From NCBI GenBank assembly GCA_049297695.1, contig JBAQUT010000004.1:1170-65169 (forward strand): 64,000 bases of DNA, in the 5' to 3' direction. Of this stretch, positions 1-64,000 are shown piece by piece. The notes beneath the pieces are model-generated. The model did not search any database. It had not been told where the DNA came from and saw nothing but the letters and a program-made list of their open reading frames with translations. The stretch is from Alphaproteobacteria bacterium (GTDB lineage: Bacteria; Pseudomonadota; Alphaproteobacteria; UBA2136; UBA6156). Each line of letters begins with the position of its first letter. Within the stretch, counting starts at the first letter, position 1. A program made the translations under genes and the position numbers.

Positions 1-401
1 TTCGGTATGACCGTACTCAGCGTTTGGTGATTACTGATCGCGTGGGCGGCGAACCCCGTGCCACATCTGGTGTGGGTGTGGGTGGTAAATCTCCGGCAGG
101 ATACGATGTGGCGGTCACCGAAGCCGTGCTGAAAGAGGCCATTGTGAGCCTGCACTATGATGAAGTTCCCTTGGTAGATGCCCTTGAAAATATTGTGAAC
201 CAAGCAGGCAAAGGCCAATGGCGCCTGCGCATGTATGCTGGCACCGACCAAGTGCTGAAACCCGCCCACGTGGAAGAACCCTTTGGTGTAGCGGTGGAGC
301 GTATTTTGCGGGTGTTTAACTTGAAATACGAAATTTTCCCCGGCGGTAAACTGATTGTGGTGACGGCAGGGGATAGCTTTGGGTTTAGGGGAGTTCAATG
401 A
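1..401 (+). CDS. TcpQ/PilL-like type IVb pilus biogenesis protein, C-terminal part (5' end lies outside window)
   Basis: The open frame runs off the left edge. Its stop overlaps the secretin start (ATGA). Its C-terminal ~80 aa (..GKLIVVTAGD) resemble the C-termini of the lipoproteins at 11201 and 13938. Confidence 0.55.
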   Translation, partial: RYDRTQRLVITDRVGGEPRATSGVGVGGKSPAGYDVAVTEAVLKEAIVSLHYDEVPLVDALENIVNQAGKGQWRLRMYAGTDQVLKPAHVEEPFGVAVERILRVFNLKYEIFPGGKLIVVTAGDSFGFRGVQ

Positions 402-2323
402 TGAAACTGTGGCAAGTAGCCGTTTTGGGGTTACCGTTGGTGGCATTGGCGGCCTGCGGCGAAGTTTCGTTTGCGCAAAAGGTCAGCCCAGCCAAACAGT
501 TTAAAGATTACAAGGCCGAAAATGCCAAAAATGCCGCCGTGCTGGGTATCGGCGAACCCGTGTCGTCGCGCCAAATGAAGGCCGATGCCACGGTATCGGT
601 GAAAGGTATTTACGATATTGAGCAAGTGATGACCAAGCTGGCTGGCACCTACAACGTGGCCGTGCGGTGGGGGAATGGCGTGCGTAAAGGAAAGCGGAAA
701 GATATTATTATCACCAATCTTGGCTTCAACGAGGCCCGCGCCTATGTGGAAGATGTGTTTGATGTGCAAGTTATTCGCGAAGGTGACCGCCGCCTGTTAG
801 TGTTGCCTTCTGCCAGTGAGCCCCGCCTGAAATCCTTCAAGCCTGGTGATAACGTAAGCCTCAGCGAAGCCCTGCGCGGCTTGGCGGACCAATGTGGGTA
901 TAACTTGGTGATTACCGAAAACAAAGACCAAATCGCCAATACGCGCGTATCTACCAGCATGAAAGACGTAACCTGTTACGATGCGTTTGAAGCGTTGTTG
1001 AACCCTTATAATATGAGCCTTATTCAAGACGGTGATTACTTCACCATTGGTGGTCTGCCCCAACGCCAATGGAACGTACCTTTGCTGGAACCTGTTCGCG
1101 CCGAAGAACTGGAAGTGACTTATACCAGTGATTTTACCTCGGCTTCCGATTCTTCGGGTGGAAGCAACAGCCAAAATGCAGGCGGTTCCAACAAGGTTAC
1201 CATTAAATCGGAACGCGATTTGTGGAAAGAAATGAAGGAAAATCTGGAAGCTTTGATTGCCAGCAACTGCCCCAAAGTAGATGGGGAATCTGATCAAATG
1301 GACCAAAATCAGAGCCAGCAGGGTGGTGCAAACGTGAATTTGTTACCTCCCCCAACGCTGACAACCTTGCCCCAAAACCAAAGTGTTGCGACTTCATCTG
1401 CTTCGTCAACAGGCATCAGCAGTGGGGGCGATTCCGATACAACCAACCGTTGTGGATATGTGCGTATCAACAGTACAGTTGGGCTTGTCCAAATGCGGGC
1501 ACCTTTGTCTGTGTTGAACGAAGCCGATGATATTATCAACCGAGTGCAAGATATTGCCAACCGCCGCATTATGTTGGAAGCTCGGGTATTGGCCGTTACA
1601 AAGTACCGGGGATTTGACCAAGCGGGTTCTTTAAAACTTAACAAAGGGGATGGTTACGCGGGAAGCAGTGGTTCATCCACCAGCATTACCTCCGCCTTGG
1701 CAGGTAAATTGCTGGGGCTGCAAGAGGCTGGCGGGTTCCTGGCTGTTCAAACCCAATCGCTGGATGCCATTGTGCGCATGCTGGAAGAATACGGCACAAC
1801 GTATGAGCTGATGCACCCTATGCTGGAGCTGATGGATCGCCAGCGCGCAACCTTGATTGACGGCCGTAACGAGCGTTACTTTGTGCGGGAAATTGAATCT
1901 CAAACCTCGGATACTGGCCAAATCACACGGAATTTGAAGGCGACCGAAAAGATGCAGTTTGTTGGCCTTCAGTTTGCAGCGTCTGCCCAAATTTCGGGGG
2001 ATGAAAACCCCCATACCATCGCCTTGCAAATTCCAATGACATCAGTGGTTAAGTATGCCGATTTGAAACAAGTATTTGACAACGAAGAGATTGTTGACCA
2101 AATCCCCGTAGCCTCCACTCGACTTATCGACCAAAAAGTTCGTGTGCGAGATGGTGAAATCAAGGTGATTGGCGGCCTTACCAAAACCATTGCGGTAGAT
2201 CGGGAGTCGGGCCAGCCCTTGCTCCGGGAAGTTCCAGCGTTTGGTAAGTTGTTAGGAGATGAGACAGTAAGCTTTGAGGAGGTTGAATTTGTGGTACTTT
2301 TGCAAGTCAGGAAGCTGTTATAA
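398..2323 (+). CDS. Lipoprotein secretin of type IVb pilus (PilN/TcpC/BfpB-like)
   Basis: N-terminal lipobox LVALAAC. C-terminal secretin signature VRVRDGEIKVIGGL...REVPAFGKLLGD. Translationally coupled to the upstream gene. Confidence 0.85.
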   Translation: MMKLWQVAVLGLPLVALAACGEVSFAQKVSPAKQFKDYKAENAKNAAVLGIGEPVSSRQMKADATVSVKGIYDIEQVMTKLAGTYNVAVRWGNGVRKGKRKDIIITNLGFNEARAYVEDVFDVQVIREGDRRLLVLPSASEPRLKSFKPGDNVSLSEALRGLADQCGYNLVITENKDQIANTRVSTSMKDVTCYDAFEALLNPYNMSLIQDGDYFTIGGLPQRQWNVPLLEPVRAEELEVTYTSDFTSASDSSGGSNSQNAGGSNKVTIKSERDLWKEMKENLEALIASNCPKVDGESDQMDQNQSQQGGANVNLLPPPTLTTLPQNQSVATSSASSTGISSGGDSDTTNRCGYVRINSTVGLVQMRAPLSVLNEADDIINRVQDIANRRIMLEARVLAVTKYRGFDQAGSLKLNKGDGYAGSSGSSTSITSALAGKLLGLQEAGGFLAVQTQSLDAIVRMLEEYGTTYELMHPMLELMDRQRATLIDGRNERYFVREIESQTSDTGQITRNLKATEKMQFVGLQFAASAQISGDENPHTIALQIPMTSVVKYADLKQVFDNEEIVDQIPVASTRLIDQKVRVRDGEIKVIGGLTKTIAVDRESGQPLLREVPAFGKLLGDETVSFEEVEFVVLLQVRKLL

Positions 2324-2390
2324 ACACTCCCTGTCAGGCGTGTATTCGTAAGTTCGGGTATAAATGAGGGAATAAACAGAGGAGACCTCC

Positions 2391-3059
2391 ATGAGTTTTA
2401 TGTCCAAAAGCCGCCAATGTAACAGCTCCACGGCTGGCTATACCATTGATCAAACCATCTTGATCGTAGCCATTATCGCCATTCTGGTAACCCTGATTAT
2501 CATCTCGGTGGGTTGGCAGCTGATCAACCGCACCAGCGGTACCAAATTAGCCTCACAATTCAAACAGATTGAAGATGCCAACGGTTCGTTCTATTCCAGC
2601 TTCCGTGTCTGGGTGGATGAAGCCTATACGGCCCCCGCAACCGGTGCTGTTAACAACATTTTGGCTTTGGCAGGTGTAGCTACTACGTGGCAACAAACGG
2701 TACCATTAGCCCAACGCCGCAACTTTATCCCCGGTTTCCGTATCAACGGCACCACCAACGTGCAACATAACTTCTCGTCGGGCGGTATCCTGAGCATGCA
2801 ACGCCTAACCAACCCCTTCGGTTTAACGGGTGAGTACTTTGTGGTGCAGTTCACCGGAGTACCTTTTAGTGAAGTAGAAGAAGCCGAGAGTGCCATTGAC
2901 GCTGGTAAAGATGATACCTTGCGAGATTACGACGCTGGTCGTGTGGTCGCAAGTACGGGCGCCTCATGCTTGGCAGCTACCGTAGCATCTCCTGCAACCA
3001 CAGCAACAGCTCCTGGTGTGTTGGTAACCGTGTGCTACGCTGCTAACCTGACTCAATAA
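2391..3059 (+). CDS. Type IVb prepilin (major pilin candidate, PilS-like)
   Basis: RBS GAGGAG. ~16-aa polar leader ending in Gly, followed by a ~25-aa hydrophobic helix (YTIDQTILIVAIIAILVTLIII). Two Cys near the C-terminus (disulfide D-region). Mature size ~205 aa. Confidence 0.7.
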   Translation: MSFMSKSRQCNSSTAGYTIDQTILIVAIIAILVTLIIISVGWQLINRTSGTKLASQFKQIEDANGSFYSSFRVWVDEAYTAPATGAVNNILALAGVATTWQQTVPLAQRRNFIPGFRINGTTNVQHNFSSGGILSMQRLTNPFGLTGEYFVVQFTGVPFSEVEEAESAIDAGKDDTLRDYDAGRVVASTGASCLAATVASPATTATAPGVLVTVCYAANLTQ

Positions 3060-3088
3060 CAAAAAATAATAAAAACAATGGAGATCAC

Positions 3089-5143
3089 GTGGTCCACACT
3101 GCGGAGAAAGGGTTGAACCTCGAACAAGGATTCAACCCGCCCACACCGACCGACACCCAAGGCCCGCATCCAGAACAGGATGTGGGCCTTGGTGCGTTGC
3201 GCGATGCCGTACATCCATCAGATTTTCAACTCCCTGAAACACCCCTTGGGTTTCATGTGAAGGCCACCGAAAGTGCGGGGTTTTCCATTCCTCTCGAGCC
3301 TACGGTCAGTCTCCCCGATCTTCCCCCGCCTCCTGCATTCGATGCAGGTGAAACGTTTGCAAATGTCCAGGATATCAGCCGTGTCGAGTCAGTTAGCGAT
3401 ATCGCCCACGATGTAGGGGCTGCCTTGGCTACCACGCCGCAAGAACGGCATTATTACGAGGTTTTGAAGGTGCTGCTGGCAGCCAAAGATTTGGGGTTGG
3501 ACGCCGTAGCCCGCAGCCAGATAGAAAGCGGTATTGCTGCACGCAAACTTCCCCAACTGATTTGTCGGGATTTGGTATCTCAACGGGTGCTCAACCGCAT
3601 CCAGTTGGCCCGTGCCACCGCCCGTGCCAGCAATGCGCGCGAGATTATGTCGTTTTTGGATATTCCTGGTGAAGCCTTGGGTCTACGGCAAACGCTGGAT
3701 GCCCGCATCATCGCCCTTTTGCGCAAAAACCGTATTGTCCCTCTCAGCCTTAAAAAAAGTGACGATGGCACCCAACCGACGGAACTTCACTTGGCCCACG
3801 ACAAGGTTTCACGGGATATCGTGCTACAAAACCACGTGGCCGATTTCTTTCCTCCCGGCATGCGGTTTCATTGGCATTTCATTTTAAGAGAGGTGGCAGG
3901 GGCTTACTGGCTGGCGGGCGAATCGGAAAGCATCGATACAGGGATGGAAGCGGAAGCCCTGATTGACCGCATTGTGGGGAACGCTGCCGATGCCCGCGCC
4001 TCGGATATCCATATCGATCCGTCCATCAAAGGCGAACCCCGTGCCATCATCAAATACCGCGTGGATGGTTTTGTGCACCCCAAAGAGGTGATTACTATGG
4101 AGCAGCTGGATAGGCTGCGCGTGCGGATTGAAAACCTTGCCCGTATGCCCAAGGTGAACCTCAACCACGCCAACAAAGGCGCGTTTACACGGGCAGGGTA
4201 CGATTGGCGGGTACAAATCCAGCCCCACGCAGGCCGCTTGGGCCCCGTGCCTCGCATTGTGTTGCGCCGCCTGCAGCCCGAGGTTATGCCGTTGGAAGTT
4301 TTGGGCTATCCGCAAGATTATATTGATAAAATTAAATCTGCCGCCACATCGTCCAACGGGGTTATTTTATGGACTGGCCCCACGGGTTCGGGGAAAACCG
4401 AATCCATTCACGCCGCCGTGGTGAGTGTGAACCCCATGGCTAAAGGCCTGTCGGTTCATACCATTGAAGACCCGCCTGAAAAACGTGTACCCGGCTATGC
4501 CGTACAAATGGAAATGGCGGAAGATGATCCTGCCCGTACAGGTTTGCAGTTGTTGAAATCGTCCCTCCGGGCTGACCCGGATGTGGTGATTTTTGGTGAA
4601 ATCCGGGATACTGAAATGGCCAAGTTGGTGTTTGAAGCCGCCAACACGGGCCACTTGGTGTTCAGCACCTTGCACACCAACAGCGCCATCGATTCGGTGG
4701 TGCGTTTAAGTGAGCTTGGGATAAACGGTTATTTGCTGTCTTATGTGCGGGGGATTGCATCTCAAAGGCTCATTCGTCGTTTATGTGTGCATTGCAAAGT
4801 AAAACACGAAGGACCACCCGACGAGTACACACGTTATGTGTTTGATAAATATGACGTGCCTATTGAAGGCGCCGATTTGTACATGCCCAATTTGGAAGGT
4901 TGCCCCAGCTGTAACTTTACAGGTTATTACGGCCGCGTAGCCGTGGCGGAATGGTTGCGCCCGAACAAGGAGATTATTGAGGCTACCCTGAACAATAACT
5001 TTGACCAAATGGAAGATATGGCCCGCCGCACAGGCTGGCAGCCCATGGGCCGTATGGGGGTCGAACATATTTACAGGGGTATTACCGATGCTGTTGAGCT
5101 TTCCACCAAGATTTTAGAGCTGGGCAGGGAGCTGGCCCAATGA
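3089..5143 (+). CDS. GspE/PilB-family pilus assembly ATPase with long Pro-rich N-terminal extension
   Basis: Walker A GPTGSGKTE, Walker B/Asp box DPDVVIFGEIRD, His box GHLVFSTLHTN, tetracysteine CVHC..CPSC. GTG start with GGAGA RBS. Confidence 0.9.
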   Translation: MVHTAEKGLNLEQGFNPPTPTDTQGPHPEQDVGLGALRDAVHPSDFQLPETPLGFHVKATESAGFSIPLEPTVSLPDLPPPPAFDAGETFANVQDISRVESVSDIAHDVGAALATTPQERHYYEVLKVLLAAKDLGLDAVARSQIESGIAARKLPQLICRDLVSQRVLNRIQLARATARASNAREIMSFLDIPGEALGLRQTLDARIIALLRKNRIVPLSLKKSDDGTQPTELHLAHDKVSRDIVLQNHVADFFPPGMRFHWHFILREVAGAYWLAGESESIDTGMEAEALIDRIVGNAADARASDIHIDPSIKGEPRAIIKYRVDGFVHPKEVITMEQLDRLRVRIENLARMPKVNLNHANKGAFTRAGYDWRVQIQPHAGRLGPVPRIVLRRLQPEVMPLEVLGYPQDYIDKIKSAATSSNGVILWTGPTGSGKTESIHAAVVSVNPMAKGLSVHTIEDPPEKRVPGYAVQMEMAEDDPARTGLQLLKSSLRADPDVVIFGEIRDTEMAKLVFEAANTGHLVFSTLHTNSAIDSVVRLSELGINGYLLSYVRGIASQRLIRRLCVHCKVKHEGPPDEYTRYVFDKYDVPIEGADLYMPNLEGCPSCNFTGYYGRVAVAEWLRPNKEIIEATLNNNFDQMEDMARRTGWQPMGRMGVEHIYRGITDAVELSTKILELGRELAQ

Positions 5144-5186
5144 TGAACGCCTGCATAAAAACAAACATAAAAACAGGTAGGCATTC

Positions 5187-6269
5187 ATGGGCCTCCAGAT
5201 AGGTAAATCAGGTCTTTCCAACAGCGATAGGATTGATTTTTTCAAAACCTTGGCAGGCTGGTTGAACGCAGGGGAGGGGCGTACCTCGGTATCGGAAGCC
5301 GTTGCCAACACCTGCGATGCCTTTGCCCACGACGAATACATAACCCTCCGCCCCAAAATGGAGATGATCAAACGCGAAGTTCAAGGGGCCCAAACCCAGT
5401 TTTATGAAGCCTTGAACATGGCGGGTTTGGGTTTTAAAAGCCAAGAAATATCCATCATTGAAGCCGCCGAAAAAAGCAACCAGCTCCGCTATGCCGTCCC
5501 CTCGTTGGTGAAAGCTATGGAGATTCAATACAACGGCCAAAGTGAAATGCGGATGAAACTGATGGGCCCTCTCATCATTGGCGTCATGCTTATCATTATG
5601 TCGATGGGCGTACTCTATTTTATGCTCCCATTGGTGGTTCAACCGGTGGTCGACCGTAACCCGGGTGCGATTGATAAATTTCCTTTCATTCTCCGTTATT
5701 ACTGGTACGCATCCGTGTGGATGCGGGCCAACCCGTGGATGCCCGTAATGGTAATTCTCATCCCACTTACCATTTACTTTGCTCGGAACTCTGCATTTCT
5801 TAAGCCCATCATGCAACGAATCATCATGGGGTGGAGCGTAAGCCGTAAATTAGTATTGGGGTTTAACAGCGTGATTGTAGTGTATTTTATGCCAGCCCTT
5901 GTCCGTTCGGGGCTCCCCACGTACCGGGTTCTCCAATATCTGGCAGATTGTATCAACAATCCCACACTGTCCAACATGTTTCGCATTGCTGCCCAAGAGC
6001 ATGAAGAAGGTATCCGCATGAGCCAAGCGTTGGAAAATATCCCCTTCCGCGCCTCGTTTGTAAATGCCATTTCGGCAGGCGAATCCACGGGCGCCATTGC
6101 CGACAGGGTAGAAGATTTACAAGCCCCCTACGGAGTGGAGTTGGAGCGGAACATCAAAAGTGTGGTGGGCACACTTAAGTTTATCGTGATGGGCATCCTG
6201 TTGCCCTTCTTCATCGTTTCAACTTACACTGCGCTGGTAGGGCCCATATTTGCCCTTATGGAGTACTAA
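5187..6269 (+). CDS. GspF/PilC-family inner-membrane platform protein (R64 PilR-sized, 360 aa)
   Basis: Polytopic with hydrophobic helices. Size and position directly after the ATPase are typical of T4P platform proteins. Confidence 0.7.
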   Translation: MGLQIGKSGLSNSDRIDFFKTLAGWLNAGEGRTSVSEAVANTCDAFAHDEYITLRPKMEMIKREVQGAQTQFYEALNMAGLGFKSQEISIIEAAEKSNQLRYAVPSLVKAMEIQYNGQSEMRMKLMGPLIIGVMLIIMSMGVLYFMLPLVVQPVVDRNPGAIDKFPFILRYYWYASVWMRANPWMPVMVILIPLTIYFARNSAFLKPIMQRIIMGWSVSRKLVLGFNSVIVVYFMPALVRSGLPTYRVLQYLADCINNPTLSNMFRIAAQEHEEGIRMSQALENIPFRASFVNAISAGESTGAIADRVEDLQAPYGVELERNIKSVVGTLKFIVMGILLPFFIVSTYTALVGPIFALMEY

Positions 6270-6271
6270 AT

Positions 6272-7405
6272 ATGGATATGGTTCTGCTCACCAAACGCGG
6301 CATCTCCTTCCAAAGGCTCAAACGGGGTGAGCAAACGGTTATATTGATACCCGCTCCCGAGCAAATTAAAATTTACAAAGATGTATCAGATACCTCGACC
6401 ATTGCCGAGCGTTATGGGTCATCCAGCCAAATACCCTTGTGGCGCCAGCAAGAAGGCCAAACGGTGGTGTACGGTATTTTACCCGAATCCCTCTCTCAGC
6501 GCCGTCAAGCCATGAAGGTGTATTTGGCCCATGATTTTGCCCCTTCAAATACCACGGCTTTTTATTATGTGATGGACCCCCGCTGGGTGGTACACGGCCA
6601 GCGGGAGGTAGACGACGAAGGCCGTGAAGGCTGGCAGGTTATTCTTATGAAAGCGCCGGATGGTGAAGGCCCTGCTGAAATGATCCAAGAATCAGCCTCC
6701 GAACTGATGATGGAAAACGCCGAAAGCCGTTTGGTTGTTGCTGTATATGAAAATATGGGGTTGCTGGAAGAACTGAAAGACAAATTAAAGCCTCTTTCTG
6801 TTCAACCCGTACCGTTTTCATCCCTCAAACCAGGCCCGCGGGCGCGCCCGTTGTATCTGCAACGGGATTTTACGCCGCTGATGCTGCTGGGTTCGCTCCT
6901 CGCGGCCTTGTGCTTGGTATCGGCTATATTTTATTGGATGATGTACTGGAAAGAAACAGCGCGTTTAGAAGACGAGATGGAGTTGGTTCGCAACCAGATT
7001 ATGAACATCCAAATCAACCAAAGCATCGGTAATTTAAGAGAGCCCGATGCCATGCTCTCCAGCATGCAAAAAGCCTTCAACCAAAAGCCATCAGCCATTA
7101 TGTCGGCCGCCTCTACCTTTGGTAAAGAATTTGGTGAGCTTGAACAGTTGGTGTTTGATACGGCTTCTAATAACAAAGCTGGCAACGAGGCTACGGCAGT
7201 ACGCCCCATTTTACCAGGCCAACACGTGGTGCAGGTTATGGTGAGTAAAATCACGAACAAGCTTTTGGTAGACCAAGAACGCCTGGCCCAGATTTTGGTA
7301 AACAAAACCCCGTGGATACGCCGAGTTGAAAACTTACCCCAAGGCCAAGCCGAATTGGTGATGGATGTGGTGCTGCAAACCGAGCAACCCGGAGAAACCC
7401 CATGA
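6272..7405 (+). CDS. Bitopic inner-membrane pilus assembly protein (cytoplasmic N-domain, one TM, periplasmic C-domain; BfpC/PilO-like architecture)
   Basis: Single TM LMLLGSLLAALCLVSAIFYWMMYW at mid-protein. ATG lies 2 nt after the previous stop. Confidence 0.5.
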   Translation: MDMVLLTKRGISFQRLKRGEQTVILIPAPEQIKIYKDVSDTSTIAERYGSSSQIPLWRQQEGQTVVYGILPESLSQRRQAMKVYLAHDFAPSNTTAFYYVMDPRWVVHGQREVDDEGREGWQVILMKAPDGEGPAEMIQESASELMMENAESRLVVAVYENMGLLEELKDKLKPLSVQPVPFSSLKPGPRARPLYLQRDFTPLMLLGSLLAALCLVSAIFYWMMYWKETARLEDEMELVRNQIMNIQINQSIGNLREPDAMLSSMQKAFNQKPSAIMSAASTFGKEFGELEQLVFDTASNNKAGNEATAVRPILPGQHVVQVMVSKITNKLLVDQERLAQILVNKTPWIRRVENLPQGQAELVMDVVLQTEQPGETP

Positions 7406-7923
7406 AGACAGGGATGACACGCGCCAGTTTTCGTAACACATGGGTTTTATCCACGCTGCTTATTTTGGGGCTGGCGTTCATGGCTTTTCAAAACGGCCAA
7501 TCGGAACAAGAAACCATTGCCAACAACACGTTCCAGCTGAATGCGTTAAGGTCGGAGCTCGACAACGCTGCCCGCCGCTCGATAGCCTTGGAAGAACTAG
7601 ATAAACTCACCATTAATGAAAAAACGGCAACACGGTTGGATATTTTGCGCCACTTGGGGTTAGAGCAAAGCGGGTATGATTTTCAGGTAAACGCCCGCCA
7701 AATGAAAACCGTAGGCGATGGCAACCTGTACCTGCGGGTTGTGAAATTGCAAATGGATTTACCTTACGGTGAAGCTATGGCGCTGGTAGACCGCCTTCAT
7801 GAAACCCGTAAAATCGTTATCAGTAAGATTGAAATGAAACGTTCCGGAAAACCCGGTGACAACGTTTATATGATTCTAGAAGGCACCATTTATGGGTTGG
7901 AGAAAAACGATGTTCAAGCATAG
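7402..7923 (+). CDS. Small N-terminally anchored periplasmic pilus assembly protein (PilP/GspM-like)
   Basis: ATGA overlap with upstream gene. N-terminal TM WVLSTLLILGLAFMAF followed by a coiled-coil. Confidence 0.45.
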   Translation: MKTGMTRASFRNTWVLSTLLILGLAFMAFQNGQSEQETIANNTFQLNALRSELDNAARRSIALEELDKLTINEKTATRLDILRHLGLEQSGYDFQVNARQMKTVGDGNLYLRVVKLQMDLPYGEAMALVDRLHETRKIVISKIEMKRSGKPGDNVYMILEGTIYGLEKNDVQA

Positions 7924-8503
7924 TTCTCTCATTCTTTTATCCCTTATGCCATGGGTTTATGCCAATGCCCAAAGTGTCGAGGCCGAATGGCGGGTTACCA
8001 ACACAGAAAGCCCGACAGTTGTACCAGCTTACGCGGGGCAAGCTAACCCGTTTCCCACCATTACCGAGCAGGTGGTTGTTGTAGCCCCAACCCCCGAGGT
8101 AAGTGAAGCCGACCTTAAAAACCGCGAGAAAGCCGATATTCTCCAGCAAGCCCGTAATATCATTAACGGGAACCAAGCGTTTGTAGCGAATTTGGATAAC
8201 ATTCAATTTGATGGCTACATGGAGGGTTTGCGAGGTAAAAAAGTGTTGATGAAAGGGTCTTGGATCGGTATCGGGCAAACAATCAATGTTCCCGTCAAAG
8301 GGGCTAAAAATGCCTATGCCATGCTGGAAAAACTCCAAGCGTTGGATGTTTCCTTGGCCAACCAAGTGAAAGCCGAGTTGGACGCCAAACTGATTAAAAA
8401 AGCCGTAACAGACATAAAAGTTGTTGATATTACAAAAGAGAAGGTAACCTTGGTAGAAGGTTCTCAGCGTTACGAGGTAAGAATAAAACCTTCTACCTTG
8501 TGA
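7910..8503 (+). CDS. Secreted periplasmic protein of pilus operon
   Basis: Signal peptide MFKHSSLILLSLMPWVYANA. GGAG RBS 8 nt upstream of the 7910 ATG. The listed ORF starts at 7892. Confidence 0.45.
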   Translation: MFKHSSLILLSLMPWVYANAQSVEAEWRVTNTESPTVVPAYAGQANPFPTITEQVVVVAPTPEVSEADLKNREKADILQQARNIINGNQAFVANLDNIQFDGYMEGLRGKKVLMKGSWIGIGQTINVPVKGAKNAYAMLEKLQALDVSLANQVKAELDAKLIKKAVTDIKVVDITKEKVTLVEGSQRYEVRIKPSTL

Positions 8504-8539
8504 GGCTACCTATAAGAAGAATGAAGGAGAGCCCGTACC

Positions 8540-9598
8540 GTGCAAGCCATGTTGATTTTCGCCCTGTTTGGAGCGTTCATGGCAGCCATTGCAGGTATTA
8601 TTTCATCGGCAACCGATAGTACTTTGCAAATGATGAAAAACCAAGTTGCCCAAGCACGGAGCTACTTTGACAGTGCGGAAAAAGTATGGCTGTACAACAC
8701 CGTACCCGCACACTTGCAAATTCCGTTCAATTCATGCCCCGATGGTACCAACTACGGGGTCCACGATGTCAAATCGTACCTGTGCCAAAACCAGATTGCC
8801 AAACTTGCCCAATGGTTGGGGTCTCAACAGGGCACCAAAGACCCTTGGAAAAACGATATTACAGGCTATGTCCTCCGCAAAGAAGTTCCTATTTACGCAT
8901 CCGCCCCCGATTACGTGGTGTCGGTACCCGTAACGGCCATGGTGTTGGTATCCCCAGGGCCCGACCACCGTTTGGCACCAGCGTTGCAAGCCGATATCAA
9001 CGCGTTGTCGGGCAGTTCTCAAATTAGGGATGTTTTGCGTATTGCGGCGCCCAACCCAACGACATGCTCTGTGGCAACCGACGGTAGTTGTGATGATATT
9101 GTCCATACCTTCAGCGATATGAGCGCCCAGCAAAACCGTTGGCGTGGTGTTCAAGCGGCGGTAGACCGTATTGGTTCGGCCGCTGGCCGAGATTACGGCA
9201 TGCAGTTTCGCAGTTTCCAATCCCAGCTTCCGGGTATTTATGCGGCCAACATTGCAAGCTTGTTCGATGCCAGCGGTAACTTGTCGGTAACCGCAAGCAA
9301 CATCAACTTGTGGAAAAGCCAAGGCGTATCTCCCCCCACGTTTAACGATATCGACTTGAACGACCCCGAAGAGCGTGTACGTATCGGTGTGGATGCCGAG
9401 TTTGAGTATATTACCAACTCCGTCAGCGACGGCGGGAGCAGCTTGGCGTTGGCGTTTGCCGTATCAGATAGCCCAGGCGGTTACCAGGATGTTCTCACCA
9501 TTTCCCTTTCCAACAGCGCAAGCCCTTGGGGACTGTGGGATACACAGGGTGGTGTTCTTAAGTACCAAAACATTGTCAGTTTCACCCTCGTCAACTAA
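8540..9598 (+). CDS. Membrane-anchored periplasmic protein, possible pilin-like or minor pilus component
   Basis: GTG start 9 nt after an AAGGAGAG RBS. N-terminal hydrophobic helix MLIFALFGAFMAAIAGIIS. No canonical Glu5. Confidence 0.4.
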   Translation: MQAMLIFALFGAFMAAIAGIISSATDSTLQMMKNQVAQARSYFDSAEKVWLYNTVPAHLQIPFNSCPDGTNYGVHDVKSYLCQNQIAKLAQWLGSQQGTKDPWKNDITGYVLRKEVPIYASAPDYVVSVPVTAMVLVSPGPDHRLAPALQADINALSGSSQIRDVLRIAAPNPTTCSVATDGSCDDIVHTFSDMSAQQNRWRGVQAAVDRIGSAAGRDYGMQFRSFQSQLPGIYAANIASLFDASGNLSVTASNINLWKSQGVSPPTFNDIDLNDPEERVRIGVDAEFEYITNSVSDGGSSLALAFAVSDSPGGYQDVLTISLSNSASPWGLWDTQGGVLKYQNIVSFTLVN

Positions 9599-9608
9599 GG
9601 AGATACGT

Positions 9609-10703
9609 ATGAGCCACAAACCGTTCTTGTCCAAAGCGGGTTTTTCACTCCCCGAGATTATCCTTGTGGTGTCGGTCATGGCCATCATCGCCAGTTTGTC
9701 GGCCCCTCCCTTGATTGAGTTTATGAAACGTCGGGATATCCAGGTGGAAGAAAACACCCAAAACGAAATCGTGAAAGCGATGAAACTGTACTTGGCGGAT
9801 AGAAATACATTGCCTGCCGATACCAGCCTCACATGGGCCGACGAAGTTGCCCGTTACACCAATCTTTCGGCCCAGCAGATTGCGAACGATAAATGGGGCA
9901 AACCCCGTGTGTATGTGCGGTTGGTGGTTACCGAAACGTTTTTGGGTACGCCGGTGGATATTTTTTACGTAACTCTTCACTCATCAGGCCCCAATCGTAA
10001 GGCCGAAGGCGGGGCCGCCACCGCAGGGGGCGAAACCATTGCAAACAGCGGTATTTCAACCAGCAGCAACAATTTTGATGCCCTGACCTCGACAGGGTGG
10101 TGGAAAAACAAGGCAACCGATACCGTCCGGATTGATAGTTTTGTGGCGGCACAACCCGCTGTCGACGACATGATGATTCGCTTCACCGATTACGCCGATA
10201 AAATCGCAAAATACAACACGTCGCTTGAACGCTTGCAACGGATCTCCGAAGCTTTGGAGGTGTACTCCACAACCAAATATAACGAGGCAGCCATTGCTTG
10301 CATGACCGTGCCTTGCACGCCATCGGCCGAGAAATATATTTACTATCCCCGCTCGAACGACGGGGCCACAAACCCAGCCAGTTACTACGGAAGCAACACC
10401 GCAACCGACTTAACCACCTACAACAGCGGCAACGCTATTTATAACAGCGATACCGACGATACCAACCGACGCACCCACATGATTAACTTGATGCGGATTT
10501 TGGGGCTGCCCGATGAATACTGCTGCAATGCCATGGAAAACATTACGGGCACAAAAAACGAAGTTCCTTTCTTCTACTTCAGCAACCCTCGCCCACGTAC
10601 GGCCGCGGGCTGCGGTACCCGGCCCGACCCTGCTGTGGGCCGTACCTTGCCCGCCCGTATGACTGTGAAAGGCATTAACGAGGACACCAACGTGTGCGGC
10701 TAA
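9609..10703 (+). CDS. Minor pilin / PilV-like protein with class III (prepilin) signal
   Basis: RBS AAGGAG. N-terminus MSHKPFLSKAG-FSLPEIILVVSVMAIIASL has the G/F cleavage motif with Glu5. The upstream extension to 9375 is rejected because it overlaps the previous gene. Confidence 0.7.
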   Translation: MSHKPFLSKAGFSLPEIILVVSVMAIIASLSAPPLIEFMKRRDIQVEENTQNEIVKAMKLYLADRNTLPADTSLTWADEVARYTNLSAQQIANDKWGKPRVYVRLVVTETFLGTPVDIFYVTLHSSGPNRKAEGGAATAGGETIANSGISTSSNNFDALTSTGWWKNKATDTVRIDSFVAAQPAVDDMMIRFTDYADKIAKYNTSLERLQRISEALEVYSTTKYNEAAIACMTVPCTPSAEKYIYYPRSNDGATNPASYYGSNTATDLTTYNSGNAIYNSDTDDTNRRTHMINLMRILGLPDEYCCNAMENITGTKNEVPFFYFSNPRPRTAAGCGTRPDPAVGRTLPARMTVKGINEDTNVCG

Positions 10704-11110
10704 CCGAGCTGGCAGACGTGTGGGTTTACGTAGGTCAGGCCTACCCTTGGGTAGCTCCAATGCTTGGAGCATTGTTAGGGGCTGTCGCGGGTTCGTTTCT
10801 CACCTGCGCATTAGCCCGTATTCCCCGTGGAATCTCGTTGTGGCACCCGCCAAGCCAATGCGATACCTGCCAGCGCACGTTGGGTGTGGTAGATTTGATT
10901 CCGATTGTATCGTGGGTGGTGTTTCAAGGGAAATGCCGTAAGTGCAACGCATCTATTGGTAGCAGCGTCGTGTTGTGGGAGATTGTTTCCACAGCGGTGG
11001 GTGCTGGGTTGGGGTGGTGGTGGGGTCTGGCATGGAGTACGTTTCCAGCTCTTCTGATAGGCCTTTCCCTCTATGCAACAGTGGTACTGCTTATAAAAAA
11101 GGCATCTTGA
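10694..11110 (+). CDS. Prepilin peptidase-like protein, N-terminal TM plus zinc-ribbon region only (truncated; no aspartyl-protease domain)
   Basis: Contains GSFL..CxxC...DLIPIVSW..GKCRKC, the PilD/TadV N-terminal domain. The ORF ends after two further TM helices, before the catalytic Asp motifs. No peptidase-like sequence is seen in any downstream frame. Confidence 0.6.
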   Translation: MRLTELADVWVYVGQAYPWVAPMLGALLGAVAGSFLTCALARIPRGISLWHPPSQCDTCQRTLGVVDLIPIVSWVVFQGKCRKCNASIGSSVVLWEIVSTAVGAGLGWWWGLAWSTFPALLIGLSLYATVVLLIKKAS

Positions 11111-11200
11111 TGCTGATTTCCCACATACAGGTTTGCAAAAGCCCCCCAGGCTTAGGCTAAGGCTTGGTAAAATCCCACCATTCCCGCACAGTATGGGGGT

Positions 11201-13945
11201 ATGAACAAGGTCTGGTCACGGTGCTGCATTCCCACCGCGTTGGCGTTAAGCCTCGCGGGGTGTATGGTTGCATCGCAATCCCAAACCAGTCTTGGCGATT
11301 TCCAACTCCCCACGGCCCAACAAAATCAAGCCCAACAAACGGTGGTGGTAGAAAATCGCATGGCGGCGCTGACGCCCATGGTTCCAGCCAGCAAGCCAAT
11401 CCCGCGCAGCCTTGTGTTGCTCCGCCGGACCGAACCTGTGGAACGACCCCCAAGCCCGGAAGAGTTGGAAGCCAAAATCCAACGCATGGCCGGTGCCTTG
11501 GTGGCCGAGCGGGAGCAGGCTATTTTGGAAGCCGCCGCCGCTGCCAGCGCCCAACAAGCGGGCTTGATTGCTGCCCAAACAGGCCAACAACTGGCGGCCT
11601 CCGAGCAACGGTTGAAGCAGTACAGCGATGCCTTAACCCAGCAAGTGGCCACCGAAACCAAAACCTACGCCGCCCAAAATACCCAAGCCACGGCCGACCA
11701 ATTGAAAACCTTTGCCGAGGAAGCCGCCGCCCGCGCCGCCATGGCGGCCCAGCAAGCCGCCACTGCTACCTCCGAGCAACAAGCCAAACAAGCCGAAGCC
11801 CGCAGCAAAGCCTTTGTGGTGGGCGAGCTGGCCACGCGTGAAAGCATCACCGCCGCCAAACTGGGCGAACTTTCCGCCCAAGCCAGCGCCTCCGAAGCCC
11901 GTACCAAGGCGTTGCTAGAAACATCGTCCGCCCAACTGGCCGCGCTTACCCAAACCACGTCGGCCCAGCTTTCGGCGCAACAACAGGTGTTGGCGGCGCA
12001 ACTTTCCGCCCAGCAGCAAACGGCCAGCGCTACCAGCTCGGCTAAGTTGGAAGCCCTTGCCGCCAGCAACAACGCCTACTGGCAATCCACCCAAAGCCAA
12101 TTGGTGGGGTTGGATAACCAAACCACCAAAGCCTTGGCCGATGTGCGCATGCAACTGGCCGCCGCCAGCCAGCAAGGCAAAGAATATGCCCGCCTCCAGG
12201 CTTTGGAAGCCCAGCTGAAGGCCCAGCAAAACGCCATTGCTACCGCCCAAACCGAGGCCCAGCAAGCCGAATCCCGCGCCAAAACCTTTACAGCCGAGCA
12301 GATGGCCGCCCGCAACGAAGTGATAGGAAGCCAGATTGCGGCGTTGAAAGAAACCACGGGCATACGGTTTGATACCAACCAAAAACTTACCGAAGCCAAA
12401 TTGGAAAACGTGGCCACGCGCCTGAACGCGGCGGACGCCCAAACTCGCACCGAACTGGCCGCTAACCAGAAGGTGAACGAAGCGCGGTTCTCCAACGTGG
12501 TATCAAAATTGGAGCAAGGCCAACAGTTGACCAAAGCCGAATTGACCCAACTTCAGCAAGCAACAGCCAGCCAGCTAGGGGCCTTGGATAAGTCCACCGC
12601 CGACCGCATCCAAAACTTGGCCGATAACACCCGTACTGGCATCCAATGGCAGCAAGATATGACCGCCGCCCAATTGGCCGCGCTGGATGATAAAACCCAA
12701 TCCAATCTGCAAGCCATTCAACACACCACGGGCAGCCAGTTTGAAGCCATGAACGCCATTCAAGCCGCCCGCCACCAAGCTACGGTGCAACAGCTGGCAG
12801 GCGTGCAAGAAGCCACCAACGCCAAACTGGACGCTGCCGAAATGGCCAGCAGCTTGCGTAATGCCCAAACCGTGCAACGGCTGGAAGATTTGGAACAGCT
12901 TACCGCCAGCAACCAACGCCTGATGCAAGCCGAAAGCCGCCGGATGGCCAGTGTGCTCTCGCAATACACCGATACCCAGTTTGCGGCCCTTTCCCAGCAA
13001 ACCGATGCCACCATCGCCCATGTGGCCAGCGTGGGTAAAATGGATGTGGAAGACCTCCGCCACGATACCGCCAATCAATTGAAAACCTATTATCAAGCCG
13101 CCAAGCTGAAATCGGAGCAGCTCACCAAAGCCACCGAAACCAAGCTTGCTAACCGTATCGCCCAAGCCCAAACGGAAAGCGAAACCAAGCGCCTGAAACC
13201 GGAACAGGTGAAGGCCATGGCGAAAGAAACCTTTGCCGAATCCGCCCCCGAAGTCCGTGCGGTAACGTTGCAAACCTTGGCCGATGCCCAAGATTACATC
13301 CGCACCGTGGCCAGCAACGCCGTGAAAGATGGCGACCCCGAAATGGGCAAAGCCCTGCAGAAAGCCGCCCGCGACGTGATTGTGAAAGACAAAGATATCG
13401 TGTTCGCCATGCGCAAAGTGGCCGACAAACAGTTGGAAAAACGTTTGGTGGAACTCAACCAACCCACAGGCCCCGTGAAAGACGCCCAAGGCCGTACCAC
13501 CGTGTACAGCGCGGGGGATGACGTGAGCATCAACAGCAAAGGTTTGGGTGTGGCGCCGATTGGTGGCGATGCCGCCATTGAACCCGCCGCGGGCGACGTG
13601 AAACTGGCTGGCCTTGCCAAACCCAGCATGATGAAGGCCCGCCAGCGCCAAGATTGGATTGATTTGCGCAAATACCGCGTTATTGTGCACGAAGACGGTA
13701 AAACCTTGCCTCAACTGTTGGGCGACGTGATGGGCAAAGCCGAAACCTACACGGGACCGTGGGAAGTCAAATGGAAGATTGACCCCAAAAACAACGATGT
13801 GCTGAACGAAAAATTCAGTTTGGATGCCGAAACCACGTTTGAAGAGTTTGTGAACTATTTAGCCAACTACATGGTCAACGCCCGCGGGGTTAAGCTATCC
13901 TTCAGCTTGTTTGATAGCGAACGGGTGCTGGTGATCAGTGATTAA
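11201..13945 (+). CDS. Giant coiled-coil lipoprotein (914 aa) with TcpQ/PilL-like C-terminal domain
   Basis: Lipobox LSLAGC. About 650 aa of A/Q/T-rich heptad-like repeats (AQLSAQQQ..). Conserved C-terminal domain ..GVKLSFSLFDSERVLVISD. Confidence 0.7.
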   Translation: MNKVWSRCCIPTALALSLAGCMVASQSQTSLGDFQLPTAQQNQAQQTVVVENRMAALTPMVPASKPIPRSLVLLRRTEPVERPPSPEELEAKIQRMAGALVAEREQAILEAAAAASAQQAGLIAAQTGQQLAASEQRLKQYSDALTQQVATETKTYAAQNTQATADQLKTFAEEAAARAAMAAQQAATATSEQQAKQAEARSKAFVVGELATRESITAAKLGELSAQASASEARTKALLETSSAQLAALTQTTSAQLSAQQQVLAAQLSAQQQTASATSSAKLEALAASNNAYWQSTQSQLVGLDNQTTKALADVRMQLAAASQQGKEYARLQALEAQLKAQQNAIATAQTEAQQAESRAKTFTAEQMAARNEVIGSQIAALKETTGIRFDTNQKLTEAKLENVATRLNAADAQTRTELAANQKVNEARFSNVVSKLEQGQQLTKAELTQLQQATASQLGALDKSTADRIQNLADNTRTGIQWQQDMTAAQLAALDDKTQSNLQAIQHTTGSQFEAMNAIQAARHQATVQQLAGVQEATNAKLDAAEMASSLRNAQTVQRLEDLEQLTASNQRLMQAESRRMASVLSQYTDTQFAALSQQTDATIAHVASVGKMDVEDLRHDTANQLKTYYQAAKLKSEQLTKATETKLANRIAQAQTESETKRLKPEQVKAMAKETFAESAPEVRAVTLQTLADAQDYIRTVASNAVKDGDPEMGKALQKAARDVIVKDKDIVFAMRKVADKQLEKRLVELNQPTGPVKDAQGRTTVYSAGDDVSINSKGLGVAPIGGDAAIEPAAGDVKLAGLAKPSMMKARQRQDWIDLRKYRVIVHEDGKTLPQLLGDVMGKAETYTGPWEVKWKIDPKNNDVLNEKFSLDAETTFEEFVNYLANYMVNARGVKLSFSLFDSERVLVISD

Positions 13946-15392
13946 GAACAATAACCTTCACCGCTGCATGCTCGTAGGGGCCAGCTTGGCTTTGCCCAGT
14001 TTGGGGTTTGCCTTGGCGGAACGCCTCCCCGCCATCGAACGCGGTGTGAAAGACGGCGTGGTGATAGCCGAAACCCGCATGGCCCAAGGCGATAGCTCGG
14101 TGATTGATGCCCTTGGCCAACCCGCCGATTGCAACGGCCCCGCCCTGCAGGTGAAAGTGGCCAGCGCCTTGGGCGAAAGCCACGCCCTGTACGATGCCAG
14201 CGGCGAACCCTGCAGCGATGCCAGCTTGTTGTTTGATGGCACCAGCGCCCTGGGCCAGCGTGCGGCCGACCCCGCCGTGCAAATTGGCTTTGTGGATGCT
14301 TTGGGCGCGTTCCCCGCCGAAACCCTTCCCGCACTCCCCCGCATTGTGGTGAACAGCGACCTCATGCCCGCCGACGCTCCGTTGGCGACACCTACTAACC
14401 CCGTGGGCGCCCCAGCGGCCGATCCCTTGGCGGAAACCATCCGTGCCTGGCAAGGCAACGTGGCCCAACTGGACGACCAAACCCAACGGGATGAGATTAT
14501 CGGCCAAGGCGAAGCCACCCAAGCTGCCTTGCGGAGCCTAGACCGTCAAACCGTGGATGTTTCCAGCCAGCACGACAAAGTGAACACCCTGCTGGCCAGC
14601 CTGCGGGAAAAAGAACGGGAACTGGCCGCCGCCGAAGCCCGCGCCAAATCCAGCCGCTTGAACAGTCAACAGCAACGGAGCATGGCGGAAGCCACGCTCA
14701 CCAAAGCCCAACAGGCCGAACAAGCTATGCGGGCGGAACTTCAAGCCGCCAAAGAGCGCTTGGCCCTGCAAGAAACCCAAAACCAACAATTGGCCGCCAG
14801 CAAAGCGAAGCAGGAAAAACTCCTTACGGGCCAAATCGCCTCCATGGGGGATGATTTGAAAGCGGCGGAAGCCAAAGCCAACGCCGGCCGCCAAGAGCTG
14901 ATTGCCCAAGCCGCCGCCAAAATTGCCGAAGCCGAAGCCTTGGCCAACACCGCCCGCCTGCAGGAGGCCGATGCCAAAGCCCGCGAAGCCGCCCGCCTGA
15001 AACAAGAGGCCGAAACCATGCTGGCCCGCGCCATGGATTTGGCCAACAACAAGGCCGTGATTGCGAGCGGTATGGAAAACATCTCTCCCAAGGCCGCCCC
15101 TATGGCGCTGATGGACGTGCCCGTGGTGTTCCATGCCACCAACCAAACCCTGCCGGAGTTGCTGCAAGCCATCGTGAAGCAAGCCGAACCCCAAGCTGGC
15201 GCATGGAAAGCCGATTTCCAACTGACCAAAGCCAACAGCTTTATTTTATCTGAAAAATGGAGCCTCACCGCCGAAGCCCCCGTGAAAGACCTGCTGGATA
15301 TCCTTACCCAGCAAATCCAAACCGCCCATAAAGTGAAACTCACCTTCACCCAGTTTCCTCAAGCACGGTTGGTGGTGGTGACAGATAACTAA
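13938..15392 (+). CDS. Secreted coiled-coil protein (484 aa) with a C-terminal domain paralogous to the preceding gene
   Basis: Signal peptide. Coiled-coil middle region. C-terminus ..KVKLTFTQFPQARLVVVTDN aligns with the C-termini of 11201..13945 and 1..401. Confidence 0.65.
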   Translation: MIKNNNLHRCMLVGASLALPSLGFALAERLPAIERGVKDGVVIAETRMAQGDSSVIDALGQPADCNGPALQVKVASALGESHALYDASGEPCSDASLLFDGTSALGQRAADPAVQIGFVDALGAFPAETLPALPRIVVNSDLMPADAPLATPTNPVGAPAADPLAETIRAWQGNVAQLDDQTQRDEIIGQGEATQAALRSLDRQTVDVSSQHDKVNTLLASLREKERELAAAEARAKSSRLNSQQQRSMAEATLTKAQQAEQAMRAELQAAKERLALQETQNQQLAASKAKQEKLLTGQIASMGDDLKAAEAKANAGRQELIAQAAAKIAEAEALANTARLQEADAKAREAARLKQEAETMLARAMDLANNKAVIASGMENISPKAAPMALMDVPVVFHATNQTLPELLQAIVKQAEPQAGAWKADFQLTKANSFILSEKWSLTAEAPVKDLLDILTQQIQTAHKVKLTFTQFPQARLVVVTDN

Positions 15393-15397
15393 CAACG

Positions 15398-15532
15398 ACA
15401 TCGTCGTCATGGCGAGCGCAGCGTGGTCATCTCAAGCCAAGAGGTATAAACAAGGGTTAAGGGGGCGCTAGCCCCCTTACGCCGCAGGCGTCATTCCGGC
15501 CGCAGAGCCGGAATCCAGAGCTCACAACGAAG
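15398..15532. repeat. GC-rich palindromic intergenic repeat (copy A; REP/MITE-like family)
   Basis: Modules gtcgtcatggcgagcgcagcg...atctcaagcc and gggttaagggggcgctagcccccttacgccgcaggcgtcatt recur at 16.65, 22.25 and 53.9 kb. Confidence 0.6.
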
Positions 15533-15662
15533 CCACCATAAGGCATATTTTTGGTGCTATAAAGCAACACCTGCCTCCTGCTACCTGCTACCTGCCTCCT
15601 GCAAGGCCTTGCAAACCTCGCCCGCCGCCCCATAATGTATCTAACCAAAGGAGAAACAACCT

Positions 15663-16034
15663 ATGAAATTATCGTCCAACGCCCTTCTGACTGTAGCCTT
15701 AGTGGCTGTTCTAGTACTGGTGGGAACAGATGTACATGCCCAAACAACTGGTGTTCTTTATACAAAAACGCGTGATTTAGTTACTGGAAATATTGGGTTC
15801 TTTATTGGCCTGCTGCTTGCAGTATGGGGTATCTGGACTTGGGTTGTAAAACAAGAAACCATGGCTGGAATTTTTATGATTGTGGGTGGTGTTTTGATTA
15901 CCATTTCTCCGGGTGTACTTAACTTTATGAGCAGTATTGTTAACCCTGTTGCTAAGCTTGGTGCAACATCACTCACAGAAGTTAAAGGTTCTAATGAAAC
16001 TAAAGATTTGATTGGTATTGGTAGTGGGCAGTAA
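15663..16034 (+). CDS. VirB2/TrbC-like T4SS pilin (paralog 1)
   Basis: RBS AAGGAGAAA. Signal peptide ending AQ plus two hydrophobic helices. 123 aa. Confidence 0.7.
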   Translation: MKLSSNALLTVALVAVLVLVGTDVHAQTTGVLYTKTRDLVTGNIGFFIGLLLAVWGIWTWVVKQETMAGIFMIVGGVLITISPGVLNFMSSIVNPVAKLGATSLTEVKGSNETKDLIGIGSGQ

Positions 16035-16346
16035 ATGATTAAAAAACTAAATATCTTGTGTGTGGGGCTGCTGATATTTCAGCCCCTTTTTGTTTTTGCG
16101 GCTGAGTCTGATGTTGCAGGTAGTCGTGAATTGAGTGCATTGAGCAATGTTGTAACAGGCCAGTTAGGTTTTTTTGTAGCCCTTGTGTTGGCCATATGGG
16201 GTATTTGGAAAATGTTTGTGTCTGGGGAAAATGCGGCAGGTTTCATTCTGTTAATTTGCGGCGCGGCTCTAACAATATTCCCTGGGATATTTAATTTTGC
16301 TGAAAGTATAGTTGTTCCATTTGCAAAAGCGATTACAGGTGGTTGA
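16035..16346 (+). CDS. VirB2/TrbC-like T4SS pilin (paralog 2)
   Basis: ATG immediately follows the previous stop. Same signal-plus-2-TM architecture, 103 aa. The mature part (GFFVALVLAIWGIWKMF..) aligns with paralog 1. Confidence 0.7.
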   Translation: MIKKLNILCVGLLIFQPLFVFAAESDVAGSRELSALSNVVTGQLGFFVALVLAIWGIWKMFVSGENAAGFILLICGAALTIFPGIFNFAESIVVPFAKAITGG

Positions 16347-16355
16347 TATTTTATT

Positions 16356-16625
16356 ATGAATGCCCGCCCCGTCCCCCGCAACATTGACCGCCCCAACCGT
16401 ATCCCCGAATACGTCATTACATGGACGGCATCTTACTACGGCACCATGTTTGTCTCCCGTGAAGCCATTCTTGCCTTTTTGATTTCCTTCATGGCCGTCT
16501 ACCTCATGTACCGCTTCACGCTGGAAAAGCCCGAAGGCATCATGATGCGCATGCTGTACAAATACGTGCAAATCGGCAAGCTGCGGCCAAGCCCACGGTT
16601 TGTGAAACGGTTTGAGCTGTCGTGA
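16356..16625 (+). CDS. Small inner-membrane T4SS protein (VirB3/TraL-like)
   Basis: 89 aa with a single TM (ILAFLISFMAVYLMY). Positioned directly after the pilin genes, as in vir/tra operons. Confidence 0.45.
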   Translation: MNARPVPRNIDRPNRIPEYVITWTASYYGTMFVSREAILAFLISFMAVYLMYRFTLEKPEGIMMRMLYKYVQIGKLRPSPRFVKRFELS

Positions 16626-16649
16626 GTGAGGGGCTAGTCTAAGGTTGTG

Positions 16650-16835
16650 TCATGAGGGGGAGGGGGTTAAGGGGCGCAGCCCCTTACGCCGTAGGCGTCA
16701 TTGCGAGCGAAGCGCGGCAATCTCCCAAGCTTTGAGTTGACAGATTGCCGCGTCGGACGCGCTCCACGCGCTCCCTCCTCGCAATGACGCTCCGCGTTAT
16801 AAGGGGGTAACCCCCTTAACCCCCAACTTGTCGTG
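16650..16835. repeat. GC-rich palindromic intergenic repeat (copy B)
   Basis: Contains a ~100-bp imperfect palindrome (ggcgtcattgcgag ... ctcgcaatgacgc). Its terminal 50-bp module cgttataagggggtaacccccttaacccccaacttgtcg is nearly identical to 54093..54131. Confidence 0.65.
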
Positions 16836-17024
16836 GGTTAGCTATATCTTACCTAAAGACTGTATAAAATTTCAGGAAGGTTATGCAGAAGTTTGCAAAA
16901 TGCTCTATGGACTAAAAAATCGTAAACGCTAACGACATCTGCGTCATGCATCTTGGCGCTTGATTCTTGCATGTTTAACAAGCATTCCCTCGCTATATAC
17001 AATGTTCCGCGCTAGTCTGAGCTC

Positions 17025-17699
17025 ATGGATTTTGTCGCCCGCGCCGGTTCGTTTATCGATCGTGCCCACCGTATGGCAGGCGTGCTGCTGCTGATTGTCA
17101 TTTTACAAAGCCTGATTATCATCAACCAATGGAACAACAACAACGACATGGCCGAGCAATTGCGCTACGTGGCCGTGCGCATGCCTGTATATGTGGTACC
17201 CGGCGCCACCCGCGGGATTTACAGCCCCACGGAAGACGATTTGCTGATTAAAGCCTTTGTGGATCAAGTCACCCAAAGCTTTAAAACTTTCACGTACGAA
17301 ACATTGCCCAACCAGTACCAAGAAATGAAACAGTTCTTCACCCCCCAAATGCTGGTGAGTGCGGAAGGGTATTTCAGCAAGGCCTTGCGGGATAGCCAAG
17401 CCGACCGCCGCAGCAGCCTGTTCATCCCCGACCATCAAAGCATGAAGGTGGAGAAGGGGACTGAAAATGGATTGGAGGTGCGGGGCGTCACCATCCGCGG
17501 CAGCCTGCAAACCGTGATTGCCGGCAGTGTGGTAGAGAGTTTGCCCATTGAAATTGTTTTGAAAATCCAAAAATCCATGATTTCCAAAGCCAATCCGTTC
17601 GGGTTCCAGCTGGCCGAATACCGCGAACGCGCGGTTTCCCAGCAATCGGCCCAGCCGTTTATCCCCCAGCCCAGCCTTGAAGGAGGTACGCCCCAATGA
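17025..17699 (+). CDS. Bitopic T4SS protein (VirB8/TraE-like)
   Basis: N-terminal TM MAGVLLLIVILQSLIIINQW with a periplasmic domain. Gene order is pilin, B3-like, then this gene. Confidence 0.5.
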   Translation: MDFVARAGSFIDRAHRMAGVLLLIVILQSLIIINQWNNNNDMAEQLRYVAVRMPVYVVPGATRGIYSPTEDDLLIKAFVDQVTQSFKTFTYETLPNQYQEMKQFFTPQMLVSAEGYFSKALRDSQADRRSSLFIPDHQSMKVEKGTENGLEVRGVTIRGSLQTVIAGSVVESLPIEIVLKIQKSMISKANPFGFQLAEYRERAVSQQSAQPFIPQPSLEGGTPQ

Positions 17700-18412
17700 T
17701 GATGTTTGTACGTATGATGGTGGTGGCCTTGCTGCTGCCGTTGGCGGGGTTTGCCGATACCATGGTGTGGCGCGGCCCTACCCAAAGCCTCACCATCGGC
17801 CTCTCGCAAGATGACATTGCCCACATTGAAATGCCCGAAGCCATCACCAATGTAACTTTGGAAAACCAAGATTACGTGGATGTGCTGGTGGTAGAAGGCT
17901 ACAACAACCGTGCGTTCCGCATGCGCAGCCTGCTCCCTAAAATGGCCACACGGATGTTTTTAACCGGCGCCAGCGGCAACACGTACATTGCGGTGCTGAC
18001 CACCGATGTCCCTTACCGTGCTTTCGTGCAGGTAGTGAATGGACTGGAAGTTGACAACGTGGCCCGCAAAGTGAGTAAAAAATTTGGCCCGACCGATATG
18101 GTGCGCGGCATGGCCACCAACACGGATATGCCTGGCGTGCAGCGCGAAACCTACGTCATCCCCAACTGGTTCAAAGGTGGTGGATTGACGTTTGACCTCT
18201 CGGAAGTGTGGCAATCTCCCAAGCTCACAGGTATTGTGGTGAACGTGCGGAACGATACCCCTGCCGCCAACGAGGTGAACCTTCCCGCCATCACGCTCCC
18301 CCGTACCGACGAGTGGGGAACCCTGCGCTACGCCAGCATGGAAAACCTTCGCCTCGCCCCCAGCGGCCGCGCCAATGACCGTGGCGTGATGTTTCTTATA
18401 TTCGTGCGTTAA
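17696..18412 (+). CDS. Secreted T4SS core protein (VirB9/TraK-like)
   Basis: ATGA overlap with the upstream gene. Signal peptide MVVALLLPLAGFA. 238 aa. Confidence 0.5.
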   Translation: MMMFVRMMVVALLLPLAGFADTMVWRGPTQSLTIGLSQDDIAHIEMPEAITNVTLENQDYVDVLVVEGYNNRAFRMRSLLPKMATRMFLTGASGNTYIAVLTTDVPYRAFVQVVNGLEVDNVARKVSKKFGPTDMVRGMATNTDMPGVQRETYVIPNWFKGGGLTFDLSEVWQSPKLTGIVVNVRNDTPAANEVNLPAITLPRTDEWGTLRYASMENLRLAPSGRANDRGVMFLIFVR

Positions 18413-18467
18413 CCCTTGACAACCGCATCCAACCAAACTAGATTGTCTGCACGGTTAGTTGGGTAAC

Positions 18468-18505
18468 TAAAAAAAGGGCGGCTGCGTTAACAGTCCGCCC
18501 TTTTT
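18468..18505. terminator. Bidirectional rho-independent terminator
   Basis: A-run, then a 9-bp GC stem (gggcggctg/cagtccgccc, one bulge), then TTTTT. Confidence 0.6.
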
Positions 18506-18507
18506 GC

Positions 18508-18582
18508 TTATCTGCGGATGATAAGGACGATGGTGAATCGTACCTTGCTCAACCACAGAAGCAAGGCACCATAGAGGTCCAT
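18508..18582 (-). CDS. Candidate 24-aa hydrophobic small protein (MDLYGALLLWLSKVRFTIVLIIRR)
   Basis: AAGGAG Shine-Dalgarno lies 7 nt upstream of the ATG. The stop codon abuts the intrinsic terminator. Too short for the ORF track. Confidence 0.35.
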   Translation of the reverse strand: MDLYGALLLWLSKVRFTIVLIIRR

Positions 18583-18751
18583 GGTTATGCTCCTTTCGGT
18601 TAGGTTGGGTACGGAGCACCACGCCACTACGGCCATTATTTTGTATCATAAATCAAATATCCCTGCAACAGCCGGATGCTTAATTTCAATGCATGTGACG
18701 GTAAGTTTATATCTCCCACTCGCCAAACCTATCGTGGTGCCCTATAAGTAG

Positions 18752-19519
18752 ATGATGCTGCTGCGCGCCGCCCTGATGTTACTCTGCCTGCTGGCCCCTG
18801 TGGCCCATGCCGACTATGAGCGTGACCCCTACAGCGCCACCATTGCCCGCGAAAGCTGGAACCTGATTGGCCGCACCGAACAAACCAACAATATCCCCGC
18901 AGGCTTACTGCACGCCATGAGCCTCACCGAAACGGGCCAAGGCATGAGCGGCTGGATGATGCCCTGGCCCTACACCGTGGGCGTTAACAGCCCTGGTAAA
19001 AAAGATTACCTCAAACTCCAGCATGCCCTGAACGACCTTGCATGGTTCCGCAAAATGGGGTTCGCCCGGTTTGATGTCAGCGCCGGTGGTAAATCCGTGA
19101 ACGGCCTCAAGGTGGATGCCGCCGCCGTGCTGTTCAACCTGTACCCTACGGCCACCAGCTACACCATCAAGCCCCAGCCCTACGGCCGCCGGTTTGCCAA
19201 CGCGGTGGAAGCCCGCGCCTTTGTGGATAAAATGTTCAGTTTTGGCCATAAAAATTTGGATTTGGGCCTCATGCAAATCAATTACAAAGTGCACGGTTCC
19301 AAATTCCGCAGCGTGAACGACCTGTTCAACCCCGTGGTGAACGTGAATTACGCCGCCAGCTACCTGCTGGAACACAAACAAACCCGCGATTGGTGGGGCA
19401 GCGTGGGCCGCTACCACAGCGCCACTCCCACCTACGCCCGCAAATACATTACCAGCGTGTACAAGTGGTACAAACGGGTTCATGACTTCAACAATGGTCG
19501 CCAGATTGCGGCGCGGTAG
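18752..19519 (+). CDS. Specialised lytic transglycosylase (SLT domain; VirB1/PilT(R64)-like)
   Basis: Signal peptide. GLMQI motif plus the conserved E..S..GA..LMQ pattern. Confidence 0.85.
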   Translation: MMLLRAALMLLCLLAPVAHADYERDPYSATIARESWNLIGRTEQTNNIPAGLLHAMSLTETGQGMSGWMMPWPYTVGVNSPGKKDYLKLQHALNDLAWFRKMGFARFDVSAGGKSVNGLKVDAAAVLFNLYPTATSYTIKPQPYGRRFANAVEARAFVDKMFSFGHKNLDLGLMQINYKVHGSKFRSVNDLFNPVVNVNYAASYLLEHKQTRDWWGSVGRYHSATPTYARKYITSVYKWYKRVHDFNNGRQIAAR

Positions 19520-19583
19520 GGCTTGAAAGTGTCAGATCAGTTCCCCATATACCCTATAAAGGTAATGTAAAAGGAGCAAAATC

Positions 19584-19943
19584 ATGATTAAGCTTGGAAA
19601 TGTGACTATGGATGCCGAACGTTTAAAGTCGGTTATTCAAACCTTTCATGATGATCAAATTGAAGAAATGGCCTATTGGTTTTCATCGACCCTTGGATTT
19701 GGGTTACCCGAAGGTCATTCAAATGTAAAAGAAGCTCTTCTTTCTATTATTGATGAGAAAAGGATTCATCCAGAACTTGCAACAGCTCTTTACGCTGCGT
19801 TTATTGGTATGCGCATAGAAGAACAACGTGAAAAAGCACCAGAGAAGAAGCATTTTCGGATAACACGATTTGGTATTGTTGAAAAAGAAACGTCAAAAAC
19901 TTTCCGTATTGTTGATGATGGCCGAGATAATGAGCGCAGTTAA
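19584..19943 (+). CDS. Hypothetical protein, AT-rich islet gene
   Basis: Strong RBS AAGGAG. Clearly lower GC than flanking genes. Confidence 0.55.
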   Translation: MIKLGNVTMDAERLKSVIQTFHDDQIEEMAYWFSSTLGFGLPEGHSNVKEALLSIIDEKRIHPELATALYAAFIGMRIEEQREKAPEKKHFRITRFGIVEKETSKTFRIVDDGRDNERS

Positions 19944-20077
19944 TATCTTGTCTATGATCTTTGATCTCATACCTCTGACCATCTTCCCACACCCCCGTCA
20001 GTTTTCGAACCCTCAATCCTGACATCCCTCCCACACCTCTGCTAAGGTGCCCATAACAACAAAAAGGGTACTTTCGT

Positions 20078-22246
20078 ATGGCCAAAGCCAAACCTACCAA
20101 GGCCGCCAAGCATGTTGCCAAGGCTGCGCCTAGTGAGGTGGTTAAGGCGAAGGCCAAACCTGTCGCCATGCCTGCCGAGGACGACCTGAAAGCCGCCGAC
20201 GAAGGCTACCAACTGGCCCGCAAAGATGCCGCCAAATACCTTCACAGCCGCCGCCAAGCCATGTTTGCCCTCTCCCGCCGTTACCATTTGGAACCCGAGG
20301 ATGTGGAGCAAGAAGGTTTTGAAGTGCTGCTCACCTGTTTGCGGGATTTCAAACCCCAGTACACCAAAGCCAACGGCGAAACCATTCACGTACTGTTCAA
20401 CACGTTTTTTGGCAGCCGGTTGGATGGCAAGGCGCTGGAACTCCGTAACCGCGACCCCGAATACCAAGCCCGCCAAGCGCATTTGGAAGATATGTCGGAG
20501 GCCGATAAAACAGCTTTCCGCCAAGCCCCGCCGTTGTTAGTGCAACATCTCGACCAACAAACCTCCATGCAAGAACACCTTACCAGCGAGGCCTCCAACG
20601 CCCGCCGCAGCAATCAGGTGAGCACGGCCATGAAGATTGCCCACGACAGCTTCATTGATAAAAAACTCAACCAGCTGATAGCCCAAGAGCGCGATGACAA
20701 ACGCCGCGCTGCCCTGATGCATGTGAAGGTGGGCGGGGTGAGCAGCTTTGACGACATCGCCTACCACTTTGGGGTGACGGACAGCCGCGCCAGCCAGATT
20801 TTGAACGACCTGATGGACGCCTTTTACGTGCAACGCCTGCTGGATGGCGACCTGAAAAGCGTGGCGTACGATTGGAAAAAACTGAAAATGCAGCCCAAAC
20901 GCGCCGCCCGCCTTCTGGAAGACGCCGTGGCCAACAGCACGCGGGAACGCGCCAGCGAAATTGTGGCCGCCTTTGTGGCCGATTACCCCGAGGCGAAAAG
21001 CCTGCCGTTACCGGAACTCACGTCGGAGGCATCTGCCTCCGCCCCCGCCAAACTCACCACCGCAGGCACGGGCCGCACCTTTGCCGACCCCTTCACGGTG
21101 GACGACGATGCCCGCTACCCTTTGCTGGGTCTGGAATGGCGCAGCGTAGCCAGCCTGAACCCCCTGCACGTGCCCTTCCGCAACGGAGCAGATGACGCCC
21201 ACGAGCAACCCCACATCACCACCATCATGGCCACCGAGGCCGACCAATGGCCGCTCATCATCACCCACGAAGGCGGCGTGGTGGATGGCCAGCGCCGCTG
21301 GCATGCTGCCCAGCAGCGCGGCAAAGATAAAGTGCTATGCTTGGTGCGCCAAGTGCCCGAGCACGATGCTAAAATCATGCGTGTAGTAGCCAACTTGCGG
21401 CAAATCAAAGCCGACAAAATGGACGTGTACTTTGCCATCAGCGCCCTCAGCGATTTAGGGCTCTCCCAACAACGCATCGCTGCCGCCCTTGGTATTTCGC
21501 GCCCCAACGTGATTGTTTACGCCAAGGTGAAAGACAAAGCCACGCCCAAACTCCGTGCGTTGTTTGAGGATGGCTTCATCCAAATTACCAACGCCAGCGC
21601 CAGTGTGGATTTACCCGCCACCGCCCAAGACGGCATGGCGGAGTTCATCCGCAAACACGGTGCCACATGGGGCAAAGGCCCCCAGTTTAACGAGGTTTAC
21701 GAGGCCGCCGCCTCGGGCAAACTCTCCAAACTGGCCGCCATGCAACCGGAGCCTCAAGCCCCCAACACGACCGCAGCACCAACTCCCGCATGGGCGCCCG
21801 TTCCAGTATCCACCGCCATGGCCGTGGCCCCGGCCGACCAAAACGTGGTGCAAGCCCTGCGCAACCGTCAAACCGCCATGGAAACTGCCCTGCGCGACGC
21901 CGAAACCTGGGGCCAACAGCGGGAAGGGGTAGTAGCCCGCCAAACGTCAGAAATCACGGATTTAAAACAACAACTCGATGCCCTCAAGCGCGAACTTCAA
22001 GCCCACGACTTGCTGAAATACGGCGACGAAGCCACGGTGGCGGGTTTGATGAAAGAAATCAAAGGTTTTTACGCGGTGGTGGAACGCTTGGCTGGCGCCA
22101 GCTACCAACTGGATAAAGCCCATAAATCCCTGCGCGGCCAACCGTTAAGCTACAAACAAATCCAAGAGGTTCAAACGCTGACCGACACCATGGAAGCCAG
22201 CCTGTCCGCCCTGCGGGTGGAGCTTTCCAGCAAAAACCGTCGTTAA
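20078..22246 (+). CDS. Fusion protein: Lys/Ala-rich tail plus sigma-70 region2/region4-like plus ParB/Srx-like nuclease domain plus coiled-coil
   Basis: N-terminal AKAKPTKAAKHVAKA repeats. EDVEQEGFEVLLTCLRDFKP is region-2-like. VSSFDDIAYHFGVTDSRASQIL is a region-4 HTH. DGQRRWHAAQQ is a ParB GxxR motif. Confidence 0.6.
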   Translation: MAKAKPTKAAKHVAKAAPSEVVKAKAKPVAMPAEDDLKAADEGYQLARKDAAKYLHSRRQAMFALSRRYHLEPEDVEQEGFEVLLTCLRDFKPQYTKANGETIHVLFNTFFGSRLDGKALELRNRDPEYQARQAHLEDMSEADKTAFRQAPPLLVQHLDQQTSMQEHLTSEASNARRSNQVSTAMKIAHDSFIDKKLNQLIAQERDDKRRAALMHVKVGGVSSFDDIAYHFGVTDSRASQILNDLMDAFYVQRLLDGDLKSVAYDWKKLKMQPKRAARLLEDAVANSTRERASEIVAAFVADYPEAKSLPLPELTSEASASAPAKLTTAGTGRTFADPFTVDDDARYPLLGLEWRSVASLNPLHVPFRNGADDAHEQPHITTIMATEADQWPLIITHEGGVVDGQRRWHAAQQRGKDKVLCLVRQVPEHDAKIMRVVANLRQIKADKMDVYFAISALSDLGLSQQRIAAALGISRPNVIVYAKVKDKATPKLRALFEDGFIQITNASASVDLPATAQDGMAEFIRKHGATWGKGPQFNEVYEAAASGKLSKLAAMQPEPQAPNTTAAPTPAWAPVPVSTAMAVAPADQNVVQALRNRQTAMETALRDAETWGQQREGVVARQTSEITDLKQQLDALKRELQAHDLLKYGDEATVAGLMKEIKGFYAVVERLAGASYQLDKAHKSLRGQPLSYKQIQEVQTLTDTMEASLSALRVELSSKNRR

Positions 22247-22249
22247 AAC

Positions 22250-22335
22250 GTGTCGTCATGGCGCTTGTCCTCCGTAGCCTTGGCGAAGGAGGAAGCATAG
22301 TCATCTCATGCCAAAGGCAAATCCTGTAACTAGTA
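22250..22335. repeat. GC-rich intergenic repeat (copy C, variant of the gtcgtcatggcg..gtcatctca module)
   Basis: Shares gtcgtcatggcg and gtcatctcatgccaa with copy A. Confidence 0.5.
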
Positions 22336-22413
22336 ACCTGTCCCGCCACACCCCCACCCTCAAAACCCGCCCTACCCCTTGAACCCGCCCCCAAACCATC
22401 CCATCCTGTACCT

Positions 22414-24315
22414 ATGGCCCCAAAAAACCTAGGCTCGTGCGCGCATCTCATCACCGTTGTGGTGGTGGTGCTGTCTCTCACACTCTCTACACTGGTGCCG
22501 CAGGCGGCAGTGGCGGGCGGGTATTCCGGCAGCTACGAAAGCGGCAACCCCTCCCGTGGTAACTTGGGTGGATTTATCCCCAATTATGGCGGCGAGAGCG
22601 AACTTTTCAGCGTTAAATCGAGTAGTGGCGTCGGCGCAAACCTGGGCTGCGGAATGATGAACTACATGGATTTCGTCAAAGCCACGTTCAATGTGTCGGA
22701 TATGGCTGATCAGTTTAAGGGTATGATGCAAACATTTATGGCTAAGATTTTGTTAACATATTTAATGTCATTTCCTCCCATTGCAGCCGCATACGATGCC
22801 ATTAACTGGTTGGCCGATGCTAAGGCTAAGGTGTTTAACCAAAGTTGCGATATTGCCGAAGCCCGTAAAGACGGCGCCAAGTTGTACAAAGGGATTTGTA
22901 ACGATGCGTACAGCGCAGCAAAAACAGGTGATTGCACGAATATAAATTCTGTTGATCCTATGAGAGCCATCATGTTTTGCGAACAAGCGTTGAAAGATGG
23001 GCCTGATGTCTTCATTACCCGCTGCATGGCAAACTCGGAGCCTTTAAAACCTTTGATTGCTGCGGCTGATAAGGCTCTCCAACAGGTTAAAGAGGAGTTT
23101 TTTGGTGATCCTGTAGGTTGTCATAGAGGAGATATCTGCGACAGTGCAGAGGCTCCAGGTGCAGGAAGCAAGGTTGTAGCAGGTTGCTTGGCCATGAGTT
23201 ACATGCCTCGGATTTGTTTTGAAGCAAATGGAAGTCTTGGAAACAAGGGTATGGGTGGTAGTAAATGTGTTGGAGGTAAACGGCGTAAGCCACCTATCTC
23301 TATGGATGGAGTAACTCAAGCCTTTATCCAATATAGCATGTACACGATGGATGCCTGTGGGCGTGTGTGGGATGATATCCGCAAGGCCGACCCCAATATG
23401 GAAGCTTCTACCATTGAGAAAATTGGTACTGAGGCCATTGCTTTAGCTAATACTGACCAACTCACAATGTCCTCCAACCAAGTGGCACCATTAGCCCAAG
23501 GACCTCTGAAATTAGCCTTTACCGATATGTCTCTTGTTCTGAAAGCGTTTGGGGCGACGGCAACGAACGAATCCCGCAACAAAATGCTCCAAGATTATGT
23601 GGATAACGAGCTGCCGGGGATTGATTTGAACGGCCCCAGCAAAGAGTTGTTGAACCCCTTGCGGATGTGCAAATTTGTGGCGGAAGCTGCCCGTGCTGAA
23701 ATGGCGTTGCAGGGTAAAAACGCTCAGATATCTGATCCAGAAATGGGCGGTAAAGTGGATGCTGCCCAGTTCTTCAACCTTCCCAGCACAGGAGAAACTT
23801 CTGACAAGTTGGCGGCCGATGGGTTGGATGCCCAAACAGCTGCCCTGATGTTGGAATATACCTTTGGTTACATTGTGAATGTTCAAGGTGGAATTAACAT
23901 GACCAACCCTGTTGCTATGTCTAAGTTAGCGTTAAGTTCGGGCAGAGTGTGGGGTGATTGGGCGAGTGATAGAGGTATGGATGTTTCATGCATGGGTATG
24001 GATAAAATCTTGGACTATTTAAATGGTGTAATTATAAAAGCTCAAACCACAGCTGGGTCTCAAAATGTAACTAGTGGAAGTACCACAACCAAAGAAGGTG
24101 CAGATACAAGTACAAAAGCATGTAATGCACCTATTGAGGCTGTTAAAAAACAATCGGAAAAAACATTTGATTATTTAGAAAAGTATTTTAAAAGCTTAAA
24201 AGATAAAAATACGTTGTGGTGTTCTAACCGCCCTAAACTCCAAGAGCGCAACAGGCAGTTCTTTACCCCCGAGAACACCTTTGCCCCCACTCGCTCGGAT
24301 GCAGGTAACCTGTAA
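22414..24315 (+). CDS. Cys-rich secreted or membrane-anchored protein (633 aa), compositionally AT-rich
   Basis: N-terminal hydrophobic anchor. About 18 Cys. GC drops sharply from ~22.7 kb to the 3' end. Confidence 0.6.
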   Translation: MAPKNLGSCAHLITVVVVVLSLTLSTLVPQAAVAGGYSGSYESGNPSRGNLGGFIPNYGGESELFSVKSSSGVGANLGCGMMNYMDFVKATFNVSDMADQFKGMMQTFMAKILLTYLMSFPPIAAAYDAINWLADAKAKVFNQSCDIAEARKDGAKLYKGICNDAYSAAKTGDCTNINSVDPMRAIMFCEQALKDGPDVFITRCMANSEPLKPLIAAADKALQQVKEEFFGDPVGCHRGDICDSAEAPGAGSKVVAGCLAMSYMPRICFEANGSLGNKGMGGSKCVGGKRRKPPISMDGVTQAFIQYSMYTMDACGRVWDDIRKADPNMEASTIEKIGTEAIALANTDQLTMSSNQVAPLAQGPLKLAFTDMSLVLKAFGATATNESRNKMLQDYVDNELPGIDLNGPSKELLNPLRMCKFVAEAARAEMALQGKNAQISDPEMGGKVDAAQFFNLPSTGETSDKLAADGLDAQTAALMLEYTFGYIVNVQGGINMTNPVAMSKLALSSGRVWGDWASDRGMDVSCMGMDKILDYLNGVIIKAQTTAGSQNVTSGSTTTKEGADTSTKACNAPIEAVKKQSEKTFDYLEKYFKSLKDKNTLWCSNRPKLQERNRQFFTPENTFAPTRSDAGNL

Positions 24316-24392
24316 CCTGCCCACCACACATGCAAACAACCTGACAGCTTAAGGTTTCCCCTCTATACTTTCTCAAAACAAGGGGAGGGGGC

Positions 24393-26387
24393 ATGGCGCG
24401 GCGCAAGCAACACACCAGCATTGTGCCGCCGCAGGGCATCCCCGCCGTGGCGTTGCGGATTAACCTTGCCGAGGGCGAACACCCCAGCCAGCTTATCGCG
24501 TTTACCAGCCTGCATAATCTATCAGCTATCAACCCCGAAGCCGAAACGCTGTTGCTGGAACTGCCCGTAGCCCCACTCACTGACGGCCACCATCATATGG
24601 AGGATGAAGGCTACAAAGCCGCCATGGGCCAAGCCGACATATGGCCCCTTGCCCCCGTGTTTGTGCGGGATGTGGCGGGCCGCGTGGTGCACACGGGATT
24701 GAATCCGCTTCCCGTGCCCCCACCGTTCCCCATCATGCCGGAAACCTGCCAGTACGTGCCGCCGGAAACCGAAGGTTACGGCCTGTTGGATAAAACGTTT
24801 TTCACCAGCTTCCGCACGCTGGAGTGGGGTTACGGCGAAGGCACGGTGCTCACGGGTCGCCCTACCTACACCGCCCATGCCCTGTACCCCGCCCCCCAGC
24901 TGTACCCGTACAAGCTGCGGGTGGATAGTTTCTATCAGGATGGCTTCCGCCTGCCCCAAGTGGAGCGTTTGTACGTGCAGCCCTCAAATCCCTTGGAGGC
25001 CACCAAGCACGGCGATGAGCTGATAGCCCGCTGGAACGCCCGACCCGCAGGGCAAACGTACCAAGAGTTTTACGAAGCCAACGAAGGCGACGCGTGGTTT
25101 GAAACGATGTTCCAAGCAGGCTGCACGGTAGTGCCCACGCTGGAAGCCACCAACGGCAGCTACGTGGTGGATGATGCCTACGGCTTGGTGGATGCCTGGC
25201 CAGGCTGCGTGGTAGAAGGTTTGCACGAGGTGGCGGATTACAAACCAGATGCCAGCCCTGCGGGCACCATTGTGGAGGTGCTCCAACCCGGCTACGCCAC
25301 CCGTGCAGGTGTGGTGCCCGCCAAGGTAGTAGCCAGCGATGGCAGCGGGTATGTCTCCCGCGTGGGAGATGTACCCGAACCCATGCAGCCCGACCCCCAA
25401 CTCCCCCACCCCCGCGTAGGCAACTTTGCAGGCGTGTGGTTGCCTACCCATCCCGGTCATTTTGAGCTTCCCGCCCTGTGGGATTGGAACGCCCAAGGTC
25501 ATTTTCAGCAAATGGCTGGCCCCTTGTGGGACCCCGTGCATTACACCTACACTAGCACCCCTCGCATCCTCAAAGCCTTCCGTAGCGTGGAGGCCAGCAC
25601 CCCCCACCAAGCGCCGGTGCCGGAAGATATGCTCCCCCGCTTTCACCCCGTGTGCGGCCTTAAAACCTACGATACCTTCAACACCGCCACCGCCCGTATG
25701 CGAGGGTTGCAGGCAGGGGCTTCTCCGTTGCATGATACATGGATTGATGCCGTGCCCTTGGGCCGCACCGTGGCCGATGTTGGTTACCATCCATTGCCCC
25801 CCGCGTTGGAGTACGAGCTAGACCCTGCGGTGTTTCCCAACCTCAGTCCACGGAACATCACCGCCGAAGCAGGCGCCAACCTTGCGCCTGTTATTACCAG
25901 CATGGTGACAGCGGAAGAAGCTGCTAAACTCATGGTCATCCATGCCGAACCTGACCGCCGGTTCATGCTCAACCCCACAAACTTTGAAGGCGGATACGGG
26001 TTAGAACGCTTCACCCAACCCGAACCACCTACCGAACGCCAACCCCAAGGCTGGATGATGTTGCCCGACATAACCACCAGCGATTTGATGGTGAACGTGA
26101 AGCGGTTTTTCATGAGCAAAGCGTATGTGGATAGGTTGAAAAAACTCCACCCCACCTTGTACAAGCAGTTTTACGTGTTTCGTGAACAAGCTTTGGCGTG
26201 GCGCCGCCTGCGCCACCGGTTGGCCCGCAAGTACGTGGGGTGGTATCAACATATGTGGTGGTTTGGGCACACACCCACCCATACCGAAACACAGGTACGG
26301 GAACAGCTAGAATACCGAATGTTGGAGGCTGAACGCAGCCTTAAAGCCCAAACAGGCTTGATGGTAAGGGATTTTAAGAGGGAGTAG
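24393..26387 (+). CDS. Large hypothetical protein (664 aa), no TM or signal peptide, Trp/Pro-rich
   Basis: GGAGG RBS. Continuous ORF in operon orientation inside the T4SS module. Confidence 0.55.
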   Translation: MARRKQHTSIVPPQGIPAVALRINLAEGEHPSQLIAFTSLHNLSAINPEAETLLLELPVAPLTDGHHHMEDEGYKAAMGQADIWPLAPVFVRDVAGRVVHTGLNPLPVPPPFPIMPETCQYVPPETEGYGLLDKTFFTSFRTLEWGYGEGTVLTGRPTYTAHALYPAPQLYPYKLRVDSFYQDGFRLPQVERLYVQPSNPLEATKHGDELIARWNARPAGQTYQEFYEANEGDAWFETMFQAGCTVVPTLEATNGSYVVDDAYGLVDAWPGCVVEGLHEVADYKPDASPAGTIVEVLQPGYATRAGVVPAKVVASDGSGYVSRVGDVPEPMQPDPQLPHPRVGNFAGVWLPTHPGHFELPALWDWNAQGHFQQMAGPLWDPVHYTYTSTPRILKAFRSVEASTPHQAPVPEDMLPRFHPVCGLKTYDTFNTATARMRGLQAGASPLHDTWIDAVPLGRTVADVGYHPLPPALEYELDPAVFPNLSPRNITAEAGANLAPVITSMVTAEEAAKLMVIHAEPDRRFMLNPTNFEGGYGLERFTQPEPPTERQPQGWMMLPDITTSDLMVNVKRFFMSKAYVDRLKKLHPTLYKQFYVFREQALAWRRLRHRLARKYVGWYQHMWWFGHTPTHTETQVREQLEYRMLEAERSLKAQTGLMVRDFKRE

Positions 26388-26493
26388 GCCTGCCACCCGT
26401 GCCTATTTAACCGCCACAGGCGTAGGCAGGGGCGTGGCGGGCGGTGCGTTTATCCCGTAGGATGAACTCCAAACAATGGGATAACCCTATCCA

Positions 26494-27933
26494 ATGGCCG
26501 ACCCTTTACTTCCCCAACAGCCCAAAACCCCGTCTGAGGGCGGGATGAACATTGTGGAGCGTCTTCGGGAACTTCCAACTCCTGCCAAAGCCGCGTTGGG
26601 CGTGGTGGGTATGGGCGTGTTGTACTTGCTGGTGGGCGGCGGCGGTGATAATGCCGTGCAACAAGGCGCTGCCGTGAACACCACCAGCCAAGCCGCGTTG
26701 CAGCAAGATGGCCAGCCTCAAGGCGATGGCGTGTTCAGCGGAATCGAATCCGACAGGCCCGTGCTAATGCAAGGTTGGTTGGAACAAAACCGCCGTGAAA
26801 TGAGCGAGCTGAAAGAAACGATTCAAACCAAGTTTGACGAAAAAGACAAAGCCTTGGCCGATGCCTTGCAAAACAACGCCGACCTGCAAGCCCAAATGCG
26901 CCAAATGATGGCCGATTTTACCGCCGAAGTACGCAACATTCAAACCAGCAACCAGCGGGACAAGGAAATGCTGGACCAGCTGGCGGAAGAGCAACGTAAA
27001 CTTCAGTTGGACGCCCCTGTGGATGGCGTAACAGGCGTAGGCCCCGTGATGCGCACCCAAAAACGGATTGAACAAACCCCCTTGGGCGGCGGTGGAGGAG
27101 GGCAAGTGCAGGGGCAGCCCCTGTTAGCCCCTTTAGGGGCGGTGGCCGGTAGGGCCACGCAAAGCAACGGGGCTGCCATGGCCACGGTGTCGGGGGATGG
27201 TGATGGGGTAGAGCCTGTTCAAAACCTGCCCTTCGTGCCCCCTTTGGGCTTCATTAAAGGCACGCTGTTGAACGGGGTGGATGCTTTGGTGGGAGGGCAA
27301 CCCACGCCGTCGTTGGTCCGTCTTTCGGGCAACTACAAAACCGCCATGGGCACCACCGTGCAGTTGGATGGTTGCTATGCTCTGGTTGAATTTCAAGGCG
27401 AAATCTCCACCGAGCGGGCCGTGGGTAAACCCGCTCGCATGACGTGCGTGTACCCCGACCAAGGGGCGGTTACTTACAGTTTGTCGGGGTATGTGGTGGA
27501 TAGCGAAGATGGCATTATCGGCATCCCCGGTATCTTTTACGAAGGCGATGCCAGCCGCATAGCCGCCGCCATGATGGCCGACTTTGCCGCAGGCGTAAGC
27601 GCCGTGGTAAAAGACAGTCAAACCACCACCAGCGTGGATAGCGCCGGTAACGCCACCCAAAGTATTACGGGCAGCGAACTGAAGGGCGAGATTGCCGGTG
27701 GCGTGGAAAAAGCCGTGGGAAGTTTGCGTGATTACCTGCTGCAACGCGTAACCCGCGTGTTGCCGTTTGTGCGGCTGGATGCTACCCGCCAAGTGCACCT
27801 TGTGTTCCTTTCAGGCACCGAATTGCGGGCCGAAGGTTCCCCTTGGACCTTGCTGTTTGATGCCGAAGCGGCTGACCAAGCCCGTGCTGGCGCTGCGGCC
27901 CAAACACCATCTAACGAGAACAACGGAGGCTAA
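26494..27933 (+). CDS. VirB10/TraB-like bitopic T4SS protein
   Basis: Short cytoplasmic N-terminus, one TM, low-complexity linker, coiled-coil, then a C-terminal beta-rich domain. An alternative start at 26545 has a better RBS. Confidence 0.5.
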   Translation: MADPLLPQQPKTPSEGGMNIVERLRELPTPAKAALGVVGMGVLYLLVGGGGDNAVQQGAAVNTTSQAALQQDGQPQGDGVFSGIESDRPVLMQGWLEQNRREMSELKETIQTKFDEKDKALADALQNNADLQAQMRQMMADFTAEVRNIQTSNQRDKEMLDQLAEEQRKLQLDAPVDGVTGVGPVMRTQKRIEQTPLGGGGGGQVQGQPLLAPLGAVAGRATQSNGAAMATVSGDGDGVEPVQNLPFVPPLGFIKGTLLNGVDALVGGQPTPSLVRLSGNYKTAMGTTVQLDGCYALVEFQGEISTERAVGKPARMTCVYPDQGAVTYSLSGYVVDSEDGIIGIPGIFYEGDASRIAAAMMADFAAGVSAVVKDSQTTTSVDSAGNATQSITGSELKGEIAGGVEKAVGSLRDYLLQRVTRVLPFVRLDATRQVHLVFLSGTELRAEGSPWTLLFDAEAADQARAGAAAQTPSNENNGG

Positions 27934-27936
27934 CCC

Positions 27937-28383
27937 ATGAAACGTACCCTGATGCTCGGCACCTTGGTAGCCTTGGCTGGCTGCAAATACTATGGCAGCG
28001 CCCTACCGCCCGAATACCCCATGAGCATGGACGATGCCGCCAGCGTGGCCAGCGACATGGGCGCTGGTAGTGGTGGTGTGCAACGCTCGGTTATCAAACA
28101 AGGCGTGCGCCCCCGCATGGAGCGCCCCAGCTATTTGCCGGAAAAAGAACTGGCCATCGTAGCCCCGCCCAAAACCTTGCTGGTATGGACCTACCCCCAC
28201 GTGACGGACGACAACACCCGCGTGTTTGGTAACTGGAGCACAATTTTCCTGACCGACCGTTACGAATGGGTACGCCCCGGCAACGAAGTTGGTATGGCCG
28301 AAGACGATGCCGGAACCGATGCTGGCCGCCCCAACCTTGGCTCCAGCAAAGAAGCTGAAAGGATTATGCCCGTTAAAAAGTAA
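27937..28383 (+). CDS. Small lipoprotein (VirB7/TraV-like)
   Basis: Lipobox LVALAGC. GGAGG RBS. Located immediately before the VirB4 ATPase. Confidence 0.55.
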   Translation: MKRTLMLGTLVALAGCKYYGSALPPEYPMSMDDAASVASDMGAGSGGVQRSVIKQGVRPRMERPSYLPEKELAIVAPPKTLLVWTYPHVTDDNTRVFGNWSTIFLTDRYEWVRPGNEVGMAEDDAGTDAGRPNLGSSKEAERIMPVKK

Positions 28384-28420
28384 ACATGCCCGTTTGGTTT
28401 GAACAAAAACAAAGAACATC

Positions 28421-38225: not shown

Positions 38226-39271
38226 TACACCACCGCTTTATGCCATGCCTGAAGAAGGTACGGCAAAATCACGCTCACCACCACGGCCACGGGAATGGCC
38301 ACCACCATCCCCATAATCCCCCCAACCTCGCCCCCCACCAGAAGCGCAAAAATAACCCATACGGGGTGAAGCCCCACCTTGTTGCCTACCAGCGTAGGCG
38401 TTAAAATGGAGCCTTCCAACACATGCCCCACCACATAAATACACCCCACCACGGCAAAGGGCTGCCAGTCGGTAAACTGGTACTGCACAAAGGCCATGGC
38501 CATCATGCCCGTTACCGCAATCATGGCCCCTACCACGGGAATAAACGCCAAAAAACCGGCAACCAAACCCAACACCCACCCAAGCTCCAGCCCAATCATT
38601 TCGAGGGCCGTAGCATAAAATACCGCCAAAATGCTGCACACCATAAGCTGGCCCCGCAAGTAGGCGGAAAGGCGGGTATCAATGCTGGCCATAATCTCTA
38701 CCACTGTGGGGCGCCAGCGGCGGGGCAAGGCCCGTAACATGCGGGTTTCCATATCGGGCCAATCGTGCAGCAGGTAAAAAGCCACCAAGGGGGTCATCAC
38801 TACCAACATGGCCATGTTGAACGCCGCCAAAGCACCACTGTACAGCCTCGTCATGTTGGTGGCCAACCACCCCGCACCGTCGGTGCTGATAATACCTAAA
38901 AGCTTCAGCACGGCCTCTTGGTTCATAGTTTTCATATGCAAAGCACGCGCAACCTTGGGTGGCACGACCGATTGCTGAAGTTGGTTGATGTACATAGGCA
39001 CTTTTTGGATGAACAGGGTTACCTGCTCCACCAGCAACGGGAGTACAAAAGCCAGCCCAACGCCAATAACAACAATGGCCAGCGCTACAGGCAAAGCACT
39101 TGCCAAACTACGTGGTAGACCAAGGCTAATCATACGCTCGACCAAAGGCGATAAAATATAAGCCAACACCAACCCTGCAACAAATGGCGTGAGCACGGAT
39201 TGGCTTACGATGATTAATGTTAGGGTTAAAAGAGCAGCCAGTATTGTTAAAATCCAAGCCGATATGCTCAT
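38225..39271 (-). CDS. AI-2E family transporter (PerM/YhhT-like)
   Basis: Polytopic membrane protein. Start MSISAW with CAGGAGG RBS. ATGA overlap with the upstream membrane fusion protein gene. Confidence 0.7.
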   Translation of the reverse strand: MSISAWILTILAALLTLTLIIVSQSVLTPFVAGLVLAYILSPLVERMISLGLPRSLASALPVALAIVVIGVGLAFVLPLLVEQVTLFIQKVPMYINQLQQSVVPPKVARALHMKTMNQEAVLKLLGIISTDGAGWLATNMTRLYSGALAAFNMAMLVVMTPLVAFYLLHDWPDMETRMLRALPRRWRPTVVEIMASIDTRLSAYLRGQLMVCSILAVFYATALEMIGLELGWVLGLVAGFLAFIPVVGAMIAVTGMMAMAFVQYQFTDWQPFAVVGCIYVVGHVLEGSILTPTLVGNKVGLHPVWVIFALLVGGEVGGIMGMVVAIPVAVVVSVILPYLLQAWHKAVV

Positions 39272-40368
39272 GGGGCCTCCTGTGTATGGATGGTTGCCCC
39301 GTCTTTCAAGGCAGCTTGGCCAAGGGTAATCAGGTGGGTTGATGCCTCTAAACCATCCACCCAAACGCCGTCAGGCGTATCCGCCAACAAGGTCACGGGT
39401 ACAAAACGGGCCAACGTGGGGCTGGTGGTGGTTGCAGTCATAACGCCAAGGCTTCCCGTATCGTTCAGCACCATCCACGCATGGTTCAGGCGTGTGGCGG
39501 TTATGGTGCCCGCAGGTATCAACACGTCGGCACTCATACCTGTCGGTATGGGGTTCCGCCCACCATCCACCACGGCTTCCACACGGTAGGTGCGGGTGGC
39601 GGTGTCGGCATCGGTAGCCACGGCACGCAAGGTTGCGGGCACATCGGTACCGTTTATCAAGGTAACGCTAACAGGCACGTTCACATCCACCAGGTTGCGG
39701 TCGGTTTGGGCTACATATGCCACCACCAAAATGTTCTCACGGCTCACCAGCTTTACCATGGGTGTGCCTATGGCGACAAAATCACCTTCCGACACCTTCA
39801 CGTCCTCCACAACTCCTTCAAACGGAGCAATCAGTTTGGTGTAGGCAAGGTCTAGGTTGGCGGCAGCCAGTTTTTCTTGGGCAGCCTGATAATCCGCCTC
39901 CCTCTGGGCTAGCACTGTGCCGGCCATATATCCTTCTTTGGCCAAAGCGCGGGCGGCGTGGGCAAGCTTGCGGGTGCGGGTAAGCTCGGCTTGGGCGGCG
40001 CGCTGGCGGATAAGCCGGTCCGCAGGGTCAAGTTCGGCCAACACGTTGCCAGCTTTGACGGTTTGGCCGCGCACGACAGGCACACGCACCACGCGTCCAG
40101 CCGTTTGGGCGGATAACATGGCGTTTTGCTCAGACTCTGTAAAACCACTGGCTTTCACCGTGCGGCTGTAAGATTCAGGGGTTACGGTGTGGGTTTGTAC
40201 TTCGGGGATGGGCGTTGATATAACCTTTGCAACCTCGCCACGGCCCACCATGCCACTGCCCACCCACACTAAAAGGGCCACTGCGGCACCCACTGACCAT
40301 TTGGCCTCGATTGAAAGATTATCCCACCACCTCATGCCGCCACCTTGCCATAAGGCGGGAATGGGCAC
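39268..40368 (-). CDS. RND membrane fusion protein (HlyD family)
   Basis: N-terminal TM, coiled-coil, and the lipoyl/beta-barrel motifs of membrane fusion proteins. Confidence 0.8.
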   Translation of the reverse strand: MPIPALWQGGGMRWWDNLSIEAKWSVGAAVALLVWVGSGMVGRGEVAKVISTPIPEVQTHTVTPESYSRTVKASGFTESEQNAMLSAQTAGRVVRVPVVRGQTVKAGNVLAELDPADRLIRQRAAQAELTRTRKLAHAARALAKEGYMAGTVLAQREADYQAAQEKLAAANLDLAYTKLIAPFEGVVEDVKVSEGDFVAIGTPMVKLVSRENILVVAYVAQTDRNLVDVNVPVSVTLINGTDVPATLRAVATDADTATRTYRVEAVVDGGRNPIPTGMSADVLIPAGTITATRLNHAWMVLNDTGSLGVMTATTTSPTLARFVPVTLLADTPDGVWVDGLEASTHLITLGQAALKDGATIHTQEAP

Positions 40369-40380
40369 AATGTTTCTTCC

Positions 40381-41016
40381 ATGAGATGTAAGGTTGTTGC
40401 AGGTTGGGTGGCGGTGGTAGCCGTAGAGGCTGTTTTGTTAGGATTATGTGGCTGGCAAATAGCCCGTATGGTGGAAAAAAACCATCTGGCGGAACAGGAA
40501 TCTCAACGTACCCCCATGGTTTTGGAAGGTACATGGGAAGCATTTACTACAACGGCCTTGGATAACCAACCTAACCCCCTGAGTCCCGACAAGGTGGGGT
40601 GGCGTGTGTTAACCGCGTTTCACACTCCAAGCGGAACCGTGGTGGTAGATAGAGGGTGGGCGCCATTACCAGCCGACCGTACGGCTCCGCCTGATTTGAC
40701 GAAGTACACCCCTTCGGGAATAACCGTTACAGGTGTATGGGCTTCATTTCCTCAGCGTAAAGGCTGGTTGTCGGGGCCGGATACCACCACACATCCCCGT
40801 ATTCTGGCATGGCTGAATCCCACCCTGATTACTTCCTCTACGTTAGGCCCCATGTACCTTCAGGCAACCTACCCTGCCGACGCAGGTTTAATAGCCCAGC
40901 CGCCCGCACCGCCCGATGGTTCCCGTCATGCCAGCTATGCTTTGCAATGGTTGGTGATGGCGTTGGTATTTCCCATCCTGATGTGGATTCGGGTACGGAA
41001 AACCCCTAAAGTTTAG
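40381..41016 (+). CDS. SURF1-family protein
   Basis: GWQIxR motif (GLCGWQIARMVEK) with two terminal TM helices. Confidence 0.65.
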   Translation: MRCKVVAGWVAVVAVEAVLLGLCGWQIARMVEKNHLAEQESQRTPMVLEGTWEAFTTTALDNQPNPLSPDKVGWRVLTAFHTPSGTVVVDRGWAPLPADRTAPPDLTKYTPSGITVTGVWASFPQRKGWLSGPDTTTHPRILAWLNPTLITSSTLGPMYLQATYPADAGLIAQPPAPPDGSRHASYALQWLVMALVFPILMWIRVRKTPKV

Positions 41017-41695
41017 CCAACGTCGCCACAACAGCCGTGTCGGTTCGTAACACGGTAGAGCCGAGCGATATGGGAACAACATACAGTTGGGTTTCCAACC
41101 ATGCTTGTTCATCGGGGGAAAACCCGCCTTCTGGCCCCACCAACACGGCCGTAGCGGTGGGGATGGGGGTGGGTGTTGAAAGCCGTTCATCCGCCCATAA
41201 AATCTTCTCATTTGGGTTAGCCGTATGCCATGCTGCTAAGGCTTTCTGGAGAGGTTGCGGAGGGGTAAGGGTTGGCAAACACATCCGCTCGCATTGCTCG
41301 GCCGCTTCCACCATCAGGGCATGGGCGCGGGCGGTGTTGATGGTGCTGGCCACGGTGTAATCGGTATGAAGTGGCACAAGCGTTGTCACCCCCAGTTCCG
41401 TTGCTTGCCGCAGCACAGTTTCCCAAGCGTCTCGTTTGGGTTGCCCCAAAAACAACGTGCGGGGTGGCAAGGCCGAAAAAGGTTTGGTTTGGTCTGTTAC
41501 GGTGGCCCAGCGGGCTTTGCCATCTTCCAACATCGCCGTAAAAACACCATCTTTGCCATTCATCAAGTTCAGTTCAACGCCTTCGCGGTTCCGCAGCACG
41601 GTGCGCAAGCGGTGCTGAAGGTTTTCCGGCAAAGCCACGCGGTTACCCACCGCCAACGGCGCATCCACATAAAACTGTTTAAATCCTTGCGTCAT
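41006..41695 (-). CDS. rsmE: 16S rRNA m3U1498 methyltransferase RsmE
   Basis: DUF558/RsmE-like N-terminal PUA domain and C-terminal SPOUT fold pattern. 229 aa. Confidence 0.65.
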   Translation of the reverse strand: MTQGFKQFYVDAPLAVGNRVALPENLQHRLRTVLRNREGVELNLMNGKDGVFTAMLEDGKARWATVTDQTKPFSALPPRTLFLGQPKRDAWETVLRQATELGVTTLVPLHTDYTVASTINTARAHALMVEAAEQCERMCLPTLTPPQPLQKALAAWHTANPNEKILWADERLSTPTPIPTATAVLVGPEGGFSPDEQAWLETQLYVVPISLGSTVLRTDTAVVATLAKL

Positions 41696-42675
41696 ATGCC
41701 AACATTCACATGGGTGTCAGCGGTCATCCACACGGCCTTGGGGTCGGGAAGGCGTGGCCCGAGGGTTTGAATGACAGCCCCACCCAGCAAATGCCCCCGA
41801 CGCAAAGCCAATGAAGGCGAGGCCCCTTCGGCAAACGCGGCCAAAAATCCGGCAGCAAACGCATCTCCCGCGCCTGTGTTGTCCACAGGAACATCCACGT
41901 TGCGACTGAGTTCGGTAAAGGTGGTGCCATCGGCCGCAACATACATGGCACCTTGGCTGCTGTTGGTTACCACACGGGCGGTACGGGCAAGGGTGGCACG
42001 CAGGGGGATGGGTAAATGTGTCTCCAAAGCCTTAAATTCATGAGTATTTCCAACAATCAAAGTAACACCATGTTCCAGCACATGCCCCAAGGCATCCGCC
42101 GTAGCCGCACATACATGGGGGGCTGGTAACAGCAAGGCAACGGCCATGCTTTGCTCGCGGGCAATGTTCAGGCACGCTACCGTTGCCGCAGGCCAGTCAC
42201 GGGCTATGTACCCTTCTACCACCAGCCATGTGGCGGGGCGGATAACCGCTTCATCCACCCAGTCGTCATGTTGGTGGGGCACAGGGGGTATGGGTTGCAC
42301 CATCGTGCGGGTACCATCGGGGGTCACCAACACAAACAGTTCCGTGGTGCGGTAGGTATCGTGGGGGGTTACTGTGGTAAGGCCTGCGGCTAGCAAGTCT
42401 TTAAAAAAATGCCGGCCCGCGGGGTCGGTCCCTATCGGCCCAGCAAAGCACGTAGAATATCCAAGTTTTGCCAACGTATAGGCAACGTTGGCCCCTGCGC
42501 CTCCGCTTTGAAACTTTTGCACGTTAGCCTGGGCACTTATTTGGATCATGGATTCGGGAGTTACCATGTTGGCATCGCCCGCTTTAAGGTTGTGGGCGGT
42601 AACAAACGCCGCATCCATGGGCGCCAAGGCATCTACAACGGGGTTGCCAATCACGGCAAAACGGATGGTTGTCAT
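41692..42675 (-). CDS. PfkB-family carbohydrate/nucleoside kinase
   Basis: GG motif near the N-terminus and DNTGAGDAFAAGFL PfkB signature 2. Confidence 0.8.
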   Translation of the reverse strand: MTTIRFAVIGNPVVDALAPMDAAFVTAHNLKAGDANMVTPESMIQISAQANVQKFQSGGAGANVAYTLAKLGYSTCFAGPIGTDPAGRHFFKDLLAAGLTTVTPHDTYRTTELFVLVTPDGTRTMVQPIPPVPHQHDDWVDEAVIRPATWLVVEGYIARDWPAATVACLNIAREQSMAVALLLPAPHVCAATADALGHVLEHGVTLIVGNTHEFKALETHLPIPLRATLARTARVVTNSSQGAMYVAADGTTFTELSRNVDVPVDNTGAGDAFAAGFLAAFAEGASPSLALRRGHLLGGAVIQTLGPRLPDPKAVWMTADTHVNVGI

Positions 42676-43102
42676 GGTTTTCAGTGTGGCGCGAGGCTTA
42701 CTGAATGTCCAGCGTCAAAGATGTAGGTTGTATGACTTTTAGGTGATGCGAAAACAAAGCACCTTCAATGTTCCGCGATTATTTAATGTATAAAACGTTG
42801 TTTGAAATTTATACAGACATACATAACGAAAACGATAGAATCATGTCATATGTTTCACGGTTGTTTATTAAGATAAAGGAAGCTCCTTGGTCCAAGCGTA
42901 TATTGGCTGAGAAGTTTTTCCTTTTAGAATATGCTCACCCACAAGGCAGACGAAGAATGCCCCCTGAGGGGGGGTGTGGCGGAAATACAGGAATCTGACG
43001 GGGTGAGTGCCACAAAAAAGGTCATTACATAAGTAAGTACATACTCTCTTTCACGGACTTGCCACTGTTATAGAGGCTGGGAGTGCTCTATAAGAATGAA
43101 GC

Positions 43103-44287
43103 ATGACTCTCAAACAGCCTCTCCGTGTTCTTCAGTTGATACCTGCCTTACATGAAGGGGGTACCGAGCAGGGCGCTGTGGATATGGCTTTTTATACTCG
43201 CACACATGGTGGAGTGCCCTTCATGGCTTCGGCAGGAGGGCGTTGGGCTGAGCACGTGAAGGCCCAAGGCATTCATCATACAACCCTCTCGTTGAACAGT
43301 AAAATGCCATGGTCTGTCGTGTGGAACATTTGGCGGATTTGGTACCTTATCCGTAAAAATAACATACATATTGTACACGCCCGCAGCCGCTTGCCAGCAT
43401 GGTGTGGGTGGGTAGCTTGTAAGTTGACTGTTTTCAGGTGTGTTCGTTTTATAACAACCTTCCACGGAACCTATGGCCACGGGTCGTCCCTTAAAAAAGG
43501 GTACAACCGTGTTATGCTGAAAGGCCCCTATGTGATTGCTAACTCCAATTTTATTGCGCGCCATATTACCACCGAATATGGCTACCCGCCCGACCATATT
43601 GTGGTAGCGGAGAGAGGGGTGGACACCGCTGTGTTCAACCCAACCCTCTATTCATCCCGTCAGCAAAACGGTCTTCGTGCGGAGCTCAAAGTTCCCCCCC
43701 AAACGCCTCTCTTTGTTATGGTCGGGCGTTTAACCCGTTGGAAGGGGCACACGGTGCTGCTGGAAGCCTTGTCTCATTTAAAGGATATACCGTGGGTGTT
43801 GGCGCTTGCTGGAGACAGTAAAAATCAGGCGTATCTGGATGAACTAAAGGCGTTGACGGTAACTTACGGTATTGCCGACCGTGTGCGGTTTTTGGGGCCG
43901 CGTCAGGATGTTGCTTTGCTAAATGTTACAGCGGACATCGCCCTGAGTTGTTCGGTGGAGCCCGAAGCCTTTGGGCGTGTGGCTATTGAGGCGATGGCGA
44001 TGGGAACGCCCATTGTTGCCAGTGCCCACGGCGGCAGCCTGGATACGGTGGTGGATGGTACAACAGGTTGGCTTGTACCCCCGGGCGACGCGGATGCTTT
44101 GGCCCATACCATCTGTAGGGCTCTAAAAACTCCCAAAACACTGGAAAACATGGGCAAGAAAGCCCGAACCCATGTTCTGGCGCGCTTTACCAGCGCCCAT
44201 ACCTGCGCCGCCGAGTGGAGCGCTTATGAGAAGGTGATGGGTAGCCCTGCCACAGGTGGGTATGCCAAGCGTAAGCCGAAGACTTGA
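43103..44287 (+). CDS. Glycosyltransferase family 4
   Basis: EAFGRVAIEAMAMGTPIVAS...GGSLDTV, the GT4 C-terminal E-X7-E region. Confidence 0.85.
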   Translation: MTLKQPLRVLQLIPALHEGGTEQGAVDMAFYTRTHGGVPFMASAGGRWAEHVKAQGIHHTTLSLNSKMPWSVVWNIWRIWYLIRKNNIHIVHARSRLPAWCGWVACKLTVFRCVRFITTFHGTYGHGSSLKKGYNRVMLKGPYVIANSNFIARHITTEYGYPPDHIVVAERGVDTAVFNPTLYSSRQQNGLRAELKVPPQTPLFVMVGRLTRWKGHTVLLEALSHLKDIPWVLALAGDSKNQAYLDELKALTVTYGIADRVRFLGPRQDVALLNVTADIALSCSVEPEAFGRVAIEAMAMGTPIVASAHGGSLDTVVDGTTGWLVPPGDADALAHTICRALKTPKTLENMGKKARTHVLARFTSAHTCAAEWSAYEKVMGSPATGGYAKRKPKT

Positions 44288-44331
44288 CCCAAACCGAACT
44301 TGCCCACAACCATGGCGGGTAACAAGAAAGC

Positions 44332-44811
44332 TTGGGTATGAAACGTTGTTTGCTGGCTGTGGATATGCAAGGGTTTTTCCGCCCGTCACCGGGCATGGTG
44401 TCCCAAATCAACCAAATGGCCCAAACCATGCCGACGGCGGCCACCATGATGAAGCACGATGAATCGAAGGTGCCGCTGGCCAAATTTGGCAAGCCTGTGC
44501 CCATGGATACGGGGCTGGTGATTGGGTGCAGCAACGTATTTGATAAGTTCGGGTTTGCCGTACCGCCTGCTGCGTTGGAGTGGCTGAAAGCCCAAAACCC
44601 TGACGAGGTGTTGGTGGCGGGCGGGCATACCGATGGCAATGTGCTCTCGGCGGGGTTGGATGTGTTCAACGCCGGCATGAAACCCGTGATTGTACCCCTG
44701 CTGTGCTACGGAAACGATTGGTACATGCACACCGTGGCCGCCAAAATATGGGAACAAGAGCTGGGTAAGGTGTACCAAAGCGTGGCCGAACTGAAGTTTG
44801 GAGGTTTTTGA
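44332..44811 (+). CDS. Isochorismatase-family hydrolase-like protein
   Basis: LLAVDMQGFF and VLVAGGHTDGNV..PVIVPLLCYG patterns. Confidence 0.45.
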   Translation: MGMKRCLLAVDMQGFFRPSPGMVSQINQMAQTMPTAATMMKHDESKVPLAKFGKPVPMDTGLVIGCSNVFDKFGFAVPPAALEWLKAQNPDEVLVAGGHTDGNVLSAGLDVFNAGMKPVIVPLLCYGNDWYMHTVAAKIWEQELGKVYQSVAELKFGGF

Positions 44812-45149
44812 TGCGGATGCTGCTGGTGGTTGCAGGTTCCCTTCTCGCCACAGGCTGCAGCCCCGCGTTGCAGGAAAACTTTAACCATGCTTACCGGAAA
44901 GACATGGAGCAGCTTCAAACCCGGGAATGGGCAGCTGAATTTAAACAGTTTTTTGCGGTGGACGAAGTGTATCGCTCGTACGCGCTGAAAGAAAAAGAAG
45001 CCGAACGGGATGTATGCTTCCACTCCAACAGCCAGCGCCGCATTATCCGCCAAGAAGGCATCTCGGACCATATGGATTACACATGGTGCGTGATGGCTCC
45101 TCCGGCGGATAACCTCGGCAGCCGAATGGATGGCCGGCCGGATGTTTAA
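44808..45149 (+). CDS. Small lipoprotein
   Basis: Lipobox LLATGC. ATGA overlap with the upstream gene. Confidence 0.5.
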   Translation: MMRMLLVVAGSLLATGCSPALQENFNHAYRKDMEQLQTREWAAEFKQFFAVDEVYRSYALKEKEAERDVCFHSNSQRRIIRQEGISDHMDYTWCVMAPPADNLGSRMDGRPDV

Positions 45150-45949
45150 CGACTCTGGGCAATATCAAAGGTAATTTTTGAAATTCGCCGCCGCTCTTCT
45201 TTTTGTGATGCTTGTTTGTTGGTATCAAAGCACGGTGCATCAGGCACGAGTGTATGAGAGCGTGTAGGGTCTCCATTGGCTGCTTTTTTTGTAAACCGCT
45301 GGTTTACTATTGTGTCGCCTCTTAAATCGCGACGAAAGTTATCTGTTTGGTTATGGCCATTTTTGTAAATCATGATTTTGTCCTTTGGTAGGTTGAAAGT
45401 GTAAATAGAGAAAAAATGATAAATACGTTTAAAAGGCCCCTAGCGGGGCATCAACATGGCCATGGAAGCGTGTTGATGAATCATGAGTGGTTTTATAATG
45501 TATCCACATGAGGTGCGTCAACTAAAAAAACACCCAAAGGTGGTTTTCCTCCAATATAAGGAACATTAATCGGTGATGCTCTTACCGTCGTCCGTTAACC
45601 GCGCAGGAATAAGGGATACGGATACAGTGCCGCGGGCCAAGGGTTCCTCACGAGATTGAGGCTCATGCGGTGTCGTTGAAAGTGCCGTACCGAGTTGTCT
45701 CCAATAAGTTTGGCATTCTTGGAGGGAGGCCCTTCCACCCAAGCTACGAAGGTTGCGGTTCATAACTTCGTCGGAGGGTTTGTGCATGGTCGTTTCTTTC
45801 TTCAGTCATACGGAATTCCCTTCCGCTTGGGGTACGTGGATATAACAAAAATATGTGAAATGAAGCTGCCCTTAGGGCAGAATAAACAGGCTTACGCGAG
45901 TGTTTAAATGCATCATTTCAAGCAGTGTATAAAACCCCAAACAACCTTG

Positions 45950-46903
45950 TCAACCAGAAATCTTCCTCAACATATCCTTCACGGCCTTCACCCGTGCTTT
46001 TTGCCCTGCCGCGTTAGCGCGGTGGCCGCACAACTCCACCCAATACAGGCGGCTGATGGGGTGGGCGGCATGCAAGGCCAAGGCGCTTTCGGGCGGGCAC
46101 ACCATATCCAACGCGCCTTGCACGATGTGGAGCGGGATGTGGGCGATTTTGGAAATATTGTTCAAAAGTTGATTGGGGGCGAGGAAACACCCTTGGCTAT
46201 GGTAGTGGGCGCCCACTAGGTTCATGGCCATTGCGGCAGGAGTAGGTGTTACAGCTTCTTCAATCTCCATCAAATTGGGGACTGGTTCGCAACAGGCTAA
46301 GGCGTATCGCGACCATGCACTGCAAGCATTTTTGGCCTTAGTTTTATCTTTACCTTGAAGGGTTTTTAACAGTTTGGCCATAACATGTTTGCCGTCGGGC
46401 GCACCCACCGATTCGCACATTTGGCGGTACGCCACAGGGTGAAACCGTGCAACACCATTTGGCCCTTCAAACCATGCGTTCTCTCGGGATGTGCCCAAAT
46501 AGGCCCCGCACACCACTAAACCCAACACACGAGAAGGGTAAGCCTCGGCATAGGCTAAGCCCAAAGCGCATCCCCAACTATATCCCATAACAATCCATGA
46601 TTGGATTCCAAGGTGGTGACGAAGCTTTTCGATATCCGCTACTAAGTGGTGCGCGGTGTTATTCTGTAAACGTCCCAATGGTTTACTTTTTCCACATCCA
46701 CGTTGGTCAAAAGCGATGATATGGCAGCGTATGGGGTCGGCCGAACGGCGATGTTTGTCCGAGATACCTCCTCCCGGCCCCCCATGCAACATCAACACAG
46801 GAACCCCCTTCGGATTCCCGCTCTGCTCATAGTACATGGTGTGGCCGTCGGAGAGTTTCAGGTGGCCGGTTTTGAACGGCTGGATGTCGGGATAAAGGCT
46901 CAT
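45950..46903 (-). CDS. pip: Proline iminopeptidase (S33 alpha/beta hydrolase)
   Basis: HGGPGGG oxyanion motif and the GYSWG nucleophile elbow. Confidence 0.85.
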   Translation of the reverse strand: MSLYPDIQPFKTGHLKLSDGHTMYYEQSGNPKGVPVLMLHGGPGGGISDKHRRSADPIRCHIIAFDQRGCGKSKPLGRLQNNTAHHLVADIEKLRHHLGIQSWIVMGYSWGCALGLAYAEAYPSRVLGLVVCGAYLGTSRENAWFEGPNGVARFHPVAYRQMCESVGAPDGKHVMAKLLKTLQGKDKTKAKNACSAWSRYALACCEPVPNLMEIEEAVTPTPAAMAMNLVGAHYHSQGCFLAPNQLLNNISKIAHIPLHIVQGALDMVCPPESALALHAAHPISRLYWVELCGHRANAAGQKARVKAVKDMLRKISG

Positions 46904-46993
46904 AGGGGCACTTTGTACCAGAACATCTTGGCGGGCAAGCCGATTTGCGCTAGGTTGCAGCGGTTAACCCCATTCATAACAGGAGAGAGTGCC

Positions 46994-49057
46994 ATGGTGC
47001 GCATTACGTTGCCCGACAGTTCCATCAAAGAGTTTGCGGGCACCACCACCGGTACTACCGTGGCGGAAAGCATTGGGGCAGGTTTGGCCAAAGCCGCGCT
47101 GGCCGTGGAAGTGAATGGCAAACCGCAGGATATGGACAGCCCCATTGCGGTCGATGCCACCCTGAGCATTGCCACCCTGAAATCTCCCCTTGGGCTGGAT
47201 ACCGCCCGCCACACGCTGGCCGCCCAAGTGCTGGCCCGCACCGTGAAAGAGATGTACCCCACCGCCAAACTGGCCATTGGCCCCACCATTGAGAACGGCT
47301 GCTATTACGACATTGAATTTGCCAAAGCTATTTCCAGCGATGACTTGCCGAAGATTGAGGAACGGATGAAAGCCATCATCGCCCAAGGGTTTGCGGTGAA
47401 GCGCGAGCATTGGGAACCTGCCAAGGTGCGAGCATATTTTGAATCCAAGGGCGAGCCCTACAAGGTGGAACTTGTGGACGGCGCGGTGGAAAAAGGCGAG
47501 TTGGTGGAGGGGAAATATCTTTCCGTGTACCGCCAGATGGACGGGGAGAACGAGGTGTTTCTCGACCTCTGCCGCGGGCCCCACGTACCGAGTTTTGGCA
47601 AGCTGACGCTGGCGTTCAAGGTGAACACGTTGGCCGGTGCCTACTGGCGCGGAGATAGTACCAAACAACAATTGACCCGCATTTACGTGGTAGCCTTTGC
47701 CACGCAGAAAGAGCTGGATGCCTACCTGACCATGCGGGAAGAAGCCGAAAAGCGCGACCACCGGAAGATTGGCCCCGCGCTGGATTTGTTCCACTTCCAA
47801 GAAGAAGCGCCCGGACAAGCATTTTGGCATGCGGGGGGCTGGACACTGATGCTGGAAATGGAACACTTCATCCGTGAAAACCTGCGCCGCTACGATTATA
47901 AGGAAGTTAATACGCCGAAATTGGTTAATAAACGGCTCTATGAAGCCAGTGGGCATTGGCAAAATTACCGCGAAAATGGTTTTGTGTTTTCAGACCCTGT
48001 TATTCAACCCATTATTGAACCTTCCAACTACCCAGACCAACAGAAAAAGACGATTGGTGACTTAGCCAAACAGCTCGATGCGTTGGATATCCATATGCTG
48101 AAGCCGATGAACTGCCCTTGCCACGTGCAGATTTTCAACCAAGGGATTAAAAGTTACCGTGATTTGCCGTTACGGATGTCTGAATTTGGCTGCTGCATGC
48201 GGAATGAAGCGAAGGGCGCATTGCATGGGTTGATGCGTGTCACATCCATGACCCAAGATGATGCCCATATCTTCTGTACTGCTCAGAATATGGAAGAGGA
48301 AATCATTACCCTGTGCAAACTCATTGATGAAGTTTATAAGCCGTTTGGTTTTACTCAATACAGCGTACGTTTAGCCACACGTCCTGAAAAACGTGTTGGA
48401 GATGATGCCTTGTGGGATGCTGCCGAGAAAGGGTTAGCGGATGCCTGCGCAAAACGAGGAATACCTTTGACCATTGCTGCTGGTGATGGGGCATTTTATG
48501 GGCCCAAATTGGAGTATCACCTTACCGATGCCATTGGCCGCAGCTGGCAATGTGGTACCATTCAATTGGACTTCAATTTACCTCAGCGCCTAAGTGCATT
48601 TTATACAAATGAACAAGGCGAAAGGGTGAACTGCGTGATGATTCACCGTGCTCTGTTTGGTTCAATTGAACGCTTCATCGGCATTTTGATTGAAAACTAC
48701 GAAGGCAAATTCCCCGTGTGGTTGGCGCCGACGCAAGCGGTGGTGATTCCGATTTCCGACAAGCAGTCCGAGTATGCCGAGACGGTGCGGAAGGCGTTGT
48801 TTGAGGCCCCAGTTGTAACCGCCACGGGCGGGTTGCGCGTGGAAGTAGATGCCAGCAACGAACGCATGCAGAAGAAGATTCTGGTGGCCCAGCAACGGAA
48901 GGTTCCCTACATGTTGGTGGTAGGGGCTAAGGAGGCCGAAACCGGCACCGTGGCCGTACGCCTGCGGGATGGTACCGACCTTGGCGCCATGCCGCTGGCC
49001 GATTTTGTGGCCCGCGTGAAGGGCGAGGTGGATGGGCGTAAAGACCAAGGATGCTAG
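46994..49057 (+). CDS. thrS: Threonyl-tRNA synthetase
   Basis: Class II aaRS motifs and the C-terminal anticodon-binding domain. AGGAGAGAG RBS. The listed ORF start at 46703 is an upstream read-through. Confidence 0.95.
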   Translation: MVRITLPDSSIKEFAGTTTGTTVAESIGAGLAKAALAVEVNGKPQDMDSPIAVDATLSIATLKSPLGLDTARHTLAAQVLARTVKEMYPTAKLAIGPTIENGCYYDIEFAKAISSDDLPKIEERMKAIIAQGFAVKREHWEPAKVRAYFESKGEPYKVELVDGAVEKGELVEGKYLSVYRQMDGENEVFLDLCRGPHVPSFGKLTLAFKVNTLAGAYWRGDSTKQQLTRIYVVAFATQKELDAYLTMREEAEKRDHRKIGPALDLFHFQEEAPGQAFWHAGGWTLMLEMEHFIRENLRRYDYKEVNTPKLVNKRLYEASGHWQNYRENGFVFSDPVIQPIIEPSNYPDQQKKTIGDLAKQLDALDIHMLKPMNCPCHVQIFNQGIKSYRDLPLRMSEFGCCMRNEAKGALHGLMRVTSMTQDDAHIFCTAQNMEEEIITLCKLIDEVYKPFGFTQYSVRLATRPEKRVGDDALWDAAEKGLADACAKRGIPLTIAAGDGAFYGPKLEYHLTDAIGRSWQCGTIQLDFNLPQRLSAFYTNEQGERVNCVMIHRALFGSIERFIGILIENYEGKFPVWLAPTQAVVIPISDKQSEYAETVRKALFEAPVVTATGGLRVEVDASNERMQKKILVAQQRKVPYMLVVGAKEAETGTVAVRLRDGTDLGAMPLADFVARVKGEVDGRKDQGC

Positions 49058-50172
49058 GTACGAGGATGCTAGGTACTAGGTTGCGGGCTACTCCAGTTGA
49101 TGGGGCGGCCTTGGTGCTGCTTGTGGTTGCGTGTGTTTATGCGTGGATGAAACCCATGTGGGATTGGGATGTCATTCCCTACCTTGCGTTGGCGTTTCAT
49201 GCCCAAGGGCTGGATTGGCCCGCGGCCCATGCCGCCGTATATGCTTGGGTAGCCGCGTTGCCAGAACCGTGGAGCACCGATTTGCTGACCCGCGACGTGT
49301 ACCGCGCCAGCGTGGCGGCGGATGCCGAGAGTTTGCGGCAGGTGGGCGGGTTTTATCAGGCTCGGGTGGGGTATTACGGGCTGCTGGCGGCGTTGGAATA
49401 TGTGGGGGTTACCCCTGCCATAGCCGTGCAGGGTATCAACCTTGTGGGGCAGGTGGTGTTGGGAGGCACGATATGGGCATGGTTGCGGCCCTATGTGCGC
49501 GGGGTGTGGTGGCAGGTAGGGTTATGGATGCTGTTGTACGCGGTTTTGCTGTTCAACCCCACGGTGATGAAACTGGCCCGCTGGAGCAGCCCCGATGGGT
49601 TGGTGGCCGCGTTGTACGTGCTGGGCATGTACGGCGTGGTGCGGCACCGTTCTCCATGGGCGGCAGCGGCGTGGCTGGTCATGGTGCTGTTGCGGCCCAA
49701 CACGGCCTTGTGGCTGGCCCCTGTGGCGATGTGGGCGTGGTGGCAGGCACGGTACATGATGTGGCCCTTGCTGGGTGTGGGCATGGTGGCGGTGGCCATA
49801 CAATGGCTTTTCCCCAACTACCCCCTCAGCGTGGTGTGGCAACACACGTTTGGCTTCCCTTACACCCACCCCGCCGAGGTGCATTTAGCGTGGACGCACG
49901 ATGTTTACATGGCCACCTTCAAAAACCGCATAGGCCTGCTGCACGGGCGGGATGCCGTGGTGTGGGGCCTGATGGCCGCCTGCACGGGGCTTATGTGGGC
50001 CACCCAAGCCCCTGTGCGCTGGCTGGCCACGGCCGTGATGGCGGGGGCGTGCCTGCAACTTGCAGTGTTCCCCGCCTTTTGGGAGCGGTATTTTGGTGGA
50101 ATAGCGATTTGTTTAGTACTTATGGCTCTATCGGCACTCATAAAGCCCAAACCATACCGCGCTGAACCTTAA
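49051..50172 (+). CDS. Trp-rich polytopic membrane protein
   Basis: Multiple TM helices. Begins within a 15-bp tandem duplication at the thrS stop. Confidence 0.5.
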   Translation: MLGTRMLGTRLRATPVDGAALVLLVVACVYAWMKPMWDWDVIPYLALAFHAQGLDWPAAHAAVYAWVAALPEPWSTDLLTRDVYRASVAADAESLRQVGGFYQARVGYYGLLAALEYVGVTPAIAVQGINLVGQVVLGGTIWAWLRPYVRGVWWQVGLWMLLYAVLLFNPTVMKLARWSSPDGLVAALYVLGMYGVVRHRSPWAAAAWLVMVLLRPNTALWLAPVAMWAWWQARYMMWPLLGVGMVAVAIQWLFPNYPLSVVWQHTFGFPYTHPAEVHLAWTHDVYMATFKNRIGLLHGRDAVVWGLMAACTGLMWATQAPVRWLATAVMAGACLQLAVFPAFWERYFGGIAICLVLMALSALIKPKPYRAEP

Positions 50173-50741
50173 TGCCGTGTTGAAGATATGGTTGGCTCTG
50201 GTGCGTTTGTTGGGCGTTTATCCTCAAACCCCGCAGCTGTTATTTCTTCGGCACGTTTTTGGGCTTGCGCGTAACGGCCCCGAACGAGTTCATGTTTGGT
50301 ATAGAGACTCAACCTCGTGTTGATAACGCGCTCCCGTTTTTCCTGAGATAATTCCACGGCCTCCACATACAGCTTGGATGCCGCGATTTCATCCATCAGG
50401 CTTTTAAGCATGAGATTGCGCGCCATGTGTGGTTTTTGCTCAAAGAATCTTTGACGGGCTCGGTGATATTCATAACTTCCACGAGAGTCTAAAATTGTTA
50501 CCGATAAAAATTTCTTTATGTCAATAATTTGAATGGGCGATGAATCATTCGGATCAAGTACTTGGAAACTTTTAATGCTGGCATTACCAGTTAACTTACT
50601 CAGAAACTCCAAATAGAAATCTGACACTCTTTGGGCATTATATATAGCCAGTGTACGACCACTTTCATCGAGAGATTCTAATTCTTTCTTCAACTCATCC
50701 ATTGGATTTTGGATGGTTTGGTTGGACTTTGTGACGAACAT
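50169..50741 (-). CDS. Hypothetical protein, AT-rich islet gene
   Basis: 190-aa ORF with distinctly lower GC, lying between the thrS-adjacent membrane protein gene and infC. Confidence 0.5.
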   Translation of the reverse strand: MFVTKSNQTIQNPMDELKKELESLDESGRTLAIYNAQRVSDFYLEFLSKLTGNASIKSFQVLDPNDSSPIQIIDIKKFLSVTILDSRGSYEYHRARQRFFEQKPHMARNLMLKSLMDEIAASKLYVEAVELSQEKRERVINTRLSLYTKHELVRGRYAQAQKRAEEITAAGFEDKRPTNAPEPTISSTRH

Positions 50742-50850
50742 GGAACACCTCTTTATGTATACTTGTATTTATAAAAAAACAAGGCTTCGTCAACCCCCTT
50801 GCTTTTTGGCCATTTGTTTGGCATAGCTAACCCAACATCAATCAACAGGA

Positions 50851-51447
50851 GTGACTCCCATCGGTCGTTTTCGCGGTAAACCAGACAGAAACTGGCAGTA
50901 CGAGCATCGCATCAACGAAATGATCCGCATCCCGCAAATCCGCGTGGTGGGGCCCGAAGGCGAGAACTTTGGCATTATGGCCACCCGCGACGCGCTGTTC
51001 AAAGCCCGCGAGTTTGAGCTGGATCTGGTGGAAATCTCCCCTAACGCCTCGCCGCCTGTGTGTAAAATATTGGATTACGGCAAATTCCGCTTCCAAGAGC
51101 AAAAACGTAAGCGCGAAGCTAAAAAGAACCAGATTATCCAAGAAACCAAAGAGCTGGTGTTCCGCCCTGGTACGGAAGAAAACGATTATCAGGTGAAACT
51201 CCGCAAAATCAAAGAGTTTTTAGCCGAGGGCAACAAAGCCAAAATCAACCTGCGCTTCAAAGGCCGCGAGGTAACCCACATGGAGATTGGCCAAGAGATG
51301 CTGACCCGTTTGGTGAACGACACCGCCGACGTGGCCAAGGTGGATTTCCGCTCCGCCAAGGTGGAAGGGCGGTTTTTGGTGCTGATTCTCTCTCCAGGTG
51401 GTAAAGGCGGTAATGCTCCTAAAAAACCTGAAACGCCTACCGCGTAA
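50851..51447 (+). CDS. infC: Translation initiation factor IF-3
   Basis: RINEMIRIPQIRVVGPEGENFGI and the C-terminal domain. The start codon is atypical, as is usual for infC. Exact start uncertain. Confidence 0.85.
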   Translation: MTPIGRFRGKPDRNWQYEHRINEMIRIPQIRVVGPEGENFGIMATRDALFKAREFELDLVEISPNASPPVCKILDYGKFRFQEQKRKREAKKNQIIQETKELVFRPGTEENDYQVKLRKIKEFLAEGNKAKINLRFKGREVTHMEIGQEMLTRLVNDTADVAKVDFRSAKVEGRFLVLILSPGGKGGNAPKKPETPTA

Positions 51448-52954
51448 CGTTTTGACAGGTTAGAAGTCCCCCATACCCTCCATCCATCGGCACGGTGCAG
51501 CCTGTGAGGCTGGGCAAGGTGATGAGGATGTGGTTGCGGCGGTAGAGGGGGATGTAGGGCAGCGTTTCCGTTTGGAGTTTTTGAGCGGTTATCGCCGCCT
51601 CGGTTTGGGCTTGGGGAGTGGTGGCCGCGGCCAGGTTGTCCAGCGCGGCGTCCAGCTGGGGCAGGTTCACGCGGCCACGGTTCATACCCTTGGGCGGGGC
51701 CATGGTGCTGTGGAAGGTTTTGACCACAAAGTCGGGTGGCATAAGGCCTGTCCAACTGGCCAGGGCCATGTCAAACCGCCCTGCTTTCAAGGCCTCGTAA
51801 AAAGCACCCCACTCCAACGGGCGGAGTTTGATTTGGATGCCGATTTTCAGCACATCGTCTTGGATCACTTGCGCCACTTTTTGGCTCAAGGCATCGGTGC
51901 TGGTCAGCAACGTCAGTTCAAACCGTGGGCTGTTGGCATCCCCCACCAAGCCCATATCGTCCAGCGCATCAAAGGCTTCGCGGGGGTTGTACGCAGGTTC
52001 AGGGGCGTTCCATGCCGCGGGGTGATTGGGGGGCAACAACGTGCCCGCATAGGTGGCCATGCCCCCCAGCAGGTATTGCCGTAAAGCGGCGGTATGGATG
52101 GCCTGTTGCAGCGCGTGGCGGATGTGGTGGTTGGCCACATATTCGTTGCGGAAGTTCAGGGCCAAATAGCTGTAACTGCTGCTGGGAGTATTTACCACGT
52201 TCCAGCCTTGGCGGGTGGCCCATGTGGCCAGTTCGGGGGGGATGTCGTTCAACACCACGTCCACCTCACCACGTTTCAGTTTGAGTAGGCGGGTGGTGGG
52301 GTCGGAGAGGGGGAGGAAGGTTAAGGGTTGGTTGGACGGCTTTGTGGGTATCAAGGTAACGCTACCCAGAGTATCGGTGGCGCCAAGTTTGTACAAACCT
52401 AGGCCTGCGCGGGGTTCGCCCAAGGTGTCATTTGTGGGGGCGGGGGCAAGGGGGATGTCCGCCAACGTGGTGAGAAACCCCAAGGTTGTGCGGGGCAAGG
52501 TGAAGCGGAGGAGTGTGGGGGTTGGGGACTCCATGCGTACATCCGCCAAAACACCCGAAAGCGGGCTGCGGGGAGTGCGTTGCAGATACTCCAGCCAGCC
52601 TTTCACTTCGGTGGATGTAAGGGCGGTGCCGTTGTGGAAGGCCCAGCCCGTGGGCAGCGTGCAGGTGAACACCGTAAACGTGGTGTTGGCAGTGCAGCGT
52701 TCCGCCACCAAGGGGGTGGGTTGGAACTGGCTATCGATTTTCAACAATGCAGGGTTGGTGAGTTGCAACAGGCGGGCACCCGCGGCATCGGTGGCCAGAG
52801 CGGGGTCCAGGCTTTTGGGCGCGCTGGAGACGGCCACCACCAGCAGTTTGGAGGGTTGGGGGGCGGGGTACAGCATTTCAAGGGGATAAATGCCTACCAT
52901 AAAGGCACACATCCCCACTTGAAACCACCGTGCTGGCTTGTGAAACAGGCTCAT
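51437..52954 (-). CDS. ABC transporter substrate-binding protein, family 5 (peptide/nickel)
   Basis: Mature domain begins LVVAVSSAPKSLDP. The long upstream extension in the ORF track overlaps the LysM gene and is rejected. Confidence 0.8.
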   Translation of the reverse strand: MSLFHKPARWFQVGMCAFMVGIYPLEMLYPAPQPSKLLVVAVSSAPKSLDPALATDAAGARLLQLTNPALLKIDSQFQPTPLVAERCTANTTFTVFTCTLPTGWAFHNGTALTSTEVKGWLEYLQRTPRSPLSGVLADVRMESPTPTLLRFTLPRTTLGFLTTLADIPLAPAPTNDTLGEPRAGLGLYKLGATDTLGSVTLIPTKPSNQPLTFLPLSDPTTRLLKLKRGEVDVVLNDIPPELATWATRQGWNVVNTPSSSYSYLALNFRNEYVANHHIRHALQQAIHTAALRQYLLGGMATYAGTLLPPNHPAAWNAPEPAYNPREAFDALDDMGLVGDANSPRFELTLLTSTDALSQKVAQVIQDDVLKIGIQIKLRPLEWGAFYEALKAGRFDMALASWTGLMPPDFVVKTFHSTMAPPKGMNRGRVNLPQLDAALDNLAAATTPQAQTEAAITAQKLQTETLPYIPLYRRNHILITLPSLTGCTVPMDGGYGGLLTCQNVTR

Positions 52955-52975
52955 ATAAGGGCATGATACGGCAGG

Positions 52976-53833
52976 ATGAACCGTAAAGCCACCCTGTTCG
53001 CCATGGTATGTGCCCTTGGGGTAAGCGCCGCCGTACCCGCCCATGCGGGGATGATGGAATGGGTGGACGATGTGTTTACGTTTCGGGAAGACCAGAAAGA
53101 GCGGGTTTCCCCCCGCCGTGCCCTGCCCCCCAAAGTGGTGGTAAGCCCCTATTACGACGAACGCCAGCACGACAGCTGGAGCAATTATTACACCCGCACC
53201 GATTTGCAGGTGCAAAACGCAGCCTCGGGCAGTGCCAGCAAGGTGATGCGGCCCGCCACGCCGCCCGATGGCCAAGGTGGGTATGACCGTGGCTTTGGCC
53301 AAACCCGCAGTGCGGCGTACATTGGTGAACCCGGCACCGGCCCTGGCATGAACTTGGGTGCGGCGGATGCCCGTGTGAACGGCGATACCCGCATTGGCAA
53401 CGCCGTGCGGGATTGGCGCGATGGCGCCCCCAGCGACCCCTTGGGTGGCCGCGCGGGCGATTACAACTACCGCCTGCATGCAGGTAACGCTGATGATGGT
53501 TACAGCGGCCAGCGCGTGTACCGTGGAGATGGTTCTGGCAGTATTGAAAACGGCGAAGGCGGCAACGGTTGGAGCGGCGGCAAAGCAGATACCTACACGG
53601 TGGAACGCGGCGATACTCTGAGCGGCATTGCCGACAAACCCCAAATTTACGATAACTGGAAGCTGTGGCCCTTGATTTACAGCGCTAACCGCAAGGTGAT
53701 TGGCCGCGACCCCGACAATTTGAAACCCCAGCAGAACTTGGATATCCCCCGTGATTACACCGACAAGCAAGCCCGCGCCGCCGAGCGTAAGGCCGGGGCG
53801 CATGGGCGGGGGGTGTATGGGGATGGGCGGTAA
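52976..53833 (+). CDS. Secreted Gly/Asp-rich protein with C-terminal LysM domain
   Basis: Signal peptide. YTVERGDTLSGIA...IYSANR LysM motif. Confidence 0.75.
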   Translation: MNRKATLFAMVCALGVSAAVPAHAGMMEWVDDVFTFREDQKERVSPRRALPPKVVVSPYYDERQHDSWSNYYTRTDLQVQNAASGSASKVMRPATPPDGQGGYDRGFGQTRSAAYIGEPGTGPGMNLGAADARVNGDTRIGNAVRDWRDGAPSDPLGGRAGDYNYRLHAGNADDGYSGQRVYRGDGSGSIENGEGGNGWSGGKADTYTVERGDTLSGIADKPQIYDNWKLWPLIYSANRKVIGRDPDNLKPQQNLDIPRDYTDKQARAAERKAGAHGRGVYGDGR

Positions 53834-53865
53834 TCTATCTAAATAACTTTATTTTAAGGCATGTA

Positions 53866-54131
53866 TGGGGGTTGAGGGGGCATCAGCACCCTCACGCCAA
53901 CGGCGTCATTACAGCAAAGCTGTTGGTCTCCGCTACGCTACGGCTCCAGGGAGCACGACCCCTCACACATCCAGAAACCCGCAGGCCAACCTGCCGCGCG
54001 CAACCTGGACCCGTAGGGCAACGCACGTGCGTATCCAGTACTGCTCGTGCCGTAAGCCCTGGATTCCAGCCTGCGCTGGAATGACGCTTCGCGTTATAAG
54101 GGGGTAAACCCCCTTAACCCCCAACTTGTCG
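53866..54131. repeat. GC-rich palindromic intergenic repeat (copy D), abutting tRNA-Arg
   Basis: Carries the ggggttgaggggg..cgtcatt module and a terminal 50-bp module matching 16796..16834. Confidence 0.6.
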
Positions 54132-54165
54132 CAAACCAAAGTTATTTAGCTATAGCATCCTCACA

Positions 54166-54240
54166 TGGCGTCCCCGACAGGAATCGAACCTGTATCTGCC
54201 GCTTAGGAGGCTACCGTACTATCCATTGTACTACGGGGAC
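54166..54240 (-). tRNA. tRNA-Arg (anticodon CCU)
   Basis: Cloverleaf folded by hand: 7-bp acceptor stem, GTAC D-stem, T-arm ACAGG/TTCGATT/CCTGT, anticodon loop CU-CCU-AA. One A.G mismatch in the anticodon stem. No encoded CCA (the genomic sequence 5' of 54166 on the plus strand is not tgg). Confidence 0.8.
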
Positions 54241-54320
54241 GTTGTTCAACCTGTGGCAGAAGCTTGGAAAAACGTCAAGAACAGGGTGACTTGGCGGGCG
54301 ATTTCGGCTAGGTTTGGGCC

Positions 54321-55139
54321 ATGACACGCTCCACCTTGCGCTTGCTGCTGGCCATTTCCCTTATCCCGTTGTTGGCCTTTGCGGCCAGCCACAAAGCCAA
54401 ACGGGAACGGGTGGAGAAAGAACTGCCTCTCCCTGCCCCCATAGAAGCCCGTGTGGTGCAGGTGTTGGATGGTGATACGTTGGTGCTGGCCAGCGGCGAG
54501 CGGGTGCGGCTGGTGGATATCAACACTCCCGAAGGCCCCCATGATGGCGCCCCCGCCGAACCCTTTGCGGAAGAGGCCAAACAGCGGTTGAAAGACCTTG
54601 CGCTGGATAAAACGGTGCGGCTGGAGACCTCTCGCAAAGAGCGCGACGTGTACGGCCGCCGTTTGGCCCATGTGTACGCGGGCAGCACGTGGGTAAACGG
54701 CACCTTGGTGCGTGAAGGTTTGGCCGTGGCCTACACCTTTGCCGACAACCAGATGAAAGCCCCCGACATCCTCAAAGCCGAAAACGAGGCCCGCACCGCC
54801 CAGCGTGGCCTGTGGAGCCACCCGCGGTGGAACATCAAACCCGCCGCCGCCTGCTGCACCGAGACCGAGATGGGGCGTTTTCAGCTGGTGGAAGGCACGG
54901 TGGTGGATAGCGGAGGCGACAAAGACCATATTTACCTGAACTTCGGGCCGGATTACCGCACCGACTTTACCATCCGCATTGCCCGCAAAGATGCGAAGAA
55001 ATACTTCCTGAAATCCGGTATCAAAGACATTCCCGCTACCTACGTAGGCCGCACCGTGCGCGTTCATGGTCAAGTGGTGCCCGTGTATGGGGCGATGGTG
55101 GTGGTGAGCCATCCGGCGCAGGTGGAGATTTTGAAATAA
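54321..55139 (+). CDS. Thermonuclease (SNase-like) family protein
   Basis: Signal peptide. VLDGDTL...RLVDINTPE and VYGRRLAHVY motifs. Confidence 0.8.
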   Translation: MTRSTLRLLLAISLIPLLAFAASHKAKRERVEKELPLPAPIEARVVQVLDGDTLVLASGERVRLVDINTPEGPHDGAPAEPFAEEAKQRLKDLALDKTVRLETSRKERDVYGRRLAHVYAGSTWVNGTLVREGLAVAYTFADNQMKAPDILKAENEARTAQRGLWSHPRWNIKPAAACCTETEMGRFQLVEGTVVDSGGDKDHIYLNFGPDYRTDFTIRIARKDAKKYFLKSGIKDIPATYVGRTVRVHGQVVPVYGAMVVVSHPAQVEILK

Positions 55140-57731
55140 ATGGCCATGCCCGATACCCCTGTGATGCAGCAATACGGCCGTTTGAAGGCGGCGCATGCGG
55201 GGTTTTTGGTGTGGTTCCGTATGGGGGATTTTTACGAGCTGTTTGGCGACGATGCCGTGGCGGCAGCCGAGGTGTTGGGTATAACACTCACCGCGCGACG
55301 CACGGCGAAGGAGGGGGATGCGGGCATCCCCATGTGTGGCGTGCCCTACCACGCGGCGGAAGGGTACATTGCCAAATGCTTGCACGCGGGCTTTAAAGTG
55401 GCGTTGGCCGAACAAACCGAAAGCCCCGAAGCCGCCCGCAAAGCCCGTGGCAGCGGCGCGTTGGTGAACCGCGAGGTGGTGCGGTTGTACACCCCCGGAA
55501 CCTTGACCGAAGACACGTTGTTAGAGGCTGGAAAACCCACCTATTTGGCCGCCGTGGCGGGGGATGACGGCGTGGGTGCGGCGTGGCGCGGTGCGCTGGC
55601 ATGGTTGGAATTGAGCACGGGGGAAGTGGGGTATCGGGCGGTTTCGGCCAGCACCTTGGGGGCAGTCGTGGCAGCATTGGCCCCGGGCGAGGTGGTGGTG
55701 CCGCCGGCCTTGGAAGACAACCTGTTGAGTTTGATGACCCGCAAACAAGTGAGTGTGCAAGAAAGTTTGTTCCATCCCGCCCGTACGGAAGATACCTTGA
55801 AGCGCGCCTACGGCGTAACCCACGTGGATGGTTTGGGTGTGGACGATGCCGTGGCCCGCACCGCCTTGGGGGCGTTGATGGGCTATGCCGAACTGACCCA
55901 GATGGGCAAATTGCCCGTGTTCCAAAACCCCCGTGTGGTGGCAACCCGAGGCGTGCTGCATATGGATGCCGCCACGCGCCGCAACTTGGAACTGACCGAA
56001 AGTTTGGCGGGGCAGAGGAAAGACAGTTTGCTGGGCGAGTTGGATGGGTGCATCACCGCTGCTGGCGCCCGTTTGCTGGCCCGCTGGGTGGCTGAGCCCA
56101 GTGCGGATGTGGGGGTTATCAATGGCCGTTTGGATTCCGTGGCATGGGCTGTGGCCAATCCCTCCGTGCGTGCCGACCTGCGGAGATTGCTGAAGCTGAC
56201 GGGTGATGTGGCACGGTGCGTGAGCCGCATTTTGCTGAACCGTGGCGGCCCGCGGGATATGGCCGTGCTGCGGCAAACGGGTGTGCAGTTGCCCGCGTTG
56301 GCACAGGTGCTGGAAGGGGCCTTACCACCCTTGCTGGCCCACCACCGCACGGGGCTTATGGGACTGGGCGATTTGACCACTTTGCTGTCCCGCGCCTTGG
56401 CAGATGACCCCTTGCCTGCCCTGTTGCGGGAAGGTTGGTTTATGCGAGATGGATATGACGCCGAGTTGGACACCCAGCGCCACATGGTGAAGCACGGCCA
56501 CGAACTTTTGGAGGCTTTGGAACGGGATGAAAGCGCTGCCAGCGGCATGGTGCTGAAAGCCCGTTACAACCAAGTATGGGGATATTATTTGGAAGTAACC
56601 AAAGCGCAGATGAAGGAGGTGCCTCCGCATTTTATTCATCGCCAAACCACCACCAACGCCCACCGGTACACCACGCCGAAACTTCAGGAGTTGGAGCGCA
56701 ATTTGGGAAGTGCCGGGGCCGCCGCCCAAGCCTTGGAAGAGCGCCTGTTTGCTGAGTTGGGCGAGGCCGTGCGGAAACACAGTTACGCGTTGCTCGCCGC
56801 CAGCGAAAGTTTGGCCACGCTGGACGTGCTGACCACCTTGGCCGAACATGCCGCCCGCCGTGGCTGGGTACGGCCCGTGGTGGATGATAGCACGGCGTTT
56901 GAGGTGGTGGCAGGACGCCACCCCGTGGTGGATACCCGCGTGAGTACGTTTGTACCCAACGATTGCGCGTTGACGGGTGGGCAGGTGTGGTTGTTGACGG
57001 GGCCGAACATGGCGGGGAAGAGCACGTTCCTCCGCCAAAACGCCTTGCTGGTGGTGTTGGCCCATATGGGGAGTTTTGTACCCGCCCAAAGCGCGCACAT
57101 CGGCGTGGCGGATAACCTGATGAGCCGCATTGGTGCGGCGGATAATCTGGCTGCGGGCCAAAGCACGTTTATGGTAGAGATGGTGGAAACCGCCGCCATT
57201 TTGAACAAGGCCACCCCCCGCAGTTTTGTGATTTTGGACGAACTTGGCCGTGGCACGGCCACGTACGATGGCTTGGCCATTGCGTGGGCGTGCGTGGAGC
57301 ACATTGCCAACTCCCTGCACTGTCGCACCCTGTTTGCCACCCATTACCATGAGTTGACGGCGTTGGGTGATAACATTCCCACCGTAACCCCCCACCACGT
57401 GGCGGTGAAGGAATGGAAGGGGGATGTGGTATTTCTCCACAAGGTTCAGGCAGGGGCGGCCACAGGAAGTTATGGAGTTCATGTGGCCAAATTGGCGGGA
57501 GTACCAGCGCCCGTGGTGGCGCGGGCAGCGGGGTTGCTGGAAGGCTTCACCAAGGCCGCCAAAGGCAAAGGTGCCGTGCGGGTGGATGATTTGAGTTTGT
57601 TTACGGCGCCTCAACCCAAGGCGCAGAACGACAACCTGATTGAGCAACGCTTGCGGGGGTTGGATGTGGATGGGTTGAGCGCCCGTGAAGCTTTGGAGAA
57701 ACTGTACGAGCTGCGGGGGATGGTGGTGTAA
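55140..57731 (+). CDS. mutS: DNA mismatch repair protein MutS
   Basis: N-terminal mismatch-binding domain, Walker A GPNMAGKST, and TLFATHYHEL. Confidence 0.95.
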   Translation: MAMPDTPVMQQYGRLKAAHAGFLVWFRMGDFYELFGDDAVAAAEVLGITLTARRTAKEGDAGIPMCGVPYHAAEGYIAKCLHAGFKVALAEQTESPEAARKARGSGALVNREVVRLYTPGTLTEDTLLEAGKPTYLAAVAGDDGVGAAWRGALAWLELSTGEVGYRAVSASTLGAVVAALAPGEVVVPPALEDNLLSLMTRKQVSVQESLFHPARTEDTLKRAYGVTHVDGLGVDDAVARTALGALMGYAELTQMGKLPVFQNPRVVATRGVLHMDAATRRNLELTESLAGQRKDSLLGELDGCITAAGARLLARWVAEPSADVGVINGRLDSVAWAVANPSVRADLRRLLKLTGDVARCVSRILLNRGGPRDMAVLRQTGVQLPALAQVLEGALPPLLAHHRTGLMGLGDLTTLLSRALADDPLPALLREGWFMRDGYDAELDTQRHMVKHGHELLEALERDESAASGMVLKARYNQVWGYYLEVTKAQMKEVPPHFIHRQTTTNAHRYTTPKLQELERNLGSAGAAAQALEERLFAELGEAVRKHSYALLAASESLATLDVLTTLAEHAARRGWVRPVVDDSTAFEVVAGRHPVVDTRVSTFVPNDCALTGGQVWLLTGPNMAGKSTFLRQNALLVVLAHMGSFVPAQSAHIGVADNLMSRIGAADNLAAGQSTFMVEMVETAAILNKATPRSFVILDELGRGTATYDGLAIAWACVEHIANSLHCRTLFATHYHELTALGDNIPTVTPHHVAVKEWKGDVVFLHKVQAGAATGSYGVHVAKLAGVPAPVVARAAGLLEGFTKAAKGKGAVRVDDLSLFTAPQPKAQNDNLIEQRLRGLDVDGLSAREALEKLYELRGMVV

Positions 57732-59329
57732 TGGCGATTTTAAAAAACAGCCTGATTGTGTCGCTGTGGACCATGGTGAGCCGCGTGCTGGGTTTTGCCC
57801 GCGACCTGTTGATTGCCAACAAATTGGGGGCGGGGTTGGCCAGCGATGCGTTTTTTATCGCCCTCCAACTGCCTAACTTGCTGAGGCGGTTGCTGGGGGA
57901 AGGCGCCTTCAATGTAGCTTTTGTGCCCTTGCTGGCGCGGGAGCAAGCCAAAGGCCATGCCGAAGCCAAAGCGTTTGCCGAAAGTGTGTTGGGGTGGCTT
58001 ACCGTTGTGTTGGTGGTAATTAGCATGTTGGGGGTTATCTTCATGCCTGCCGTGGTGGGCACCATGATGCCCGGCTGGGTGGGCGATGCGGACAAGTTTG
58101 GCCTGACCGTGGCGTTGGGGCGTATCACGTTCCCTTACGTGTTGATGATTTGCCTTGCGGCCTTTATGGGGGCCATTTGCAACACGGCGGGGCGGTTTGC
58201 CGCCTATGCCATGGTGCCCAGTTTGTTGAACTTGGCGTTCATCGTCGGGTTGTTTGCCTTGCCCGCGGGTGGGCTGGAGCCTGCCTACGCGGCGGCGTGG
58301 AGCGTACCCATCGGCGGCCTTGCCCAAGTGGCCTACATGGTGTGGGAAATGAACCGTGCGGGCTACCGTTTGCGGTTGGGCGTGCCCAAACCCCACCCGT
58401 TGTTGAAACCCATGCTGTACCGCATGGGCCCTGCCGCATTGGGAGTAGGCGTTTTGCAACTGAGCATTTTGCTGGATAACTTTGTGGCCAGCTGGGTGGG
58501 CGATGGCGCGGTGAGCTACCTGCAATACGCCAACCGCTTTTACCAATTTCCGCTGGCCCTGATTGGCATCGCTGTGGCCACGGTGCTGCTGCCCCACCTT
58601 TCCACCTTGTTGGGCAAGGGCGATAAGGCGGGGGCCAGCCAAAGTTTTATGGATGCGTTGATGGGATGCCTCACCTTAGCGGCGGGAGCTACGGCAGGGT
58701 TGCTGATGCTGGCACCGGAACTGATGGTAACCCTGTTGCACCACGGGGCGTTTACCGTGCACGCCGCCCATGCTTCGGCGTGGGCCATGATGGCGTTTGT
58801 GCTGGGTTTACCCGCGTACATTCTCACCAAAGTAACCGCCCCCGCTTTTTTTGCGAACGAAGATGCCAAAAGCCCCGTGATGGCCAGTGCCTTAGCTTTG
58901 GGGGTAAACTTGGTGTGCAATTTTGGGTTGGCGTTCGGGCTTATCCATCTGGGGTATCCGCACGTAGCCCACGTGGGGATTGCTGTGGCCACGGCCATCG
59001 GCGGTTATGTGAACGCAGGATTGCAATGGTACTGGTTACGTAAGCAGGGTGTGTTTGTTCTGGCCGAAACCAGCATGGTAAAACCCCTGTGTGCCATGAT
59101 GGCCGTAGCGGGGAGCATGATGCTGGCGTTGGCGGTGTTCAAACTTGCCATGCCGTACCCGATGGAAGCCCATCTTCTTCTCCGCACCGCATGGCTTGCA
59201 GCCGCCATAACGCTGGCAACAGGTGTGTTTGTGGCAGGGGTTGAAGTTACCAAATTGCTCAATCTACGCGCCTTGCTGGCATCCCTCCGTCATCGGAAGC
59301 AGGCTACCATATCCGAAGATACAATTTAA
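57731..59329 (+). CDS. murJ: Lipid II flippase MurJ
   Basis: N-terminal ..SRVLGFARDLLIA..G..A.DAF MurJ/MviN signature. 14-TM protein. Confidence 0.9.
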   Translation: MAILKNSLIVSLWTMVSRVLGFARDLLIANKLGAGLASDAFFIALQLPNLLRRLLGEGAFNVAFVPLLAREQAKGHAEAKAFAESVLGWLTVVLVVISMLGVIFMPAVVGTMMPGWVGDADKFGLTVALGRITFPYVLMICLAAFMGAICNTAGRFAAYAMVPSLLNLAFIVGLFALPAGGLEPAYAAAWSVPIGGLAQVAYMVWEMNRAGYRLRLGVPKPHPLLKPMLYRMGPAALGVGVLQLSILLDNFVASWVGDGAVSYLQYANRFYQFPLALIGIAVATVLLPHLSTLLGKGDKAGASQSFMDALMGCLTLAAGATAGLLMLAPELMVTLLHHGAFTVHAAHASAWAMMAFVLGLPAYILTKVTAPAFFANEDAKSPVMASALALGVNLVCNFGLAFGLIHLGYPHVAHVGIAVATAIGGYVNAGLQWYWLRKQGVFVLAETSMVKPLCAMMAVAGSMMLALAVFKLAMPYPMEAHLLLRTAWLAAAITLATGVFVAGVEVTKLLNLRALLASLRHRKQATISEDTI

Positions 59330-62300
59330 GCCACATCCAACTCGCGTAACCGCCCCAGCAACACCGCCGCCATGGTAAGGGTGGGGTTGGCCAGTTTGGT
59401 AAATTCTCGTGCGATGGTTTGGTAGCGCTGGCAGGCGGCACCACAGGCTTTGTGCCAGTTGGTGGGGGCCATGTGTTTTACCAACAGTTGTTCGGTCAGG
59501 CGGGCTTGGCGGGCCTGAATTTCACGCTCCATGGCGTACATGGCAGACCGGCTGTGTTTGTCGGTAAGGGGTAAACCGCGCAGTTTGCGGGTAATGGCGG
59601 GCAGGTGCAGCTCCTCGCCCAAGGCCATCAGCAGCTCCAGCACTTTGCTGGGTGGGGCCTTGTGCCGTTGGGCCAACACCACCGCTTGGGGCACCATGGT
59701 GCTGGCGGAAAGATGACCCAGTTTTTCGGCCAACGCAGGTGTAAGCCCTTGTTTAGCCCATTGCTTTTGGAAGCTCCCCGTATCCGCCAGCATAGTGGGG
59801 GGCAGCAAGCGTGCCATGGTTTTGTAAAGCTTGTGGCATTCTGCTTCAAACGCGCCACCCCAGCGGGAAGCCTCCACAGGCTGACCGTGGGCCAAAATCC
59901 ATCCTGCCAGCGTGAAAATGCTCACCCTCCAGCGCAACGCGGCTTCCACCTGCGTGGCCATGGGCAAGGTGGGGGCAAGGGCATCAAATTTGGCCCAGAA
60001 GGGCACCAAACCCAACAGGCTGATGGCCGCCAAACGGGCCTTGATGGCATCTTGCGGAGTACAACCAAAGTCGGCTTGCAACCGCTGGCCCATCACCAAC
60101 CCGCAGCGGTTGATAATCATGTTGGATACCAAGGTATCCATCATTTCGTTGGCTAACGGGTGGTGGGGAATGATGCTGGCGAATTGCTGTTGCAATGTGG
60201 CGGGGAAGTAGGCCATCAACATGTCTTGCAGCAAGGGGCTGGTGTAATCCAACTTGCCCGCAATCTGGCTGCGCAAAGCAGCTTTGGTGCCTGCCAGCAA
60301 AGCTGCTAACTCGGGCCGTACGAAGTGGGGCTTATCTCGCTGTTTCAATATATCGGCGGTGGGGAGGTTGTCCACCTTCACATCCACCAAACCCCGCTTC
60401 AACATCTCCAGCTGCCATGCGTACATGTCGGCATGGTCGGCGGTGTCGGCTTTCTCGGATAACGTGAGGGCCATGTTTTGCAACCGGTTGTCATCCAGCA
60501 CCAAATGGGCCAAATCTTCGGTCAGGGTGGGCAAAAGTTTCAGGCGTTGGGGTTCGGTCAACAATTTACGGGCTTTGGCATCTTCCAGCAAAATTTTCAC
60601 ATTCACTTCGTGGTCGCTGGTGCTCACACCAGCCGAATTATCCAAGGCATCGGTGTTCAAACGCACGCCGTTCAGGGCCAGTTCGGTACGGCCTTTGGGG
60701 GTAATACCCAGGTTACCGCCTTCCCCAATCACGCGGGCCTGCACGTCTTTGGCGTTCACGCGCACGGCATCGTTGGCGCGGTCGGCTACGTCGGCATGGC
60801 TTTCGGTGGTGGCTTTGATGTACGTACCAATACCGCCGTTCCACAGCACATCAACCTCAAGCCGAAGAATGGCTTGAATCACGGTATCCGGCGCGGCTTC
60901 CTTGCTATCAATCCCCAGCAGTTTTTGGGCTTGGGGAGAAAGGGGCACGGTTTTAGCCGACCGTTCCAACACACCACCACCTGCCGAGATGAGTTTGGTG
61001 TTATACCCATCCCAACCCAGTTTGGCGGTAAACATGCGCGTGCGCTCGGCGTAGCTGGTGGCGGGGGTGGGGGTAGGGTCAAGGAAGATATGTTTGTGGT
61101 TAAAGGCGGCTAGAAGTTTCACATGGGGGCAGCGCAACAAGCCGTTGCCAAACACGTCGCCGCTCATGTCGCCAATGCCGGTCATGGTGATGGGCGTTTT
61201 GGCGGAAGGAACAACCCCCAGCGTTTGCAAATGGTGCTGCACACTCACCCACGCCCCGCGGGAGGTAATGCCCATCTCCTTGTGGTCGTAGCCCAAAGCC
61301 CCGCCGCTGGCAAAGGCATCGCCCAGCCAAAAGCCCTTGGCGGCGTTTTTGGTGGGTTTATCCCAAAAATCAGCCGCAATGGCCGTGGTGTTGGCAAGGT
61401 CGCTAAACGTGGCCGTGCCTTTATCGGCTGCCACCACAAAGTAAGGGTCAAATCCGTCGTGGCACACCACGTTGCGGGGGTGAACCACAGCATCGCCCGC
61501 ACGGGTATCCGTAATGCTCAGCATGGCGTTCACGTAGGCCGCGTACACGTTGCGAATGGCGGTGTGCGCTTCCGCCCGTTGAGGAGGCAACGGCATCTTC
61601 ACCACAAACCCGCCTTTGGCACCGGTGGGCACGATGATGACGTTTTTGCGCACTTGGGTTTGTTGCAGGCCCAGCACTTCGGTGCGGTAGTCGGTCAGGC
61701 GGTCGCTGTGGCGGATGCCCCCCCGCGCCAGCGGCCCGCCGCGCAAATGCACCCCTTCAAACTCGGCGCCGCCGTACACAAACATTTCGCGCCAAGGGCG
61801 GGGGGTGGGCATGCTGTCCATCAGGCTGCAATCAAATTTGAACGCCAAAGCTGCGCCAGCACCTTGCCAAAAATTGGTGCGGAGACTGGCTTGGATCATT
61901 TCCAACATTAAGCTGGCCATACGGTCGTGGTCCACATCCGGCAAGGTGGCCCAAAGCTCGCGGGTTTGGCCTTCCAGCTGGTGCACCAGTTTGGTGCGGG
62001 CATGGGGGGCGTAGGCGGGGTTGTGGCGGGCGTCAAATATCTCCCACAGGTGTTTGGCAACGGCGGGGTAATGGCGCAGCACTTTGCGCATTTGCCACGG
62101 GTTGCAACGGCCATCCAACTGGGAGGCATAGGCCACCAAGGCCCGCAGCACATGCAGGGCGGCAAAGGGCACGCCTTTGCGGGTAAGGCTGTTCAGGCTA
62201 TCCACTTCGGTAGTGCGCAGCAGGCAGGCCGTGAGGGCTTTGGCAAGTTCATCGGCCACGGTGCCTGAAACGGGCTGGCTGGGGTTGGCACAAGTAAGCA

Positions 62301-62592
62301 CATGCAGCCACAGTTGCTGTTTGCCGCTGCGGTGATGGAACACATCTTCCCGGATGGCTTCCAGCCGGAACGAATGCACCACGGGCATCATTTCGGCCAA
62401 GGTAAGCTGGGCATGGGTGCTGTAAATGTGGATGGTAAAGGCTTGGTTGCTGGCGTTGATTACCACCTGCACCGAAGGGGCATGGGGGGCGGTTAAGGCG
62501 GCCACGGCGGCGGCATCCGCACGGGTGGTGGCGGGGGTGGTTTTCAGCCATGTCGCAAGGGCGGTGGGGAGGGTGGGGGCGGATGTTTTCAT
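59326..62592 (-). CDS. NAD-specific glutamate dehydrogenase, large (Bac_GDH) family, ~115 kDa class
   Basis: VHLRGGPLARGGIRHSDRLTDYRTEVLGLQQTQVRKNVIIVPTGAKGGFVVK catalytic-core motif. Confidence 0.85.
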   Translation of the reverse strand: MKTSAPTLPTALATWLKTTPATTRADAAAVAALTAPHAPSVQVVINASNQAFTIHIYSTHAQLTLAEMMPVVHSFRLEAIREDVFHHRSGKQQLWLHVLTCANPSQPVSGTVADELAKALTACLLRTTEVDSLNSLTRKGVPFAALHVLRALVAYASQLDGRCNPWQMRKVLRHYPAVAKHLWEIFDARHNPAYAPHARTKLVHQLEGQTRELWATLPDVDHDRMASLMLEMIQASLRTNFWQGAGAALAFKFDCSLMDSMPTPRPWREMFVYGGAEFEGVHLRGGPLARGGIRHSDRLTDYRTEVLGLQQTQVRKNVIIVPTGAKGGFVVKMPLPPQRAEAHTAIRNVYAAYVNAMLSITDTRAGDAVVHPRNVVCHDGFDPYFVVAADKGTATFSDLANTTAIAADFWDKPTKNAAKGFWLGDAFASGGALGYDHKEMGITSRGAWVSVQHHLQTLGVVPSAKTPITMTGIGDMSGDVFGNGLLRCPHVKLLAAFNHKHIFLDPTPTPATSYAERTRMFTAKLGWDGYNTKLISAGGGVLERSAKTVPLSPQAQKLLGIDSKEAAPDTVIQAILRLEVDVLWNGGIGTYIKATTESHADVADRANDAVRVNAKDVQARVIGEGGNLGITPKGRTELALNGVRLNTDALDNSAGVSTSDHEVNVKILLEDAKARKLLTEPQRLKLLPTLTEDLAHLVLDDNRLQNMALTLSEKADTADHADMYAWQLEMLKRGLVDVKVDNLPTADILKQRDKPHFVRPELAALLAGTKAALRSQIAGKLDYTSPLLQDMLMAYFPATLQQQFASIIPHHPLANEMMDTLVSNMIINRCGLVMGQRLQADFGCTPQDAIKARLAAISLLGLVPFWAKFDALAPTLPMATQVEAALRWRVSIFTLAGWILAHGQPVEASRWGGAFEAECHKLYKTMARLLPPTMLADTGSFQKQWAKQGLTPALAEKLGHLSASTMVPQAVVLAQRHKAPPSKVLELLMALGEELHLPAITRKLRGLPLTDKHSRSAMYAMEREIQARQARLTEQLLVKHMAPTNWHKACGAACQRYQTIAREFTKLANPTLTMAAVLLGRLRELDVA

Positions 62593-62669
62593 CGCCCCAA
62601 CCTACGCCACAGCCCGTGAACGTCAAGAGTGAGAGCTAGGAAAAACGATGGTGCGTTGCACGATGGTTA

Positions 62670-62978
62670 TTATGTTTCGACATCCACCAAGTGACGGGGG
62701 GTTTTTGGGTCAACGGCCTCGTCGTGGGTGGTTTCATCTTCCGGCACCGGCACACGGCGTTTTTGGTTGGAGTTGGCTGTTTTTTGGGTTTGAAGCTGGC
62801 TGGGCACGCCATAAGCAGCGCCAAGGTTAATAGCTGATTCGGCGGGTTGGGGTGTGGCTCCTTGGGCTTGGGCAACGCTGGCGCGGCGGGCGTGCTCGCG
62901 CCCGTGGGTTAAGTCGGTGCTTTTGTGCGTAGCGGCCAACGCTACCGGGTTGGGGCCGCCACTGAGGGCTGTCACCAT
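62670..62978 (-). CDS. Small hydrophilic protein, possibly stress-induced; unknown function
   Basis: AAGGAGAG RBS before the ATG. Low-complexity polar sequence. Confidence 0.45.
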   Translation of the reverse strand: MVTALSGGPNPVALAATHKSTDLTHGREHARRASVAQAQGATPQPAESAINLGAAYGVPSQLQTQKTANSNQKRRVPVPEDETTHDEAVDPKTPRHLVDVET

Positions 62979-63034
62979 GTCTCTCTCCTTGTGATGTTAT
63001 GGAAAGAAACATAAATAAACCTGACACTTCTCTA

Positions 63035-63331
63035 TTATTTTTCGTGTGAGAACGTGAGAAAAAGATAGCGGTCTTTTTCGGGGTCAAAGGGTTTGAAATG
63101 CATAACGAGGTTTTTGGGAAAAACCTCACCTTTTAAAAGATTGAAAATTGAATTTAAAGCCGTGGTAGCTTGTTGTCTTTTTTGAAGAATAATCTGACGT
63201 TTGGGCATTTCTCCGTAATAAACTTGGATTTGAAAACCATGAGAACTTTCCCGATGATATTGCAACTGATGCGCCAGTGAGGACATGATAAACAAGGCTT
63301 CCGTGACGTAACGGTTATGTTCGATCGGCAT
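63035..63331 (-). CDS. Hypothetical protein (98 aa), AT-rich islet gene
   Basis: AAGGAG RBS 7 nt before the ATG at 63331. Lower GC than the surrounding sequence. Confidence 0.45.
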   Translation of the reverse strand: MPIEHNRYVTEALFIMSSLAHQLQYHRESSHGFQIQVYYGEMPKRQIILQKRQQATTALNSIFNLLKGEVFPKNLVMHFKPFDPEKDRYLFLTFSHEK

Positions 63332-63408
63332 AACAAACTCCTTTGTATTAAAGTATACGGAAAATAGGTCTACTTGTAAATTAATATAAATCCATATAAA
63401 AACCAATC

Positions 63409-64000
63409 ATGAACCACCCCCTTACCCTCGCGCTGGAATGTACCTTGGGCGGCTTGCACATGGCGCTGGCGGGTGGGCCGTTGAAGGAGGCTGTTCTCCA
63501 CACCGACACCACCCCCCGCGCGGCGGATGGTTTGCACACCACGCTTCAAGCGTTGCTCACCGCCCATAACCTGAAGCTGGCCGACGTGCAGCGCGTTGTC
63601 ACCACAATCGGCCCCGGAAGTTTTACGGGCATCCGCATGGGCGTTGCCGTGGGCGAAGCCCTGAAGCTGCTGAACCCTGCCGTTCAGCTCATCGGCCTTG
63701 GCACGTTGGAAGCCCTCGCCGCCAACCTGATAACGTACCAACCTACCAACCTAGCCTTCACAATTGCCACCGATGCCGCGGGCCAAACCCTGTACACCCA
63801 AACCTTCCACCCCGATGGCACCCCGGCCACCGAACCCACGTGCGTTGCGGCGGAAGATTTCCACAGCGACCACCCCGTGTATTGCCCCACCACGTGCCTG
63901 CTGCTGCCTGCCGCGCACTATCTGCCACCATTCTCCCCCACAACCCTGCTGGCCATGGCCAAAAACCCCGCCACCCACAAACCCTTTGCCCCGCTGTACG
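63409..64000 (+). CDS. tsaB: tRNA t6A biosynthesis protein TsaB (YeaZ), 3' end outside window
   Basis: GPGSFTGIRMG motif. The ORF runs off the right edge and is therefore absent from the ORF track. Confidence 0.8.
   Translation, partial: MNHPLTLALECTLGGLHMALAGGPLKEAVLHTDTTPRAADGLHTTLQALLTAHNLKLADVQRVVTTIGPGSFTGIRMGVAVGEALKLLNPAVQLIGLGTLEALAANLITYQPTNLAFTIATDAAGQTLYTQTFHPDGTPATEPTCVAAEDFHSDHPVYCPTTCLLLPAAHYLPPFSPTTLLAMAKNPATHKPFAPLY

Follow-up and report, generated by a model that had tools for sequence, protein, structure and literature searches.

A candidate TraH-like subunit of an F-related type IV secretion system in uncultured Alphaproteobacteria, encoded by a fast-diverging gene with a recurrent AT shift

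TraH of the F plasmid is a cysteine-rich protein which, together with TraF, TraU, TraW and TrbI, makes up a node associated with the outer membrane that pilus assembly and DNA transfer require. It carries 7 cysteines and a signal peptide, with a hydrophobic helix near the N-terminus and long helices at the C-terminus; it is described as periplasmic or attached to the inner side of the outer membrane rather than surface-exposed, and the TraH proteins of F and pED208 are not interchangeable (PMC7555446, PMC10939261). Here, a protein family without any annotation is compared with TraH (PF06122; F TraH, IncHI TrhH) and with its closest relative in an annotated record, BDT74088.1, an uncharacterised 432-aa protein of the Comamonadaceae plasmid pOS401 (AP026971.1).

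The gene, its cluster and its family

The gene under study lies in a cluster of the window, i.e. the whole stretch of 64,000 nucleotides that was analysed. The relevant genes, all on the plus strand, are:

15663..16346, plus strand: two tandem VirB2/TraA-type pilin paralogues of 123 and 103 aa, GC3 0.30 and 0.33 (weak pilin matches)
20078..22246, plus strand: upstream partner of 722 aa; sigma-70-like, HTH and ParB_N matches, all weak (profile scans, locus survey)
22414..24315, plus strand: complete ORF of 633 aa with an ATG start, encoding a predicted exported, cysteine-rich, candidate TraH-like T4SS subunit (ORF list, composition)
24393..26387, plus strand: downstream gene, 664 aa (profile scans, locus survey)
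26494..27933, plus strand: TraB/TrbI (VirB10-type) protein (profile scans)
27937..28383, plus strand: 148-aa lipoprotein with an LAGC lipobox, at the position of TraV (sequence, cluster comparison)
28421..31015, plus strand: F-type TraC/VirB4 ATPase (TIGR02746, E = 1.7e-58, below the curated cutoff)

The initial annotation had placed the gene in a type IV secretion system (T4SS) module, and this proved correct: it is surrounded by TraB/TrbI at 26494, the F-type TraC/VirB4 at 28421 and an SLT protein at 18752, together with weak matches to TraE, TraL and a VirB2 pilin. A type IV pilus gene set adjoins the T4SS block. No TraF, TraU, TraW, TraN, TraG or TrbI was recognisable in the block, and neither was a VirB5 or other adhesin candidate. 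Comparing its other large ORFs by hhalign with TraG, TraN, TraU, TraW, TraF and TrbC of F or Rhodanobacter gave no convincing match, the best being that of the 722-aa gene with F TraG (P = 0.0014, probability 18%). The 664-aa downstream gene had no family match. Neither a coupling protein nor a relaxase was recognisable in the block; given this and the neighbouring type IV pilus set, the machine may serve a purpose other than conjugation. Unlike the described F-type systems, the cluster is carried on the chromosome and has diverged extremely far, its TraC being 23-26% identical to plasmid TraC (25.7% for its closest plasmid relative); the best plasmid match to the window's TraC is the TraC of pOS401.

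The 633-aa product is identical to the MAG protein WAZ18_00340, annotated as ‘hypothetical protein’. Pfam and NCBIfam scans, even at E <= 10, returned no relevant match for this protein or for 34 family members. Likewise, a PDB search by sequence profile gave no match (the PDB holds no TraH entry), and neither did megablast and tblastn searches of the plasmid collection. The family is rare, with about 40 clusters at 50% identity among 1.8 billion proteins: deep HMMER searching returned 40 cluster representatives. When the family alignment was run against a word index of proteins, just the two closest proteins came back.

Related loci were gathered with the conserved upstream gene as bait. Some 30 MAG loci share the order sigma/ParB-like gene, family gene, ~700-aa gene, TraB, TraV-like gene and TraC, in a conserved, chromosomal, F-related T4SS cluster. 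In every locus surveyed (~30, in hosts with a GC3 of 0.14-0.9) the family gene directly follows the sigma/ParB-like gene. The ~700-aa gene lies directly 3' of it in the cluster types examined and 2.5-4 kb further on in four distant loci. This T4SS lineage is widespread in the chromosomes of uncultured Alphaproteobacteria.

The protein and its likeness to TraH

Along the 633-aa protein the following parts were delimited:

22414..22515, plus strand: Sec signal peptide, residues 1-34, with a predicted signal peptidase I cut after A-V-A (hydrophobicity; site read from the sequence)
22516..22635, plus strand: weakly conserved leader rich in Gly, Ser and Tyr, residues 35-74 (alignment, composition)
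22636..22866, plus strand: TraH-like block, residues 75-151 (hhalign, alignment, hydrophobicity)
22648..23268, plus strand: conserved cysteine framework, residues 79-285 (61-member family comparison)
23281..24312, plus strand: hypervariable, mostly helical C-terminal half, residues ~290-633 (model, BLAST)

The protein had first been described as having about 18 cysteines after a signal or anchor sequence. It is indeed cysteine-rich, with an exact count of 17, of which C9 lies within the signal peptide and 16 belong to the mature part. The N-terminal sequence is predicted to be a Sec signal peptide of the signal peptidase I type: it contains a single strongly hydrophobic stretch (residues ~4-35, Kyte-Doolittle >1.6) leading to A-V-A, with a G after the cut, and relatives in the family alignment show cleavage sites of the ..AQ or ..AHAQ type at the same position. 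The protein is not a lipoprotein.

The leader differs from that of an orthologue by an 18-residue indel, and its GC3 is still like that of the flanks. The TraH-like block, with the pattern LGCG...NYMDFVKATFNV...AK..LTYLMS.P.IAAAYD.....DAK..VFNQSC, is the best-conserved region of the family; a helix of moderate hydrophobicity lies within it at ~108-126. Seven cysteines (C79, C145, C162, C204, C242, C258 and C285) are each kept in 89-100% of 61 family members. The C-terminal half gave no BLAST alignment even with members that retain 69-75% identity in TraC. In the AF2 model, in which pLDDT is <50 over the conserved block, the protein is nearly all alpha-helix and closes with two long helices (512-549 and 575-617). 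The residues F, Y, M, I, N and K make up 29% of the protein, compared to 19-20% of the flanking gene products.

A search against TraN, TraH and TraU profiles had been proposed as a check, and in profile-profile comparison only TraH matched. The family profile aligned by hhalign with F TraH in a GCGG...SC register (E = 9.7e-5, probability 58%). TraH was the sole match among 34 F Tra proteins, the other 33 all having P >= 0.08, with a probability of 0.3% for TraN and 0.2% for TraU. TraH profiles of two and of nine sequences gave the same register (E = 3.6-5.8e-5, probability 65-71%), as did Rhodanobacter TraH, which alone reached P = 0.039; with F TraH and both profiles the alignments cover 68-73 columns only. 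The more diverse nine-sequence profile did not raise the significance above the single-sequence result. A word-indexed search from F TraH returned only relatives at least 78% identical, which were of no use for a diverse profile.

More distant evidence came from pOS401. Its 432-aa protein, which contains 7 cysteines, matches the family over 133 columns with a hhalign probability of 96% (E = 3.6e-9), and it is placed between a weak TraF-like and a weak TraG_N-like gene, upstream of a coupling protein. The order TraF-TraH-TraG was found in the diverse MPF_F plasmids compared, one of which shows TraF-TraH, its stretch ending there. The plasmid relative thus takes the place of TraH in this order. 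Compared directly with TraH, this bridge protein showed no link by BLAST or hhalign, and the TraF-TraH-TraG(N) neighbourhood is absent from the window and the ~30 related loci, the pOS401 relative alone having it, by weak Pfam matches. Like the 633-aa protein, BDT74088.1 is exported and contains cysteines, and it belongs to an F-like T4SS that, like the block in the window, has a type IV pilus gene set next to it. Unlike it, BDT74088.1 is 200 aa shorter, plasmid-borne and set in a TraF/TraG-type neighbourhood; it is annotated only as hypothetical.

Several traits of TraH are present in the family, namely a Sec signal peptide, conserved cysteines (seven in the family, 7 reported for F TraH) and, in the model, coiled-coil-like C-terminal helices. 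To these can be added the putative counterpart of the GCGG...(~65 aa)...SC block at the N-terminus in the same register, the hydrophobic helix past the GCGG motif, and an F-type cluster around the family gene, with a TraC below cutoff, TraB/TrbI, a lipoprotein at the TraV position and weak TraE, TraL and pilin matches. Several features differ. The 633-aa protein has no match to PF06122 or to the NCBIfam TraH models, is ~175 aa longer and has 16 mature cysteines instead of 7, and the similarity is confined to ~70-130 residues. Its neighbours are a sigma/ParB-like protein and the 664-aa protein, not TraF and TraG, and the partners TraF, TraU, TraW and TrbI are not recognisable in the window's block. 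From these comparisons we infer, with moderate support, that residues ~75-285 share ancestry with the N-terminal core of TraH from F-type systems. This would give a first functional handle on the family, and the TraH module would then seem to be of greater age and plasticity than its F-specific label implies.

Two other identities were considered and rejected. The first is TraN, to which an analogy had been drawn. Like the 633-aa protein, TraN has ~600 aa, a signal peptide and many cysteines, is encoded by T4SS clusters and varies between systems; here, however, the model predicts an alpha-helical fold, the cysteines are conserved in a different framework, and neither Pfam (PF06986) nor hhalign gave a match. 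The second is a PilV-type shufflon adhesin or type IV minor pilin, also suggested initially. There is no prepilin leader and no N_methyl match, the signal being of the signal peptidase I type, and the repeats in and around the gene are only short, imperfect and at chance level (24 nt at 75%, 16 nt at 94%).

A low-GC tract inside the gene and its recurrence

The initial annotation reported an abrupt drop in GC within the gene from ~22.7 kb onwards, AT-richer than the first 300 bp and the neighbouring genes, and sliding-window analysis bore this out. Taken over 200-nt windows, GC starts at 0.57-0.60 (22.3-22.7 kb), falls to 0.32-0.52 (22.6-24.3 kb) and returns to 0.59-0.64 past 24.3 kb, so that the profile is far from uniform. 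Overall the gene has a GC of 0.470 and a GC3 of 0.468, and the two adjacent genes have a GC3 of 0.694 and 0.692. A maximum-likelihood change-point scan of third positions over these three genes delimited the following tract:

22707..24243, plus strand: low-GC3 tract with both edges inside the ORF (maximum-likelihood change-point scan)

GC3 is 0.417 inside this tract (513 codons) and 0.693 outside (1506 codons), with a log-likelihood ratio of 60.7; the 2-LL support of the edges is 22668-22743 on the 5' side and 24204-24252 on the 3' side. The drop therefore begins ~290 nt past the ATG. In agreement with this, codons 1-75 have a GC3 of 0.65 vs 0.44 in the remaining codons (Fisher p = 8e-4). At conserved 4-fold sites GC is 0.48 in the gene vs 0.81-0.85 upstream and 0.74-0.81 downstream. 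Because GC drops at 4-fold sites too, the shift is one of codon choice and not of amino-acid content alone.

A comparison of orthologous loci for allelic replacement had also been advised. At locus L001, which is syntenic and carries a 53%-identical orthologue, the family gene has the same GC3 of 0.468, between flanks of 0.687 and 0.683. Among 28 loci, GC3 of the family gene is below that of the flanks in 25 (mean -0.096, Wilcoxon p = 2.5e-7, the loci not being phylogenetically independent), and GC1 is below in 27, hosts with a GC3 of 0.2-0.45 included. The size of the GC3 shift ranges widely, from 0 to -0.34, and it is absent in some lineages (L018, L019, L034 and L037). Since the AT shift recurs in one direction, L001 included, the low GC is most plausibly intrinsic to the gene itself and not the trace of a recent horizontal replacement of its 3' part, as had been supposed.

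Some details vary between relatives. The loci L028 and L030, whose family genes are 76% identical, differ in GC3 (0.54 and 0.41), and the 5' compositional edge lies at codons ~85-110 in the window and at codons ~13-43 in L001. These variations, together with a lower residual synonymous identity, would also fit older or exchanged alleles.

Divergence of the gene and origin of the AT shift

No other gene of the cluster diverges nearly as fast as the family gene, whose divergence runs parallel to that of its flanks. Between the window and L018, identity is 85% for TraC, 80% for the TraV-like protein, 72% for TraB, 69% for the upstream gene and 54% for the downstream gene, the second-fastest-diverging of the cluster, and only 29% for the family gene. 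Over 378 locus pairs the median identity is 0.19 for the family gene and 0.50 for the upstream gene. In none of these pairs does family-gene identity exceed upstream-gene identity; the two are correlated (Spearman 0.67), and the closest pairs by one gene are the closest pairs by the other. As family-gene identity tracks that of the upstream gene and never exceeds it, there is no sign of cassette swapping or phylogenetic discordance.

In the closest pair, the family gene has a dN ~3-5 times as high as those of TraC and the upstream gene. Where measurable, its dN/dS is 0.18-0.55, with 0.55 vs 0.11 for the upstream gene in one pair and a value no higher than that of the flanks in L038-L048; these ratios are mostly uninformative because NG86 dS is saturated and its level depends on codon bias. 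Between the window and L001 the 4-fold sites of the family gene are saturated (identity 0.30). Residual 4-fold identity is near saturation in all pairs and tends to be lower in the family gene than in the flanks, e.g. 0.10 +/- 0.04 vs 0.21-0.26 in L028-L030; for the pair of window and L001, this measure fits a ‘faster’ and an ‘older’ gene alike.

We consider it somewhat probable that the gene encodes a fast-evolving TraH-like subunit of a deep-branching F-related T4SS and that its AT shift is inherited, not a recent insertion. Accepting this reading, the product would be a Sec-exported, disulfide-rich structural subunit, periplasmic or associated with the outer membrane, of a machine carried on the chromosomes of uncultured Alphaproteobacteria, and may take part in the assembly of a pilus or channel. 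The TraH-like N-terminal third (residues ~75-285, with the seven conserved cysteines) would attach the protein to the machine's conserved core, and the C-terminal two thirds, helical and closing with long coiled-coil-like helices, would be the lineage-specific and very fast evolving part. The gene would travel with its cluster, changing its amino acids ~3 times faster than its neighbours, with both synonymous sites and amino-acid composition nearer to AT. The most likely cause of this shift would be that codon selection and/or the GC-biased gene conversion that accompanies homologous recombination, to which the neighbours would owe their high GC, act poorly in a divergent, possibly weakly expressed gene, so that the intragenic GC drop would mark an evolutionary regime. 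The non-interchangeability of F and pED208 TraH fits such system-specific, fast-evolving contacts. Placed as the TraH-like, fastest-evolving core component of this machine, the family gene would mark the part likeliest to carry lineage specificity. This retains a portion of the idea of a specificity module put forward initially, as the protein is an exported, cysteine-rich and variable component of the T4SS block, but not the likeness to TraN or PilV.

A bolder extension, which we hold as a tentative and rather unlikely possibility, is that the protein is a contact or specificity determinant of an undescribed, chromosomally inherited T4SS lineage, the N-domain acting as anchor, the C-terminal part being engaged in an arms race or co-evolution with a partner, and the AT shift arising by escape from GC-biased conversion, the gene having diverged too far for recombination with relatives. 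If true, the locus would be a natural case of a recombination-cold, AT-drifting gene inside a recombining, GC-rich operon.

The alternative that survives best, although we judge it unlikely, is allelic or horizontal replacement, by which nt ~22707-24243 would derive from an AT-richer relative through crossovers placed within the conserved 5' region and close to the 3' end, with incomplete amelioration since. The sharp compositional edges inside the ORF, the different 5' edges in the window and L001, the lineages in which the shift is missing and the residual 4-fold identity, often under that of the flanks, would be expected from such an event. In the same block, moreover, the AT-rich ORFs 19584-19943 and 31070-31492 are lineage-specific insertions with no counterpart in locus L020, and the AT-rich pilin genes have L020 orthologues of normal GC3. 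However, the identical GC3 in L001 at 53% identity means that any replacement would be older than that split, and synonymous sites have become saturated since with no amelioration. In hosts with a GC3 of 0.2-0.45 exchange should also have produced GC-rich outliers, whereas the shift is one-directional in 25 of 28 loci, these hosts included, and the complete lack of discordant pairs, with coinciding nearest relatives, argues for descent with the flanks. At the edges of the tract neither flanking repeats nor mobility genes were found. An old replacement preceding the split of window and L001 would still be compatible with these data.

We give less credence to a surface-exposed specificity or contact determinant (TraN-, VirB5-tip- or PilV-like), diversified by recipients, phages or predators, in which the TraH-like block would serve as anchor only. 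An exported, disulfide-rich protein whose gene varies more than any other in the cluster, mostly in the part for the C-terminal two thirds, would suit this role, as would the dN/dS of 0.55 in one pair and a block in which TraN, VirB5 or another adhesin was not recognisable. Against it stand the lack of TraN similarity, a helical model in place of a beta-rich adhesin fold, whole-gene dN/dS values <1 that in L038-L048 do not exceed those of the flanks, and the location reported for F TraH, periplasmic or on the inner face of the outer membrane (PMC7555446, PMC10939261).

Very improbable, in our view, is a secreted effector or toxin that is cargo merely encoded within the T4SS operon, even though a signal peptide, a high cysteine content, a missing family assignment and a foreign-looking composition could all belong to one. 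Cargo genes normally vary in presence and position, and Sec signal peptides are not normal on T4SS substrates, with pertussis toxin as the noted exception. Here, the gene keeps its position between conserved core genes in all of the ~30 loci, and the N-terminal domain and cysteine framework are conserved.

Finally, we see next to no chance that the GC drop is an artefact of amino-acid composition or of a heterogeneous window: GC in 1-kb windows does span 0.44 to 0.63, Gly, Ala, Val and Pro codons account in part for the high GC of codons 1-75, and the intragenic GC3 step in L001 is not significant (p = 0.26), but the 4-fold-site and change-point analyses and the replication in 25 of 28 loci refute this explanation.

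For the reading of genomes, our preferred explanation of the gene as an inherited, fast-evolving TraH-like subunit carries a caution, as a sharp-edged intragenic GC trough can mimic horizontal replacement where comparison shows a recurrent, one-directional, operon-inherited AT shift. The window as a whole is heterogeneous in composition, with a GC3 of 0.41-0.75 among genes of at least 150 aa. Of these, only a 190-aa gene at 50169-50741 has a lower GC3 than the 633-aa gene, and four shorter ORFs in the T4SS block, 103-140 aa long, have even lower values.

Composition and product of the gene

The window lies on a contig of 74 kb from an Alphaproteobacteria MAG, in whose source annotation the 633-aa product of the gene under study (hereafter the family gene) is hypothetical. 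The gene and its neighbours are as follows.

20078-22246, sigma/ParB-like gene, 722 aa, with weak sigma-70-like (TIGR02937), HTH and ParB_N matches
22414-24315 (+), family gene, 633 aa
22707-24243, low-GC3 tract from a change-point scan
24393-26387, downstream gene, 664 aa, without family match or obvious signal peptide

The protein contains 17 cysteines, one of them within the signal peptide. Strong hydrophobicity is confined to one N-terminal segment, after which comes A-V-A↓G, a site of signal peptidase I type.

In 200-nt windows, GC fell from 0.57-0.60 at 22.3-22.7 kb to 0.32-0.52 as far as 24.3 kb and then rose to 0.59-0.64; GC3 was 0.468 in the family gene versus 0.694 and 0.692 in the two adjacent genes. 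The change-point scan placed both the 5' and the 3' edge of the low-GC3 tract within the ORF, with a GC3 of 0.417 in the tract against 0.693 elsewhere (log-likelihood ratio 60.7), which confirms the intragenic GC drop claimed in the initial annotation. FYMINK residues make up 29% of the protein versus 19-20% in the flanks. GC at conserved 4-fold sites is also low (0.48, versus 0.81-0.85 upstream and 0.74-0.81 downstream), and thus codon choice is shifted beyond the effect of amino-acid content alone.

A fixed locus and a rapidly diverging family

When 5.8 billion proteins were searched with a word index, a single relative (P0002, 53% identical) came up besides the protein itself, while exhaustive HMMER on 1.84 billion representatives yielded 40 proteins at E <= 1e-3, mostly of 516-677 aa, with three shorter fragments and two longer ones. 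A signal peptide starts 34/34 aligned members, and none of the members scanned matched Pfam or NCBIfam models.

Using the conserved upstream gene as bait, 29 further loci were recovered, all from MAGs and mostly from unclassified Alphaproteobacteria. [quoted passage not shown] L024 (metagenome contig CERC01054422.1, 993,775 bp) and L045 (Proteobacteria bacterium UBA6503 genome contig, 994,047 bp) coincide exactly in gene length, GC3 and hmmsearch score, and were taken as the same sequence and counted once in the statistics. Several cluster-bearing MAGs (L027, L028, L029, L034, L041 and L044) have record titles that name Pseudomonadaceae, Pseudomonas fluorescens, Blastochloris viridis, Pseudomonadales or Magnetococcales, yet their cluster genes closely resemble those found in MAGs of unclassified Alphaproteobacteria. 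Either such titles are not to be relied on, or the host range of the cluster may be broader.

Wherever the sequence reached far enough, the family gene lay directly 3' of the sigma/ParB-like gene and upstream of a gene for about 700 aa, TraB, a TraV-like gene and TraC. Such a constant place among conserved core genes favours a structural component over cargo. The sigma/ParB-like protein, itself conserved at 42-76% identity and encoded directly upstream in all loci, is an unusual core component for a T4SS cluster and may be a regulator or a DNA-processing protein.

Amino-acid identity between the window and three related loci (L018, L019, L020)
TraC: 85%, 69%, 75%
TraV-like: 80%, 65%, 69%
TraB: 72%, 53%, 52%
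Upstream gene: 69%, 50%, 56%
Downstream gene: 54%, 40%, 43%
Family gene: 29%; in L019 and L020 only about 90 N-terminal residues alignable

Across 378 locus pairs, the family gene had a median identity of 0.19 against 0.50 in the upstream gene, and in 0/378 pairs was the family gene the more similar of the two. Their identities are nevertheless correlated (Spearman 0.67), both genes share the same closest pairs, and in the closest pair the family gene has a dN of 0.16, compared with 0.05 in the upstream gene and 0.03 in TraC. Judged from these sequences, the pattern is that of a gene evolving rapidly in place, not of a cassette moving between backbones. The proposal of a variable, exported, Cys-rich T4SS component holds. 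The downstream gene diverges second fastest (40-65% where TraC has 69-85%), and its product may be a co-evolving partner of the TraH-like protein encoded by the family gene.

Recurrence and possible origin of the AT shift

The shift is not peculiar to the window. In L001, the syntenic locus with the 53%-identical orthologue, GC3 is 0.468 against 0.687 and 0.683 in the flanks, and 4-fold sites of the family gene are saturated between this copy and that of the window (identity 0.30). Overall, family-gene GC3 lies below the flanks in 25/28 loci (mean -0.096, Wilcoxon p = 2.5e-7) and GC1 in 27/28, with large GC3 drops in L031 (0.38 vs 0.72), L030 (0.41 vs 0.67) and L025 (0.51 vs 0.76) and no drop in L018, L019, L034 and L037. 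AT-rich hosts show the same sign (L042, 0.14 vs 0.21; L024, 0.35 vs 0.45), which exchange among hosts of differing GC does not predict. A drop recurring in one direction, together with the absence of any pair favouring the family gene, speaks against the recent recombinational replacement first proposed.

Mutation in bacteria is biased towards AT, and it is selection, GC-biased gene conversion or both that keep synonymous sites rich in GC. Against this background, the simplest reading would be that these forces are weaker in the fast-diverging family gene.

It seems unlikely to us that the gene was replaced long ago in the ancestor of the window/L001 clade, or that close relatives occasionally exchange it, although several observations point that way. 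The first 75 codons are flank-like in the window (GC3 0.65 vs 0.44, p = 8e-4) but not in L001 (0.53 vs 0.46, p = 0.26), and the two copies differ in their 5' change-point. Residual synonymous identity in the family gene is often below that of the flanks. The T4SS block of the window also contains other AT-rich genes:

15663-16034 and 16035-16346, tandem paralogous VirB2/TraA-type pilin genes, GC3 0.30 and 0.33
19584-19943, small ORF, 119 aa, GC3 0.25, without signal peptide
31070-31492, small ORF, 140 aa, GC3 0.31, signal peptide, 4 Cys

The pilins are 38% identical to one another and 37-54% identical to L020, thus not hypervariable, in contrast to the family gene; as their L020 orthologues have normal GC3 (0.76 and 0.70), their AT-richness is lineage-specific. 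The two small ORFs, without counterparts in L020, L018 or L019, look like lineage-specific insertions; the place of the first is taken in L020 by a UvrD-like helicase and a 163-aa gene, and L001 carries a weak (29% identity) AT-rich counterpart of it. Against replacement, no repeats or mobility genes were found at the edges of the low-GC tract.

Likeness to TraH and the T4SS setting

The best-conserved block of the family (residues about 75-151, LGCG...FN...AK..LT...S.P.IAA.FD......NA....F.QSC) matched TraH of the F plasmid at E = 9.7e-5 and 58% probability. Among 34 F Tra proteins compared, TraH alone gave P < 0.08; TraN reached a probability of 0.3% and TraU one of 0.2%. The TraN/PilV analogy drawn initially did not hold. 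The same register was found with Rhodanobacter TraH (P = 0.039), with a 2-sequence TraH profile (E = 3.6-5.8e-5, 65-71%) and with a 9-sequence profile covering F, IncC, IncHI, Vibrio, Acinetobacter, Burkholderia, Aquicella and Rhodanobacter types (E = 5.5e-5, 66%).

An independent bridge is a 432-aa, 7-Cys protein of plasmid pOS401, which aligns with the family at a probability of 96% (E = 3.6e-9). Its gene has weak TraF-like and TraG_N-like genes on either side and a coupling protein downstream, an arrangement equal to the TraF-TraH-TraG order of the fetched MPF_F plasmids (one stretch ends after TraF-TraH). C79, C145, C162, C204, C242, C258 and C285 are each kept in 89-100% of 61 family members. 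F TraH is likewise Cys-rich (7 Cys), with a signal peptide and a C-terminal coiled coil; it partners TraF, TraU, TraW and TrbI in an outer-membrane-associated complex and is needed for piliation and transfer, and the F and pED208 versions are not interchangeable (PMC7555446, PMC10939261).

In the AF2 model (pLDDT 66, pTM 0.63), nearly the whole protein is helical, and two long helices lie at the C-terminal end; the PDB gave no informative match. With moderate confidence, we regard the protein as a strongly divergent TraH-like T4SS subunit, not classed as a PF06122 member. The T4SS lineage itself is undescribed, chromosomal and F-related. What is gained is an annotation for the family and a cautionary compositional pattern, for which we infer the mechanism.

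The wider setting is the following.

398-10703, type IV pilus gene set with unassigned ORFs, GC3 0.49-0.62 (below the T4SS core), adjoining the T4SS block upstream
398-2323, secretin of this set
3089-5143, T2SSE ATPase of this set
5187-6269, T2SSF of this set
11201-34571 (about 11.2-34.6 kb), divergent F-related T4SS block

The block comprises two tandem VirB2-type pilins, TraL-like and TraE-like genes, an SLT protein, TraB/TrbI, a lipoprotein at the TraV position and an F-type TraC only 25.7% identical to its best plasmid match. pOS401, which carries the nearest plasmid TraC, likewise combines type IV pilus genes with an F-like T4SS, with T2SSE and an N_methyl pilin upstream. Within the T4SS block (11201-34571), neither a coupling protein (VirD4/TraD) nor a relaxase was recognisable, and its edges are free of integrases and tRNAs, the sole tRNA being at 54166-54240. 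The T4SS may be chromosomally inherited and serve a purpose other than conjugation; alternatively, the genes for DNA processing may be elsewhere or unrecognisable. Beyond 34.6 kb, housekeeping genes such as AcrB and ThrRS follow. In this chromosomal part, ORF 50169-50741 (-), 190 aa, has the lowest GC3 among ORFs of at least 150 aa (0.41, GC 0.43), between genes with a GC3 of 0.63-0.73.
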